This document shows, piece by piece, positions 1-44,471 of a DNA stretch of 44,471 nucleotides. Position 1 is the first letter of the stretch; the number at the start of each line of letters is the position of its first letter. The notes beneath the pieces were generated by a model. The model was not told the DNA's origin. It saw only the letters and a program-made list of their open reading frames with translations, and did no database searches. The stretch covers positions 1-44,471 of the forward strand of contig PWMT01000027.1 of NCBI GenBank assembly GCA_003558085.1, in the 5' to 3' direction. Source of the DNA: Methanobacteriaceae archaeon. Its GTDB lineage: Archaea > Methanobacteriota > Methanobacteria > Methanobacteriales > Methanobacteriaceae. The position numbers and the translations under genes are program-made.

Positions 1-21
1 TCGAAATCCCTATCCGCCGCA
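1..21 (+). tRNA. Possible 3' end of a tRNA cut by the window edge
   Basis: TCGAAATCCC resembles a T-loop/T-stem. It is followed by GC-rich CCGCCGC+A (acceptor strand plus discriminator) and then AT-rich DNA. The spacing is not perfectly canonical, and it could instead be a CDS end (SKSLSAA*). Confidence 0.3.
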
Positions 22-155
22 TAATAGTTAACAAGGGCGATTCTGAATAAAAATTTCCTTTTTTTTCTAACCTAAATATTAAAATACGTAATTTACAAGT
101 TAATTACAATTATATTCATATTTAATAAGTTTTAATTCAATTTTAAGGTTTGAGC

Positions 156-1367
156 ATGGTATTAATAATTGATCCTCAAAATGCAGGAATATCAGGAAAT
201 ATGGTAGTAGGAGCACTTATTGATTTAGGAGCTCATATTAATGAGACCCAGGAATTGATGGAGCATTCTTCTTCGTTTTATGGTGGTGCAAACATCAATA
301 TTTCCAAGGTTAATTCATCAGGAATTAAAGCCACCTTAGTAGAGGTAAAAAGTGAAATAAACTATTCTATTTCTTATAAAAAATTCCAGAATAAACTAAA
401 TGAACTCCAACATGATCTGCTAGAACCAGAAATGTTGGAATTTGCACGTAGAGTATTCCATACCCTAGCTTGGAGTGAAGCAAAAGTACATGGAATTTCT
501 CTAAACAAAATACATTTTCATGAAGTAGGTGCTGCCGATGCAGTTGCTGATGTAATTGGGGCCAGTTTTGCTTATCATCAATTAGGCCTGAATCAAGAAA
601 AGATTTATGCCTTGCCAGTAGCTTTAGGTGGGGGCACTATCAGAGCATCTCATGGTAGAATGCCTGTACCTGCTCCCGCTACTTTAAATATTCTAAAAGG
701 TGCCCTTACTTTTGGTGGTCCGGTTGAGAAAGAATTAACCACCCCTACCGGGGCTGCTATTTTAATGACCATGAAAGATGAATTCAAACCTTTTCAACCA
801 ATGCTAATTTCATCAAAAGTGGGTTATGGGTCAGGAAGCATGGATTTAGGCTTTCCTAATATATTGCGTATAATAAAAGGGCAGAATGCCCTTAAAGAGG
901 ATAAAATATCATTATTAGAGACTAATGTGGATCATCTAAGTGGTGAAGTGTTAGGCCATATATTTGAAATCTTAATGGAAGAGGGAGCATTGGATGTAAC
1001 TTTAATTCCCACCATAATGAAAAAAAATAGACCGGGTCAACTTTTAAGAGTCATATGTAAATCTAAAGACGCGGAAAATGTTACCAGAACCTTATTCAAA
1101 GAAACTGGAACTTTAGGTGTTAGAAATTTTCCCTTAGTGCATCGAAGCATACTTAAACGCAAGATCATAACCCTGGAGGTAAATATCAAAGGTTTACAAA
1201 AATTGAAATTTAAATTAGGCATGCTTGGTTCACGAATCATAACTTCCCGGGTAGAATATGAAGATGCAAGACGTGTATCGCAGCAAACCGGCATACCTTT
1301 AAAGGATATTATTAAAATGGCTGACCAAGCTCTTAAAAATTATCTTAAAAATCAAGATAGGTCTTAA
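156..1367 (+). CDS. larC: Nickel pincer cofactor biosynthesis protein LarC (nickel insertion)
   Basis: GISGNMxxGALIDLG N-terminus, HFHEVGAADAVAD, ELTTPTGAA, LETNVD, MKKNRPG and ETGTLGVR motifs. ATG at 156 preferred over TTG at 150. Confidence 0.93.
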   Translation: MVLIIDPQNAGISGNMVVGALIDLGAHINETQELMEHSSSFYGGANINISKVNSSGIKATLVEVKSEINYSISYKKFQNKLNELQHDLLEPEMLEFARRVFHTLAWSEAKVHGISLNKIHFHEVGAADAVADVIGASFAYHQLGLNQEKIYALPVALGGGTIRASHGRMPVPAPATLNILKGALTFGGPVEKELTTPTGAAILMTMKDEFKPFQPMLISSKVGYGSGSMDLGFPNILRIIKGQNALKEDKISLLETNVDHLSGEVLGHIFEILMEEGALDVTLIPTIMKKNRPGQLLRVICKSKDAENVTRTLFKETGTLGVRNFPLVHRSILKRKIITLEVNIKGLQKLKFKLGMLGSRIITSRVEYEDARRVSQQTGIPLKDIIKMADQALKNYLKNQDRS

Positions 1368-1425
1368 ATTCTTATATCCTAAAAATTAGTATCTTATTTT
1401 ACAACCGTGTATTAAGGAGTTTTAA

Positions 1426-2106
1426 ATGTTACCTTCTAAAGAGAAAGCAATAGCTGTACTTTCCGGTGGCCTGGATTCCACGGTAGCCACCACCTACTTT
1501 AAAGATCAATATGAAATTCATGCACTGACCTTTGATTATGGGCAGAGAAGTGCTAAAAGAGAGATAGAAGCATCCAGATACATATCTCGAGAATTAAAAA
1601 TAGATCATTCTATTCTAAATTTAAAATGGTTAGGTGAGTTAGGAAAATCAGCCCTGACTGATAAGGATCAACAGATCCCTCAGCCCAAAAAGAAGCATCT
1701 TGATGATAAAGTATTAGGTGATCGAAGCGCCCGTAAAGTATGGGTTCCCGGGAGAAATGTGGTATTTACTGCTATTGCAACTGCTTTTGCTGAGGCAGAA
1801 AATGCCACAAAAATAATTGTGGGATGGGATTTAGAAGAAGCCTCCACTTTTCCTGATAATTCTCGTGAATTTTTAGAGGCTTTCAATCAAACCTTAAAAA
1901 TAGGCACATGGGAGGGGGTGCAAATAGAAGCTCCACTGATAGACTTATCCAAAACAGATATAGTACTTTTAGGTGAAAAAATTGGAGCTCCCCTGCAAAT
2001 GACTTACTCCTGTTATATGGGGGAAAAATATCATTGTGGAAGTTGTGAATCTTGTATGAGAAGAAAAAGAGCTTTTGAAGCTGCTAATATTGATTTATCG
2101 AAATAA
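1426..2106 (+). CDS. queC: 7-cyano-7-deazaguanine (preQ0) synthase QueC
   Basis: SGGLDS PP-loop, DYGQR, VPGRN, FPD and the C-terminal zinc motif TYSCY...CGSCESC. SD AGGAG upstream. Confidence 0.95.
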   Translation: MLPSKEKAIAVLSGGLDSTVATTYFKDQYEIHALTFDYGQRSAKREIEASRYISRELKIDHSILNLKWLGELGKSALTDKDQQIPQPKKKHLDDKVLGDRSARKVWVPGRNVVFTAIATAFAEAENATKIIVGWDLEEASTFPDNSREFLEAFNQTLKIGTWEGVQIEAPLIDLSKTDIVLLGEKIGAPLQMTYSCYMGEKYHCGSCESCMRRKRAFEAANIDLSK

Positions 2107-2400
2107 AATTTTTTCAAAATTTAAAAAAAATAAAACTTTAACGGATCTCAATTATAATATTAGGAAAAAATATGGTAACAATCTAGGCTAAAAACTATAA
2201 TTGCTTATGACTAATCTATAAATCTTTCTAATTCCACCAATTTATCAGCTAAAGTTAAAATAAAGGGTCTAGAATTGTATTAGATTGAATATATAAATTA
2301 TATATCATAGAAAATAAATAATGTAATGATAGAAATGTCCTTTATATATAATTAAATGGTGGAGGGGGCATAAATTACTAAAAAATTAATTCTAAGTCTT

Positions 2401-3777
2401 ATGGTTATATTATGCTTAATTAGCATAATGAATATAAATGGGATCTATTCTGCAGAAGTAAATGATGATATTATAACTATAGAAGAAGAAACTGATGATC
2501 TTATAACTAGGGGAAATATTGAAAATACAAAAGAAGAACCTGAATCTTATGCAAATAAGCAGCTACAAACCAATAATCCTATACTTAGCCCTACCAGTAA
2601 TTCCTATTCTGTAGCTCATGTGCAAGATGCTTCAGTTAGGGTGAGGAATTTTATTGAAAATCGTGGAAGGTTGCCTAATTTTGTAACTATCAATAATCGT
2701 CAAGTGGAAATGGCTGATTTTTTATATATGTTGAGCACTACTACTCTTAATCTGCATGAATCTCAATTTGGCCCTATAGTCCAGTATAGTGTGATGGGGC
2801 CTATTTCTAGTTTTGATCAAGTTGATCGGGGTAATATTCAAAGGGTTGAATATTTGCAGTTGGCGCAGGGGATTAATGATCGGATTGCAGGTAGTGGTCA
2901 GGCTCCTTCTTATTTTAGTTCTAGTCGTGGTGTTTTAGGTTATGAGTCGTTAATTCATCTTTATTCTAGAATAAATGCTTTTTATTTTACACATCATAGA
3001 TTACCCAATTTTGCTAATGTGTCTCCCTGGACCGGAGAAAAATTACCAGATATTCCTCCAGTACCGATAGTAAGCGATTATAAAATTGAACTTTTAATAC
3101 TGGGTACTGGTGGAGATGTTACCAAAAATCCAGAGATTAATGAATATATCCCTCTTACCTCTTTATCCGAAGTAATATTCGAATATGCCATGATAGGTAC
3201 ACCAATACTTGAATTTGGCGACGGAGATGGTGAAAAACTGTTAATATTGGCTGGAATTCATGGAAACGAAGCAGAATCGAACATATCTCTCATGAAATAT
3301 TTGGAATATATCAAAGATCTGAATTTCCAAGGAACAATATATGCAATACCCTTTGCCATTCCTTACAGTACTTCTATAAATAGTAGAAACTGGAAAGGAC
3401 AAGACCCCAATAGGAATGCTAATATCCCTGGAACACCGGGCTGGTTAATTTTGCAATATGCCCAAGATAATGGAGTATCATATATTTTAGATGTGCATTC
3501 TGGTGGAGATTTAACAGATTATTCTCATGGTTTAATCTATACTTCAACATCAAAAGAGGACCTTCAATGGGCTAATTATATTAATTCACAAGTAGGAAGT
3601 GCAGTGGAACAGGGAAGTCCTCACTTAGGCATGATAAGTTTTGGTGCTCGTGAATTAGGTATCAATACCTTAACCCTTGAAGTAGAAAGGGATTTGGGTT
3701 GTACTTTAGAGTGGGCTAATGTTCAATTTGAAATGATAAAAGTAGCATGCAATTATTTATTTGCAGAACTAATATAA
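2401..3777 (+). CDS. Secreted pseudomurein-binding-repeat protein with C-terminal M14/succinylglutamate-desuccinylase-like zinc peptidase domain
   Basis: Hydrophobic N-terminus; repeats ending GRLPNFV, GQAPSYF and HRLPNFA (pseudomurein-binding type); catalytic-type motifs GIHGNE, DPNR, LDVHSG and a downstream Glu (TLEVE). The true start may be ATT at 2374. Confidence 0.8.
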   Translation: MVILCLISIMNINGIYSAEVNDDIITIEEETDDLITRGNIENTKEEPESYANKQLQTNNPILSPTSNSYSVAHVQDASVRVRNFIENRGRLPNFVTINNRQVEMADFLYMLSTTTLNLHESQFGPIVQYSVMGPISSFDQVDRGNIQRVEYLQLAQGINDRIAGSGQAPSYFSSSRGVLGYESLIHLYSRINAFYFTHHRLPNFANVSPWTGEKLPDIPPVPIVSDYKIELLILGTGGDVTKNPEINEYIPLTSLSEVIFEYAMIGTPILEFGDGDGEKLLILAGIHGNEAESNISLMKYLEYIKDLNFQGTIYAIPFAIPYSTSINSRNWKGQDPNRNANIPGTPGWLILQYAQDNGVSYILDVHSGGDLTDYSHGLIYTSTSKEDLQWANYINSQVGSAVEQGSPHLGMISFGARELGINTLTLEVERDLGCTLEWANVQFEMIKVACNYLFAELI

Positions 3778-3795
3778 CTTTTAAATAAAAATAGT

Positions 3796-3822
3796 GAAGG
3801 GAGTTTTTTTTTTATACCCTTC
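3796..3822. terminator. Hairpin/T-tract between convergent genes
   Basis: GAAGGG...CCCTTC inverted repeat enclosing a long T run, between the stop codons at 3777 and 3853. Confidence 0.45.
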
Positions 3823-3852
3823 TAAGATTGTTTTATTTTTAGGCGAATCCCA

Positions 3853-5574
3853 TTAGTTTATAACCATCAAGGTATCTCCAGCGTTAACGGTTTCACCTTC
3901 AGCAGTTAATATTTTATCTACCTTTCCACCATGAGTGGCATAAATATCATTCTCCATTTTCATAGCTTCAATAACTGCCACTACATCCCCTTCGTTAACC
4001 TTGTCCCCAGGGTTGACTTTTAATTTAAGAATCATGCCCTGCATAGTGGAAGATACACCACCCTCCATTGGTCCTGAGTTAGCAGAAGATTCAGATGCTT
4101 CTTCAATAGCCATGTATCCTGTGGGAACAATTTTCACATTGAATAGATCACCATCTACCTCTACACTGTATTCGGATGGTATTTCACCTGGAGATGCCTG
4201 TTCATTGGTATCTTGCGGCGGCTCAATAGTCTCTTCTTCACCCTCTCCTTTTAAAAATTTAGGAGCTACAGCCGGATAAAGGGCTAAGGTAAGAACATCT
4301 TCTTCTTTAGATATAAGACCGGCTTCTTCTCCTTCTTCCTTATATCTTTCAAATTGAGGTTCTAGAATATCTGCTGGTCGGCTATCTATAGGTTTCTCAT
4401 CACCAATAATTTTTTCAGCTATTTGCTTGTCCACCGGTGCAGGTGGCTTACCATAATATCCTTTGAAATATTCTTTTACTTCATTAGAAACCATTTTATA
4501 TCTTTCTTCGCCTAAAACATTCATTACGGCCTGAATACCTACAATTTGACTGCTGGGTGTTACCAAAGGAGGGTAACCCATTTCTTTACGTACCTTCGGC
4601 ATTTCTTTTAAAACATCCTCATAGCGGTCCAGAGCATTTTGCTCTTTTAATTGGGATACTAGATTAGATAACATCCCACCAGGTATTTGATAAATTAATA
4701 CATCAGTATCTATTTTTTCAGCTATAGGATCCAGCAAACTACTATATTTCTTTCTTATATCCTCAAAATACTTTTTAATTTCAGTTAAGCTCACCAGATC
4801 TATACCAGTATCATAGGGAGTGTCCTTTAAAGCAGCTACTATACTTTCTGTAGGGGGCTGTGAGGCACCCCAGGCTAAGGGAGAAATAGCTGTATCTAGA
4901 ATGTCGACTCCGGCCTGACAAGCTGCATAATAACTCATAGGAGTCATTCCACTGGTACAGTGACAATGTAGGTTTACCATTAAATCGGTTTCTTCTTTCA
5001 ATTTCTTTACTAATTGATAAGTATCAGTGGGGGTGATTAAACCCGCCATATCTTTAATGGCTATAGAATCACAATCAAGTGCTTCTAATTCATGGGCAAA
5101 TTCCACATAGCTTTCTAGAGTATGATAGGGACTGGTAGTATAACTTAATACTCCCTGAACATGTGCTCCTTGGTCTTTTGCAATTTTGATAGAATATTGC
5201 ATATTACGTACATCATTCAACGCATCAAAAATTCTAAAAATATCTATACCATTTTCATAAGATTTTTCCACGAATTTTTTAACTATATCGTCAGGATAAT
5301 GCTTGTAACCTACCAGGTTTTGTCCCCGGAGAAGCATTTGGAGGGGTGTTTTTTTCGCGTGTTCCTTAAGACTACGTAGTCTTTCCCACGGATCTTCGTT
5401 TAGATATCTTATACATGTATCAAAAGTCGCACCACCCCAACTTTCCAGAGCATGAAACCCTATCTTATCCATTTCTTCTACAATAGGAAGCATATCTCGG
5501 GTTCTCATCCTGGTGGCCAGAAGTGATTGGTGTGCGTCTCGAAGTGCAGTCTCTACGATTTTTATTTTTTTCAT
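3853..5574 (-). CDS. pycB: Pyruvate carboxylase subunit B (carboxyltransferase plus biotin carrier)
   Basis: ETALRDAHQSLLATR, WGGATFD, IKDMAG, HCHCT, PGGMLSNL and the C-terminal EAMKM biotinylation motif. Start at MKKIKIV (5574) with SD GTGAGG. Confidence 0.93.
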   Translation of the reverse strand: MKKIKIVETALRDAHQSLLATRMRTRDMLPIVEEMDKIGFHALESWGGATFDTCIRYLNEDPWERLRSLKEHAKKTPLQMLLRGQNLVGYKHYPDDIVKKFVEKSYENGIDIFRIFDALNDVRNMQYSIKIAKDQGAHVQGVLSYTTSPYHTLESYVEFAHELEALDCDSIAIKDMAGLITPTDTYQLVKKLKEETDLMVNLHCHCTSGMTPMSYYAACQAGVDILDTAISPLAWGASQPPTESIVAALKDTPYDTGIDLVSLTEIKKYFEDIRKKYSSLLDPIAEKIDTDVLIYQIPGGMLSNLVSQLKEQNALDRYEDVLKEMPKVRKEMGYPPLVTPSSQIVGIQAVMNVLGEERYKMVSNEVKEYFKGYYGKPPAPVDKQIAEKIIGDEKPIDSRPADILEPQFERYKEEGEEAGLISKEEDVLTLALYPAVAPKFLKGEGEEETIEPPQDTNEQASPGEIPSEYSVEVDGDLFNVKIVPTGYMAIEEASESSANSGPMEGGVSSTMQGMILKLKVNPGDKVNEGDVVAVIEAMKMENDIYATHGGKVDKILTAEGETVNAGDTLMVIN

Positions 5575-5932
5575 ATTGACCCTCACGAAAATATATGTAA
5601 ACAATTTTTGGAAGGTTATAATATCTCTATATACTTAGTAACTACTACCTTAAATACTTCTCAAAAGATGCTTTTAAGTAGTTACCTACATTTCCAGTTT
5701 AAATAAAAAAGTAAAATATTGAGTAATAAAAATTGATTAAAATATATTCCGATTTAACTAAATAACCTTTAACTAAGCATTTATATCCAATCACTTAGAA
5801 TAATTTAAAAACTATTTTTAAATCATAATTTTTATATTTTAAGTAGTGATAATATAATTTTTTAAGCTATATAACTTATAATTATCTAATTCTAGTTTTA
5901 AAATAATATAGTTGCCTGAAATATAAATTTCT

Positions 5933-7489
5933 CTAAACTAAAACCTGATAAACTACAAACTCCTGATTTTCATATATTTTTTCCCAGTAATTATAATCTA
6001 AATTAGCAATATTAATTTTTTCCGAATTATAAAATAAGAATTGATTATTCACATTCCAAAAAGAATCAGGGGACGCCGTGAAGTTCAATTTTTTATCATA
6101 TACCACTATATCTATTTGATTTGTAATTAGATCGGACTCATTTAGTATTCCACTATGCTGTCTATGTAAAAGATTAGATACTGGGATAGGGGTGTAAGAT
6201 AAAATAAAAATTGAGGTATAATAATTAGAAAAGGTAGCAACTTGGTTTTCATTAACATTTTGCTGCATCCAATTCCCTAATTCTATTTCTCCCCTAGAAG
6301 GAGGGGCTATATCTACAGTTTTTATAGGTGTTTCAGCTCCAAATTCGGTTACTTTTGTACTTGAAAAGGTTGAATATCCTTGAAATATGGAAAAAATTAC
6401 TATAAGGACTAAAATCAAATAACCTATTTTTGAATAAAGCTTATCTTGAGATTTGAACCAAAAAATGATGTTTTTTAAACCATAAGCTGCTATTATTGAA
6501 ATAGGAATTAATATGTAAACTAAAACCCTATATGAGATCACATTAACCCCTACTAGATAACTTTGAGATAAAAAGAGCATGGAAAGGATCCAGGTGATTA
6601 TGAAGATATCCTTTAATCGTAACTTAATCAAAGCACCATATCCTCCTATAATGGATAAAAATAGTAGCAAATATCCAAATGCGCCGGGATAATTTATAAT
6701 ATTCATAGGTACTGCACTAGAAAGAGCAGTGCTCACCCCTCCTTGGGCAGTACTTAGAGTAAAATAGATGGCAGGAATCCACCACCATGCCGCTAATATC
6801 ACGCCACTGATCATATAAAACAAGTAATTCAGTAGGGATCCTTTTAGATTAATAAATCTTGCCGGGTTAAACATATTTTTTATAAGCAAAACCAAAGTGA
6901 TGGAACTTACCGCCACTAGCAAACAAAAGGTGGCGGCCTGATGGATAAGAGCCATCAATCCCATAATCAGACCAGCTAAAATAGCGAATTTATAATTCTT
7001 ATACTGGAAGGAGTGATAATAGAAATAAATACTAAGGGGTAAAAATATTAAAGCCAAATTTTCTGGTAAAGGTAATATAATGCGACTGATCAATACACTG
7101 GAAAATATAATTATTCCTGCCAGCACACCGGTAAACTTCCCATAAAACTTAAAGGCGGTTAGAGAAGTGGATAAAATAATAAAACTGGCTACTAATGGTT
7201 GTAATGCTCTGGCTACTTGAAAATTGTTTAAATTGAATAGCATACCTCCCCCTGCTAATAAAAGATGAAAAAGAGGAGGATAATTTATAACATTATCATT
7301 AAGAGGATTAAGCAAAGGGTTGATAAACACTAGTCCTTGGCTAGTATAAACTTGGGCCAGGTGAAGATGATAAAATATATCCCAACTAAATGGCCACTGA
7401 TTTGTTAAGGTGGGGATTAGGGCCATAATAAACGCTAGGACTGCGGGCACTGCTAGAACCAAATTATTTTTTATAATCTCTGACCGCAT
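5933..7489 (-). CDS. Polytopic membrane protein, GT-C glycosyltransferase-like
   Basis: About 12 TM helices, first external loop WDIFYH...YPPLFH, and a soluble C-terminal domain ending KIYENQEFVVY. Confidence 0.65.
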   Translation of the reverse strand: MRSEIIKNNLVLAVPAVLAFIMALIPTLTNQWPFSWDIFYHLHLAQVYTSQGLVFINPLLNPLNDNVINYPPLFHLLLAGGGMLFNLNNFQVARALQPLVASFIILSTSLTAFKFYGKFTGVLAGIIIFSSVLISRIILPLPENLALIFLPLSIYFYYHSFQYKNYKFAILAGLIMGLMALIHQAATFCLLVAVSSITLVLLIKNMFNPARFINLKGSLLNYLFYMISGVILAAWWWIPAIYFTLSTAQGGVSTALSSAVPMNIINYPGAFGYLLLFLSIIGGYGALIKLRLKDIFIITWILSMLFLSQSYLVGVNVISYRVLVYILIPISIIAAYGLKNIIFWFKSQDKLYSKIGYLILVLIVIFSIFQGYSTFSSTKVTEFGAETPIKTVDIAPPSRGEIELGNWMQQNVNENQVATFSNYYTSIFILSYTPIPVSNLLHRQHSGILNESDLITNQIDIVVYDKKLNFTASPDSFWNVNNQFLFYNSEKINIANLDYNYWEKIYENQEFVVYQVLV

Positions 7490-7800
7490 ATAATCACTAA
7501 TATTATAATTATAGGGGATAAATTACTATTTATTCAAATTATATAGTATCTCTATTTAAATTATAGGTGAATAATTAAACTTTATTCGAAATATAAAGGA
7601 TTGCTAATCTTTATTTAAAGATTATAAAAAAATTTTAATTTATTTTTTCTAATTTAAATCAGCCATGATTTTAAAAGGATTACCCTTAAGATTTTAAAAA
7701 ACTTTGAAATCGTTATATTCATATAATTAAAAATTGTACTTAATATATTCATTTAATTATTGTCAAGTACTTAACTAAAAAAATTAGAAGGGAGATTAGA

Positions 7801-7986
7801 ATGGCTAAAGTAATTGTAGATCATGAAAATTGTGAAGCACCAGAATGTGGTGAATGTGTAGATGTCTGCCCTATGGAAATTCTAGTCCTAGATGGAGATC
7901 AAATTAAGATACAGCATCCAGAAGAATGTAATGAATGTGAAGTATGTATGGATGTTTGTCCAGAAGAATGTATAGAAATAAATTAA
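7801..7986 (+). CDS. 2[4Fe-4S] ferredoxin
   Basis: CEAPECGECVDVCP and CNECEVCMDVCP motifs; acidic 61-aa protein; SD GGGAG. Confidence 0.93.
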   Translation: MAKVIVDHENCEAPECGECVDVCPMEILVLDGDQIKIQHPEECNECEVCMDVCPEECIEIN

Positions 7987-8074
7987 ATAATTTTTTTTGT
8001 CGGGATCTTTATCTAATATTATTTTTTTTAAAAAAGAAATTCATCAGGCAAGGTTGTAATGCTTTTTTAATTAA

Positions 8075-9169
8075 TTATCTTTCCAGATTGCCTTGGATGA
8101 ATTCATTCACTTTTTCAGCAGCTTTATCATCATTGAATTGTTGTGGCGGATGTTTCATAGTATAAGAAGATATGGAGGTTAAAGCTCCACCTATTCCTCT
8201 ATTTAAGGCTAATTTACAACACCTGATAGCATCTATTACGCATCCGGCAGAGTTAGGAGAATCTTCCACGCTCAATCTCAATTCTATTTCCATAGGAATA
8301 TCCCCAAAGGTTCTACCTTCCATGCGCAAGAAACAGACTTTATTATCTTTCTGCCAGGGCACATAGTCACTGGGACCTATATGAATATTATGTGGTTTCA
8401 TTCTCTTTCCTAAAACTGACTGCACCGCTTCTGTTTTAGACTCCTTTTTAGAATCTAAACGATCACGGTTGAGCATATTAAGAAAATCAGTATTTCCTCC
8501 AGTATTAAGTTGATAAGTACGATCTAATTTAACTCCTCTTTCTCTAAATAAACTGGCCAAGGTACGATGGGTAATAGTGGCTCCAATTTGGGCTTTAATA
8601 TCATCTCCTACAATGGGAATACCTTTTTCATGAAACTTAGCTGCCCAATCAGGGTCACTGGCTATAAAAACTGGTATATTATTTATAAAGGCCACTTCTG
8701 CATCCAAACAACACTGGGCATAGAAACGGGTTGCTTCTTCTGATCCTACAGGAAGGTAACTTAAAACGATTTCAGCCCCACTCTTTTTCAAGGTTTCCAC
8801 TACGTCCACTGGTTCTTCCTCTGCAATTAAAAAAGTATAATCATCTTCATATTTTTCCATGTGACTGGCCACGCCATCCATGAGGTGTCCCATAGATACT
8901 TTAACCCCACTAAGGGGTAGATCCTTGGAGAAGACCGTGGTACAATTAGGTTGGGAAAAAATGGCTTCATTAACATCTTTACCTACTTTACGTTTATCTA
9001 TATCAAAGGCAGCTACTACTTCTATGTCACTGGGTAGATATCCGCCTATTTCCCAGTGCATTAATCCAATAGCATCCTCTGATCCTTTATTCTGATAGTA
9101 ATGTATTCCTTGGATGAGGGAACTGGCACAATTACCCACACCGATTATTGCAATTTTTATTTTATCCAA
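8075..9169 (-). CDS. ino1: myo-inositol-1-phosphate synthase
   Basis: GVGNCASSL Rossmann motif, YLPVGSEEA, GDDIKAQIGAT, QLNTGGNTDF, SKKESKT and EDSPNSAG. TTG start at 9169 with SD GGGTG. Confidence 0.95.
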   Translation of the reverse strand: MDKIKIAIIGVGNCASSLIQGIHYYQNKGSEDAIGLMHWEIGGYLPSDIEVVAAFDIDKRKVGKDVNEAIFSQPNCTTVFSKDLPLSGVKVSMGHLMDGVASHMEKYEDDYTFLIAEEEPVDVVETLKKSGAEIVLSYLPVGSEEATRFYAQCCLDAEVAFINNIPVFIASDPDWAAKFHEKGIPIVGDDIKAQIGATITHRTLASLFRERGVKLDRTYQLNTGGNTDFLNMLNRDRLDSKKESKTEAVQSVLGKRMKPHNIHIGPSDYVPWQKDNKVCFLRMEGRTFGDIPMEIELRLSVEDSPNSAGCVIDAIRCCKLALNRGIGGALTSISSYTMKHPPQQFNDDKAAEKVNEFIQGNLER

Positions 9170-9658
9170 TTGAAACACCCAAATTTCTTTAAAAAAATAT
9201 GATGTTATCTAAAAAATTAATGTCATGATCATAATCTTTTACTAGATAATCCAAATTTAAGTAAACTTATATTCTTTTTGATGGAGAGTACAAATAAATG
9301 CTTTTTCATATATTTAGATGATGAGATAAGATAAAATTTACTCCCTAAATCAATATTTCAAACCCCATAATTAATTAACAAAGTTAATTCGTTAATAAAA
9401 CATTATAAGCATTATGGTCTAACTATGCATTATTTAGTTTTTTAATTGGCTTTATATAATATTAAATGTTTCGTTTATACTTATTTTTTTGCTTAATTGA
9501 TTTTTAAACCATTAAATAAGATTAAAATTAATTTATTTTAAATAAAATAGGAATATAGATTGCATAAAATAGATGGATAAATGTTTTTAATGAATTTAAG
9601 ATAAATATTTTAGGTGGTAGCTAATGTGTTTACTTTCTTTTTTTAGAATTTATTTTCT

Positions 9659-10600
9659 CTAAATTAAAACCACCCTTAAAAATACGAATAACCACCATAA
9701 CAACATAAGTATGGTACTTTTTAAATGGGGCAACGATTTTTTAAAACCATCTTTTAAATCAGAATTCAGACTCCAGTGAATAATAATTATTAAAAGCAGT
9801 AAAAGAGTTGCAATACCTCCTAAAATATTTAATGGATTATTTAAATAACTAAATATCCAAAAAAAAGTAGTAATAAGAATTCCAAGCCACATTACCGGAT
9901 TTAAACTTTCAAATACTTTAATAGCAAGTTTCAAGTTTTCTTCAAATTTACGGGCCTTTAAGAGTAGACCATAGATAGCTAGATACACTCCCAGGGCTAG
10001 AATAATACCTACAAACTGGGGAAAGACTTCTACTACAGGCACCTGGAAGAAGCCAGCTTTCAGTATAGGTAACAATATCAAGGCATTTAATGCTTCATCC
10101 AAGGGAAAGGTTTCTATATCTCCCACTGCCAGTGAATAAAAACCCTGATTTTCATTATTGAATACCCGAATATAATAGGTACCTGGCTCTACAGTCTGAT
10201 TATATTCAGGGCCTTGCAAGTAATTATCTCCTCCAAAAGGTTCAAAAAATGGTTTCCAATCATAATTTATCCCATCCAAGAGGACTATGACATTTAAATT
10301 TTCATCTAATATCTCAGCCGATACCAGTTTCTCTCCTGATCCGGGAGTATCGGGCACCAGTAAATTCACATATAATCGAAATTCTTCATTACTAGTTATT
10401 TTATAATAAGCCGGGCTTCCCTTAAGTTCACCATAAAAAGCCTGGGAAATTTCAGGATTATCCACTAGTATGGGATTTTCCAGGGAACTGTCCTCACGGG
10501 CTAAACGAGGCTGATGGGCATTACTCCAGGATAGAGATATTAAAAGAATTAATAAAATAATTACTAAACTTGTCCGTTGATAGAAAGTTCCGGCTTTCAT
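9659..10600 (-). CDS. Hypothetical membrane protein with N-terminal extracellular beta domain
   Basis: Signal peptide, soluble domain (FFEPFGGDNY, PGTYYIRVF) and about 4-5 C-terminal TM helices. Confidence 0.75.
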   Translation of the reverse strand: MKAGTFYQRTSLVIILLILLISLSWSNAHQPRLAREDSSLENPILVDNPEISQAFYGELKGSPAYYKITSNEEFRLYVNLLVPDTPGSGEKLVSAEILDENLNVIVLLDGINYDWKPFFEPFGGDNYLQGPEYNQTVEPGTYYIRVFNNENQGFYSLAVGDIETFPLDEALNALILLPILKAGFFQVPVVEVFPQFVGIILALGVYLAIYGLLLKARKFEENLKLAIKVFESLNPVMWLGILITTFFWIFSYLNNPLNILGGIATLLLLLIIIIHWSLNSDLKDGFKKSLPHLKSTILMLLWWLFVFLRVVLI

Positions 10601-10730
10601 TAGTCAATTCTTTAATTTTAAAATGAATAAATTTTTTCACCAGGCAATTTAAAAAAATTAATTAGATACCTTTTAATTGCTTAACAATCTGCAATTTTTA
10701 ATGCTTTGAATTCCCCCTAAAAAATATTTT

Positions 10731-11567
10731 TTATAATTTAATAACCATTCCCGTAGAAAGATATTCAAGCTTACTACCCATCACTTCTTTTAAAAGCAGA
10801 TAAGGTTTTATTTCAGTACAATGTCCCGTGTAAACTTTCCCTAGAGGATATTTCAGTATTTTATCAGCAATTTCTTTTACTTCAAAGATGCACTCCTCCC
10901 TATTATTGAAGGCCGATTCTATAATATGAAAACCACCTAAAACTGCTTTTATAGGTTTTCCTCTAAATTTATTCCGGGCTGTTTCTATCATATTTAATAT
11001 GCCTTGATGGGAACATCCACTAAAAATAGTTATTCCGTCCTTTTCCTCGATGACCATCAAAAGCTCGTGGAGAAAATCATCCCTTATTAATTGCCTGTTT
11101 TTTTCCTGGTATAGAAATTTATTGTCTGGGGGTTGGGGATAGATTTTTTTAATGGAGCTTAGTAGATGCACATTCTCCAATATTTCCAGGTCCTGGGTCA
11201 GATATCTTATCTGCTGGGAGTTTTTTTCTAAAACCGTTTTATCCCAGGTAATATTCTTCTTGGTTCCATTATCATAAACACGGTAATAATTACCTATCTT
11301 TTTTGTATAGACTGGGGCATGTTTATTTTCCTTAAAAAAAGTTTCCAAGCCACCCCCATGGTCATAGTGTCCGTGGGATATTATTACTGTGTCAACTTCA
11401 TTGAGATCAATACCTAGTTCTTTGGCGTTTTCAGCGAAGTAACCACTTGCTCCGGTATCAAAAAGTATATTTTGTTTCTCTTTTTGGATGTGGAGAGAAA
11501 GACCATGCTCATTAATTAAATTAGAATTTTCCAATTTTTTATCATCAATTAAAGTGGTTATTATCAA
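10731..11567 (-). CDS. MBL-fold metallo-hydrolase (EHGLS / dihydropteroate-synthase-like MBL group)
   Basis: EHGLS, LFDTG, SHGHYDH, GCSH, GGFH and GHCT motifs. Confidence 0.88.
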   Translation of the reverse strand: MIITTLIDDKKLENSNLINEHGLSLHIQKEKQNILFDTGASGYFAENAKELGIDLNEVDTVIISHGHYDHGGGLETFFKENKHAPVYTKKIGNYYRVYDNGTKKNITWDKTVLEKNSQQIRYLTQDLEILENVHLLSSIKKIYPQPPDNKFLYQEKNRQLIRDDFLHELLMVIEEKDGITIFSGCSHQGILNMIETARNKFRGKPIKAVLGGFHIIESAFNNREECIFEVKEIADKILKYPLGKVYTGHCTEIKPYLLLKEVMGSKLEYLSTGMVIKL

Positions 11568-11803
11568 TATTTTACCCCAAATATCAATTTTGATTATTAA
11601 TATCTGTTTATCTTAATATAAATCTCTATTATAGAAAAAATAATCAATTCTTCACCATTAAAACTTTTTTTTTATAGTTTTATAAGGCTAATCTTTAATT
11701 AAAAACATCATATATTTTTTATTTAATAAACTAAATTCCATAAGGCCTTTATTATTTTGGCAAATTTTATATTATTGTAAAAGAGAAATAAATGGTTATG
11801 GTC

Positions 11804-13057
11804 ATGCAGATTTCTACCGATGTTAGCGGAAGAAGTGGTATAGATTGTGGGGGTTTTTGCAAGTTCTGTTTTTATAAAAATGTTGATTTTAATAATTTAA
11901 AACCCATAGGTTGTGTAAATTGCCCTCCCCATACAAAAGGATGCTCTTATTGTCAAAGTATTATGGATAGAGTATCCAGTGATTATAAACCTCTTTATAA
12001 CGTTTTAGAAGACCTGGTGCAAAAATTTTCAAAAATTAATTGGAGTACCTTAAATCCTAAAGATCTTCAGATACTGGTAATCGGGGGAGCGGATATATTT
12101 AACTATCCCGAGCTCTACAAGCTTGTTTCTAAATTAAAAGAACTTCCATTTTCATTACATTTGGGATATACTAGTGGAAAACCTATAAAAAATCATAAAA
12201 TGCCTGAAAAATTGATTTCATTAGGGGTGGATGAGGTGAGTTTTTCAATTTTTTCCACAAATCCAGAAATGAGAAGAAAATGGATGAGGGATACCAGTCC
12301 TGATCAATCCATTAAAGGTTTTAAAATCTTCTCTGAAAACATTGATCTCAATGCATCTGCTGTAATTATTCCCGGAGTAAATGATGGAGAGCAACTAATT
12401 GAAACCTGCGTAAATCTAGAAGATTGGGGTATAAAATCATTTGCCTTAAGAAGATTTGCTAATTTCAACTATCAAGGACTTATATTGAATAAAAAACCAA
12501 TATTGGATGGAATAACCCCTCAAACTTATGAAGAATTCCAATCATTAGTCTACAAGGTTTCTGAAGAATTTTCTTTCAAAGTAATTGGTTTTCCCTTATA
12601 TTACTCTAAAAAAGATTTACCCTTCGCCATATTGAAAAAAAATAACCAAAGCATGCTTAGAGAATTACCTAAAATCAAAACAAAAGCTTCAGTTTTAACT
12701 GGCAAATTAGCTTCACCTTTTTTGAAAAAATTTTTTGAATTAGTTGATGATTTGAATCTGGTGAATGTTATTACTCTGGGAAAAGAAATCGCTGATTTAA
12801 TTACCCAAGAAGATTTGGAGTTAATGGACCTTGCTGAAGTTAAATCTAATGTGATTATTCCCAGAGGGGCTTTGGTTCATGATAAAGAAGTTAAGAAAAT
12901 TTTAAATAGTGACGGTAAGTTTAGAAAAATGGTTAGGGGTTCTTTGGATTTAACCTATCCTTATAATGAAAATGTAGATGATTCCCAAGAAGATTTCAAA
13001 AAATTTGAACTAAAATGTTTTAAAGATTTGATTGATACCATAAATTCTTTTAAATAA
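11804..13057 (+). CDS. Mmp10-like cobalamin-dependent radical SAM protein (methanogenesis marker 10 homologue, divergent)
   Basis: N-terminal DCGGFCKFC (CxxxCxxC), a second CxxC-x6-CxxC loop, HLGYTSGK, IIPGVNDG, RFAN...GLIL and IADLIT..DL, matching the Mmp10 family layout. ATG at 11792 is an alternative start. Confidence 0.8.
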   Translation: MQISTDVSGRSGIDCGGFCKFCFYKNVDFNNLKPIGCVNCPPHTKGCSYCQSIMDRVSSDYKPLYNVLEDLVQKFSKINWSTLNPKDLQILVIGGADIFNYPELYKLVSKLKELPFSLHLGYTSGKPIKNHKMPEKLISLGVDEVSFSIFSTNPEMRRKWMRDTSPDQSIKGFKIFSENIDLNASAVIIPGVNDGEQLIETCVNLEDWGIKSFALRRFANFNYQGLILNKKPILDGITPQTYEEFQSLVYKVSEEFSFKVIGFPLYYSKKDLPFAILKKNNQSMLRELPKIKTKASVLTGKLASPFLKKFFELVDDLNLVNVITLGKEIADLITQEDLELMDLAEVKSNVIIPRGALVHDKEVKKILNSDGKFRKMVRGSLDLTYPYNENVDDSQEDFKKFELKCFKDLIDTINSFK

Positions 13058-13212
13058 TGTTAAGAATATATCCAAAAAAAAAATTATTTCAATTTTTAAG
13101 CAAAAAATTAATTATACTAAACAACTAAAGAATAATATTTAATAATAAAATTATCAGCCATGCTTATTTTTTTAATTAATGGCGATATTTACTGGTAGTT
13201 AGGGGTAGGGCG

Positions 13213-13764
13213 ATGTCAATTAAAAGGATTATATTAATAATAATCACCTTTTCTATATTGTCTGTTTTATTTTTAACATTGATTTTTGAAACTCAATTTC
13301 TAAGTTGGATTGAACTTAACTGGTTTTCTCTGCTGCTAATAATTCTAATAGTTGCAATTTTTATAGCATTTATATTAGGATTTTCAATAGATTATTTATA
13401 TCCGAAGATTTCCAAGAAGTCAAGATTTTCACAAACCACCCAACTTAAAAAACCCCGCAAAAAATTAGCAAAACTAATTTTACCCAGAGATAATCAATTA
13501 ATTATAGATTATTACGAAAGAGTTTATGGTAGAGCAGATTTTATAGGATTATTGGTAATAGATAAACTAAATTTCATAGGAAGAGAGCATTTCAAAATTA
13601 CTAAATTGGATGATGGAATTTATATTGAAGATCTTGATACCAAAAACGGAACAAAGGTTAATGGGGAAGAAATAAAAGGCTTAGATAAAGTTAAACTGAA
13701 AAATAATGATTCAATACTGGTTGCCAAGGTATTAGAACTAAAATTCGTGACAGAATCTGAATAA
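13213..13764 (+). CDS. Membrane-anchored FHA-domain protein
   Basis: Two N-terminal TM helices; C-terminal FHA motifs YGR, REHF and IEDLDTKNGTKVNG. Confidence 0.88.
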   Translation: MSIKRIILIIITFSILSVLFLTLIFETQFLSWIELNWFSLLLIILIVAIFIAFILGFSIDYLYPKISKKSRFSQTTQLKKPRKKLAKLILPRDNQLIIDYYERVYGRADFIGLLVIDKLNFIGREHFKITKLDDGIYIEDLDTKNGTKVNGEEIKGLDKVKLKNNDSILVAKVLELKFVTESE

Positions 13765-13806
13765 TAATGATTCATTTCTATAATTTTAAAATATTGGATT
13801 AAGAAT

Positions 13807-14892
13807 ATGCAATGTGAATATAGGGGATGTGAGGAAGAGGTTTTTAATGAAAATGATTTATGTATTCTCCATATCAATTTACCCCTTGATGAAAACAGTG
13901 AAGAATTCAAAATAATCAACCAATTAAAAGAAGATAAAATAGAGGAGAGGAAAAAAAACCATAATCTAAATTTTAAAGGAGTTAATCTTTTAAATGCGAA
14001 CTTCCAGGAATTTGAAACGGAAAAGGACATAATATTAACTGATTCTTTCATAAAAAATAACCTATTATTTGAAAATGCCTGGATTGGTGGAGATGTATGG
14101 GCCGATAAAATCAAGATAGAAGGAAGCCTTTTTTTTGAAATGGCCCAGTTTGAGGGCAGTGTTTCTTTTTTCAATGCTGAAATAAATGGAAATATTTTCT
14201 TCGATCATTGTCAAATTGGATATTATATGTGGTTTCAGAATGCCATTATAGGTGGAGATTTATCCTTTAATCATATTAAAACAGGAGGAAGTATTTCTTT
14301 TAAAAATGCCCAATTAAATCACAATGTTTCCTTCAATGCTGCACAAATAGGGGGTAATGCCTGGTTTGATAAAGCTTATATTAAAGGAAACACTTATTTC
14401 GATCTTTTAAATGTAGTTGGGACTTTAAATTTTTTTAATACAAAATTTGAAAATTCTAAAGGACAGGAAAGAGCCTATAGGTCTGCAAAAATAATTTGGG
14501 AGAGATATGGTGATAGGGAAAGAGCAGATTACAACTTTTATCATGAAATGGAGGCCAAAAGAAAACAGAAACATTTTTATTTACGCTATCCAGAATTAAT
14601 TGTGCAATATATTTTTGGCTATGGGGTATATCCCCTACGAGTTTTATTTGCATATATAGGTCTATTTTTCTTATTTGCATTTATTTACTGGTATTTGGAT
14701 GGGTTTGGCTCATATGATTCCCTAATTAATAAATTAAAATTCAGTTTTATCACTCTTATTATCCCAGCTTATGGGGTGGTAATAGATCCTAGAACGGGAT
14801 TTTATGGCTTTTTAACCATTATACAGGCAGGTATCGGCGCTTTCACCTGGCCCCTTTTTGTGGTGATCTTTGCCCGAAAATTCATGCGGTAA
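13807..14892 (+). CDS. Pentapeptide-repeat protein with C-terminal 2TM channel-like domain
   Basis: N-terminal C-x4-C...C-x2-H motif, repeated (F)xNAxIxGxxxF units, GYGVYPLRV followed by two TM helices flanking a pore-like segment. Confidence 0.8.
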   Translation: MQCEYRGCEEEVFNENDLCILHINLPLDENSEEFKIINQLKEDKIEERKKNHNLNFKGVNLLNANFQEFETEKDIILTDSFIKNNLLFENAWIGGDVWADKIKIEGSLFFEMAQFEGSVSFFNAEINGNIFFDHCQIGYYMWFQNAIIGGDLSFNHIKTGGSISFKNAQLNHNVSFNAAQIGGNAWFDKAYIKGNTYFDLLNVVGTLNFFNTKFENSKGQERAYRSAKIIWERYGDRERADYNFYHEMEAKRKQKHFYLRYPELIVQYIFGYGVYPLRVLFAYIGLFFLFAFIYWYLDGFGSYDSLINKLKFSFITLIIPAYGVVIDPRTGFYGFLTIIQAGIGAFTWPLFVVIFARKFMR

Positions 14893-14988
14893 AAATTAAA
14901 TTCATGTTAAAGCATTTTTCTTACTTTTTTTCTTATAACCATTCGAAAATCCTTTATTATAATCCTGCAGGAAATAATCATAATAAAT

Positions 14989-16455
14989 TTAATCAACTTT
15001 TTGCGTATCAATGCCCATCACAGCATACATCACATTCCCGGGGTCACTGATGGAGGTTATGCTGATCCCTGATTTTTTTCCAATAGATGATCGACTATTA
15101 GGATTGGTTTTATCATTAAATATACGATTTTCAGTTTCTCCAGGAAAAACATCACCATGATCTCCTTGAACTTCTAAAAATTTTTTTAACTCATCCTCTG
15201 TTGGTCTGAATTTATTAGAATCCTTTACCATAAATATGCGTTTTTCTAATTCATTTTTACCATCTGCTTGGTTTAAGCGTATAAAAAGCGATTTAGGGTC
15301 TAAATTGGGAAACTTTATATCTTTATAATTTTCTTCATTAACATGCCAGATTAAAAGACCCTCACCAGGTATATGTTCATCAAAGCCTTTTTTCGCACGA
15401 TTTTCAACTAAGAAATATTCTTTACCTTCTGAGGAGGGAATAACTAATTTATAAATTTTACTACCCTTATTAAAACCAGTGATTTCATATTTTTTAGGTC
15501 TCTTGTTGATGTTGATAGGTTCCTGCCATCCTAAATGCATTTTGCACCAGGCACTCAAATGTCCGGGGGTTTTCCCATCATCATTATAGTTTCCTCCGGC
15601 CATTAAACACCATTTTCCTACTATATTGGATGACCTGTCTGGTAGATACAGATCTGGAAGTCCTAAACTATGGCCCATCTCATGACAATATCCTCCCAGA
15701 TCAAAAGAAGGGATTTCATTGTTTATGATATAATTATCTACTATAAGACCATCTTCTAATTGTATAGGCTCTTTTAACTGATTTCTATGGGGAGATATAT
15801 CCTTATAATTCATGGTTCTATGAGATCCTTTACCGGCACACACCACTATGAGTAAATCTATACACCCATTTTTTTTATTATCAAACTTTGTAAAATCCAG
15901 GGTGCTGCTATTTTGAGCCTCTAAAACTATTTCTTTAACTAAATCGGTTGCTTTTGGCATTCGCCATCCTAAAGTATCCTGATTCATATTTTCTGAATCC
16001 ACATAGCTCGAATAATTATTATTGGCTTCGAACCAACCTAAAACTTCTCCATCAATTTCCAGCTTGCCTCCGGAATTTTCTATAAAATAATTTTTCATAC
16101 TCTTTTTTTTATCATCAAATAAAAGTTCTCTAAATTCTTCCTTTTTAGTGTTATTTGTTTTATCTTTAAAATTTACCAGCAATACCAGAGCATTTTTTTT
16201 ACCTATAACTGGATCTTTTTTACGATAATCAATAGCTGAATCCGCCTTAAATTGATCCAACATTAGATAATTGCGGATCCAATTTTGTTTACATTGTTCA
16301 TAGGTTCTTGTAGTTACACCAGTCTTTTTTTCAATTTCATCTTCATCTAAGTCCTTCTTCAACAAGTTGACGAATTGCAACATCCTTTTAAATACTTCGG
16401 GATGAGATCTTCTCAGATGCACTCCTGTAACGATTTCTTCTAGATTTTTATTCAT
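14989..16455 (-). CDS. M6 family (immune inhibitor A-like) zinc metalloprotease
   Basis: LVLLVNFKD, SMKNYFIENSGG, HEMGHSLGLPDLY, WCLMAGG Met-turn, HLSAWCK, EYFLVENR and GLLIWHV. No signal peptide. SD GGGGGT. Confidence 0.9.
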   Translation of the reverse strand: MNKNLEEIVTGVHLRRSHPEVFKRMLQFVNLLKKDLDEDEIEKKTGVTTRTYEQCKQNWIRNYLMLDQFKADSAIDYRKKDPVIGKKNALVLLVNFKDKTNNTKKEEFRELLFDDKKKSMKNYFIENSGGKLEIDGEVLGWFEANNNYSSYVDSENMNQDTLGWRMPKATDLVKEIVLEAQNSSTLDFTKFDNKKNGCIDLLIVVCAGKGSHRTMNYKDISPHRNQLKEPIQLEDGLIVDNYIINNEIPSFDLGGYCHEMGHSLGLPDLYLPDRSSNIVGKWCLMAGGNYNDDGKTPGHLSAWCKMHLGWQEPININKRPKKYEITGFNKGSKIYKLVIPSSEGKEYFLVENRAKKGFDEHIPGEGLLIWHVNEENYKDIKFPNLDPKSLFIRLNQADGKNELEKRIFMVKDSNKFRPTEDELKKFLEVQGDHGDVFPGETENRIFNDKTNPNSRSSIGKKSGISITSISDPGNVMYAVMGIDTQKVD

Positions 16456-16602
16456 TAAATAACCCCCAAAGTATTATATAATATAAAGTATAAAAATGTC
16501 TTTTTTAAATAATTATGGATATATAAGTAATACTTTGATTAACTATAAATCATATAAATTATAATATAATATAAAGATTTTTTTGGCGGGGGGGGTTAGA
16601 TT

Positions 16603-16773
16603 TTGAGTCGAGAAGAAGAAATAAAAAATTTAGAAGATTTCAAAGATGGCTATAAAAAAGGTTTTGCTGATGGATATATGGAGGCTATGAAAGAAGTCTT
16701 TAAAATGCAGGAAAAAATGGATAAAGAAAGTATGACCACACCGGGTGTTCAACCAAGATCAATTTGGTGGTAA
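16603..16773 (+). CDS. Small 56-aa protein MSREEEIKNLEDFKDGYKKGFADGYMEAMKEVFKMQEKMDKESMTTPGVQPRSIWW (absent from the ORF track)
   Basis: Hand translation: TTG at 16603 after a G8 SD-like run (16588-16595), purine-rich coding-like composition, TAA at 16771-16773, then a T-tract. Confidence 0.8.
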   Translation: MSREEEIKNLEDFKDGYKKGFADGYMEAMKEVFKMQEKMDKESMTTPGVQPRSIWW

Positions 16774-16952
16774 TCAGAATTAATTTTTTACTAATAAAAT
16801 GATATTTTAAATCTTAAATTAATTGTAAATTGGCTTATACACTACTGGCTTCAATATCCTTTCATTTAGTTAGTTTTTAATTAACTAAATAAATTTATGG
16901 ATCTGGGGGGATTAAAATTTCAGTTAAGATCTATAATAGAAAGTTAAAATAC

Positions 16953-19181
16953 TTGATTATGGTGTTAGTTTTCTTTTTAATCTTATCTCCAATACATGCT
17001 AGTAATGAAAAACCCTCGGTTGTATTTGATGAGACTGGCCCTTATTATAATTTTTTTACTATATTCAATTTAGGTGGGACCGGTTCTTCTATTTTTGCTA
17101 ATCTACTAGAATCAAATGGGTTTTCAGTTTCGCGATTGACAGGGTCTCCTATAACTGACCAGAATCTTCAAGAACATGATGTTTTAATTGTAATGGCCCC
17201 TGCACGTAATTACACAGATGATGAAATTCAATCCATAAAAAAATTTGTTAATGATGGTGGGGGATTGTTTTTATTAGGTGATAATTGGGGGGTGGAGGAT
17301 GGTAATGAAAATTATGCCTATAATCTACTTGCCCAAAGTTTTGGATTAAGTTTTTCTTATAATGAAGCTTTAGTAGACTCTGAAAATTATATAGGATTGC
17401 ACGACTTTGTTATAATTTCTGATATTCAATCTAGCTCGCTAACAACTAATCTAGACAAATTAAATTACATGCAAGGATCTTATATTAAAGATCCAGGTTC
17501 TTCAGAAATTCAGGCCTTATCTAGTTCTAATTCATGGGGAGATCAATTAACACTAACAGATAGCGGATTTTCCGAACCGGATTTTAATAAAGATCCAAAT
17601 GAAGTTTCAGGTCCTCTACCTGTGCTTACTACTTTAGATTATGGCCAGGGAAGAGTAGTATTTTTTGGTTCGGTAAGAAGCTTTAATAATGCTTGGATTT
17701 ATAGGAGCGATAACTGGAAACTGGGAATTAACAGTGTAAACTGGTTAGCAGGTAGACCAGCACCCAGCACTTATGAAGAAGCAGGCTTATTTTCACCTAC
17801 CCTAGCTGATTTACAAAATTATATTATGGGATTTTTTGGATACAGTTTACTACTTATAAGTGCTTTAGTTTTCAAAATAAACAAAGATAAGAAAGATAAA
17901 AAATCAAAACCATTTAAAATCATTAAAAACTGGAAATATAATGCTCTAATGGCTTTAAATGCAATATTTATAATTTTAGTAATTATTATCTTTATTAGCT
18001 CTAATATGATATTTTTTGATATAGCAAACCATCAGTTATTTGACGTTAACTTGGGGTATACTCTTTTAATTACGGGAATTCCATTAATTTTCTTCTCCAG
18101 TTTAATTCTCTATAACATATACGCCCGTTTAAGAATTAAGGTTAATTTTAACTATTTTAGCATTTTTATACTTATTTTATTTACAGGTTTAACCGCATTT
18201 CTGGGAAATTTATTCTCTTTTCCTATAATGGGTATTTTTACCGGTTTAAGTTTATTTTTAATTTTACCTTTTGCTGTTAATCTCTGGATTAACCATAAAT
18301 ATGGTTCGGAGATTATCATTGAAGGTAAAGAATTCAACCGTCTAGAAAAACTTTCTCTTAAATCATTACCCTACGAGCTTCAATCCATTTATCAAGAATC
18401 TTCCTTTATTGGTGAAGGTGGTTTTGGTCGTGTATTTAAGGCTCAAAGAAATGATGGTCAGGATGTTGCCATAAAGATACCAAAAAGCTTTGATAAAAGG
18501 TCGGAGAAGATTTTTGTTAGTGAAGTGGCCAACTGGGAGAATTTAATCCATCCCCACATAGTTAGGTTATATGACTACAAGATCTTGCCTATACCCTACC
18601 TTGAAATGGAGTACTGCGAATCTTCATTAAGTTATGGACCAAAAACCGTGGAAGAATCAGTTTCCGTCATCTATGAAGTGGCACAGGGATTAAAATATGC
18701 TCATGGTAAAAATATTATCCATGGAGATATAAAAAACACCAATATCATGAGCTGTAATGGAATTTATAAAATTTCCGATTGGGGACTGAGCAAATTACAT
18801 CTTGATGAATCAGTTACTGTTTCCGGGGTTACTCCCCATTATGCTGCACCAGAACAAATATCTCGTGAATTTGGAAAAGCAGATAGAAGAACCGATATTT
18901 ATCAGCTGGGAATTATATTCTATGAACAATTAACTGGAAATTTACCCTTTAAAGGAGAAATTTCAAAAGTTTATGACTCTATATTAAATACCCAGCCAGT
19001 TTTTCCTTCGGTAATAAACCCAGATGCAGCTTTAGCTGATAAAATAGTAATGAAATGTTTAAGCAAAAACAAAAAAGAAAGATACAACTCAATGGATGAA
19101 TTACTCCAAGATCTGGAACCATTCTATAAACCAAGATCAACAAGCGATAAAACGGTTTTTTTAGATAAAGAAGTAGATTAA
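16953..19181 (+). CDS. Receptor-like Hanks-type Ser/Thr protein kinase (extracellular GldG/GATase-like domain, about 5 TM, kinase)
   Basis: Signal peptide; VLIVMAP...FVNDGGGLFLLGD...GQGRVVFFG (GldG/GIFT-like); TM bundle; GEGGFGRV, VAIK, HGDIKNTN, DWGL, YAAPEQ and DIYQLG. The true start may be ATT at 16917. Confidence 0.92.
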   Translation: MIMVLVFFLILSPIHASNEKPSVVFDETGPYYNFFTIFNLGGTGSSIFANLLESNGFSVSRLTGSPITDQNLQEHDVLIVMAPARNYTDDEIQSIKKFVNDGGGLFLLGDNWGVEDGNENYAYNLLAQSFGLSFSYNEALVDSENYIGLHDFVIISDIQSSSLTTNLDKLNYMQGSYIKDPGSSEIQALSSSNSWGDQLTLTDSGFSEPDFNKDPNEVSGPLPVLTTLDYGQGRVVFFGSVRSFNNAWIYRSDNWKLGINSVNWLAGRPAPSTYEEAGLFSPTLADLQNYIMGFFGYSLLLISALVFKINKDKKDKKSKPFKIIKNWKYNALMALNAIFIILVIIIFISSNMIFFDIANHQLFDVNLGYTLLITGIPLIFFSSLILYNIYARLRIKVNFNYFSIFILILFTGLTAFLGNLFSFPIMGIFTGLSLFLILPFAVNLWINHKYGSEIIIEGKEFNRLEKLSLKSLPYELQSIYQESSFIGEGGFGRVFKAQRNDGQDVAIKIPKSFDKRSEKIFVSEVANWENLIHPHIVRLYDYKILPIPYLEMEYCESSLSYGPKTVEESVSVIYEVAQGLKYAHGKNIIHGDIKNTNIMSCNGIYKISDWGLSKLHLDESVTVSGVTPHYAAPEQISREFGKADRRTDIYQLGIIFYEQLTGNLPFKGEISKVYDSILNTQPVFPSVINPDAALADKIVMKCLSKNKKERYNSMDELLQDLEPFYKPRSTSDKTVFLDKEVD

Positions 19182-19195
19182 AAATTTATAGATTA

Positions 19196-19972
19196 TTAAT
19201 TTAAACATCTAACTGATTTCATTATTTCTTGGGCATTAGTTATTTTTTTTTCTAAATCAAGTATTATATAGGCTTTATTACCTCTGCTTAAGCTGGAAGA
19301 TAGAATTAACTGTTTTTCTCCGATTAATTTAGCTCCATCTACCGGGGTATGTCCCACTATCATGGCCTGGCATCCAACATTTTTTAAAAATGAATCGATG
19401 TCATTATTATCATAATCCCCATAACGGTTCCATAAAAGTCCTAGCAGTTTCTGGTTATTCAAATAACTTACATCTGTTATATGGATAACATCTTCAATAC
19501 TGTTAACTTCTTTTGCAGGTCCCGCATGGCTAATGAATACTTTATTCCCGGTTTTAACAGCTATGGGAAGTTTTCTAAAGAAATCCTGATATTCTTTTAA
19601 TTTATCTAGCCATTTATCCTGAAATTTCTCTTTTAATAAAATTTCAAAGGTAGAGTTTAAATCTTCCATGTTCTTATAAATGGCAACTGAAGTGATAACT
19701 GACCACTCATGGTTTCCTAATAGGACATGAAAGTTGGTATCTTTTTCAAAATTAGATTTAACAGTCTCTAATAATTCAATTGATTCATCTTTATCATGGT
19801 CTATAGCATGTATAAAATCACCAATTAATACCAGATGATTATCTTCTTTTTTAAAATCCTTCCAAATATCCATTAATTTATTAAAATCAGTTAAATTACC
19901 ATGAATATCTGCAATTATCAAGGCCTTACCTTTTTTGGGCAATTCAACCAGACTACCCCTATAATTATGCAT
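19196..19972 (-). CDS. PPP/calcineurin-like metallophosphoesterase (putative Ser/Thr phosphatase)
   Basis: ADIHGN, GDFIH, LGNHE, SHAG, LLWN and GHTP motifs. Confidence 0.85.
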   Translation of the reverse strand: MHNYRGSLVELPKKGKALIIADIHGNLTDFNKLMDIWKDFKKEDNHLVLIGDFIHAIDHDKDESIELLETVKSNFEKDTNFHVLLGNHEWSVITSVAIYKNMEDLNSTFEILLKEKFQDKWLDKLKEYQDFFRKLPIAVKTGNKVFISHAGPAKEVNSIEDVIHITDVSYLNNQKLLGLLWNRYGDYDNNDIDSFLKNVGCQAMIVGHTPVDGAKLIGEKQLILSSSLSRGNKAYIILDLEKKITNAQEIMKSVRCLN

Positions 19973-20104
19973 GTTATCATATTTATTATTAATTTTATTA
20001 TATTAATAGTTTATATCACTAAGATTTTATATTCTACTAGATACAAAAATGGGTTTAATTAAGAACAAGCTCAAAGATTTTTAAATTAGGGGAGGGTTTC
20101 CTCT

Positions 20105-20518
20105 TTGCATAAGGGAAAATTGATGGGTATACTGGCCGGAATTACTTTTTTTATTATTATTTTAGCGTTGCTTAGTTATCTACAAACAGATTTTGACCAG
20201 AAGTTAATTATTGCGGTAAATAATGAAGAACCTACCTCAATTTTGATTACTCAAATTGAAGATGAAGCTGCAAGAGAGAGATCTAAAGCAAAAAATAACT
20301 TATTATCCAACATGTTGGATAGAAAATTTTGGTTTCAAATTGATAGTTTTAATGAATCTGATATTCAATTTTCTAAAGGAGTGTATATTAGACATATGAA
20401 ATTTATTAATGAGCAGGAGGAGTTAAGAAAAGATTTGGTAACTAAAAAAATTAATGTAGAAGAATTTACATTAGAAAGCAAAAGATTGGAAGAACTTTAC
20501 TACGCTAAGTTCTTTTGA
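20105..20518 (+). CDS. Hypothetical membrane-anchored helical protein
   Basis: SD GGGGAGG, N-terminal TM helix and a charged helical remainder. Confidence 0.7.
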   Translation: MHKGKLMGILAGITFFIIILALLSYLQTDFDQKLIIAVNNEEPTSILITQIEDEAARERSKAKNNLLSNMLDRKFWFQIDSFNESDIQFSKGVYIRHMKFINEQEELRKDLVTKKINVEEFTLESKRLEELYYAKFF

Positions 20519-20548
20519 ATAAAAATTTATTAATTACTATAATAAATA

Positions 20549-21109
20549 TCAATCCATTTCCTCATTTAAAATAGAATCTATCTGCTGGTGCACCTCTTCA
20601 ATACTGGGAGAGGTATTGATTATATGCCATTTTTGGGCTAGTTCTAAAGCTTTTCTTCTAACCTTTATTAAATCCTCTTTATTTTCAAACATCTCCTCAA
20701 AATCTCTCTCTTTTAAGCGTTGAAGCGCGTCATCTTCTTCTAGATCTAAAAAAAACATATAAGGTGAGGTAGGTAGAAATAGGGTGAAAATTTTATAGAA
20801 GATTTTAGCCAGGGGCAGTGGGAGGTAGGCCACACCCATAAGATATCTTACAAATATAACCGTATCTGCTTTTCCATAATATAAACGAACAGATCTTATA
20901 ACGTCTAATGCGTAATAAAAGGATGCTTTTAATTTATTTATTTTTCCTCTACCTAAAAGGGCATGCTTAGCCTGGATACCATAATAGTTGTCATCAGAGG
21001 GGTGGCTGCGGAGTATAACTGTTCCTTTTTTTTCACATCTCTTTTGGATTAAGTGGGCATGGGTGTCTTTTCCTGCACCATCCAATCCATCTATCACTAT
21101 AAATCGCAT
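20549..21109 (-). CDS. tmk: Thymidylate kinase
   Basis: FIVIDGLDGAGKDT P-loop, RSHP, FVRY and FFLD motifs; SD AGGTG. Confidence 0.82.
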   Translation of the reverse strand: MRFIVIDGLDGAGKDTHAHLIQKRCEKKGTVILRSHPSDDNYYGIQAKHALLGRGKINKLKASFYYALDVIRSVRLYYGKADTVIFVRYLMGVAYLPLPLAKIFYKIFTLFLPTSPYMFFLDLEEDDALQRLKERDFEEMFENKEDLIKVRRKALELAQKWHIINTSPSIEEVHQQIDSILNEEMD

Positions 21110-21154
21110 TCATACACCTTAATCTTGAAATAATTATATTAACGAGAATAGTTA

Positions 21155-21808
21155 TTATATTAACCCCATTATTAGATAGGCTCCCACCGCTCCAAAACAA
21201 GCAGTTAAATTATCTAATCCTCTAGGGGTGACTCCTTCCAGTATAGTGGCCACTAAAGAAATGATCACTATAGTAGTAAGATTTAGAGGATGATTATAGA
21301 ATAAGAAAACTATGATCAAAGAGAATATCAACACTAAAAACATGGAAATTGAACCTTCCAGACTTTTGGTATCTCCAAAGATATTATATTTATTTTTACC
21401 ATACCTTTCACCCATTAAGGAGGCTATTCCATCTCCATAGGACATGGCAGCAATTCCTACCGCTATAATCCAGGGCTGAGGAAAAAATAAAAAAGCCAGC
21501 ACCGTCCAGGAAATAGCATAATATACCAGTCCTAAACCATGTCCTGAAGTTGAAACTCGATGATTTAACTTTATAGGGGAATAAGGACTCATAATAAAAG
21601 TTAAAAATATAAATGGTGCTGCTGCAAGAAAGGTGATAGCCTCTCTGGTGGCAAATACTGGTAATATGAAGAGTATATTACCAACCATGATGTGTACAAA
21701 TTTTCGACTGAAACGAGGATAATTTTGGAGAACTTTAGCACTGATGATTAGTAACAGGGCTACATAACCATAAACAAATAATAGTCCTAGTAGGTCACTT
21801 GATTCCAT
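21155..21808 (-). CDS. SEC59/DGK1/VTE5-family polyprenol (dolichol/phytol) kinase
   Basis: SRKFVHI, GDGIASLMG, KSLEGS and GLDNL motifs; multiple TM helices. Confidence 0.88.
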   Translation of the reverse strand: MESSDLLGLLFVYGYVALLLIISAKVLQNYPRFSRKFVHIMVGNILFILPVFATREAITFLAAAPFIFLTFIMSPYSPIKLNHRVSTSGHGLGLVYYAISWTVLAFLFFPQPWIIAVGIAAMSYGDGIASLMGERYGKNKYNIFGDTKSLEGSISMFLVLIFSLIIVFLFYNHPLNLTTIVIISLVATILEGVTPRGLDNLTACFGAVGAYLIMGLI

Positions 21809-22037
21809 GAATTTATAAAGTCGTTCTACATATAAGTGAATTTGGATTTAATTCTAAAATGAATTTTTTAGATGAAATCTTCTAGGATTAATAAGGATCA
21901 TCACCTAATTTAAGATAATGATAATATTCTAAACTAATAATCTTTTTGGAGGATAAAAAAATTTGAGATTAGATCAATTGTCTAGTAGTTGTAGGGGAGA
22001 TATTTGATTAATTGTATTCTAGTTGTTGGTGTATTAA

Positions 22038-22874
22038 ATGAATGCTTATCTGGAAATATTAAGGCCGGGAAACGCCCTTATGGCAGTTATAACCGTATTA
22101 CTGATGGTTTTAATTAGTGAAAACTTCACTTTTGATGCGTTATTGGCCTGCGCCACCGTATTTATAGCTACTGGTGCTGGAAACTCTATTAATGATTATT
22201 TTGACCATAAAATTGATGCTATTAACCGTCCTAAACGGCCCATACCTTCTGGTAGGATATCAGTAAAAAATGCGGGGTTATATTCCTTGCTTCTTTTTTT
22301 TCTGGCTATATTGTTGGGTTTTATTATTGGGATTTTACCAGGAATCATTGTATTTTCCAGTTCCCTATTAATGATATATTATGCTTATGATCTAAAAAAG
22401 AAGTGTCTGATTGGTAATATAAGCATATCATTTTTAACTGGTCTTAGTTTTGTATTTGCTGGTGTAGTCCTAGGTGAAATACTTATATCAGTCTATCTAG
22501 CTATTTTCGCCTTTCTAATGACCATGGCCCGGGAAATCGTTAAAGACATGGAAGACATGGAAGGTGATAGAAAAGAAGGAGCTTCTACTTTGCCTCTGGT
22601 TAAAGGAGTGAAATTTTCTGCTAATTTAGCGGCATTTTTCATGTTTTCTGCTAGTTTTGCCAGTCCTATCTTATATTTTCTTGGAATTTTTAATATATTC
22701 TACCTTCTGGTGCTAATAGTGGCTATTGTGATTTTTTTAAAGGGAGCACTTTCGATAGTAAAGGACCAATCTAAGGTTACTACTAAGATTGTTTCTCGTA
22801 AAATAAAAACTGGTATGGCTATTACATTTTTAGCTTTTGCCTTAGGTTCTCCTCTAGTGGGATATTTATTTTGA
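22038..22874 (+). CDS. Digeranylgeranylglyceryl phosphate synthase (UbiA prenyltransferase)
   Basis: ILRPGN, INDYFDHKIDAINRPKRPIPSG and REIVKDMEDMEGD motifs. Confidence 0.92.
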   Translation: MNAYLEILRPGNALMAVITVLLMVLISENFTFDALLACATVFIATGAGNSINDYFDHKIDAINRPKRPIPSGRISVKNAGLYSLLLFFLAILLGFIIGILPGIIVFSSSLLMIYYAYDLKKKCLIGNISISFLTGLSFVFAGVVLGEILISVYLAIFAFLMTMAREIVKDMEDMEGDRKEGASTLPLVKGVKFSANLAAFFMFSASFASPILYFLGIFNIFYLLVLIVAIVIFLKGALSIVKDQSKVTTKIVSRKIKTGMAITFLAFALGSPLVGYLF

Positions 22875-23185
22875 TTGGATTTAAAAACATTTAAGGAATT
22901 TTCATGAATTTTTTATAATACCAAAAAAATAATCAAATTTCAATACTTTTTTTATGAGGACATCTAATTCATGATGTAAAATAACATTTAATAGTTTTTT
23001 TGTTCACTATTATCTTTATTGGTTTCTATAAAGCTTTTAAAACATCAATATTTGAATAAAAAGATGTTAATTCTTTTTTTAGAGTTAAAAACTTTTTATT
23101 AGATTGAATGAACATTTTAAATATTATTAAATACATAATCTAAAGAGTAGATTATTTTTTTAAAAAATGTCAGGGAGGTGAAAAA

Positions 23186-24826
23186 ATGAAAAAGAAAGCG
23201 ATGTTTATAACAGCAACATTAATACTAGCCCTGGTACTGGCAGGAGCTGTTAGTGCTAATGATGGGGAAAATAATGAAATTCCCATACTAAATGACTATT
23301 CTGATGATCCACTAGAAGAGCCTTATATCTGTGTAGAATTTGATAGTACACCGAAGGAATGTCCAGATAATGAACAAGTTACAATAAATAATAATGGGGA
23401 ACCAAATAATGGAAACACTAATAATGATATACCAGAAATTTATAAAATCTGTGTAAACCAGAGAGAAAGTGATTCCGCGGTACTACACTTTGATGTTTAC
23501 GGCCCTAAAGCTAAAGCAACCGATGCAATATTATTCTTAATACATGAAGAAACAGTGGAATGGCCTGAAGAAGGAGCGGGAAGAGATAAAGCTGACCTTA
23601 GATGCTGCCCTCCAGGCACTTCAGGGTACTGGCACTTCGTATATACGCCTGCAGGAATTTTTACTCTTAGTGGTTCTTCCTGTGTTATAGTAGAAGGAAT
23701 ACCGACCCGAATAACAGTTGAGGATGTACGTACTTGTCCCACTATCGGACCTACTTTAAAGGCATGCTTGGAATACTTTGATGCAACTGATGAGCAATGG
23801 AAACCGCTGCCCGGAAAAGAAATTTTCTTTTGCATAGTTATAACTGAAGATGAAGAGAATCCTCAATGTTTAGATCCGGCACCTACCGGTATTACTGGAG
23901 AGGATGGCTGTGTCGAAGTTACTATCGACCCCTTACCTAAATGTCCATTCACTGAAGATTTTTGTCTCTTTAGTCTATCTGCAATATTTAAAGGAGACGA
24001 CGAATATCAAAATTCACAAGGAACTGCAAACATTTTGGTGGAAAAATTCGAAACAAAAATACTAGATGTATCAGATGTTGAAGGCAACCAAGGTGAAGAG
24101 GTAACTCTATCTGCAAAATTAACCACAAATGCCACTCCACTGGAAGGTAAAACTATCATATTCAAAGTTAATGACCAAAAAGTAGGGGAAGCGGAAACTA
24201 ATGATCAAGGTGTAGCAGAATTTATATATACTATAGAAGAAAGCAAAGGAATCTACACCATAACAGCAAAATTTGAAGGTGATGATTGTTATTTAGATTC
24301 TGAAGGTCAAGGAGAACTAAAAGTACTTTCTGCTGCAGATGTGTCTATTACTAAGACGGTGGATGATCCCACTCCTGCTTTAGGTGATAGTGTGGTTTGG
24401 ACGGTTACAGTGACTAATGACGGTCCTGATGTGGCTACTGGTGTGCAAGTTGTTGATACTCCAGATCCTGGTTTAGACATTACTAGTTTTGTGGTTTCTA
24501 AAGGTGTTGTTGATGTAGACACTTTAACTTGGAATGTTGGTACTTTGGATGTTAATGAGTCTGCTACTTGGACTATAACTACTACTGTAACTAAGACGGG
24601 CATAATAAACAATACAGCTGAGGCAACTGGTGATAATTTTCTTCCAGTAAGTGATACTGCAACCATAGAAGTAGCAGAACCTGAACCTGAGCCTGATGTA
24701 GTGCCAGACCCTGAACCTGTTCCAGTGGATGCATTAATTCCAATGCTACCTACGGGTATGCCTATAGCAGCATTACTACTTGCTATTCTAGTGGTTCTTA
24801 GTGGACTAGTAATTGCTAAAAAATAG
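23186..24826 (+). CDS. Adhesin-like surface protein (Cys-rich N-terminus, Ig-like domains, DUF11 domain, C-terminal anchor)
   Basis: Signal peptide MKKKAMF...VSA, Ig-like repeats (F.GDD.Y..S.G), DUF11 ADVSITKTVD...VTNDGPDVATGVQVVD, a PEP linker, and IPMLPTGMP plus TM plus KK. Confidence 0.85.
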   Translation: MKKKAMFITATLILALVLAGAVSANDGENNEIPILNDYSDDPLEEPYICVEFDSTPKECPDNEQVTINNNGEPNNGNTNNDIPEIYKICVNQRESDSAVLHFDVYGPKAKATDAILFLIHEETVEWPEEGAGRDKADLRCCPPGTSGYWHFVYTPAGIFTLSGSSCVIVEGIPTRITVEDVRTCPTIGPTLKACLEYFDATDEQWKPLPGKEIFFCIVITEDEENPQCLDPAPTGITGEDGCVEVTIDPLPKCPFTEDFCLFSLSAIFKGDDEYQNSQGTANILVEKFETKILDVSDVEGNQGEEVTLSAKLTTNATPLEGKTIIFKVNDQKVGEAETNDQGVAEFIYTIEESKGIYTITAKFEGDDCYLDSEGQGELKVLSAADVSITKTVDDPTPALGDSVVWTVTVTNDGPDVATGVQVVDTPDPGLDITSFVVSKGVVDVDTLTWNVGTLDVNESATWTITTTVTKTGIINNTAEATGDNFLPVSDTATIEVAEPEPEPDVVPDPEPVPVDALIPMLPTGMPIAALLLAILVVLSGLVIAKK

Positions 24827-24836
24827 ATTTTTTAAT

Positions 24837-24866
24837 GGGGTAATTTCCCCAATTTTTTTTATTTTT
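24837..24866 (+). terminator. Intrinsic terminator after the adhesin gene
   Basis: GGGG-TAATTT-CCCC hairpin followed by T8 and further T tracts. Confidence 0.55.
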
Positions 24867-24991
24867 CGAATTATTAAGAATATATAAAAACTATCTCGAT
24901 TTTTTTAAGCATTACTTTTTATTACATTTTTTCTGAATTTTTTTAATTAACTACTTAATTATCAATTTTCCTGTGCAGATTTTCCAGTAAT

Positions 24992-25701
24992 TCAGCATAT
25001 ATTCAATTTTTTCTGCTGTTGTTTTTGTCTATTTATAGTGCTCTTATTATCTCCTGCTTGTACTCCATAATTACCAAACTGGTAATGATTTCCTCCTTCT
25101 AAAGTAATGAAGGTAATGTTTAAGGGGGATTTTTCCTGGTTGGAGTCAATATCTTCCTGGGTAATAAGATCTGTAGATCCTCTAATGGATAAGTCTTTTA
25201 AAAATGATTGGGAAGCATAGGAAGAGGGATATGCAGTTAAATAAATCACCCCCTCTATCTATCTTGATTATTCACCGCATATTCAGAGGCGAAAACCCCT
25301 CCTAGGGAGTGTCCGGCCATTACCCATGAATCAATTTTGGGATGGGCATTAATAACATCTTCGGCCCGATTTACTCCGAAAAATGCTAAATTAAAGGGCA
25401 TTTTAACACGATGGCAGTATACTCAGATCCCTGCTAGTTGTGAAATAAGTCTGCTGTAGGCTTCTGCTTCTACCTTTCCTCCCGGATAAAATATTATCCC
25501 TATTGAGCTTTCTTTTTCAGTGGGAGTAAAAGTAATGCTAGACTCAGTATTGATCACGTCATAATTTTCTGTAGGTCTAAGAGCAGCGAGTGCTTGGTTA
25601 TCAGCAGTATAATAATCAGATACATAAATACCAAAGGCTAGTATAGCAATCAATAATATGCTTAGAATAATTATGAGAATTAATTTCTTTTTAGACCTCA
25701 T
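24992..25701 (-). pseudogene. Frameshifted membrane-anchored alpha/beta hydrolase
   Basis: Fragments join into one hydrolase: IIFYPGGKV (5' ORF), KMPFNLAFF...MAGHSLGG (middle frame, not in the track) and IYLTAYP...EGGNHYQFG (3' ORF). Frameshifts near 25428, 25407 and 25258. Confidence 0.85.
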
Positions 25702-26269
25702 TTAATCATCCACTTTTCTAGCTACTATTATTCCATACCCAAACTATATATGTCATTAGCTAGTGAAATAAGCTTAGAAGTAAACTGAAAATCATTCAGT
25801 TTTTAGTAGCTATTTTTGTGAATTATTTTCTAAATAATGGGCGCATCCTTTTTCTTAGACTAAATTCAAATTACAAAGATAGTAAGGGGCATATGTTCTA
25901 GATAAAATTAATTGTAAGGACCAATAATCCAATAAGTGAAATCTTATAGACTTATAGAAAAAAATGTTTAAGCATTATTTATAATTTCTGGCTTATAAGA
26001 TTCTATAAAATAGTAATTAAATTTACAAGCTTTCAATAAAAAAAGCCTTTTTTTAGAACAAATTAAAAAAATAAATTATAAATTTTTCTATTATTAAAAA
26101 CCTTAATTTAGTTTATAGATGAATTAATTTAATTAAAATAGTTACTAAATGAGAATTAAAGATCTAATAATCATTTAATAAAAGATATTAGAGCTAATCT
26201 AAGATTTAGAGTATAAATTATTATTAATCAAAGTTAAGGAAAAAAAATAATTTTTTAGGAGATATAATT

Positions 26270-27616
26270 ATGAGTACCGAGATAATAGCCATTGGAGGCT
26301 ATGAAGAAGTAGGAAAAAACATGTCTGCAGTCAAGGTAGGCAAGGATATTGTAATATTTGATATGGGAATTCATTTGGATAGACTTCATATCCACGAAGA
26401 TACCTACATTGAGAAAATGCATAGTCTGGACCTGATTGAAAGAGGTGTTATTCCTGATGATACTTTAATGAGGGAAGTGGATGGTAAGGTGAAAGCCATT
26501 GTCTTTACCCATGGCCACCTGGATCATATTGGTGCGGTGGCTAAACTGGCCCATAGATACGACGCCCCCTTAATAGCCACACCCTACACCATGGCCCTTT
26601 TAGAGAAAACCATAAAAAGCGAGCGTAAATTTAAATTTGAAAACCAGCTCCAGATATTGAATTCAGGGGAAACCCTTCAGATTTCACCGGAGATAACCCT
26701 AGAGTTTATAAGAACCACCCATAGTATACCTCAAACCGTAACCCCGGCTCTGCATACTTCTGAAGGGATGATTGTATACTCTAATGATTTTAAATTTGAC
26801 AACCATCAGACTATCTCCTCTCCGCCTGACTATGAACGGTTCCGGGAGCTGGGAGAGAAAGGAGTACTGGCACTGATAGCAGATACTACTCGGGCAGCAG
26901 AACCAGATCAAGTTAAAACCCACTCTGAGAAAATTGCTCGAATAGTTCTCCAGGATATCATGGATCAACCTTTACAACAAGATGTGGGAATAATTGTAAC
27001 CACTTTCGCTTCACATATGGAGCGGATTCAGGCTATCAGTAATATTGTCTCTAAAAGTAATCGTAAGCTTCTACTCCTGGGGAGGTCCATGGAACGTTAT
27101 TGTACTCTCGCTGAGAATATGGGATTGCTTAAATTACCGGACCATGCTAGCATATATGGAAGCCCAAAAGCAGTTAATCGTGCTTTAGCCCAGGCCAATG
27201 ATAAAAGATCAGAGTATGTATTACTCACCACAGGTCATCAGGGAGAACCAGATGCATTATTACCTAGAATAGCAAATGATAAAACAGTCTTCGAGGTTGA
27301 AAGCGGAGATAATGTTATCATATCTGCACCGGTTATCCCTAACCCCTTAAATAAAGCTAATCGTAATCTAATGGAGCGTAGATTAAAAGGAAAAGGCGCC
27401 CGTATATTTACCAATGCCCATGTATCTGGACATGCTGGACGGGAGGATCACCGGGATTTTCTAAGAATGCTTCAACCTCAACACCTAATCCCTTCTCATG
27501 GAGATCTGGAAATGTTAACTGCTTATGCAGAGCTGGCAGAAGAAGAAGGTTATAAATTAGGTCATAATATCCATCTCTTGCGTAATGGCCAGGCACAAGT
27601 ATTTAATAAAAAATAA
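26270..27616 (+). CDS. rnj: Archaeal ribonuclease J (beta-CASP)
   Basis: IGGYEEVGKNM, THGHLDH, HSIP, DFKFD, TGHQGEP and HVSGHA motifs. Confidence 0.95.
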   Translation: MSTEIIAIGGYEEVGKNMSAVKVGKDIVIFDMGIHLDRLHIHEDTYIEKMHSLDLIERGVIPDDTLMREVDGKVKAIVFTHGHLDHIGAVAKLAHRYDAPLIATPYTMALLEKTIKSERKFKFENQLQILNSGETLQISPEITLEFIRTTHSIPQTVTPALHTSEGMIVYSNDFKFDNHQTISSPPDYERFRELGEKGVLALIADTTRAAEPDQVKTHSEKIARIVLQDIMDQPLQQDVGIIVTTFASHMERIQAISNIVSKSNRKLLLLGRSMERYCTLAENMGLLKLPDHASIYGSPKAVNRALAQANDKRSEYVLLTTGHQGEPDALLPRIANDKTVFEVESGDNVIISAPVIPNPLNKANRNLMERRLKGKGARIFTNAHVSGHAGREDHRDFLRMLQPQHLIPSHGDLEMLTAYAELAEEEGYKLGHNIHLLRNGQAQVFNKK

Positions 27617-27687
27617 TAATTCCTGAGGGAAAAATCCAGTCTTAAGAATTAAGTGGGTAAAAATTGATTTTATTAACTGAATTTTTC

Positions 27688-27713
27688 ATGGATGGTTCCA
27701 CCCCACCATCTAC
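27688..27713. terminator. Hairpin between convergent rnj and tspO
   Basis: GATGGT...ACCATC inverted repeat. Confidence 0.4.
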
Positions 27714-27738
27714 TGGATAATCACTAGTAATATAATCT

Positions 27739-28221
27739 TTAATTTAATATTAACAACCTATAATTTAGTATAGAAGCAAAGGTCACCCAGAGAAGATAGG
27801 GAACCATGATCCAAGCAGCTGGTCGGGATATGCGATAAAAACTGATAATGGTGGCTACAATTGCCACCCATAAAAAAATTATTTCCACGAAACTAGCCCG
27901 AAGATTATTGAAAGTGAAAAAGAGGATAGACCAGAAGAAATTTAAACCCAACTGTAGCGAAAAGAGTCCTAATGCAATTTTAACTTCTCTTCTTTTAAAA
28001 CCTTCCCTATAAACTAAAAAGGCAGCTAAACCCATAAGAATATATAAAACAGTCCAGACTGGACCAAAGATCCAATTGGGAGGAGTCCATTCTGGTTTAA
28101 TAAGATTAGCATACCATATATTCATGTCTCCTGGATTAAAAAATCCACTAAGACCCCCTACCATTAAACAAGCGAATATAAAAAGGATTAATAGTGGAAA
28201 ATCCTTTCTTTGCAATTTCAT
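27739..28221 (-). CDS. tspO: TspO/MBR tryptophan-rich sensory protein
   Basis: WYANLIKPEWTPPNWIFGPVWTVLY, LNFFWSILFF and PYLLWVTFA motifs. Confidence 0.93.
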   Translation of the reverse strand: MKLQRKDFPLLILFIFACLMVGGLSGFFNPGDMNIWYANLIKPEWTPPNWIFGPVWTVLYILMGLAAFLVYREGFKRREVKIALGLFSLQLGLNFFWSILFFTFNNLRASFVEIIFLWVAIVATIISFYRISRPAAWIMVPYLLWVTFASILNYRLLILN

Positions 28222-28242
28222 TTTATCAGAAAAAAGTGGGTT

Positions 28243-28716
28243 TTAATTTTTTAAAGCTACTATCTCCTTTACATCCACCAGCTTCCATACAAAGGAACAT
28301 TCCATTTGAATTAAACAGGCCAAAGGGTCATCAGGATCATGACCCAAGGCAGCCATTATTTTTTTAGAAAGACCCTTGTTTTCAATTAATGCTGCAAACT
28401 TTGTCCTGATTTCTCGCTGTTTTTCAGGATCGGTTTCTTCTACAATGCGGCCTCTTAGGGTTACGAACTTATATTCGGATAGATCAGGAGCATATTCTTC
28501 TATTTGCACTGCCACATGGGGGTTGTCTTTCAAGCGCTGGATTTTTTTTCCATACTTGGTGGATAGAAAATAAATGTGTTTATCATCAAAAAGATATAAA
28601 AATGGTGCAATGTAGGGATATTCTCCATTAAACGCTAAACGACTCATGAAATTATTATTTATAAGTTCATCATACTCTTCTTTTTCCATGAAAGGTATCT
28701 TATATAAACTCATCAT
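28243..28716 (-). CDS. Pyridoxamine 5'-phosphate oxidase-like flavin-binding protein (NimA-like)
   Basis: SRLAF, YPYIAPF and GKKIQRLKDNPHVAV split-barrel motifs. Confidence 0.85.
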   Translation of the reverse strand: MMSLYKIPFMEKEEYDELINNNFMSRLAFNGEYPYIAPFLYLFDDKHIYFLSTKYGKKIQRLKDNPHVAVQIEEYAPDLSEYKFVTLRGRIVEETDPEKQREIRTKFAALIENKGLSKKIMAALGHDPDDPLACLIQMECSFVWKLVDVKEIVALKN

Positions 28717-28780
28717 TACCACCTTCTTATTAATATTATTTTAATCTATATCATTAATTCTAAAATTAATCTACTTTAAG

Positions 28781-30163
28781 TTAATCACCATTTACCACTG
28801 GATAATCAGCATTTAACCAAGCATTCATACTTCCTAAAACACTGCTTAAATTAGTATAACCATTCTGTTTAAGTATACTGCAGGCAGTAGTGGATTTATG
28901 TCCTGAATCACAGTAAACCACTACTTTTTTATCTTGAGGCACTTCTTTAATTCTTTCAGGAATATCTCCCACCCAAATATGGTGGGCTCCTGCAATACGC
29001 CTCTTTTTATAGTCATTAAATTTACGCACATCTAATAAGAATACGTCTTCTTTTCTATCTAAAACTTTTTTTAGTTGATGAACAGACCACATATCCAGCT
29101 TACCTACTTCTTGACCAGCTAAATACCATTTAGGAAAACCACCTCCCAGATAACCATAAATATTATCATAAGCTAGTCGTATTAACTGACGGAGCATAGG
29201 ATCTAACTGGCCTTCATTATCATTCACCAGGATGATAGGGTCTTCGTAATTAACAAAATAGCCTACAAAACCAGATAAACCTTCTCTCCATATATTTAAG
29301 CTGTGGGGAATATGCCCTCCACCAAAACTGGTTGGTTTACGAATATCAATAATTTGTGCATCCTTATTCATCATTTCCTTAATTTGAGGATATTTTAAAG
29401 GTCTTAAGTAAGGCAGTACACCTAGAACTTCTGCACCTTTCTGATTGTTTTCTTCCATCTTCTTAAAGTAAGGAGGGGTATAAAGTTTTTCCCTTAATTT
29501 AAATTTTATGAATTGTTCTTTGTTCATTCTAAGAACTGGATTAGTTTTCTGCTCATATCCTATAGTGCTGAGATCATGGTCTCGAATATCCGCTCCACAT
29601 ACTGAACCAGCGCCATGGGCAGGGCAGATGATTACATTATCCCCTAGTGGTAATATTTTTTCTTGTATGCTTTCATATAATAATTGAGCCATCCAAGATA
29701 CTTGTGATTCTCCCAGCAAATCACATCTTCCTAACTCACCAGCAAAGATTAAATCACCAGTAAATATTAGGTAGGGATCTTCTGATACACTTTTATCTCG
29801 AAGTAAAATAGATATACTTTCAGGAGTATGGCCCGGTGTTTCTAGAACTTCTAATTCCAAAGAACCTAGTTCAAATTTATCTCCATCAAAAACTTCCATC
29901 CCATACTCAAATTCCAATTTAGAACCATGATAAATAAGTGCCCCGGTTATATCTTCCAGTTCCCGGGAACCAATGGTATAATCCTCATTGCGGTGAGTTT
30001 CAAACACATATTTTATCTCTAGATCATGGTCCTGGGCTAAATCCAAATAGACGTCTACGTCTCTTCGAGGATCTACAACTACGCCTTCACCACCATCACC
30101 TATTAAATAAGAATGATGGGCTATACCTTCTGATTTAATCAATTCCAGTATCAAGGTTAACAT
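28781..30163 (-). CDS. MBL-fold hydrolase fused to two rhodanese domains (persulfide dioxygenase-like)
   Basis: SYLI, VVDPRRD, TPGHTPES, FTGD, PAHGAGS, GHIPHS and the C-terminal active-loop YCDSGHKS. Confidence 0.9.
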   Translation of the reverse strand: MLTLILELIKSEGIAHHSYLIGDGGEGVVVDPRRDVDVYLDLAQDHDLEIKYVFETHRNEDYTIGSRELEDITGALIYHGSKLEFEYGMEVFDGDKFELGSLELEVLETPGHTPESISILLRDKSVSEDPYLIFTGDLIFAGELGRCDLLGESQVSWMAQLLYESIQEKILPLGDNVIICPAHGAGSVCGADIRDHDLSTIGYEQKTNPVLRMNKEQFIKFKLREKLYTPPYFKKMEENNQKGAEVLGVLPYLRPLKYPQIKEMMNKDAQIIDIRKPTSFGGGHIPHSLNIWREGLSGFVGYFVNYEDPIILVNDNEGQLDPMLRQLIRLAYDNIYGYLGGGFPKWYLAGQEVGKLDMWSVHQLKKVLDRKEDVFLLDVRKFNDYKKRRIAGAHHIWVGDIPERIKEVPQDKKVVVYCDSGHKSTTACSILKQNGYTNLSSVLGSMNAWLNADYPVVNGD

Positions 30164-30514
30164 CTCCCGGTTTTCAATCTCCGGCTAATAACCACTATCA
30201 TTAATTATGTTGGAGCTCTTAATTAATTTTTATTATAAGGTTTAGTTGCAGATTATCTTATCTAAAATCAGCATGATAATCGATATAATAGCAGAATTTA
30301 TAAAAAAAATAGTTGGAAAATATTTTAAATTGGTTTCTTAAGAGAAAACCTTATTTAATTAAATTAATTATCTATATAAGTATAGTTATACTATAAGATT
30401 ATAATTAAGATGAAGCTAATGTTATTTACTGTGTATTTATCCTTTTTAATTATCTTACTTTAACACTACAACTGTTTTAGTTCAGGAAACTATTATTATG
30501 CAGGTGAACGTTAA

Positions 30515-31459
30515 ATGGAATATATTATTGAAAGTTGGGATATTAGTAAAAAATTTGGTGATTTTACTGCAGTCAACTCAGTAAACCTCAAAGTACCCCG
30601 TAATAGTGTATATGGGGTGCTGGGACCTAATGGGGCTGGTAAAACCACTTTAATATCTATGTTATGTACAATACTCAAACCTACTTCTGGTAGAGCTGAA
30701 GTAAACGGCTATGATATTGTAAAAAATGCTAAAGAAGTTCGTGCTTCCATTGGAATTGTATTCCAATCTAGGGCTTTGGATGATATATTAACTGGAAGAG
30801 AGCATTTAGAGATGCATGCCGCCTTATACGGCGTTCCGATGGATTTACGCAATGAGAGAATTGAAGAGGTGCTTGATCTGATTGCTCTAGGGGATAAAGC
30901 AGATGAATTCATTAAAACTTACTCTGGTGGTATGAAAAGAAGATTAGAGATAGGAAGGGGTTTAATCCATCGCCCTAAAGTATTATTTTTAGATGAACCC
31001 ACACTGGGATTGGATCCTCAGACTAGGGAAAATATCTGGCAATATATACGTAAATTAAACCAGACAGAGGATATCACCGTACTTTTAACCACACATTATA
31101 TGGATGAAGCTGATAAATTATGTGATGAGGTAGCCATCATTAATCAAGGACAGATTATTCGGGCTGATTCTCCTCAAAATCTCAAAAGAGAACTTAAAGC
31201 AGATACTTTAACTCTTACCTTAGACGGTGGAGAAACTTTTGTGGAAGAGATTAAGAAAAAAGAATATGTTAAGGAAGCTTATAGTTTAGATGGTGAAATA
31301 AAACTTATGGTGGAGAGAGGTGAAAACCTGATACCTGATGTGGTGAACTTTGCCACATCCCAGGGATATGTGATTAACTCCATCGAATTGGAGCATCCTA
31401 ATTTAGAGGATGTATTTATTAAATATACAGGTTGTAAAATTAGTGAAGAAGGTAAATGA
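30515..31459 (+). CDS. ABC transporter ATP-binding protein (DrrA-like)
   Basis: GPNGAGKT, YSGGMKRR, LFLDEPT and TTHY motifs; C-terminal LEDVF. Confidence 0.95.
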   Translation: MEYIIESWDISKKFGDFTAVNSVNLKVPRNSVYGVLGPNGAGKTTLISMLCTILKPTSGRAEVNGYDIVKNAKEVRASIGIVFQSRALDDILTGREHLEMHAALYGVPMDLRNERIEEVLDLIALGDKADEFIKTYSGGMKRRLEIGRGLIHRPKVLFLDEPTLGLDPQTRENIWQYIRKLNQTEDITVLLTTHYMDEADKLCDEVAIINQGQIIRADSPQNLKRELKADTLTLTLDGGETFVEEIKKKEYVKEAYSLDGEIKLMVERGENLIPDVVNFATSQGYVINSIELEHPNLEDVFIKYTGCKISEEGK

Positions 31460-31506
31460 TAAAAATTTTTCATCTTTAATAAAATTAAGTTATTTGGAGC
31501 ATAATT

Positions 31507-32271
31507 ATGGCAGAATTAGAAGGAATCTACACTATTTGGCTGAGAGAAACTAAAAGATACATCCGTTACCGTTCAAGAATCATCACCTCAGTAGTATCCC
31601 CCATGTTATGGTTAATCATATTTGGAACTGGATTAGGGGCAGCTATTCGCTTTGGAGATATAGAAGGAGGATATCAGATATTTATTTATCCAGGTATTAT
31701 CGGACAAACCATACTCTTTACTTCTATTTTCTCAGGGGTTTCAGTGATTATTGATCGACAATACGGGTTTTTGAAGGAAATACTGGTCGCTCCATTATCC
31801 CGTCCTTCTATCGTACTAGGTAAGTCTCTGGGTATCAGTACCCATGCCCTCATCCAGGGTGTTATCTTACTAATACTTTCCTTTGTGGTGGGGGTTAGTA
31901 TGACTCCTATGATTTTCCTGGCCAGTGTATTTATCATAGTTCTCATTTCTTCTGGTCTGGCTGGTGTGGGACTTACTATTGCCTCTTTTACTGATAGTAT
32001 GGAAGGATTTAATCTGATCATGAGTTTTATAGTATTGCCCATGTTTTTACTAAGCGGGGCTTTGTTCCCAATTACCGGACTCCCCACCTGGCTGCAGGCA
32101 GCAGTTTATGTAAATCCACTGACTTATGGAGTGGATGCTTTAAGGTATATTATTTTAGGGGAAGCTGTACTTCCTTTAGGGATAAACATACTGGTATTAA
32201 TCATCTTCGCCATAATAACCATATCAGTTTCTGCTATACTCTTCAGTAAAAAGGAGCAGAGCTTAATGTAA
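31507..32271 (+). CDS. ABC-2 type permease (DrrB-like)
   Basis: Six TM helices, DRQYGFLKEILVAP and LSGALFP...NPLTYGVDALR motifs. Confidence 0.93.
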   Translation: MAELEGIYTIWLRETKRYIRYRSRIITSVVSPMLWLIIFGTGLGAAIRFGDIEGGYQIFIYPGIIGQTILFTSIFSGVSVIIDRQYGFLKEILVAPLSRPSIVLGKSLGISTHALIQGVILLILSFVVGVSMTPMIFLASVFIIVLISSGLAGVGLTIASFTDSMEGFNLIMSFIVLPMFLLSGALFPITGLPTWLQAAVYVNPLTYGVDALRYIILGEAVLPLGINILVLIIFAIITISVSAILFSKKEQSLM

Positions 32272-32548
32272 TTTAATTATAGTCTATTCCCTTCATTATA
32301 AAAAAAATAAGCCTATAAGTTTTAGCCTATAATTTATACCTTATATTAGTTTAGATTAGAGAGTTTAGATATTAATTAGTATATGTAGGTCTTTTTAGAT
32401 TAATAAGAGTAGTTAGATTATAAGAAGAGAATAAGCTATCATTCTTTTTCGTATTCAGAGTGCATTTTAAATATTTAGATCAGAGAGAATTTTTCAGATA
32501 AAAGCAAAAATTTAATAGACCATTATCCTAATATAATTAGTGGTCAGT

Positions 32549-33205
32549 ATGAGTTTCTGTAAGTATTGTGGTAGTAAAAATGAGGAAGATGCTCAATATT
32601 GTGAAAAATGTGGTAAAAACTTAATTGATCAGGACAAACCCAAAATTCAACCACTTGGCGAGCCTAAAAAACCTCTTAGACCTCAAAATGGTGTGGATAC
32701 AAGTATCGATAAAAAGCCTTCTACAGTGATTTTAGTTTTAGGTTATCTACTGGCCTTTTTAGGAGGAATTTTTGGTATTGCTATGGGCACCTATCTTTTT
32801 ACTAGAAAAAATTCTGATGCTAAATTTCATGGCCGAAATATGATTATCATTGCAGTTATACTTATTCTTATAGGACTGGCCTCTAGTGCTTTTCTATTAA
32901 GTAATTTTGATACATCTCCCTCCCTTTCAGATCCCTTAGAAGTCACGATCTTAGATGAGTATAGAGATGGTACTGGATTTTTTATTATTGAAGGTGAAGT
33001 ACAAAACTTCGGTAATAATGATTTAACTTCCGTAAATATTAAAACTACAGGTTATGATCGCAGTGAGAATATAGTTGCAGTTAATGAGGTATATTCTACT
33101 CCTTCTGATATGCCTGCAGGAGGAAGAGCACAATTTACAGTGAAGCTGGATGATACAGATAATGCAATTGTAAGATATACATTGATAGCTACCGGCAACA
33201 CTTAA
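32549..33205 (+). CDS. Zinc-ribbon / 2TM / FxLYD-like domain membrane protein
   Basis: FCKYCG...YCEKCG, two TM helices, and IEGEVQN...GYDRSENIV...AGGRAQF. Confidence 0.8.
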   Translation: MSFCKYCGSKNEEDAQYCEKCGKNLIDQDKPKIQPLGEPKKPLRPQNGVDTSIDKKPSTVILVLGYLLAFLGGIFGIAMGTYLFTRKNSDAKFHGRNMIIIAVILILIGLASSAFLLSNFDTSPSLSDPLEVTILDEYRDGTGFFIIEGEVQNFGNNDLTSVNIKTTGYDRSENIVAVNEVYSTPSDMPAGGRAQFTVKLDDTDNAIVRYTLIATGNT

Positions 33206-33321
33206 TTAGACTATTAAACTATTTTTAAAATTTTTTAGTTTGGTTTAACCATATTATTTATTAAATAGCTAATAAACACCTATAATCAAGAGCTACTTAT
33301 CAAGAACTTAATATTTTTGAG

Positions 33322-33792
33322 TTGACCTATATGCAGAAAAATAAGATTATTATCCTCACTCTACTTATTACTAGTCTATTAGTTATAGGATCGATCCATA
33401 CTTTCAGTTCTAATTATAGCCAGGGAGGGGAAAATAATTACATTCCTCCTGTAGAGGAGTATGTTATTTTATATTCAATTCATGAGGATTTTAGCGAAGA
33501 AAATGCTATAAACAGTATTAAACCTTGTGAAGATAGTGCTGATTTGGGTTTTAAGATTATAGATCAAGGCACTACAAGTATTGCTGGTGCCAAAGTATAT
33601 TATACCATATTTATTGATGAATATAATTCCAATACTTTTAATGGGGAATTATTTTATCAGAAAAATGATGATTGGTATTTTATTCAATGGAAAGATCAGC
33701 CAGGAAATCCCAATAAGGATGTTATTGACCAAGAAGTGGAAAATATTATTCGAAAAGATATAAACCTGGTGCATACTTGTTGTGGAAATTAA
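33322..33792 (+). CDS. Hypothetical exported protein
   Basis: N-terminal signal/TM segment and a small alpha/beta domain. ATG at 33331 is the likely start. Confidence 0.65.
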   Translation: MTYMQKNKIIILTLLITSLLVIGSIHTFSSNYSQGGENNYIPPVEEYVILYSIHEDFSEENAINSIKPCEDSADLGFKIIDQGTTSIAGAKVYYTIFIDEYNSNTFNGELFYQKNDDWYFIQWKDQPGNPNKDVIDQEVENIIRKDINLVHTCCGN

Positions 33793-34067
33793 CATCTTAG
33801 AAATATTAAACTGAATTTATAGTTCCTAGATATCTTTATTTATGTTATCATTTAACTCTATTCGTATTAAATCATATCATGTTTAAGTTTAAAGCAGTTT
33901 AAAAGGAAAAAAACTCTTTAAAACAAGATCGTACTGATTTTAGTAAAAATAAAATAGCATTTTTGCGGGGAGTAAGCACTAAGGTTTCAAAAGAAAATCC
34001 TATATTAAAGTATTCAGATAATATAAGCTAGTTGGTGGTTTTAATGTTACAAACGAGTGAATCTACA

Positions 34068-34214
34068 ATGCGAAAATATTGGCCCTTAGGATTATTAGGT
34101 CTATTAGGGATTAGGGGAATAGTAGGAATTATAGAAGGAAATATCTGGGAAGCGATATGGATTGTTTGGTTTTCATGGTTTGCGTGGTTTTATTTCAGCC
34201 CTTTAAGAAAGTAA
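34068..34214 (+). CDS. Small Trp-rich 2TM membrane protein
   Basis: MRKYWPLGLLGLLG...WIVWFSWFAWF with SD-like GAGTGA. Alternative start at 34044. Confidence 0.6.
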   Translation: MRKYWPLGLLGLLGIRGIVGIIEGNIWEAIWIVWFSWFAWFYFSPLRK

Positions 34215-34514
34215 ATATTAATTAATTATAATTTACATTAAAACTATTATTAAAGGGATTACTAAAAGCCTACAAGAATTCCTACCATTATATTAAAGAT
34301 AGCAAAATTATCATCATATTTTCCTTATAATCTCTTTTTATCTCAATTCATTTTTAATTACAAACTTATTTTCAACTTATGCTATTACTAAGACTTCTAC
34401 CATAGCAAGTATTCTAACTTCAATTTAATTCCTCTATCCTACCAAGTTTAGAATGATAAGATACAAAGTAGGCTGACTAGACTCATAATAAAAGAGTCTG
34501 AACTAAATATTTAA

Positions 34515-37262
34515 CTAATTTATCCAGGGTAAGGATGAAGTTTTATTACGGTGACTAGTGAAACGTTTGAAACTCTCTCCTATTATAAGTAGCAATATTC
34601 CAGGGAGTAGACATATACCCCATTGATAGGCATTGAGTGGTACTGTGCCAAAAAGTTCATGGAAAATCCTAGCTTCTGTTATAAGGATTGTACTGAGTAT
34701 AATCCAAAAGTAGGCATAAAGAAGTCGATGATTTGAAAAGGTGGCACTATGAAATGCAGTTTCGCTAGGTAAACGCAGGTTCAAAGCTAGGAATATATTC
34801 ATCAAAGATAATGAGACCAGCCCCATAGTCTGACCCAGTTGCATGGACCCGAAAGTCGTTTGACCTATATGAAAAATATACAGGGTTGAGGCTGCCATGA
34901 ATACACCGGAGATGAACAATCGTATATACATTCCTTTTGAAATGATTTCTTCATCATATTTTCTAGGTTTGCGTTTCATGATTCCAGGTGATGCCATATC
35001 AAGTCCGAACATCGCCCCAATAGGTGCAACCACAAGCATATGAATCCATAAAACTTGTCCAGGAGAAAAAAGAGCTGCTCCTGCTATGTTAAATATTGAA
35101 GATCCTAAAAATGCCAGAATGAACATAAAGAGATTTGCAATTTGTATCCGGAGGAATTTTTGCAGGTTATCATAGATCTTGCGTCCTTCCTCGATGGCAG
35201 CCACTATGCTTGCTAATTTATCATCTACCAGGATCATCTTAGCAGCCCCTTTGGCTACATCAGTACCGGTAATACCCATGGCAATACCGATATCGGCTGC
35301 TTTGATAGAGGGAGCATCATTTACACCATCACCAGTCATGGCCACTATATTGCCCTTATTTTTAAGTACCTGTACCAGTCGTACCTTATGTTCTGGTGCG
35401 ACCCGAGCAAGAACTCCAATCTCATCGATTACATTTCCTGCTTCTTCATCGCTAAGCGCTGCAAATTCATCACCAGTAATAGTATTTCCTTCAATACCTA
35501 ATTCCTGACTAATTGCCTCAGCGGTGACAGCATGGTCACCAGTAATCATCCTTACCCGGACACCAGCCTGCTTTGCTTTTAGAATAGCATCTTTAGCTTC
35601 TGGACGTGGAGGATCAACTTCACCAATAAGCGCAGTTATGATGAGATTCTGCATAAGCGGCATGAGATCAGCCTGGGGGTTAAAGGAATCCAAATCAAAA
35701 TCTTTCTGTGCAAAAGCCAGAACACGCAACCCTTTTTTTGCTATATGCTCATTCTCCCCCTCCACCTTCTTACGGTCATCCTTACTTAATTTTTGGATTG
35801 ATTTATCAGGCATCAGTCCATAAGCGGATCTTCCCAGGATTACATCAGGAGCACCCTTTATGTAGGCCCGGATTATTGGTTCACCTGAGGAGGTTTTCAT
35901 AGAATGGAAAGTGGCCATGAATTTATAATCAGAATCAAAGGGAATGCTTGCAATCCGGGGGTTATTCTTGCGGAATTCCTGAACATTCAAGCCGCCTTTT
36001 TTAGCAAGTACATAGAGGGCAGCCTCAGTAGGATCCCCTATCACCTCTCCGTCTCTAATATCAGTATCAATACAGAGAGCGCATGGAAAGAGAACATGAT
36101 CAAGATTTTCTTCTGGATCTCCTTCAGTTCTCTCAATATTTCCCTCAAAACTATATCCCTCCCCGGATACAGTATATCGTCGTTTTGCAGTGGCTATGTT
36201 TCGTACAGTCATCTGGTTCATGGTTAATGTCCCTGTTTTATCAGAGTTGATTGCTGAGGTGGAACCCAGAGTTTCTACTGCAGGCATATTCTTGATGATA
36301 GCATTCTTCTTTGCCATTTCTACCATACCCATAGCCAAGATAGTTACTACAACAGCGGGCAAGGCGTCAGGTATTGAACCAATGGCCAAGGATATACCAA
36401 TGTTGAAAAGGATAGTGAAGCTTTCACCTTGAGATAATCCTATTATAACAATAGCTAAAAAAGCTAAAACTGCCATACCTATGATGAAGAGAGTGACCCG
36501 ATCTATTTGACGCATTAGAGGAGTTTTTTCTTCCTTATGCTCCTTAATCATGGTGGCGATATGTCCCACTTCTGATTCCATGCCGGTTTGGGTGACTAGG
36601 ATTTCTCCATGACCACGGGTTACATTAGTATTCATGTAAACTATGTTCAACCTATCTCCGAGGGGTGGATCCTTTATAGTGATCACCTCACTATGTTTAT
36701 CAATGGCCATGCTCTCGCCGGTAAGGGCTGCTTCTTCCACCTGGAGATTTGCAGCGACTACAATCCTTCCATCTGCTGGTACACGATCCCCAGAATCTAA
36801 AATCAGTATATCACCAGGTACTATTTCTTCAGCCTCAATCTGGTCTACTTTACCATCCCTTCGCACTTTAGCAACCACTTTCATCATCTTATTTAGTGCA
36901 GCCACGCTTTTTGAAGCCTTTGCTTCCTGACGAAAGCCCAGATTAGCTATGAAAACTGTTAAAAGGAGTAGGAGAAAAAATGTCCTATATTCTGCAATAA
37001 AGAGACTTACAATTGCTGCTGTGACTAGTACAATTTGCATATAAGACTTGTATTGCTCAAGGAATCTTTTCCAAGCTGGTTTATCTTTTTCCTCTTCAAG
37101 CACATTTTTTCCATACTTTTTTAAGCGCTGAGCAGCTTCTGTTGAACTAAGTCCTTGCTCAATAGATACTTCCAATTTTTCAGCCACTTCTTCCTTACCT
37201 AGTGCATACCAAGCCTCTTTTTTAATTTTTGAGGCTGATGATTGCCATGATGGTTTAGTCAT
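34515..37262 (-). CDS. P2-type cation-transporting ATPase with atypical ion-binding motifs
   Basis: LTGES, SDKTGTLT, KGAP, MITGDH and TGDGVNDAPS motifs; 10 TM helices; SD GAGGAGTG. Confidence 0.93.
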   Translation of the reverse strand: MTKPSWQSSASKIKKEAWYALGKEEVAEKLEVSIEQGLSSTEAAQRLKKYGKNVLEEEKDKPAWKRFLEQYKSYMQIVLVTAAIVSLFIAEYRTFFLLLLLTVFIANLGFRQEAKASKSVAALNKMMKVVAKVRRDGKVDQIEAEEIVPGDILILDSGDRVPADGRIVVAANLQVEEAALTGESMAIDKHSEVITIKDPPLGDRLNIVYMNTNVTRGHGEILVTQTGMESEVGHIATMIKEHKEEKTPLMRQIDRVTLFIIGMAVLAFLAIVIIGLSQGESFTILFNIGISLAIGSIPDALPAVVVTILAMGMVEMAKKNAIIKNMPAVETLGSTSAINSDKTGTLTMNQMTVRNIATAKRRYTVSGEGYSFEGNIERTEGDPEENLDHVLFPCALCIDTDIRDGEVIGDPTEAALYVLAKKGGLNVQEFRKNNPRIASIPFDSDYKFMATFHSMKTSSGEPIIRAYIKGAPDVILGRSAYGLMPDKSIQKLSKDDRKKVEGENEHIAKKGLRVLAFAQKDFDLDSFNPQADLMPLMQNLIITALIGEVDPPRPEAKDAILKAKQAGVRVRMITGDHAVTAEAISQELGIEGNTITGDEFAALSDEEAGNVIDEIGVLARVAPEHKVRLVQVLKNKGNIVAMTGDGVNDAPSIKAADIGIAMGITGTDVAKGAAKMILVDDKLASIVAAIEEGRKIYDNLQKFLRIQIANLFMFILAFLGSSIFNIAGAALFSPGQVLWIHMLVVAPIGAMFGLDMASPGIMKRKPRKYDEEIISKGMYIRLFISGVFMAASTLYIFHIGQTTFGSMQLGQTMGLVSLSLMNIFLALNLRLPSETAFHSATFSNHRLLYAYFWIILSTILITEARIFHELFGTVPLNAYQWGICLLPGILLLIIGESFKRFTSHRNKTSSLPWIN

Positions 37263-38533
37263 TCTTTTCCACTCCTCTAAATATTATTGAGAACATTAGT
37301 CTCATCCCTGAGAAGATTAATTAAACACAATTCCTCTTGCCGATAATATAAATAAAATTTAAATTAGTAGTTATAAAAATATACAAAAAGACCTAATCTC
37401 AGATACAATAACGCTTAAAAATAATCGAGCATCATGGCCAGGTACTTAAGGTCATATAGTATATTTAATAGCTAGATTAATGTTAACACTAATTAATTCA
37501 TACGAACTTATAATATATAAAACATGTTAAAAATTTTTTAAATGATCATATTTTTCAATATTTCTAAAATATTTTATTGCAAGCTCATCATAAAACTAAT
37601 ATTAATTTTAAATTAAATATTCTACTCCACGATTTGAATAATAATATTTTTATAAAATTTTTTAAAAGAAAGTTTTTCAGGATATTCTTATGCTATAGTT
37701 AGAATAAAATTGTTAACTTGATTTTTAAAATAGAATTTTTTATAATCTTATTACTTATTTTTTTTGTTTTAATATTGGATCTAATATTTTCCTCGTCAAT
37801 TAGAATATTCATAAATTTAGTTTTAAAAAAGAAAAGTTGAGAATATTTTTTTAAAAGAGAATTTTTATAGGGTTGTAAATTATTGGCTTTAGGTTTTTAT
37901 GTAAATGATTTTAGAGGGGTGGTCAATTTTTCCCAACTTTGATGTTAGTCTACTATTAATTCTATTTTTTTCATGACTTGATTAAGTTTTTGTAAAATAT
38001 TTTCATTTTTTAGTTATTGGTAATATATTTACTATTGATTTATGTATAATTTATATTCATAAGTGATAATATTATTAATAATATTAGATAATGGAATTTT
38101 TATAATACAGTTTTTTATGGTTATGAAGTCTATTGGAGGTTAAATTGTACAAATTTCAGGGATTTTTATATTTACATATACCCCATATAGTTAAAATTCA
38201 GTAATTTTTCAAATATCATAAAAATATTATACAATCTTCGTTAAACAATTATATAACGAAGATAATCATTTTAGTTTATCTGATCTTTAAATGGCTGTAA
38301 ATAGTTAACTTTCCTGATAGAATAATTTATTTTTCTAAAAGTCCATTGTAATTTAAAATTTAGAGGATCAATGCTTAATATTCGAATTAATCATCCCAAC
38401 TAATAGAAAGGTCATCTGCTTTATTTTCAGCTTTTGATCTCTTCATATAAAAGTCCTATTTAGCAATTTATCTTAAATTATTTATTGGTAGAACAACATA
38501 CTAATTGAGTAGGAAACTTTAATTTTTTTTTTG

Positions 38534-38698
38534 GAGGTTGTAAAGTTAGGGGCTTTGAGGAATATTAGTTCATATCTTGGACTGATATTGTCTTAGCAGA
38601 ATATATTGGATTGTTATTGTCTTTGTTTAAGGAAATAAAGTGATTATCGACTTTAAAATGTTGATGAACATTCCAACACCCATTAACTTTACAGTCCT
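38534..38698. mobile_element. Degenerate MITE-like element or long inverted repeat upstream of catalase
   Basis: Left end GAGGTTGTAAAGTTA and right end TAACTTTACAGTCCT (10-bp perfect core TGTAAAGTTA/TAACTTTACA, imperfect pairing over about 35 nt); no ORF inside. Confidence 0.45.
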
Positions 38699-38718
38699 TT
38701 ATAAATGGGGGGAATTTA

Positions 38719-40854
38719 ATGAAAGATGAAAAAAAGAAGAAAAAGATGCCTGAAAAAGGGAAACTTAATGATCTAGAAGAATTTAGAGAATATCCTGAAG
38801 GGAAAAAATTAACTACAAATCAAGGAGTAAAAGTTAGCCATACTGATGATTCCCTTAAAGCTGGTGAGAGAGGACCAACTTTAATGGAAGATTTTCACTT
38901 TAGAGAGAAGCTGACTCATTTTGATCATGAGCGCATCCCGGAAAGAGCGGTGCATGCTAGAGGAACTGGTGTTCATGGTTACTTTGAATGCTATAAATCC
39001 ATGTCTGAGTATACTAGTGCCAAGTTTCTTCAAGAATCAGGTCAAAGAACTCCTGTATTTGTTCGTTTTTCAACTGTTGTAGGATCTAGGGGATCTGCAG
39101 ATACTGTAAGAGATGTTAGGGGATTTGCTACTAAGTTCTATACTGAAGAAGGTAATTATGATCTGGTGGGCAATAATATACCTATTTTCTTCATTCAGGA
39201 TGCTATTAAGTTTCCAGATATAGTTCATTCTATCAAACCTGAACCTGATAATGAAATTCCTCAAGCTTCTGCAGCTCATGATACTTTTTGGGATTTTGTA
39301 GTTAGTGCTCCTGAAACAACTCATATGATTATGTGGCTTTTATCTGATAGGGCTATACCTCGAAGCTTAAGAATGATGGAAGGGTTCAGTGTAAATACAT
39401 TTAGATTTGTAAATGCTGAAGGAAAGGCCCGTTTCATCAAATTCATCTGGAAGCCAATGCTTGGAACACATCAACTTGTCTGGGATGAAGCTCAAAAGAT
39501 TGCTGGTAAAGATCCTGATTATCACAGGCGTGATCTATATGAAGCAATAGAAATGGACCAGTATCCTGAGTTTGAACTTTACGTCCAGATGATTGAGGAA
39601 GAGGATGAGCATAAATTTGATTTCGATATTCTTGATCCAACTAAACACTGGCCAGAAGAACTTGTACCTCCTATGAAAATAGGAAAACTTGTTTTAAACA
39701 GAACACCAGATAATTTCTTTGCTGAAGTTGAACAAGTAGCATTTCATCCGGGAAATGTAGTTCCAGGAATAGATTTCAGTAATGATCCATTACTTCAAGG
39801 TAGACTCTTTTCCTATCTGGACACTCAACTTATACGTTTAGGCGGCCCCAATTTTCATGAAATACCAGTAAATCGGCCCTTAGCAGATATACACACTAAC
39901 CAGCGAGATGGATATCATCGTACAATGATTAATACAGGAAAAGTAAGCTATTCACCAAATACACTGGATAATAATGATCCAAAACCTGCAACTAAAGAAG
40001 AAGGTGGCTATATCCATTATATGGAGAAGGTAGAGGGTAAAAAAATAAGAGAAAGAAGTGAAAAATTTAAAGACTTCTTTAGCCAGGCCAGATCATTCTA
40101 TAACAGTATGTCTGAAACTGAGAAGAAACATATAATCAAAGCATTCCACTTTGAAGTTGGAAAGGTAAAATCTAAAGATGTAAGAGAAAAAGTAGTTGAA
40201 CTCTTTGCTAACGTGGATAAAAAACTGGCTACGAAAATTGCTGAAGGAGTAGGTGTTTTACCACCAGCTGAAGGTGAAGATTCAAGTGATGCAGATATTT
40301 TTCCATCATTCAGTATGGAAGATACAGTAAAAGATACAGTAGAAACTAGAATGGTAGCCCTACTGGCAGAAGAAGGTTTCAATTACCAAGAACTGATGAT
40401 GGTTAAAGATGCTTTTAAAAATGCAGGAGCAAACTGTAAAATTGTATCCAAGCACAGGGGAATGATTAAGGGAGATAATGGGCAAGAAGTTGAAGTTGAT
40501 AATAACTATCTTTCTACATCTTCCATCATGTTTGACGCTGTTTATGTGCCTGGTGGTAAAAATAGTGTGGAAACATTAAAAAAACAGGGATATGCACTTC
40601 ATTTTATAAATGAAGCCTTTAAACACTGTAAAACTATTGCGGCATCCAGTGAAGGTGTGGAACTATTTAGAGAATCAAATATAAATGGTGTCTCCTTTAC
40701 AAAGAAAGACGAAGAAAAACAAATAGTTTCCGATAATGGGGTGATTACTGCCGGAAGATCTGCAGATATGGAGGAATTTAAACAAAAATTTATGGATGCA
40801 GTTGCCATGCATCGGCACTGGGAAAGAGAAATGAAGGAGCGGGTGCCTGCCTAA
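38719..40854 (+). CDS. katE: Large-subunit heme catalase (HPII-type) with C-terminal DJ-1/PfpI-like domain
   Basis: FDHERIPERAVHARG, FVRFSTV, RGFATKFYT, VGNN and RLFSYLDTQ proximal Tyr motif; C-terminal FDAVYVPGG...HCK. Confidence 0.96.
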   Translation: MKDEKKKKKMPEKGKLNDLEEFREYPEGKKLTTNQGVKVSHTDDSLKAGERGPTLMEDFHFREKLTHFDHERIPERAVHARGTGVHGYFECYKSMSEYTSAKFLQESGQRTPVFVRFSTVVGSRGSADTVRDVRGFATKFYTEEGNYDLVGNNIPIFFIQDAIKFPDIVHSIKPEPDNEIPQASAAHDTFWDFVVSAPETTHMIMWLLSDRAIPRSLRMMEGFSVNTFRFVNAEGKARFIKFIWKPMLGTHQLVWDEAQKIAGKDPDYHRRDLYEAIEMDQYPEFELYVQMIEEEDEHKFDFDILDPTKHWPEELVPPMKIGKLVLNRTPDNFFAEVEQVAFHPGNVVPGIDFSNDPLLQGRLFSYLDTQLIRLGGPNFHEIPVNRPLADIHTNQRDGYHRTMINTGKVSYSPNTLDNNDPKPATKEEGGYIHYMEKVEGKKIRERSEKFKDFFSQARSFYNSMSETEKKHIIKAFHFEVGKVKSKDVREKVVELFANVDKKLATKIAEGVGVLPPAEGEDSSDADIFPSFSMEDTVKDTVETRMVALLAEEGFNYQELMMVKDAFKNAGANCKIVSKHRGMIKGDNGQEVEVDNNYLSTSSIMFDAVYVPGGKNSVETLKKQGYALHFINEAFKHCKTIAASSEGVELFRESNINGVSFTKKDEEKQIVSDNGVITAGRSADMEEFKQKFMDAVAMHRHWEREMKERVPA

Positions 40855-40896
40855 TGGAGTATTAAACCTAAAAAATCATAAACTATAATTTCAGAT

Positions 40897-40982
40897 AAAG
40901 AATTTCTACCAAGAAATTCTTTAAATACTATTTTTAACCAAACATATCGTTTTTAGGATGGTTTAAAGCCATCATAAAACCG
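40897..40982 (+). terminator. Two hairpins after katE
   Basis: Perfect 11-bp stem AAAGAATTTCT-ACCA-AGAAATTCTTT (40897-40922) and a second imperfect stem around 40948-40982. Confidence 0.5.
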
Positions 40983-41062
40983 TTCCTTTAATTTTCTTAT
41001 TTTTATTTAATATAAGCTATTAATTCTTATTAATATAATTATATAATAATTTTGGTTACTTA

Positions 41063-41216
41063 GAGGCTGTAAATAATATTACTTGTTTAGCACGTTTTTG
41101 GAGAAAATCAGGTAAGTTACTGGATTCAATGAGATTAGAACATTCTTAGAAGTTCAATGAAGCATAGAAATATATTTAACTAGAATAATAGCTATAGCAA
41201 CCATTATTTAGTTCTC
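41063..41216. mobile_element. Degenerate MITE-like element (IS5/IS1031-like ends)
   Basis: TTA|GAGGCTGTAAATAAT ... ATTATTTAGTTCTC|TTA: imperfect terminal inverted repeats starting GAG with a TTA duplication; 154 bp; no ORF. Confidence 0.5.
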
Positions 41217-41573
41217 TTAGAAATTTAAAAAAGTAATATATGCTGAATTAAGTTATAGCGAATTTTTAGTCACATTAAAACTGCAAATGTAAACTTTAAA
41301 GCTAAGGCTGCTTATGTAAGGATTAATACCACCATCACTTCTAATACTTAGGAAAAGGCATTATAAATTAAATTATAATAAAAATTTTTACTTAACAAGG
41401 CAAAATTGTTGATTTTATAATTCGAAAAAAAATCATCCTTATACTCTTATCGCCATAAATATTAAGTATTAGGACATATTAATCTATTACAATAGAATTA
41501 ATTAAATCAAATCTACTATGCTTTTTTTAAAAAATTTCATAAAAATTTCATATTAAAGGAGGTTTTTAAATTA

Positions 41574-42164
41574 ATGAAATCTTATATTATATTTTTATTT
41601 TTTATTAGCTTATTAATTCCACTAGTAGGTGTGGTTAGTGCAGAAGGGATAAACCTAGTTTATGATAATGGAGATATTGATATTAGAGATCCAAGACCAG
41701 TATATATCGTTTCAGATAATATTTATGGTGATGCCGTAGACATGAATCGCATGATTGCTATTCGAGATGGTTTGAGCCAAAAAGGAGTCCCAGCCACGGT
41801 CTATGCTGGACCATGTCCTAGTGCTCATAATGAAGTACTTTTAGATTCTAATGTTCCAGAAGATGCTGTTATTGCTGAGATAAGTTATATGTGCGCAGGA
41901 ACATTAAATAGTAAAGGAAATGAATGGTATCAAGATAAAAAAGGAAATAGGGACGTTGTTGTAATTAATTGGAGTTCAAATACAAAGTTGTCTGAAATAG
42001 ATTACTTGCCAAGAGCATGGGATGATAATTTTTCTCCTAGATACTTTAGAGGATTAAAAAATCCGTTAAACCATTTGAAAGAAAATGGTATACATTACGA
42101 TGAATCTAGAGATGTAGACCATGTTGTGGATAAATTATATAAAATATCTCTACAGAAGGGTTAA
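41574..42164 (+). CDS. Secreted hypothetical protein (Methanobacteriales cell-surface-associated domain)
   Basis: SD GGAGG, signal peptide ending VVSA, and motifs VYIVSDNI, CAGT and RAWDDNFSP. Confidence 0.75.
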   Translation: MKSYIIFLFFISLLIPLVGVVSAEGINLVYDNGDIDIRDPRPVYIVSDNIYGDAVDMNRMIAIRDGLSQKGVPATVYAGPCPSAHNEVLLDSNVPEDAVIAEISYMCAGTLNSKGNEWYQDKKGNRDVVVINWSSNTKLSEIDYLPRAWDDNFSPRYFRGLKNPLNHLKENGIHYDESRDVDHVVDKLYKISLQKG

Positions 42165-42192
42165 AAAATAAATAGGATAGATGTTAAGATGT

Positions 42193-42486
42193 TTATCCTA
42201 TCTCTATGGTTTCTTTAAAGATATTCCCTTCTTCAATTCCACTAGCAAATGGAGAATCGAATATTAGTATATCCACTTTAGCAGGCTTATGATTACCAGA
42301 AATATATATAAAATCCATTAACCCCTATAGGTTTGATAGCTTCCATATCCTCTTTGATGTTACACTTAACTATGTAACATTTAACCCAGCTTCACTAGGA
42401 CTATCATTGGAGCGGGTACATCTACTGATAGCAACCACAGAGATTACTAAAATAAGGGTAGTTAGTAAATATTCTTCATGTTTCAT
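42193..42486 (-). pseudogene. Decayed lipoprotein-like gene
   Basis: SD GGAGG, then MKHEEYLLTTLILVISVVAISRC (lipobox-like with G replaced by R). An in-frame TAG follows NVT, then frame breaks; the tail reads ...AKVDILIFDSPF...FKETIEIG*. Confidence 0.6.
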
Positions 42487-42517
42487 GTATTTTCCTCCCT
42501 ATTAATTCATTTATTAT

Positions 42518-42829
42518 TTATAATTTCTTAATAAAGCAACTATCCGGCATACCTAATAATATGGCTCCTAAAACCCCATATAATGAAATACTGATCAATA
42601 ACCAAATTGCACTTATTATTAATAATATTCCGCCTATTTTGGCATTTTTAGTTACATATATGGCACCTATTATTCCGGTGATTGAGGCTAAAACTGCACT
42701 TAATCTTAAGATTACAATTTCAACACCAGCTATACTCCCTAAAAATATTGCAAAGATTCCACCTAACAATCCGAAAACTCCACCTATAATACCTAATACT
42801 AATTCTATAGTTCTAGATGTTTCATTCAT
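42518..42829 (-). CDS. Small 4TM membrane protein (DUF4064-like), possibly frameshifted at the 3' end
   Basis: SRTIELVLGIIGGVFG...GIIGAIYV...GGILLIISA. The tail MPDSCFIKKL looks out of frame. Confidence 0.65.
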   Translation of the reverse strand: MNETSRTIELVLGIIGGVFGLLGGIFAIFLGSIAGVEIVILRLSAVLASITGIIGAIYVTKNAKIGGILLIISAIWLLISISLYGVLGAILLGMPDSCFIKKL

Positions 42830-43372
42830 CTCACTTGAATAAACATTCACCATATACTTATTAGTTAATTAAACTATCTATAAACTAATTAACTATAAAG
42901 TTAATAGTATACATTAATTAATACATAGTTAGGAATATATATTAATAAATTTATCTAAATTATATCAAGAAGCAAGACTTAAATAATTTTAAAAAATAAA
43001 ATAGTACCTTTAATATTAACCATAATATTATTTATAAATAATATAACAGTATTATTATTCATTTAATAATATCTACCTTTAAAAAAATCTTGAAAACTCT
43101 TTTTAAGATTTGATAATCCCTCTTTTTTAATCATTCTCATGAGTTTAAAGAACTAATATCTCTAAGCATCCTTTAACCGTGGAAATCATTGCATACCTTA
43201 ACAAAAATTAATTATAAAATATTTTAAGAACTAAGCTAAAAATAAGGATTAGATTAAAAAAAATACTAAATTCTACTTAGATTTATCATATTATATATTT
43301 TAGTTAAAATTCCCTAATAAAATAATTATTATTTAGGGCTCTCTTATAGCTTTCAAATTAATTACAAATTAT

Positions 43373-43669
43373 TTATAATTCTCTTTTTTCTCCAAACCAT
43401 TTTAGTAATCCTATACTGTAAGGTTTTAGATCTTTAGCTCTTACTAATACTGAGGCTCTGCAGCCGCGCTTAATATTATCTTTACCACATGTTTCTTCTA
43501 GAAAAGTTTCCACCATAAAAGATTCCTTATTTTTAGTAATATATTTAAATTCTGGCGTCTGTAAAGGAAATATAACTCCGTTTATTTCCACTTCATAGGA
43601 ATCAGAATCTATTGGAACTTTTTTAACTTCCAAATAACGTACTTTATCATAATAAGGACCCAAGAGCAT
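43373..43669 (-). CDS. Hypothetical protein
   Basis: 98-aa ORF with SD AGGAGTTG. Confidence 0.65.
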   Translation of the reverse strand: MLLGPYYDKVRYLEVKKVPIDSDSYEVEINGVIFPLQTPEFKYITKNKESFMVETFLEETCGKDNIKRGCRASVLVRAKDLKPYSIGLLKWFGEKREL

Positions 43670-43748
43670 CTAAAAATCAACTCCTATAAATAATATCAAT
43701 ATTCACCATTCTAATCATTTTTTTACAAATTATAAGCCAAAATCTCTT

Positions 43749-44282
43749 TCAATCTACTAAAGGTTCTATTATTTCTCCGGCCTGGTTCAAGGCCACTATT
43801 CCCTCTTCAAACTGTTTAAGGGAACTTTCTAGTAATTCTTCGGAAGGCGATTCCAAATATTCGAGCATAGTATCAAAGGACCGGTCTATATCTCGTGATG
43901 CTTTCAATATAAGCTCATGAAATTCTTTGAAATTATCAGGAGGTGTTAAATCTTCTACTTCAGATATAATTTGTTTTAATTCCTCTTGTCGTTCTTCAAT
44001 ATTATTATAGAATTCTATAGGACTTAATTCCTCTTCGAAGAATTCCTCTATATCATCACCATGTTCCATGGAAATTTCAGCTATTCTACCAGCATAACCT
44101 AATGCTGGCTCTAAATATTCTAATTCTGCATCGGTAACTGTGGCCTCTGCTGTATTATCTGGGGGCGCCAAGTTCAAAACATAAATAAAAAAAACAAAGC
44201 CCACTGCTAATCCAATAACTACTGTTAGTATTTCAGCACGACCCCATCCTTTCCATTTAACTTTATCCCTATCTTTTTTCAT
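43749..44282 (-). CDS. Membrane-anchored acidic helical hypothetical protein
   Basis: SD GGGGGT, one TM helix and a Glu-rich helical bundle with a PP..F..FH motif. Confidence 0.75.
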   Translation of the reverse strand: MKKDRDKVKWKGWGRAEILTVVIGLAVGFVFFIYVLNLAPPDNTAEATVTDAELEYLEPALGYAGRIAEISMEHGDDIEEFFEEELSPIEFYNNIEERQEELKQIISEVEDLTPPDNFKEFHELILKASRDIDRSFDTMLEYLESPSEELLESSLKQFEEGIVALNQAGEIIEPLVD

Positions 44283-44471
44283 AACGATGATTTTACCCCC
44301 ATAATCATTAATTATAAGTAACTTTTTTGTTTGGATAATATAATATATATCTTGTAAATGATTAATAAAATTTAATAATAATCGAGTAATCCCGGTTATG
44401 TGAAAAATATCAATATTAAATAAAGCTTGTTCTTTTTAAATGTTTATTCTAAATTCTAACATGAGCAATAA

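Follow-up and report, generated by a model that had tools for sequence, protein, structure and literature searches.

A conserved gene block around a receptor Ser/Thr kinase in Methanobacteriaceae looks like an undescribed signalling system

In the actinobacterial fhaA-fhaB-pstP-rodA-pbpA-pknA-pknB locus, the gene for a receptor Hanks kinase lies with those for a Ser/Thr phosphatase and a membrane-anchored FHA protein. Radical SAM-modified RiPP systems are built from a small precursor, a leader peptidase, and a peptide-modifying radical SAM enzyme, and repeated Gly-x3 helix motifs are found in the Yae1-Lto1 deca-GX3 adaptor pair and in the GxxxG repeats of FliH. The Sulfolobales Arn network (the FHA protein ArnA, the vWA protein ArnB, the kinases ArnC and ArnD, and PP2A) follows a Hanks kinase/FHA/PPP logic, and its members are cytoplasmic archaellum regulators that, in the part of the review that describes them, are not grouped in a compact locus with a receptor kinase (PMC5007285). 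For methanogens, that part of the review counts only one study of Ser/Thr/Tyr phosphorylation at the time it was written (PMC5007285).

The window analysed here, a 44,471-nucleotide stretch from a Methanobacteriaceae archaeon (contig PWMT01000027.1), carries a block of eight to nine neighbouring genes, orf137 included, at positions 11792-20518 (Table 1); all are single-copy in the genome with the exception of the Mmp10 pair. Like the actinobacterial pknB locus, the block joins a Hanks kinase with an outward sensor to a candidate Ser/Thr phosphatase and an FHA protein that is small and membrane-anchored, but the phosphatase is PPP-type rather than PP2C, the sensor is GIFT/DUF4350 rather than PASTA, the RodA and PBP genes are missing, and Orf137, an M6 protease, the small protein sW, a channel-like protein, and an Mmp10 paralogue are added; it is also archaeal, and most related genomes do not have it. 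The logic of the Arn network is shared too, although that network has no counterpart of the ectodomain, the protease, the small Trp-tailed protein, or the radical SAM enzyme. No published description of this gene cluster was found in the literature, and it has the look of a signalling system not described before.

The ORF positions and all gene identities in the original prediction were borne out by the ORF listing and by Pfam and NCBIfam profile scores, and its writer/reader/eraser set corresponds to Pkinase, FHA, and Metallophos matches that all exceed the curated cut-offs. The limits it gave require adjustment, as the first ORF starts at 11792 and not at 11804, and the block was one gene short: orf137, just past the earlier end, belongs to it. 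The flanks contain LarC, QueC, PycB, Ino1, and MBL genes on one side and dTMP kinase and a UbiA-type prenyltransferase on the other, as proposed, but a flanking 217-aa ORF that had been called a polyprenol kinase has no family match in profile searches. The GC content of the block (0.25-0.35) does not depart from that of the rest of the window (0.25-0.43), and neither an integrase nor a tRNA gene nor an unusual base composition was found near it.

Table 1. Genes of the block and its boundaries in the window; values in brackets beside profile bit scores are curated cut-offs (Pfam, NCBIfam).
Feature	Coordinates	Strand	Evidence or remark
Boundary (left), MBL-fold hydrolase gene	10731..11567	-	Pfam Lactamase_B
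Mmp10L	11792..13057	+	Radical_SAM 48.7 bits (29.5); TIGR03278 Mmp10 439.7 (350)
Membrane-anchored FHA protein	13213..13764	+	Pfam FHA 43 bits (20.7), residues 115-169
PentaP, pentapeptide-repeat protein with C-terminal two-helix channel-like part	13807..14892	+	Pentapeptide_3 47.1 bits (27)
GX3 C-terminal tail remnant of M6 protease	14902..14988	-	In frame behind TAA stop at 14989-14991
M6 (InhA-like) zinc metalloprotease	14989..16455	-	Peptidase_M6 71 bits (22); TIGR03296 178.5 (110.8)
sW, 56-aa protein	16603..16773	+	N-terminal GX3 helix motif, Trp/Pro-rich C-terminal tail
Receptor Ser/Thr kinase (STK)	16953..19181	+	DUF4350 56 bits (30.4), IFT52_GIFT 42, Pkinase 138 (31.7)
PPP-family phosphoesterase, candidate phospho-Ser/Thr phosphatase	19196..19972	-	Metallophos 64.5 bits (21.5)
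Orf137, single-pass membrane protein	20105..20518	+	Most constant kinase neighbour; structure model
Boundary (right), dTMP kinase gene (tmk)	20549..21109	-	Pfam Thymidylate_kin 118.5 bits

Linkage was counted at 32 kinase-centred loci in 31 related genomes. The orf137 gene adjoins the kinase at 30 of these (30 of 31 evaluable), and the M6 protease and an sW orthologue of 51 to 91 aa are each present at 23 (for M6, 23 of the 28 whose upstream DNA is long enough to reveal it; for sW, 23 of 28 evaluable). Mmp10L genes occur at 19 loci and are missing from 13, the PPP phosphatase adjoins the kinase at 16 and the FHA gene at 14, PentaP is present at six, each time after an FHA gene, and a class I SAM methyltransferase is added to the cluster at six. 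Synteny across relatives, the check put forward with the original prediction, shows the unit to be conserved in the 31 genomes, with the core order M6(-) sW(+) STK(+) orf137(+) preserved in at least three chromosomal contexts that are unrelated to one another (tmk/UbiA; acetyl-CoA synthetase/thermosome/dap genes; and TauE/TPR/RpiA). Among 41 relatives, orf137 is found in exactly the six with a full-length kinase match and M6 only in three of those six, and the ten genomes with an FHA match all fall within the 13 with a kinase match; PPP orthologues are not confined to kinase-bearing genomes (16/41 relatives), and in one genome (G021) the FHA and PPP genes lie on a contig other than the kinase's.

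The earlier impression that the block looks inserted agrees with the arrangement in the sister family, in which no gene lies between tmk and the MBL gene in either of the two genomes examined (23 bases apart in G037 and 151 in G033); in the window they are 9.0 kb apart, and the block fills the distance. The genes of the block form a conserved unit, probably a functional one. It is also variable and partly dispensable: the kinase reads as two to three pieces at 7 of the 32 loci, some of them possibly assembly errors, and M6 is truncated in the window genome and deleted in G003, of the same genus, with sW and the kinase intact in this genus despite both events.

Hanks kinases have a Gly-rich loop, a VAIK Lys, a catalytic-loop Asp, a DFG Asp, and an APE motif. 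STK is laid out as a signal peptide, about five membrane helices by hydropathy, and a cytoplasmic Hanks-type kinase domain whose Pkinase match spans profile positions 1-259 of 263; the G-x-G-x-x-G loop, the A-I-K Lys, H-G-D, D-W-G, and A-P-E are invariant in the four intact STK orthologues, and judging from these residues the kinase looks active, with an H-G-D catalytic loop of the non-RD type. No other typical Hanks kinase is encoded in the genome. The ectodomain model (pLDDT 86.4) has as its best folds the N-terminal domain of IFT52 (E 3e-12), the OST48/Wbp1 subunit, and ThuA-like proteins, pointing to an extracellular domain with a predicted GIFT/GldG-like (GIFT/GATase1-like) fold. The arCOG01314/DUF4350 surface proteins similarly have an outward GldG-like domain behind a signal peptide, but as characterized in the section of Makarova et al. 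(2015) that deals with them, their only membrane helix is C-terminal and their neighbours are vWA and MoxR-type ATPase genes (PMC5898192), whereas here the domain is fused via about five membrane helices to a kinase. Orf137, which has no match in Pfam, NCBIfam, or Foldseek, is modelled with one membrane helix and four further helices (pLDDT 85.9), and the charges beside the membrane helix predict that its helical bundle faces outward.

The FHA protein has two hydrophobic segments within residues 1-64 followed by a linker with a Thr-Thr pair, which is also present in six other compared FHA proteins. Aligned to chain 6hc1, its phosphate-binding pocket keeps G-R, His, and T-x-N-G, and the Ser of S-x-x-H is Gly, as it is in the six other compared proteins; by these residues the pocket is atypical. 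It is the sole FHA match in the genome, and with a single FHA domain and a single typical Hanks kinase encoded in this genome, the predicted reader would have to read this writer. Its membrane part has a 17.8-bit PycTM match in PADLOC. PPP-family enzymes carry the metal motifs D-x-H-G, G-D, and G-N-H-E, and the phosphatase translation has all three; its best NCBIfam match, to an ApaH-type tetraphosphatase, scores 46.3 bits against a cut-off of 176, and it is a candidate phospho-Ser/Thr protein phosphatase. PentaP has hydrophobic segments at residues 273-298 and 335-356, and Pentapeptide_3 and Ion_trans_2 (PF07885) occur together in 42 of its 80 homologues, with none among the closest 27; the window protein has no Ion_trans_2 match at E 0.01, and the M. 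oryzae orthologue is annotated as a potassium channel family protein. The selectivity filter of K+ channels is G-Y-G, and the stretch between the two membrane segments here reads A-Y-G; PentaP would work like a channel at most, and any K+ selectivity is putative.

The described bacterial M6 members, of the immune inhibitor A type, are secreted. The block's M6 protease has the motif HEMGH, with H-E-x-x-H invariant in 20 orthologues, and is free of hydrophobic segments, as its earlier description as cytoplasmic-looking implies; the hydrophobic N-terminal segment that goes with secretion in the family is likewise missing in the compared orthologues. Its ORF is ended by a TAA codon, beyond which 28 in-frame codons still hold Gly-x3-Gly-x3-Gly. 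This GX3 tail is part of the protein in all 19 other M6 orthologues, and its motif is at least 90% conserved in M6 orthologues.

The 56-aa ORF is a real gene belonging to a conserved family, with a run of 8 G 7 bases upstream of its TTG start. At least two Trp are present in the last six residues of 19 of the 23 sW proteins versus 5 of 1990 genome ORFs of at least 100 aa, most sW proteins have a G-x-x-P element ahead of this tail, and the genome has no second ORF of this kind. Sequence comparison shows homology between the sW head and the C-terminal tail of M6 (hhalign 98.2%, E 3.4e-14 over 43 columns; BLASTP between sW heads and M6 tails down to 6e-12), and the GX3 module common to the two argues for a direct link between the protease and the small protein. 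The original prediction that a peptide is processed by the protease gains partial support from a conserved family beside M6 with a module homologous to the M6 tail, cleavage itself being putative. The repeated Gly-x3 helix motif is shared with Yae1-Lto1 and FliH, but sW is far shorter, is Trp-tailed, and has a protease as its partner; the only tested link is to Yae1_N, with weak matches in 10 of the 23 proteins (best E 0.0018). Some database copies of sW have been automatically named FliH.

The radical SAM enzyme had been described as divergent Mmp10-like, and a better-scoring copy is indeed encoded on another contig (643.8 bits against TIGR03278 versus 439.7 for Mmp10L); the two are 42% identical. 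The 22 Mmp10L copies (those adjacent to the kinase plus the copy of G002, placed among them) fall into a single clade (SH-aLRT 100, stem 0.73) nested among the canonical copies of the family, and this clade occurs only with this cluster, indicating that Mmp10L is a paralogue and not an orthologue of Mmp10. Mmp10L matches the solved Mmp10 chain at 286 bits (PDB 7QBS; PMC8828468) and, like it, has all the cofactor ligands: the Cys triad, the four-Cys iron loop, the Tyr115 cluster ligand, and Leu322 below the cobalamin. The substrate arginine of Mmp10 is bound by the Glu378 loop, according to the portion of that paper on substrate binding (PMC8828468), but this loop is replaced in all paralogues, the D-G-E motif being present in 0 of the 21 distinct paralogues with sequence at that position versus 13 of 13 canonical copies. 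With the arginine-binding Glu motif lost, Mmp10L probably has a new substrate. To this extent the proposed peptide modification by a radical SAM enzyme gains ground, but the gene is absent at 13 of the 32 loci and nothing ties Mmp10L to sW specifically.

Membrane helices are predicted in STK (about five, plus the signal peptide), the FHA protein (two), Orf137 (one), and PentaP (two), and hydropathy finds none in M6, sW, PPP, or Mmp10L. We favour, with a probability of roughly 45%, a membrane signalling module limited to Methanobacterium-like Methanobacteriaceae that would work as a sensor kinase with a reader and an eraser, plus a proteolytic branch. An envelope cue would be sensed by the outward GIFT/GldG-like domain of STK jointly with Orf137's outward helical domain, and the cytoplasmic non-RD kinase would phosphorylate threonines of membrane-proximal targets, most likely the linker Thr-Thr pair of the membrane-anchored FHA protein. 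Phospho-threonine would be read by the FHA domain of this protein, which would pass the signal to its operon partner, the K-channel-like PentaP, and the PPP phosphatase would reset the system. In the cytoplasm, M6 and sW may associate via their homologous GX3 helices, with sW either a substrate of M6 or an adaptor whose Trp-rich tail holds M6 at the membrane by the kinase; since the GX3 tail of the protease is lost to a stop codon here, the proteolytic branch may be weakened. Mmp10L would be an active B12/radical SAM C-methyltransferase that is blind to the McrA arginine and methylates some component or target of the module.

A self-made peptide signal, a sharpened form of the original prediction, is rather unlikely but a serious rival. 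sW would be a ribosomal precursor with a GX3 head acting as a leader recognised by the GX3 tail of M6, a plausible recognition mechanism given their homology; M6 would free the Trp/Pro-rich C-terminal peptide, Mmp10L (with the SAM methyltransferase in some genomes) would modify it, and the hydrophobic peptide would get outside and be sensed by the kinase and Orf137 ectodomains, with the FHA protein and PPP processing the signal. As in RiPP systems, a small precursor-like ORF adjoins a protease and a peptide-modifying-type radical SAM gene, and these travel together with the receptor kinase; the conserved core, however, has no exporter or secretion signal (sW is without a signal peptide and M6 without a hydrophobic segment), and it lacks both a SPASM-type enzyme and any known recognition element. 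A short peptide in extended form is the substrate of canonical Mmp10, as set out in the part of the paper on its substrate (PMC8828468), and the paralogue's substrate loop is remodelled, but 13 loci are without Mmp10L, and one genome (G011) with the full cluster has the canonical copy only. The sW tail is conserved in its Trp content and in the preceding G-x-x-P element, and a class I SAM methyltransferase is present at six loci; yet by eye no tail residue follows the presence of Mmp10L, and sW and the kinase remain intact where M6 is truncated or deleted.

Control of cell-envelope growth or division, like that by the actinobacterial PknB/FhaA/FhaB/PstP locus, is improbable. The GIFT domain would read pseudomurein or glycan intermediates and the kinase would tune wall synthesis or cell shape, a role in line with the parallel architecture of receptor kinase, membrane-anchored FHA protein, and phosphatase in one locus, and with FhaB/FipA as the best NCBIfam match of the FHA protein, although at 27.2 bits this is far below the cut-off of 125. 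The ectodomain fold is common to the OST48/Wbp1 oligosaccharyltransferase subunit, GldG-like proteins, and glycosidase-associated domains, in the portion of the 2015 study that covers them (PMC5898192), but wall-synthesis genes are present at none of the loci. A search of pseudomurein-walled relatives also turned up full-length kinase orthologues in only a minority (0 of 9 genomes of family f2 and 3 of 24 other genomes of the window's own family), so this is not a general wall function.

An antivirus defence or abortive-infection module around the Ser/Thr kinase is very doubtful. Its distribution is patchy, its chromosomal contexts are variable, and some lineages have signs of decay; the PADLOC matches of the kinase to the defence models mad6 (165 bits) and PD-T4-6 (157 bits), however, are confined to the generic kinase domain, and the other seven proteins have no PADLOC match apart from PycTM on the FHA membrane part. 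The extracellular sensor domain suits sensing from outside, a scan found no relatives in viral contigs, and the block's surroundings contain no integrase or tRNA and are ordinary in base composition. The fallback of the original prediction, independent acquisitions of unrelated genes piled up at a hotspot with the MBL gene and tmk on either side, would fit the mixed gene orientations in the ORF listing and the accessory content that differs among genomes, but is rejected as hardly credible by the core staying together in at least three contexts, the matching presence and absence of its genes, the insertion relative to the sister family, the domain common to the protease and sW, and an Mmp10 paralogue clade found only with this cluster.

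The kinase-centred membrane module remains the preferred reading. The more specific scheme, in which a Trp/Pro-rich sW peptide is cut by M6 through GX3 pairing, C-methylated by Mmp10L, and sensed by the GIFT kinase and Orf137, is unlikely. If true, it would be the first peptide-based circuit for cell-to-cell signalling, or for self-immunity, in a methanogen, and would provide the first new substrate class for an Mmp10-type B12 radical SAM enzyme.

The genes lying between the metallo-beta-lactamase-fold (MBL) hydrolase gene and tmk, the dTMP kinase gene, are linked, as seen by clustering all ORFs of 32 loci from 31 genomes (two of the loci are halves of one cluster, and two duplicate records were left out). 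The kinase was the center of this test, and the proportions of loci in which each gene lies beside it are listed in the table. The original prediction of a signaling island was to be checked by synteny, and synteny indeed holds across the 31 genomes, with a core order of M6(-) sW(+) STK(+) orf137(+), where M6 is the protease, sW the small ORF, and STK the kinase. At least three distinct chromosomal settings are seen for the core, one adjoining tmk and UbiA as in the window, a second between acetyl-CoA synthetase and thermosome/dap genes, and a third adjoining TauE, TPR, and RpiA genes. Gene order passed down by descent does not by itself explain the core linkage. A reading in which the genes form no unit is among the less likely ones.

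Features of the block, its flanks, and related loci
Feature	Location (strand)	Length (aa)	Family scan	Loci with gene beside kinase
Radical SAM protein (Mmp10-like)			TIGR03278 (Mmp10 model), 439.7 bits (cutoff, 350)	19/32
FHA protein		183	FHA domain, C-terminal	14/32
Pentapeptide-repeat protein		361		6/32
M6 metalloprotease		488	TIGR03296, 178.5 bits (cutoff, 110.8)	23/32; 23/28 with enough upstream DNA
Protease tail beyond TAA, to TGA	14902-14991 (-)			
Run of eight G	16588-16595			
Small ORF (sW)		56	Without family	23/32; 23/28 evaluable
Kinase		742	N-terminal DUF4350/IFT52-GIFT domain; C-terminal Pkinase domain (138 bits)	
Phosphatase		258	Metallophos (PPP type)	16/32
orf137				30/32; 30/31 with downstream DNA
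ORF	2401-3777 (+)	458	No NCBIfam match	
ORF	5933-7489 (-)	518	No NCBIfam match	
ORF	9659-10600 (-)	313	No Pfam or NCBIfam match	
ORF	21155-21808 (-)	217	No Pfam or NCBIfam match	
sW-to-pentapeptide interval without protease	G003 (L014), 7586-8050			
Class I SAM methyltransferase	L040:14119-14763 (-)		Methyltransf_11, 75 bits	
FHA cluster without DUF4350	G009:C1:1668882-1672937			
FHA cluster without DUF4350	G005:C1:225510-226701			
FHA cluster without DUF4350	G006:C258:4883-8594			
FHA cluster without DUF4350	G021:C36:38861-40827			

Among 41 related genomes, the kinase is matched over its full length in five in addition to the source genome. One is among the three of the same genus, two belong to other genera of the family, and two are from a second family, in which the match carries several stop codons; no such match was found in any of the nine genomes of a third family. 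Scanning with the N-terminal part of the kinase gives 28 loci from public genomes (one genome per species), all in records labeled Methanobacterium, Methanobacteriaceae, or a higher-rank archaeal name, and an orthologue is named in the cultured species Methanobacterium oryzae, M. alkalithermotolerans, and M. aggregans. Among the 41 relatives, orf137 is restricted to the six genomes with a full-length kinase match and the protease to three of those six, and an FHA domain of any kind occurs in 10 genomes, each of them one of the 13 with a kinase match. The phosphatase family is more widely distributed (16/41), including genomes lacking the kinase. A class I SAM-dependent methyltransferase lies in or adjoining the cluster at the kinase locus L040, that of Methanobacterium oryzae DSM 11106, and the same family is present at L018, L020, L024, L048, and L049 (six loci in total, in differing contexts); it is a possible further accessory gene of the cluster and is absent from the window.

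The ORF positions and the labels originally given to the block genes are borne out by ORF calls and family scans, respectively. The scans also recover the flanks that had been named, with LarC, QueC, pyruvate carboxylase subunit B, inositol-phosphate synthase, and the MBL hydrolase on one side and dTMP kinase and a UbiA-type prenyltransferase on the other. The 217-aa ORF, originally labeled a polyprenol kinase, has no match in either family library. This ORF and the 313-aa ORF are beside the same neighbors in the same-genus genome G003, with 74 to 80% identity. The two sister-family genomes that were examined both have tmk immediately beside the MBL gene. Relative to this arrangement the 9-kb block is therefore inserted, as had been guessed, and nothing in its base composition points to a recent foreign source. 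No Rfam family reaches its gathering score over the 44-kb window (1-44471), and hence no tRNA or rRNA gene does; GC content climbs to 0.42 to 0.43 at 35 to 37 kb, yet no Rfam family is found there.

The assembly, 95.9% complete, contains no other typical Hanks kinase: the only further Pkinase matches are a Kae1-Bud32 fusion and an ABC1 protein. The kinase domain covers about residues 470 to 742, and four intact orthologues share its catalytic motifs unchanged, with H-G-D replacing H-R-D. A hydropathy scan shows a signal-like N-terminal segment and about five membrane segments within residues 289 to 447 of the kinase, two segments in the FHA protein, two near the C terminus of the pentapeptide protein, and one in Orf137; none is seen in the protease, the 56-aa protein, the phosphatase, or the radical SAM protein. 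The model of the kinase ectodomain (pLDDT 86.4) matches the IFT52 N-terminal GIFT domain, the OST48/Wbp1 oligosaccharyltransferase subunit, and ThuA-like proteins. DUF4350 is read as GldG-like in section 3.2 of PMC5898192, and the predicted fold agrees with the reading in that section. The Orf137 model is a membrane helix with a four-helix bundle (pLDDT 85.9) and no Foldseek match in the PDB at an E value of ≤0.001; the charges flanking the helix suggest that the bundle is outside the cell.

The FHA domain is the only one in the genome, and its phosphate-binding Ser is replaced by Gly; the cytoplasmic part of the protein spans about residues 65 to 183. A Thr-Thr pair is present in the FHA linker, after the membrane segments, and is also in six other FHA proteins compared. 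The family of the pentapeptide protein includes a K+-channel pore domain in 42 of 80 homologues; the window protein is below the K+-channel pore Pfam model and has A-Y-G where G-Y-G is expected. Other small clusters in relatives combine FHA genes with a PPP phosphatase, a kinase of shorter length, or both, and lack the DUF4350 ectodomain; in genome G021, an FHA-PPP-FHA trio and the kinase cluster are on separate contigs.

The match of the radical SAM protein to TIGR03278 would make it a genuine Mmp10, the McrA arginine C-methyltransferase, an assignment overturned by a better copy in the same genome, and by distribution, tree, and residues. The source genome has two TIGR03278 matches, the other scoring 643.8 bits, and such a high-scoring copy (583 to 696 bits) is present in 37 of the 41 relatives; the second, lower-scoring type (411 to 465 bits) is only in the source genome, G003, G021, and G002, in the last of which it is the sole copy found, at a contig end. 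In a 35-protein tree, from which a duplicate record and two short fragments were excluded, 21 kinase-adjacent copies and that of G002 form one clade (SH-aLRT 100, stem 0.73), here called Mmp10L, which is nested among the canonical copies of the family, 13 of which fall outside it, and splits into two subclades. Tandem Mmp10-like pairs are downstream of orf137 at L025, L035, and L042 (∼12.6 to 15.2 kb) and L036 (2.6 to 5.1 kb), with the members of a pair in the two different subclades.

Residues were mapped from the solved Mmp10 structure (PDB 7QBS), as given in PMC8828468. For the residues named there, the paralogues keep the three cluster Cys, the four iron-loop Cys, the Tyr ligand, and the Leu under the cobalamin, and the loop with the Glu that holds the substrate arginine differs. 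Its D-G-E motif is in 13 of 13 canonical copies and in none of the 21 distinct paralogues covering the site, which have unrelated, variable sequence instead. Mmp10L is probably active with the McrA arginine no longer its target, its substrate pocket is remodeled, and its target is probably a different one.

The small ORF is a gene family, encoding 51 to 91 aa on the kinase strand at 23 of 28 evaluable loci, placed between protease and kinase or, where a second FHA gene precedes the kinase, ahead of that gene; two further loci have frameshifted remnants. All members have a Gly-x3-Gly-x3-Gly helix motif within G-Y-K-x-G-[YF]-x-D-G-Y-K (the sW head) and a Trp- and Pro-rich C terminus (the tail). 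At least two Trp are among the last six residues in 19 of 23 members versus 5 of 1,990 ORFs of ≥100 aa in the source genome, where the Trp frequency is 0.9% and sW is the sole ORF of its kind. Searches of the databases give only ∼40 to 50 clusters of sW-type proteins, unnamed or automatically named after FliH, and Pfam gives nothing but weak Yae1_N matches (to the GX3 motif) in 10 of 23. By-eye comparison of the tails with gene content reveals no residue tracking the presence of Mmp10L. The run of eight G, 7 bases upstream of the sW TTG start, is likely a ribosome-binding site and, as a homopolymer, could vary in length.

Orthologous proteases are longer than that of the window and end in a tail with the same GX3 motif as sW, the two aligning over 43 columns in a profile-profile comparison (98.2% probability, E value of 3.4e-14). 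The window ORF stops at a TAA, and the tail is still in frame for 28 codons beyond; the TAA is either a nonsense mutation or a sequencing error, and it removes the module common to sW. By analogy with other GX3 helix pairs, the sW head and the protease tail may pair with each other; a complex prediction for the pair from locus L027, with their own alignments, gave no answer (0.09 against a mark of 0.32). Relatives bear traces of decay of the module. In G003 the protease is lost altogether, with none between sW and the pentapeptide gene. Stop codons divide the kinase at L018 (G026) and L020 (G032), where the FHA gene is broken as well, and at L024 only the last third of Mmp10L directly follows the kinase and orf137 is missing. 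Decay as a general explanation of split kinases was rejected, as it holds solely for G026 and G032 (multiple stops), and misassembly may account for those seen in metagenome bins.

The mechanism that we favor, at a probability of roughly 0.45, is one in which the kinase and Orf137 would form an envelope-facing sensor, Thr phosphorylation, the FHA protein, and the PPP phosphatase would form the core, the channel-like protein would be an optional output, and M6 with sW would act as a cytoplasmic proteolytic branch. The originally proposed model, of a self-made peptide processed by the protease, possibly modified by the radical SAM enzyme, and sensed by the kinase, draws on the domain sharing of protease and sW and on the remodeled Mmp10 paralogue; it is a serious rival but less probable than the favored mechanism, with neither an exporter nor a signal peptide to serve it and with the paralogue absent from 13 of 32 loci. 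Wall control is a still less likely role for the block, and so is defense, against which stand PADLOC matches that are generic kinase-domain ones plus a single 17.8-bit PycTM match, and the lack of any relative of the kinase N-terminal part in the viral contigs scanned.

Kinase/FHA/phosphatase modules are of a known kind, and it is the composition of this block that is new: literature searches, covering main texts, found no published description of the cluster, the sW or Orf137 families, the Mmp10 paralogue, or the DUF4350-kinase fusion, and in PMC12667266 'Mmp10' occurs only in locus tags. For methanogens, a 2016 review (PMC5007285) records a single Ser/Thr/Tyr phosphorylation study. Signaling in methanogens is little explored, and the block offers a candidate circuit that is complete, with a sensor, a writer, a reader, and an eraser, and that is testable in cultured carriers. 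Two new protein families come to light in it: that of the Trp-tailed GX3 protein sW, to which a protease is tied by domain sharing, and that of Orf137. To our knowledge, the one role described for Mmp10 is modification of methyl-coenzyme M reductase; Mmp10L suggests a new function for Mmp10 and is relevant to radical SAM enzymology as well as to the practice of treating 'methanogenesis marker 10' as a single-copy marker.

Follow-up and report, generated by a model that had tools for sequence, protein, structure and literature searches.

An Mmp10-like radical SAM paralog of Methanobacteriaceae lies in a peptide–kinase gene module and may methylate the module's small peptide

The window, the whole stretch of 44,471 nt that was analyzed, represents the entire contig C155 of a 1.86-Mb Methanobacteriaceae genome with a completeness of 95.9%. 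A group of neighboring genes in this window encodes an Mmp10-like enzyme together with a short peptide, a peptidase, a receptor-type kinase and further putative signaling proteins (Table 1). Elsewhere in the window, a DrrAB-type ABC-2 exporter is encoded at positions 30515-32271, 10 kb off the module, and is absent among the conserved neighbors of other loci. In this strict anaerobe, genes related to oxidative and sulfur stress are also found: a large-subunit catalase (HPII-like), TspO and a metallo-beta-lactamase/rhodanese fusion are encoded at 38719-40854 and 27739-30163. A scan for sigma-70 promoters, a model unsuited to archaea, remained at chance level (56 vs. 51.1).

Table 1. Genes of the module in the window.
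Feature	Position	Strand	Basis
Mmp10-like B12-dependent radical SAM enzyme, paralog subtype A	11804..13057	+	family model, PDB search, AlphaFold model, alignment
Two-helix membrane protein with C-terminal FHA domain	13213..13764	+	Pfam FHA (E 6e-11); hydropathy
Pentapeptide-repeat protein with two C-terminal membrane helices	13807..14892	+	Pfam Pentapeptide_3; hydropathy
M6-family zinc metallopeptidase (HEXXH)	14989..16455	-	TIGR03296, 178.5 bits (cut-off 110.8)
56-aa precursor-like peptide, candidate substrate	16603..16773	+	homolog alignment; G-rich ribosome-binding site; single copy in genome
Receptor-type Ser/Thr kinase	16953..19181	+	signal peptide, DUF4350/IFT52-GIFT ectodomain, five membrane helices, kinase domain (VAIK/HGD/DWG)
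Calcineurin-like metallophosphoesterase, candidate cognate phosphatase	19196..19972	-	Pfam Metallophos; 27/40 loci
Single-helix membrane protein of about 135-137 aa, candidate co-receptor	20105..20518	+	alignment; 30/34 loci

The enzyme matches the family model of Mmp10 (TIGR03278) with 439.7 bits at a cut-off of 350, and its relatives carry the name Mmp10 in databases. A sequence search of the PDB returned Mmp10 of M. acetivorans as the sole match (7QBS, E 4e-84). The AlphaFold model (pLDDT 93.6) superposes on 7QBS-7QBV with TM scores of 0.89-0.91, and 417 columns can be matched to 7QBS with 38% identity. It shows an N-terminal radical SAM barrel and a C-terminal four-stranded cobalamin domain with a Leu cap, in which residues L336 and R221 are retained. 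Based on this model, the window enzyme is a member of the class II cobalamin radical SAM enzymes. Its residues are numbered from the first ATG at 11792 (421 aa), while homologs start at the Met at 11804, as assumed in the initial annotation. The bare labels Y23, F24, E54, G89, Y115, D156, M209, R210, C321, L322 and E378 denote Mmp10 positions, and Y126, D167, R221, L336 and Asn392 are the window equivalents. All cysteines of the CxxxCxxC motif (C19/C23/C26) and of the iron loop (C41/44/51/54) are present in the window protein, in agreement with the initial annotation.

The same annotation had described a paralog lacking adjacent mcr genes, and this description holds. None of the 35 window ORFs scanned is an mcr or mrt gene, and a search of the genome for a canonical mmp10 adjoining mcr uncovered such a copy on contig C110, where it is oriented divergently from mcrBDCGA and is 42% identical to the window protein. 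The genome contains mcrB, mcrA and the McrA target motif once each, all on contig C110. Since the canonical mmp10 adjoins the sole mcr operon, the window gene is, by its position, not the McrA methyltransferase gene. For this genome, the single mcrA and mcrB beside the canonical mmp10 also led us to reject a second MCR isoenzyme, which we had considered as a substrate. The motifs named as canonical in the initial annotation (CKYCYF, GGGD, PGRA, RGPD.L) all occur in the C110 copy, and the divergent versions (CKFCFY, GGAD, PRGA, RGSLDL) occur in the window enzyme as stated. The first 2.6 kb of contig C110 (L001:876-2588) contain alpha/beta hydrolase-like and ester-cyclase-like ORFs; overlapping alternative frames suggest a higher GC content of this region, which is possibly foreign or mis-joined.

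A phylogenetic tree was calculated from 231 non-redundant full-length sequences (269 before removal of duplicates), which were obtained by a homolog search and from the fetched loci. The window protein falls outside the canonical clade, into a separate clade of 143 of the 231 sequences (FastTree support 0.994, stem 0.44), so that the two Mmp10-type copies of this genome belong to different clades. The paralog clade is sister to the canonical sequences of Methanobacteriales and more diverse than these, with a mean identity of 54% compared to 70%. Two subtypes can be distinguished within it: subtype A, to which the window enzyme belongs, carries CxxCFY, RRFAN and LT[HNY]PY, and subtype B carries CxxCYF and SRF[AV]N. 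The complete module with a subtype B enzyme is present in Methanobacterium oryzae DSM 11106 (L187), and M. alkalithermotolerans encodes a protein of subtype A (P0006). A position of the window enzyme nested within the other lineage was not statistically established (p-AU 0.06). Paralog genes or fragments were found in at least 34 of 314 genomes of the family, where they are patchily distributed, tandemly multiplied and sometimes broken. Two or three enzyme copies are present in 9 of 31 loci, seven of which pair A with B, and in six loci a class I methyltransferase adjoins subtype B. Decaying modules were also observed: the enzyme of L153 is split into four pieces, L166 contains an enzyme fragment after a shortened kinase, and in L050 a deletion has removed the kinase, the membrane protein and the start of the enzyme; some of the breaks are possibly sequencing errors. 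Two loci of another family (L164, L165) contain a split kinase without peptidase or peptide.

We compared the residues of known function in Mmp10 with their counterparts in the paralogs. According to the available part of PMC8828468, Y115 is the cluster-ligating Tyr of Mmp10, Y23 sits over the cobalamin and not on the cluster, D156 is a residue of the cation site, L322 forms the cobalamin cap, and E378 binds the guanidinium group of the target Arg and accounts for the strict Arg specificity. In Mmp10, Y115, D156 and the iron loop have been shown to be essential for catalysis. The three cluster cysteines and the four iron-loop cysteines are conserved in 142-143 of 143 paralogs, the equivalents of Y115, D156 and L322 in every one of them and that of R210 in 138. 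The initial annotation had taken the Tyr after the third cluster Cys to be a cluster ligand and regarded it as lost. This does not apply, as the true ligand is Y115 (Y126 in the window protein), and the altered residue is Y23, which is replaced by Phe in 98/143 paralogs, with F24 being replaced by Tyr in 97/143. The exchange of Y23 need not stop catalysis because this residue lies over the cobalamin, off the cluster, and csDUF512 also contains Phe at this position (PMC12931638, as far as its text is available). DUF512 proteins form MeCbl and 5'-dA, as stated in the accessible portion of PMC13331322.

The substrate side shows a different picture. Glu at position 378 is present in 88/88 canonical sequences and in only 7/143 paralogs; a gap-free profile alignment places Asn392 of the window protein at this position. 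One residue further on, 53 of the 97 subtype-A sequences carry a Glu that might stand in for E378, among them the window protein (E393). E54, a Glu in 86/88 canonical sequences, is replaced by Arg in 90/143 paralogs, as is M209 in 98/143. Moreover, G89 of the GGD motif is replaced by Ala in 133/143 (GGD to xAD) and C321 by Asp in 142/143. The Ser of RGSLDL is private to the window sequence, and RGP is retained in 140/143 paralogs. Taking these residues together, we infer that the cofactor chemistry was probably kept and the substrate pocket rebuilt. Several canonical Mmp10 proteins of other orders (L088-L143) show Asp, Asn or Ser instead of Cys321 and Ser instead of R210, some of them with long C-terminal extensions.

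The genomic context of the paralogs was analyzed in 40 loci of at least 8 kb, with duplicates between collections included, and in a set of 34 with one locus per genome. Among the loci of at least 8 kb, the kinase lies near 38/40 paralogs and 0/40 canonical genes, and mcrB near 0/40 paralogs. Counted per genome, the kinase is present in 31/34 and the small membrane protein in 30/34; of the three genomes missing the kinase, one has a contig that ends inside the gene, one has a contig of 2.7 kb, and in the third a deletion has removed part of the enzyme as well. In most loci, the enzyme directly follows the kinase and the small membrane protein on the same strand. The M6 peptidase, the small membrane protein, the phosphatase and the FHA protein are common in paralog loci (FHA protein in 20/40, duplicates included). 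The pentapeptide-repeat protein (7/40) is confined to one module lineage and also occurs in the enzyme-less loci L144, L156 and L160. In one lineage (L039, L041, L043, L045, L047-L050, L053), the module has a molybdopterin-oxidoreductase domain protein and a TPR protein as its neighbors.

The small membrane protein, which almost always adjoins the kinase, has no match in Pfam. Its soluble part is predicted to be all-helical (pLDDT 86), and a fold search with it returned nothing at E < 0.001. Distant homologs of 164-180 aa stand alone at L162:9591 and L163:9685, without kinase or peptide, and about ten further weak matches were seen. Throughout the family, the kinase belongs to the non-RD type (HGD, DWG), which is characteristic of pattern-recognition receptors in plants and animals. 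The kinase ectodomain is similar to the GIFT domain of IFT52. Kinases linked to subtype-A enzymes do not form one clade (p-AU 8e-5), indicating that the link between enzyme and kinase is not a single inherited block; the window kinase is sister to the kinase of an enzyme-less locus.

No signal peptide or membrane helix was found in the window M6 peptidase, which is a candidate for the leader-removing protease. No signal sequence was detected on the peptide precursor either, and no conserved exporter among the loci compared. In a simple pattern count, the C-terminus of the peptidase carries the GY repeat of the peptide leader in 28 of 39 M6-bearing loci; the window peptidase lacks it. Five paralog-bearing genomes, one of them a fragmentary assembly, gave no M6 match when searched with the window peptidase as query in a setup that had no positive control. 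A putative correlation between this GY tail and the leader length was not clean and is not claimed. In five loci (L039:6106-7260; L044, L048, L049, L153), enzyme copies are followed by a membrane-anchored trypsin-like protease with a zinc ribbon, which could perform a second processing step outside the cell.

The peptide gene is present in 25 of the 27 enzyme-bearing loci that contain DNA upstream of the kinase, the exceptions being a frameshift-rich assembly and a decayed locus. All 15 copies inspected are preceded by a G-rich ribosome-binding site. The peptides share a conserved GYKxG[YF]xDGY leader, a G[AV]xP(-like) linker and a variable, Trp/Pro-rich C-terminus, which ends with WW in the window copy. 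A profile search yielded 63 short proteins among the best 150 matches, 44 of them with Trp in the last four residues. The pN/pS ratio is 0.25 for the leader vs. 0.50 for the last nine codons (16 non-independent pairs); by this measure, the leader is under purifying selection and the tail freer to change. A conserved leader joined to a variable core is the layout known from precursors of RiPPs or pheromones. All 17 loci with an intact subtype-A enzyme have peptides ending in Trp, all five loci with only subtype B have Trp-Pro ends, and 5 of 15 enzyme-less loci end in Trp, a pattern that is confounded by kinship. The loci L057-L059, which lack M6, retain the Trp-Pro tail, and their GY leader is decaying. 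Because the tail is kept while the leader decays in these loci, the leader may serve the peptidase and the tail the enzyme or a receptor.

A second, inverted peptide gene with a tail unlike that of the main copy was found at L039:9746-9973 between two Mmp10-like copies, with broken versions in L070 and L079. We also considered a linker motif, [MLIV][PT]P[ED]x[RK]xx[MLI], as an enzyme-recognition site. It is confined to enzyme-bearing loci and absent from the window peptide, and it maps to one kinase clade, so it was discarded as independent support. An assignment of the peptide to the Yae1/Lto1-type GX3 adaptors was not supported, as the matches to Yae1_N (E 0.002-0.8) stay below the cut-off (best 18.4 vs. 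27.5 bits) and the peptide persists in 15 loci without the Fe-S enzyme. Searching the ESM Atlas with a peptide homolog gave scores of 0.80 or lower.

Modules without the enzyme were identified via the small membrane protein (found in 61/314 genomes, with 20 matches fetched) and via the kinase ectodomain (47/329 genomes of the class). This approach revealed 16 loci that encode the peptidase, the kinase and the membrane protein but lack an Mmp10-like gene; 15 of them carry the peptide. Among the matches listed (best 150 of 345, so that weak pieces may be missed), a single full-length Mmp10 match was present in 11 of the 16 genomes, four genomes were ambiguous, and in one a second module contains a broken paralog. 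No alternative tailoring enzyme was seen in the enzyme-less loci; on visual inspection of their first 80 residues, the neighbors were classed as housekeeping genes. Together with the loci harboring two or three copies, the enzyme-less loci show that, in terms of gene content, the enzyme is an optional addition to a module core formed by the peptide, the peptidase, the kinase and the membrane protein, as expected of tailoring enzymes.

What could be the substrate of this enzyme? The initial annotation had proposed a new one, perhaps an Arg of the neighboring peptide. A new substrate is indeed likely, with the 56-aa peptide being the best candidate. Arg as the target residue is unlikely: E378 is replaced, and an Arg occurs in the last 11 peptide residues in just 3 of the 17 loci with an intact subtype-A enzyme, although the window peptide itself has an Arg in its tail. 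On balance, and with somewhat better than even confidence, we propose that the enzyme C-methylates the peptide of its module, probably at Trp or Pro. The cofactor sites, the altered substrate contacts, the paralogy, the module membership and the precursor anatomy on which this proposal draws are features of sequence and model. A prediction of the complex of enzyme, peptide, SAM and 4Fe-4S cluster scored 0.02 (mark 0.32), which by the tool's own terms is uninformative either way, and no leader-binding (RRE) domain was found on the enzyme in Pfam and NCBIfam scans.

According to this proposal, mmp10 would have been duplicated in Methanobacteriaceae and one copy recruited as an optional tailoring enzyme for the GY-leader peptide of its own module. 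The 5'-deoxyadenosyl radical would abstract a hydrogen, and methylcobalamin would donate a methyl group to an unactivated carbon in the Trp/Pro-rich C-terminal tail, most likely at the terminal Trp or a neighboring Pro. The C-terminal carboxylate may be bound by the new arginines (E54 to Arg, M209 to Arg). Less well supported are the steps that would follow: the M6 peptidase would cut off the leader near G[AV]xP, the freed peptide of 6-10 residues would act on the receptor kinase together with the small membrane protein, and the FHA and phosphatase proteins would relay and reset the signal. Methylation would alter the specificity or stability of the peptide. That the peptide is the signal for the kinase is a tentative suggestion. 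Equally speculative is a wider picture of peptide signaling in Methanobacteriaceae, in which a precursor, optionally C-methylated at its tail, is cleaved in the cytoplasm by the M6 peptidase and sensed by a five-helix receptor Ser/Thr kinase with co-receptor, FHA adaptor and phosphatase, tail and methylation together providing strain-specific dialects. Because no exporter is conserved in the module, the peptide might be a danger signal released on cell damage.

Several observations speak against this proposal. The five genomes without an M6 match and the missing export route are among them, and kinship between the loci makes the counts look more independent than they are. In addition, the kinase and the small membrane protein accompany the enzyme just as consistently as the peptide, and the real partner could be either of these two proteins. 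The enzyme could thus act on a module protein other than the peptide, for example on the cytoplasmic portion of the kinase, on the M6 peptidase or on the FHA protein. The position of the enzyme gene directly behind kinase and membrane protein on one strand and the fact that the substrate of canonical Mmp10 is a large protein would fit this explanation. We nevertheless consider it unlikely: Mmp10 recognizes a short Pro-kinked peptide (PMC8828468, available part), to which the Trp/Pro tail is similar in size, tandem A and B copies and the added methyltransferase suit the tailoring of a peptide at several sites, and the peptide end varies with the enzyme subtype. We judge it similarly improbable that the peptide is an inhibitor or adaptor of the M6 protease acting through the shared GY repeats, for which we take Yae1/Lto1 or FliH as parallels, with the Mmp10-like protein serving as a cobalamin or redox sensor or performing non-methylating radical chemistry. 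The leader repeat at the M6 C-terminus, the Yae1_N matches, weak and all under the cut-off, and the changes of GGD to xAD and of C321 to Asp agree with this idea. The tail, however, is kept in the M6-less loci L057-L059 and must have a role apart from M6, and the invariance of residues essential in Mmp10 (Y115, D156, iron loop) favors retained methyl transfer.

Less probable still is a redundant or isoenzyme-specific Mmp10 that continues to methylate the Arg of McrA/MrtA. The score above the TIGR03278 cut-off, the database names and the adjacent E393 as a possible replacement of E378 are in line with it, but mcrA and mcrB each exist once, beside the canonical mmp10, in this 95.9%-complete genome, no paralog locus contains mcrB, and both substrate contacts, E54 and E378, are replaced. 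The patchy, tandemly multiplied and sometimes broken state of the paralogs also argues against this function. Finally, the enzyme could tailor the peptide to yield an antimicrobial product, with the kinase and its membrane partner sensing it for self-protection, an explanation that differs from our preferred reading solely in the role of the product. Indolicidin and tritrpticin are membrane-active Trp/Pro-rich peptides, and the likeness of the short, variable tails to them as well as the patchiness of the module (47/329 genomes of the class) would be compatible with such a product. Most tails of enzyme-bearing loci, however, have little positive charge, and a conserved exporter is missing from the loci compared; we regard this role as very unlikely.

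Mmp10 is treated as a single-purpose marker of methanogenesis. The paralog clade passes the marker cut-off and bears the name Mmp10, yet almost certainly does another job, so that annotations and marker counts can be misleading. In the openly accessible literature searched, nothing was found on the paralog clade or the module; supplements and subscription papers may mention such paralogs. Within this scope, the locus may represent a peptide-receptor module of a kind absent from the literature. If our proposal is true, this would be the first enzyme of the Mmp10/DUF512 class with a candidate substrate other than McrA. As this candidate is a short peptide accessible to synthesis, it offers a direct test of new chemistry in radical C-methylation, with the natural series of loci (no enzyme, A, B, A and B, added methyltransferase) as built-in controls. 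Should the peptide activate the kinase, a defined peptide-receptor pathway would exist in methanogens; the archaeal quorum-sensing signals named in the available part of PMC10223598 are only AHL-like, AI-2 and diketopiperazine.

Among the closest known systems is Mmp10 (TIGR03278; 7QBS-7QBV), with the same fold (TM 0.9), 38% identity and the same cofactor ligands. The window enzyme differs from it in the replaced E378 and E54, the swapped Y23/F24 and the change of GGD to GAD, and the paralogs are never found beside mcr but are accessory, patchy and often multiplied. The position divergent from the mcr operon that is characteristic of Methanobacteriales is held by the C110 copy and not by the window gene. 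Thus, the window enzyme deviates from Mmp10 in three tested features: E378, mcr adjacency and placement in the canonical clade. The class II enzymes of the DUF512 type (PDB 9CG1, 9CG2) also have a C-terminal cobalamin domain with a Leu cap, and csDUF512 shares the Phe at the Y23 position (PMC12931638, available text). Their identity to the window protein is only 16-18% (TM 0.46-0.51), and the latter possesses the iron loop and Tyr ligand of Mmp10.

In the polytheonamide RiPP cluster, the B12-dependent radical SAM methyltransferases are PoyB and PoyC. In its gene content, the module resembles such clusters: it has a small precursor gene whose leader is conserved and whose core varies, a co-located peptidase and optional, multiplied tailoring enzymes. 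Unlike them, it is archaeal, employs a class II enzyme with C-terminal cobalamin domain, shows neither an RRE nor an exporter, and is linked to a receptor Ser/Thr kinase. Bacillus ComQXP and streptococcal ComS/XIP are bacterial pheromone systems with modified or double-Trp peptides. The putative receptor of the module, which has a receptor-like topology, belongs to the Hanks-type kinases instead of being a histidine kinase or Rgg; it carries a DUF4350/GIFT ectodomain and has FHA and phosphatase partners. No sequence kinship to these systems was shown, and the precursor of the module has no signal peptide and no conserved exporter. What the module has in common with them is the arrangement of a short, variable, Trp-containing peptide gene beside a processing enzyme and a putative receptor.

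Follow-up and report, generated by a model that had tools for sequence, protein, structure and literature searches.

A conserved GX3-helix small protein encoded between an M6 protease and a receptor kinase in Methanobacteriaceae, a possible leader-plus-core peptide precursor

A small gene divergent from an M6 protease

The window, by which we mean the whole stretch of 44,471 nucleotides analysed here, is contig C155 of a Methanobacteriaceae genome of 1.86 Mb. It carries a 56-aa ORF, whose product ends in TTPGVQPRSIWW, oriented divergently from the gene of an M6 (InhA-like) zinc metalloprotease and followed by that of a receptor Ser/Thr kinase (Table 1). The M6 start codon, at position 16455 of the minus strand, lies 147 bp from the ORF. 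An earlier note on this DNA had singled out a clean small ORF with a GX3 repeat and a 147-bp divergent gap, and its coordinates and features are as described there. Elsewhere in the window, four ORFs (9662-10600, 21158-21808, 33322-33792 and 41574-42164) gave no Pfam match at E 0.01.

Table 1. Features of the peptide locus, in window coordinates.
Feature	Position	Strand	Remarks
Mmp10 paralogue, B12-type radical SAM	11792..13057	+	metal ligands kept; Arg-binding Glu motif and GGD lost
Membrane-anchored FHA protein	13213..13764	+	recurrent, 19/41 loci
Pentapeptide-repeat membrane protein	13807..14892	+	optional, 6/41 loci
In-frame relic of M6 GX3 tail	14902..14988	-	behind TAA at 14991-14989
M6 (InhA-like) zinc metalloprotease	14989..16455	-	488 aa, HExxHxxGxxD intact; ends before GX3 tail
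Divergent intergenic region, M6/peptide	16456..16602		147 bp, AT-rich, 20% GC
G-rich ribosome-binding site	16585..16595	+	G-run 7 nt 5' of TTG
Small protein gene	16603..16773	+	56 aa, TTG start; GX3 leader helix and Trp/Pro tail
GX3 helix core F13-M29	16639..16689	+	G16, G20, G24 conserved; homologous to M6 C-terminal tail
G[AVI]xP hinge and variable Trp/Pro tail G48-W56	16744..16770	+	likely active part
Receptor Ser/Thr kinase	16953..19181	+	signal peptide, GIFT/DUF4350 ectodomain, 5 predicted TM, Hanks kinase domain
Calcineurin-like metallophosphoesterase	19196..19972	-	in or beside cluster, 21/41 loci
137-aa single-TM helical protein, no known family	20105..20518	+	near-constant, 35/41 loci

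The strong Shine-Dalgarno sequence reported upstream of the ORF corresponds to the G-run of Table 1. A comparable G-rich site precedes 35 of the 37 homologues, compared with a mean of 0.9 and a maximum of 4 for random upstream windows, an enrichment that is partly circular because the homologue starts were selected by their RBS score. The divergent region was scanned for promoters and terminators with bacterial models; signals did not exceed chance level and no promoter was located. T-rich runs were observed just 3' of the peptide stop in many loci, and these are possibly terminators that would delimit a separate short transcript. The single RNA run found was uninformative: its reads covered just part of the kinase gene and did not extend to the peptide gene.

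The dN/dS of the peptide gene ranged from 0.04 to 0.72, that is below 1 in all 17 chosen homologue pairs (0.34 with the nearest relative, locus L129), and the homologues were syntenic across the genomes examined. At least two Trp residues within the last 10 positions were present in 31 of the 37 peptide homologues, compared with 9 of the 1442 long ORFs of the genome. Since the homologues are syntenic, dN/dS is below 1 and Trp-rich ends are rare among the ORFs of the genome, we conclude on sequence grounds that the ORF goes beyond chance and is a real conserved gene under selection. NCBI annotates its orthologues in Methanobacterium alkalithermotolerans and M. oryzae as hypothetical protein, and the named relatives of the window kinase and peptide are Methanobacterium species.

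The peptide family and its gene cluster

The peptide set comprised 37 members, 40 loci having been fetched first and more added later. As the earlier note had proposed for the window ORF, the alignment shows a bipartite layout, with a conserved helical leader and a variable C-terminal core made of a Trp/Pro tail. The window repeat is G16-x3-G20-x3-G24, the family helix reads GYxxG[FY]xxGY, and the pattern G[YF]xxG[YF]xxG[YFA] was found in 36/37 peptides, each having 3-4 consecutive GX3 units plus an optional upstream one. A G[AVI]xP hinge precedes the tail in 26/37, and two homologues end in just ...RWP without the hinge. Trp and Pro both occur within the last 10 residues of all 37 peptides and Trp is among the last 3 residues of 36, the tail differing even between nearest relatives. 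The proposed cleavage after PR, which would release SIWW, has to be rejected because PR and PRxxWW are poorly conserved while the hinge is frequent: PR lies within the last 12 residues of 9/37 peptides, and a terminal PRxxWW is found in 1/37. The N-terminus of the peptides is charged and without a hydrophobic stretch, as judged on the alignment, whose inspection disclosed no Sec or double-glycine secretion leader.

How widely the family could be detected depended on the search. An initial word-indexed protein search gave one homologue, the window peptide as single query gave four syntenic homologues among 61 genomes, and with a profile 61 of 314 family genomes showed some match, many of these weak and helix-only. 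Many more proteins of 50-96 aa with the same build were found in a search of 1.84 billion representatives. Among the weak profile matches, five were inspected (G005, G073, G074, G089 and G114) and about ten others were left out; four of the five are ORFs that contain just the helix and lack a Trp tail, and the fifth resembles a relic of an M6 tail. There was no peptide match in 61 genomes sampled from another archaeal phylum, nor in 24 genomes outside the family. No Pfam family covers the peptide: the window peptide reached no better than E 0.024, with a FliH model, and Yae1_N (PF09811) weakly matches 14 of 50 family members, with a best E of 0.0014. GYxxG repeats are present in many unrelated proteins, and the helix alone is therefore not diagnostic. 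Another small GX3-helix ORF without a Trp tail was observed in three genomes of genus g13 (L103:7778-7984, L104:8071-8325, L105:8181-8381), adjoining a conserved 229-aa gene.

We looked at the neighbours of the gene in 41 loci picked via peptide or M6 matches. M6 was present in 40, in agreement with the linkage that the earlier note had wished to see checked in the family, the kinase in 39 and Mmp10-like enzymes in 22 (see Table 1 for the other genes). As these loci had been picked through the peptide or M6, a separate search was made with the kinase ectodomain as query. It matched 45 of the 314 family genomes, and 42 of the 45 have an intact peptide gene, 39 on the same contig and upstream of the kinase, and 3 split over contigs; this bears out the proposed kinase linkage. 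As for the remaining three genomes, two have a frameshifted peptide in broken loci, and one, whose kinase start is broken, has none. Among 43 metagenome loci, several of which are too short upstream to judge the presence of the peptide, L139 alone combines an apparently intact kinase and upstream DNA with the lack of a peptide, and its FHA gene is broken. By comparison, four of the 42 peptide genomes yielded no M6 (G003, G069, G082 and G091, the last 89% complete), and Mmp10 paralogues occur in 28 of the 42 peptide clusters and are missing from 14. Gene content thus marks the kinase as the one constant partner of the peptide, and M6 and Mmp10 as optional modifiers.

Several observations concern the cluster as a whole. 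It has decayed repeatedly (L074, L075, L076, L090, L126, L060, L071, L052), either by frameshifts or by deletions across the M6 start, the peptide and the kinase start; this points to an optional trait that is prone to loss. Genome G165 has two separate clusters (L047 and L048) whose tails differ, the second with frameshifted M6 and Mmp10 genes, and in G144 an open frame of more than 2000 codons, starting like an acetyl-CoA synthetase, follows M6 (L064:9847-16001). The terminal membrane part of the window pentapeptide-repeat protein is, by eye, what we take to be like a degenerate two-helix channel pore.

In the kinase model, the GIFT/DUF4350 domain matches the N-terminal domain of IFT52, and the PknB-like domain has the invariant catalytic residues. 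The predicted order of signal helix, GIFT domain, five TM segments and kinase domain would place the sensor outside and the kinase inside. A kinase orthologue is on record for M. aggregans, and no relative of the ectodomain was found in the viral contigs searched. A specific co-evolution of the peptide tail with the ectodomain was considered, and the partial r of 0.48 obtained with one control fell to 0.12 (p 0.085) with all controls; it is therefore not used as support. Tail distance had its strongest partial link with the M6 prodomain (0.28, p 0.001), which is also the nearest DNA, followed the kinase TM region with a partial r of 0.18 (p 0.037), and the distance correlations did not single out the ectodomain as the partner of the tail.

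Since kinase, FHA protein and phosphatase adjoin the peptide gene and the window peptide has a TTP motif, the peptide could be a substrate of the kinase whose phosphorylated Thr is bound by the FHA protein, as the earlier note had also envisaged. The motif is however private to the window: TTP occurs in 1/37 peptides, any TP within the last 35 residues in 11/37 and any Thr in the last 20 residues in 20/37, and the FHA gene is in only 19/41 loci, which makes this role very improbable. Canonical FHA domains have S-x-x-H. At the same motif position the window FHA protein and its homologues in L041, L087 and L139 have G-[RK]-[EN]-H, and their phospho-Thr binding may therefore be atypical; some loci have two FHA genes.

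The earlier note had also remarked on the lack of a Sec signal and of an adjacent exporter, and both points held: besides the peptide alignment, no exporter family was found to recur among the annotated neighbours of the compared loci. An ABC-2 pair is encoded at 30515-32271, 14 kb off and outside the compared loci. The failure to find an exporter bears on the idea that the peptide is the precursor of a membrane-active antimicrobial (an archaeocin). The kinase would then regulate it or serve as self-sensor, and immunity would come from the 137-aa membrane protein, for which we found no usable Pfam or Atlas match. Short Trp/Pro-rich and sometimes Arg-rich tails do recall Trp-rich antimicrobial peptides, and besides a protease and tailoring enzymes the cluster has a small orphan membrane protein (35/41 loci). 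We nevertheless consider an archaeocin quite unlikely, as no exporter was found and many tails are without any basic residue. The available part of a 2026 survey of archaeal bacteriocins contains nothing alike (bioRxiv 10.64898/2026.07.27.741052).

The M6 tail and the Mmp10 paralogue

The window M6 has a prodomain-like N-terminal helical region, and no signal peptide was seen in it. The top fold match of the M6 model is the InhA2 zymogen (PDB 4YU6, E 7e-20); the model is confident in the core, and of low confidence in the tail, a helix joined by a loose linker. The profile of the peptide also matched the last 30-50 residues of M6 proteases, and an HHalign comparison of the peptide and M6 profiles aligned 52 columns at the M6 C-terminus with a probability of 97.9 and E 6e-13. 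The GX3 tail was found at 36 of 40 untruncated M6 ends (41 were examined, one being cut by a contig end), the four tail-less ends being those of the window, G138, G141 and G087. When M6 tails were compared with their cognate peptides, the extra upstream repeat was concordant in 28 of 33 pairs, and cognate similarity exceeded that of permuted pairs with p 1e-4, related genomes not being independent. Over 25 pairs, the charges of the peptide helix and the M6 tail complemented each other weakly and not consistently. Judged by these alignments, the M6 C-terminal tail is a homologue of the leader helix of the peptide and co-varies with its own peptide.

In the window, the tail persists as an in-frame relic behind the M6 stop codon. 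In the nearest relative, L129, gene order is the same and the GX3 tail is encoded inside M6. Between the window and L129, dN/dS is 0.9 over the 34 codons of the relic, 0.28 over the M6 body and 0.34 over the peptide, and the relic therefore looks like a lost, decaying module; docking by this tail would thus be weakened or absent in the window genome. The relic overlaps the very short gap to the convergent pentapeptide gene. The copy of the peptide helix at the M6 C-terminus, truncated here by a stop, had escaped the earlier note, as had the fact that the neighbouring radical SAM enzyme is a retooled Mmp10 paralogue.

Co-folding of the peptide with its partners had been suggested, and we ran the M6 pair of G332. 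The G332 peptide with the full M6 gave an ipSAE of 0.35 compared with 0.00 for the best of three controls, which is a weak pass: in the benchmark the mark was reached by 116/157 solved and 2/215 mismatched pairs, and scores at 0.60 or under contained only 18/157 solved pairs and both mismatches. The runs agreed in at least 64% of contacts with a partner pLDDT of at least 62, and gave no interface. Three of the M6-less genomes encode a changed helix, which in two of them is without its second and third Gly, and still have the WWP tail. The intact helix is kept by the M6-less G003 peptide and by the peptides beside tail-less proteases, and the peptide thus does not have to dock on M6; its helix may bind some other partner or pair with itself.

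These results bear on a further proposal, that the peptide is an inhibitor or antitoxin of a cytoplasmic M6, its helix docking and its Trp/Pro tail plugging the active site, so that kinase signalling would free the protease as a stress or defence switch. The two genes are head-to-head and have the helix in common, Pro-rich tails would presumably resist proteolysis, and several decayed loci have lost the M6 start, the peptide and the kinase start together. A role purely as M6 inhibitor, one of the earlier suggestions, is weakened because the peptide and its conserved Trp tail are kept in four genomes without M6, and the N-terminal region of M6 itself already resembles the InhA2 propeptide. On balance we find an inhibitor unlikely.

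We then considered the radical SAM enzyme. The window protein scores 440 bits with TIGR03278, whose family cut-off is 350, and the canonical mmp10 of the genome is elsewhere, beside the mcr genes on contig C110. Nearly all family genomes have one Mmp10 copy, and extra full-length copies are mostly in cluster-bearing genomes (the extra-copy genomes G102, G217 and G295 were left out of the cluster check). In a quick tree from which rows under 380 aa were excluded, 36 cluster Mmp10s formed one clade apart from 21 canonical ones, with a support of 100. CxxxCxxC and the Fe loop are kept in 36/36 cluster enzymes and Tyr115 in 34/36. In contrast, the DGE and GGD motifs, present in 21/21 canonical enzymes, occur in 0/36, and an aromatic [HNY]P[YF][YNFH] motif is found instead in 20/36. 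In Mmp10, Glu378 within the DGE motif binds the substrate arginine, according to the accessible part of PMC8828468 (PDB 7QBS). Some cluster enzymes have a Glu near the lost motif, so that a loss of Arg binding is only inferred. The cluster paralogue is likely to act on a different target, probably a hydrophobic one, and the accessible text of PMC5943407 makes no mention of such paralogues.

The peptide is the obvious candidate substrate. This is supported by the second precursor gene that G096 has between two paralogue copies (clusters have 1-3) and by the recruitment of a class I methyltransferase at several loci. Such a second precursor, on the opposite strand, was observed in L045 (4246-4473), L132, L133 and L143, with a damaged helix and a different tail; the class I SAM methyltransferase was seen inside the cluster or adjoining it in L069, L078, L087, L088, L089, L091 and L139, often as the gene that follows the Mmp10 paralogue. 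By eye, no tail residue tracked the presence of Mmp10.

The matching GX3 helices and the terminal Trp suggest yet another role, in which the peptide stays uncut in the cytoplasm as an adaptor or regulatory subunit: its helix would bind the M6 tail, nothing would be exported, and the C-terminal Trp would bind the membrane or cytoplasmic part of the kinase, or the Mmp10 paralogue, and couple protease activation to the kinase. This is the layout of Lto1, since, in the accessible part of PMC4523923, GX3 motifs mediate the Yae1-Lto1 heterodimer and the terminal Trp of Lto1 binds a third partner. The near-invariant terminal Trp (36/37), the failure to find an exporter or signal, the links of tail distance with the TM region and the M6 prodomain (partial r 0.18, p 0.037, and 0.28, p 0.001), and the resemblance of M6 to the InhA2 zymogen are all consistent with such an adaptor. 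However, a bridge to M6 would have no job in the four M6-less genomes, which yet keep the tail, and the adaptor leaves unexplained both the variation of the tail among nearest relatives and the repeated recruitment and duplication of methyltransferases. We give it a minor chance, though more than the other rivals.

Proposed function and comparison with known systems

The explanation that we favour, though we would put it at a little less than an even chance, is that of a leader-plus-core peptide which, after docking on M6 and cleavage, and sometimes after methylation, would act on the kinase. The GX3 helix of the peptide would dock on the matching helix at the end of M6, and this helix-helix pairing would hold the precursor while M6 cuts near the G[AVI]xP hinge, a cut that would mature or clear a core of 8-12 residues. 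Mmp10 paralogues, and in some loci the class I methyltransferase, would methylate the core and thereby tune the signal. The core would then reach the GIFT/5-TM sensor of the kinase and drive phosphorylation, with the FHA protein as its reader and the phosphatase to reverse it. Loss of either M6 or Mmp10 leaves the tail in place, and the kinase is constant; the tail therefore most likely acts on the kinase. An extended form, to which we give a minor chance, would be a cell-to-cell peptide circuit of Methanobacteriaceae in which M6 recognises the precursor through its copy of the leader, Mmp10-derived C-methylation yields strain-specific signals, and these are released and read out by the eukaryote-like GIFT receptor Ser/Thr kinase.

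If our reading is correct, the peptide would give both an archaeal receptor Ser/Thr kinase and a GIFT domain a candidate ligand. It would also be a candidate substrate of an Mmp10 paralogue, extending B12-radical-SAM sp3 methylation beyond MCR, and a case of substrate recognition by an enzyme that bears a copy of the leader of its substrate. The natural losses of M6, of the M6 tail and of Mmp10 are ready controls, and the orthologues in named species make the system testable. A literature search, made without supplements and mostly without subscription papers, found no description of the cluster; likewise, we found no peptide-signalling system of this kind described for these archaea.

Several known systems resemble parts of this one. 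The Yae1-Lto1 deca-GX3 adaptor and FliH share with it a GX3 helix on both partners and a functional C-terminal Trp on one of them, as far as the accessible part of PMC4523923 goes. Unlike Yae1 and Lto1, the peptide has its 3-4 consecutive GX3 units rather than ten over 40 residues, the partner helix is fused to a protease and the tail is a variable Trp/Pro stretch; and the cluster is linked to a kinase, neither to Fe-S delivery nor, as with FliH, to flagella. The cluster M6 resembles TIGR03296 and InhA2 in its intact catalytic motif and fold, and differs from them in that no signal peptide was seen and in its C-terminal GX3 helix homologous to the neighbouring peptide. With canonical Mmp10, the McrA-arginine C-methyltransferase, the paralogues share the radical SAM cysteines, the Fe loop and the Tyr115 motif, whereas they form a separate clade, are not beside mcr and have lost the Glu378 and GGD motifs in 36/36 cases.

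Further parallels are the Gram-positive Agr, ComC/ComS and SHP-Rgg systems with radical-SAM RiPPs, in which a small precursor combines a conserved leader with a variable core, and whose pheromone or RiPP clusters also contain a protease, tailoring enzymes and a membrane sensor beside it. Quorum sensing of the Agr/ComC type uses a histidine-kinase or RRNPP receptor and a Sec or double-glycine secretion leader. In contrast, the system described here is archaeal, its sensor is a GIFT/5-TM Hanks kinase instead of a His kinase or RRNPP protein, no exporter or secretion signal was found in the cluster, and the leader would be recognised by its own copy on the protease. As to RiPP precursor systems in general, the leader and variable core are matched, but a dedicated exporter was not found among the annotated recurrent neighbours. 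Altogether, this peptide system stands outside Yae1/Lto1, classical peptide quorum sensing and orthologous Mmp10, and yet would work like parts of each.
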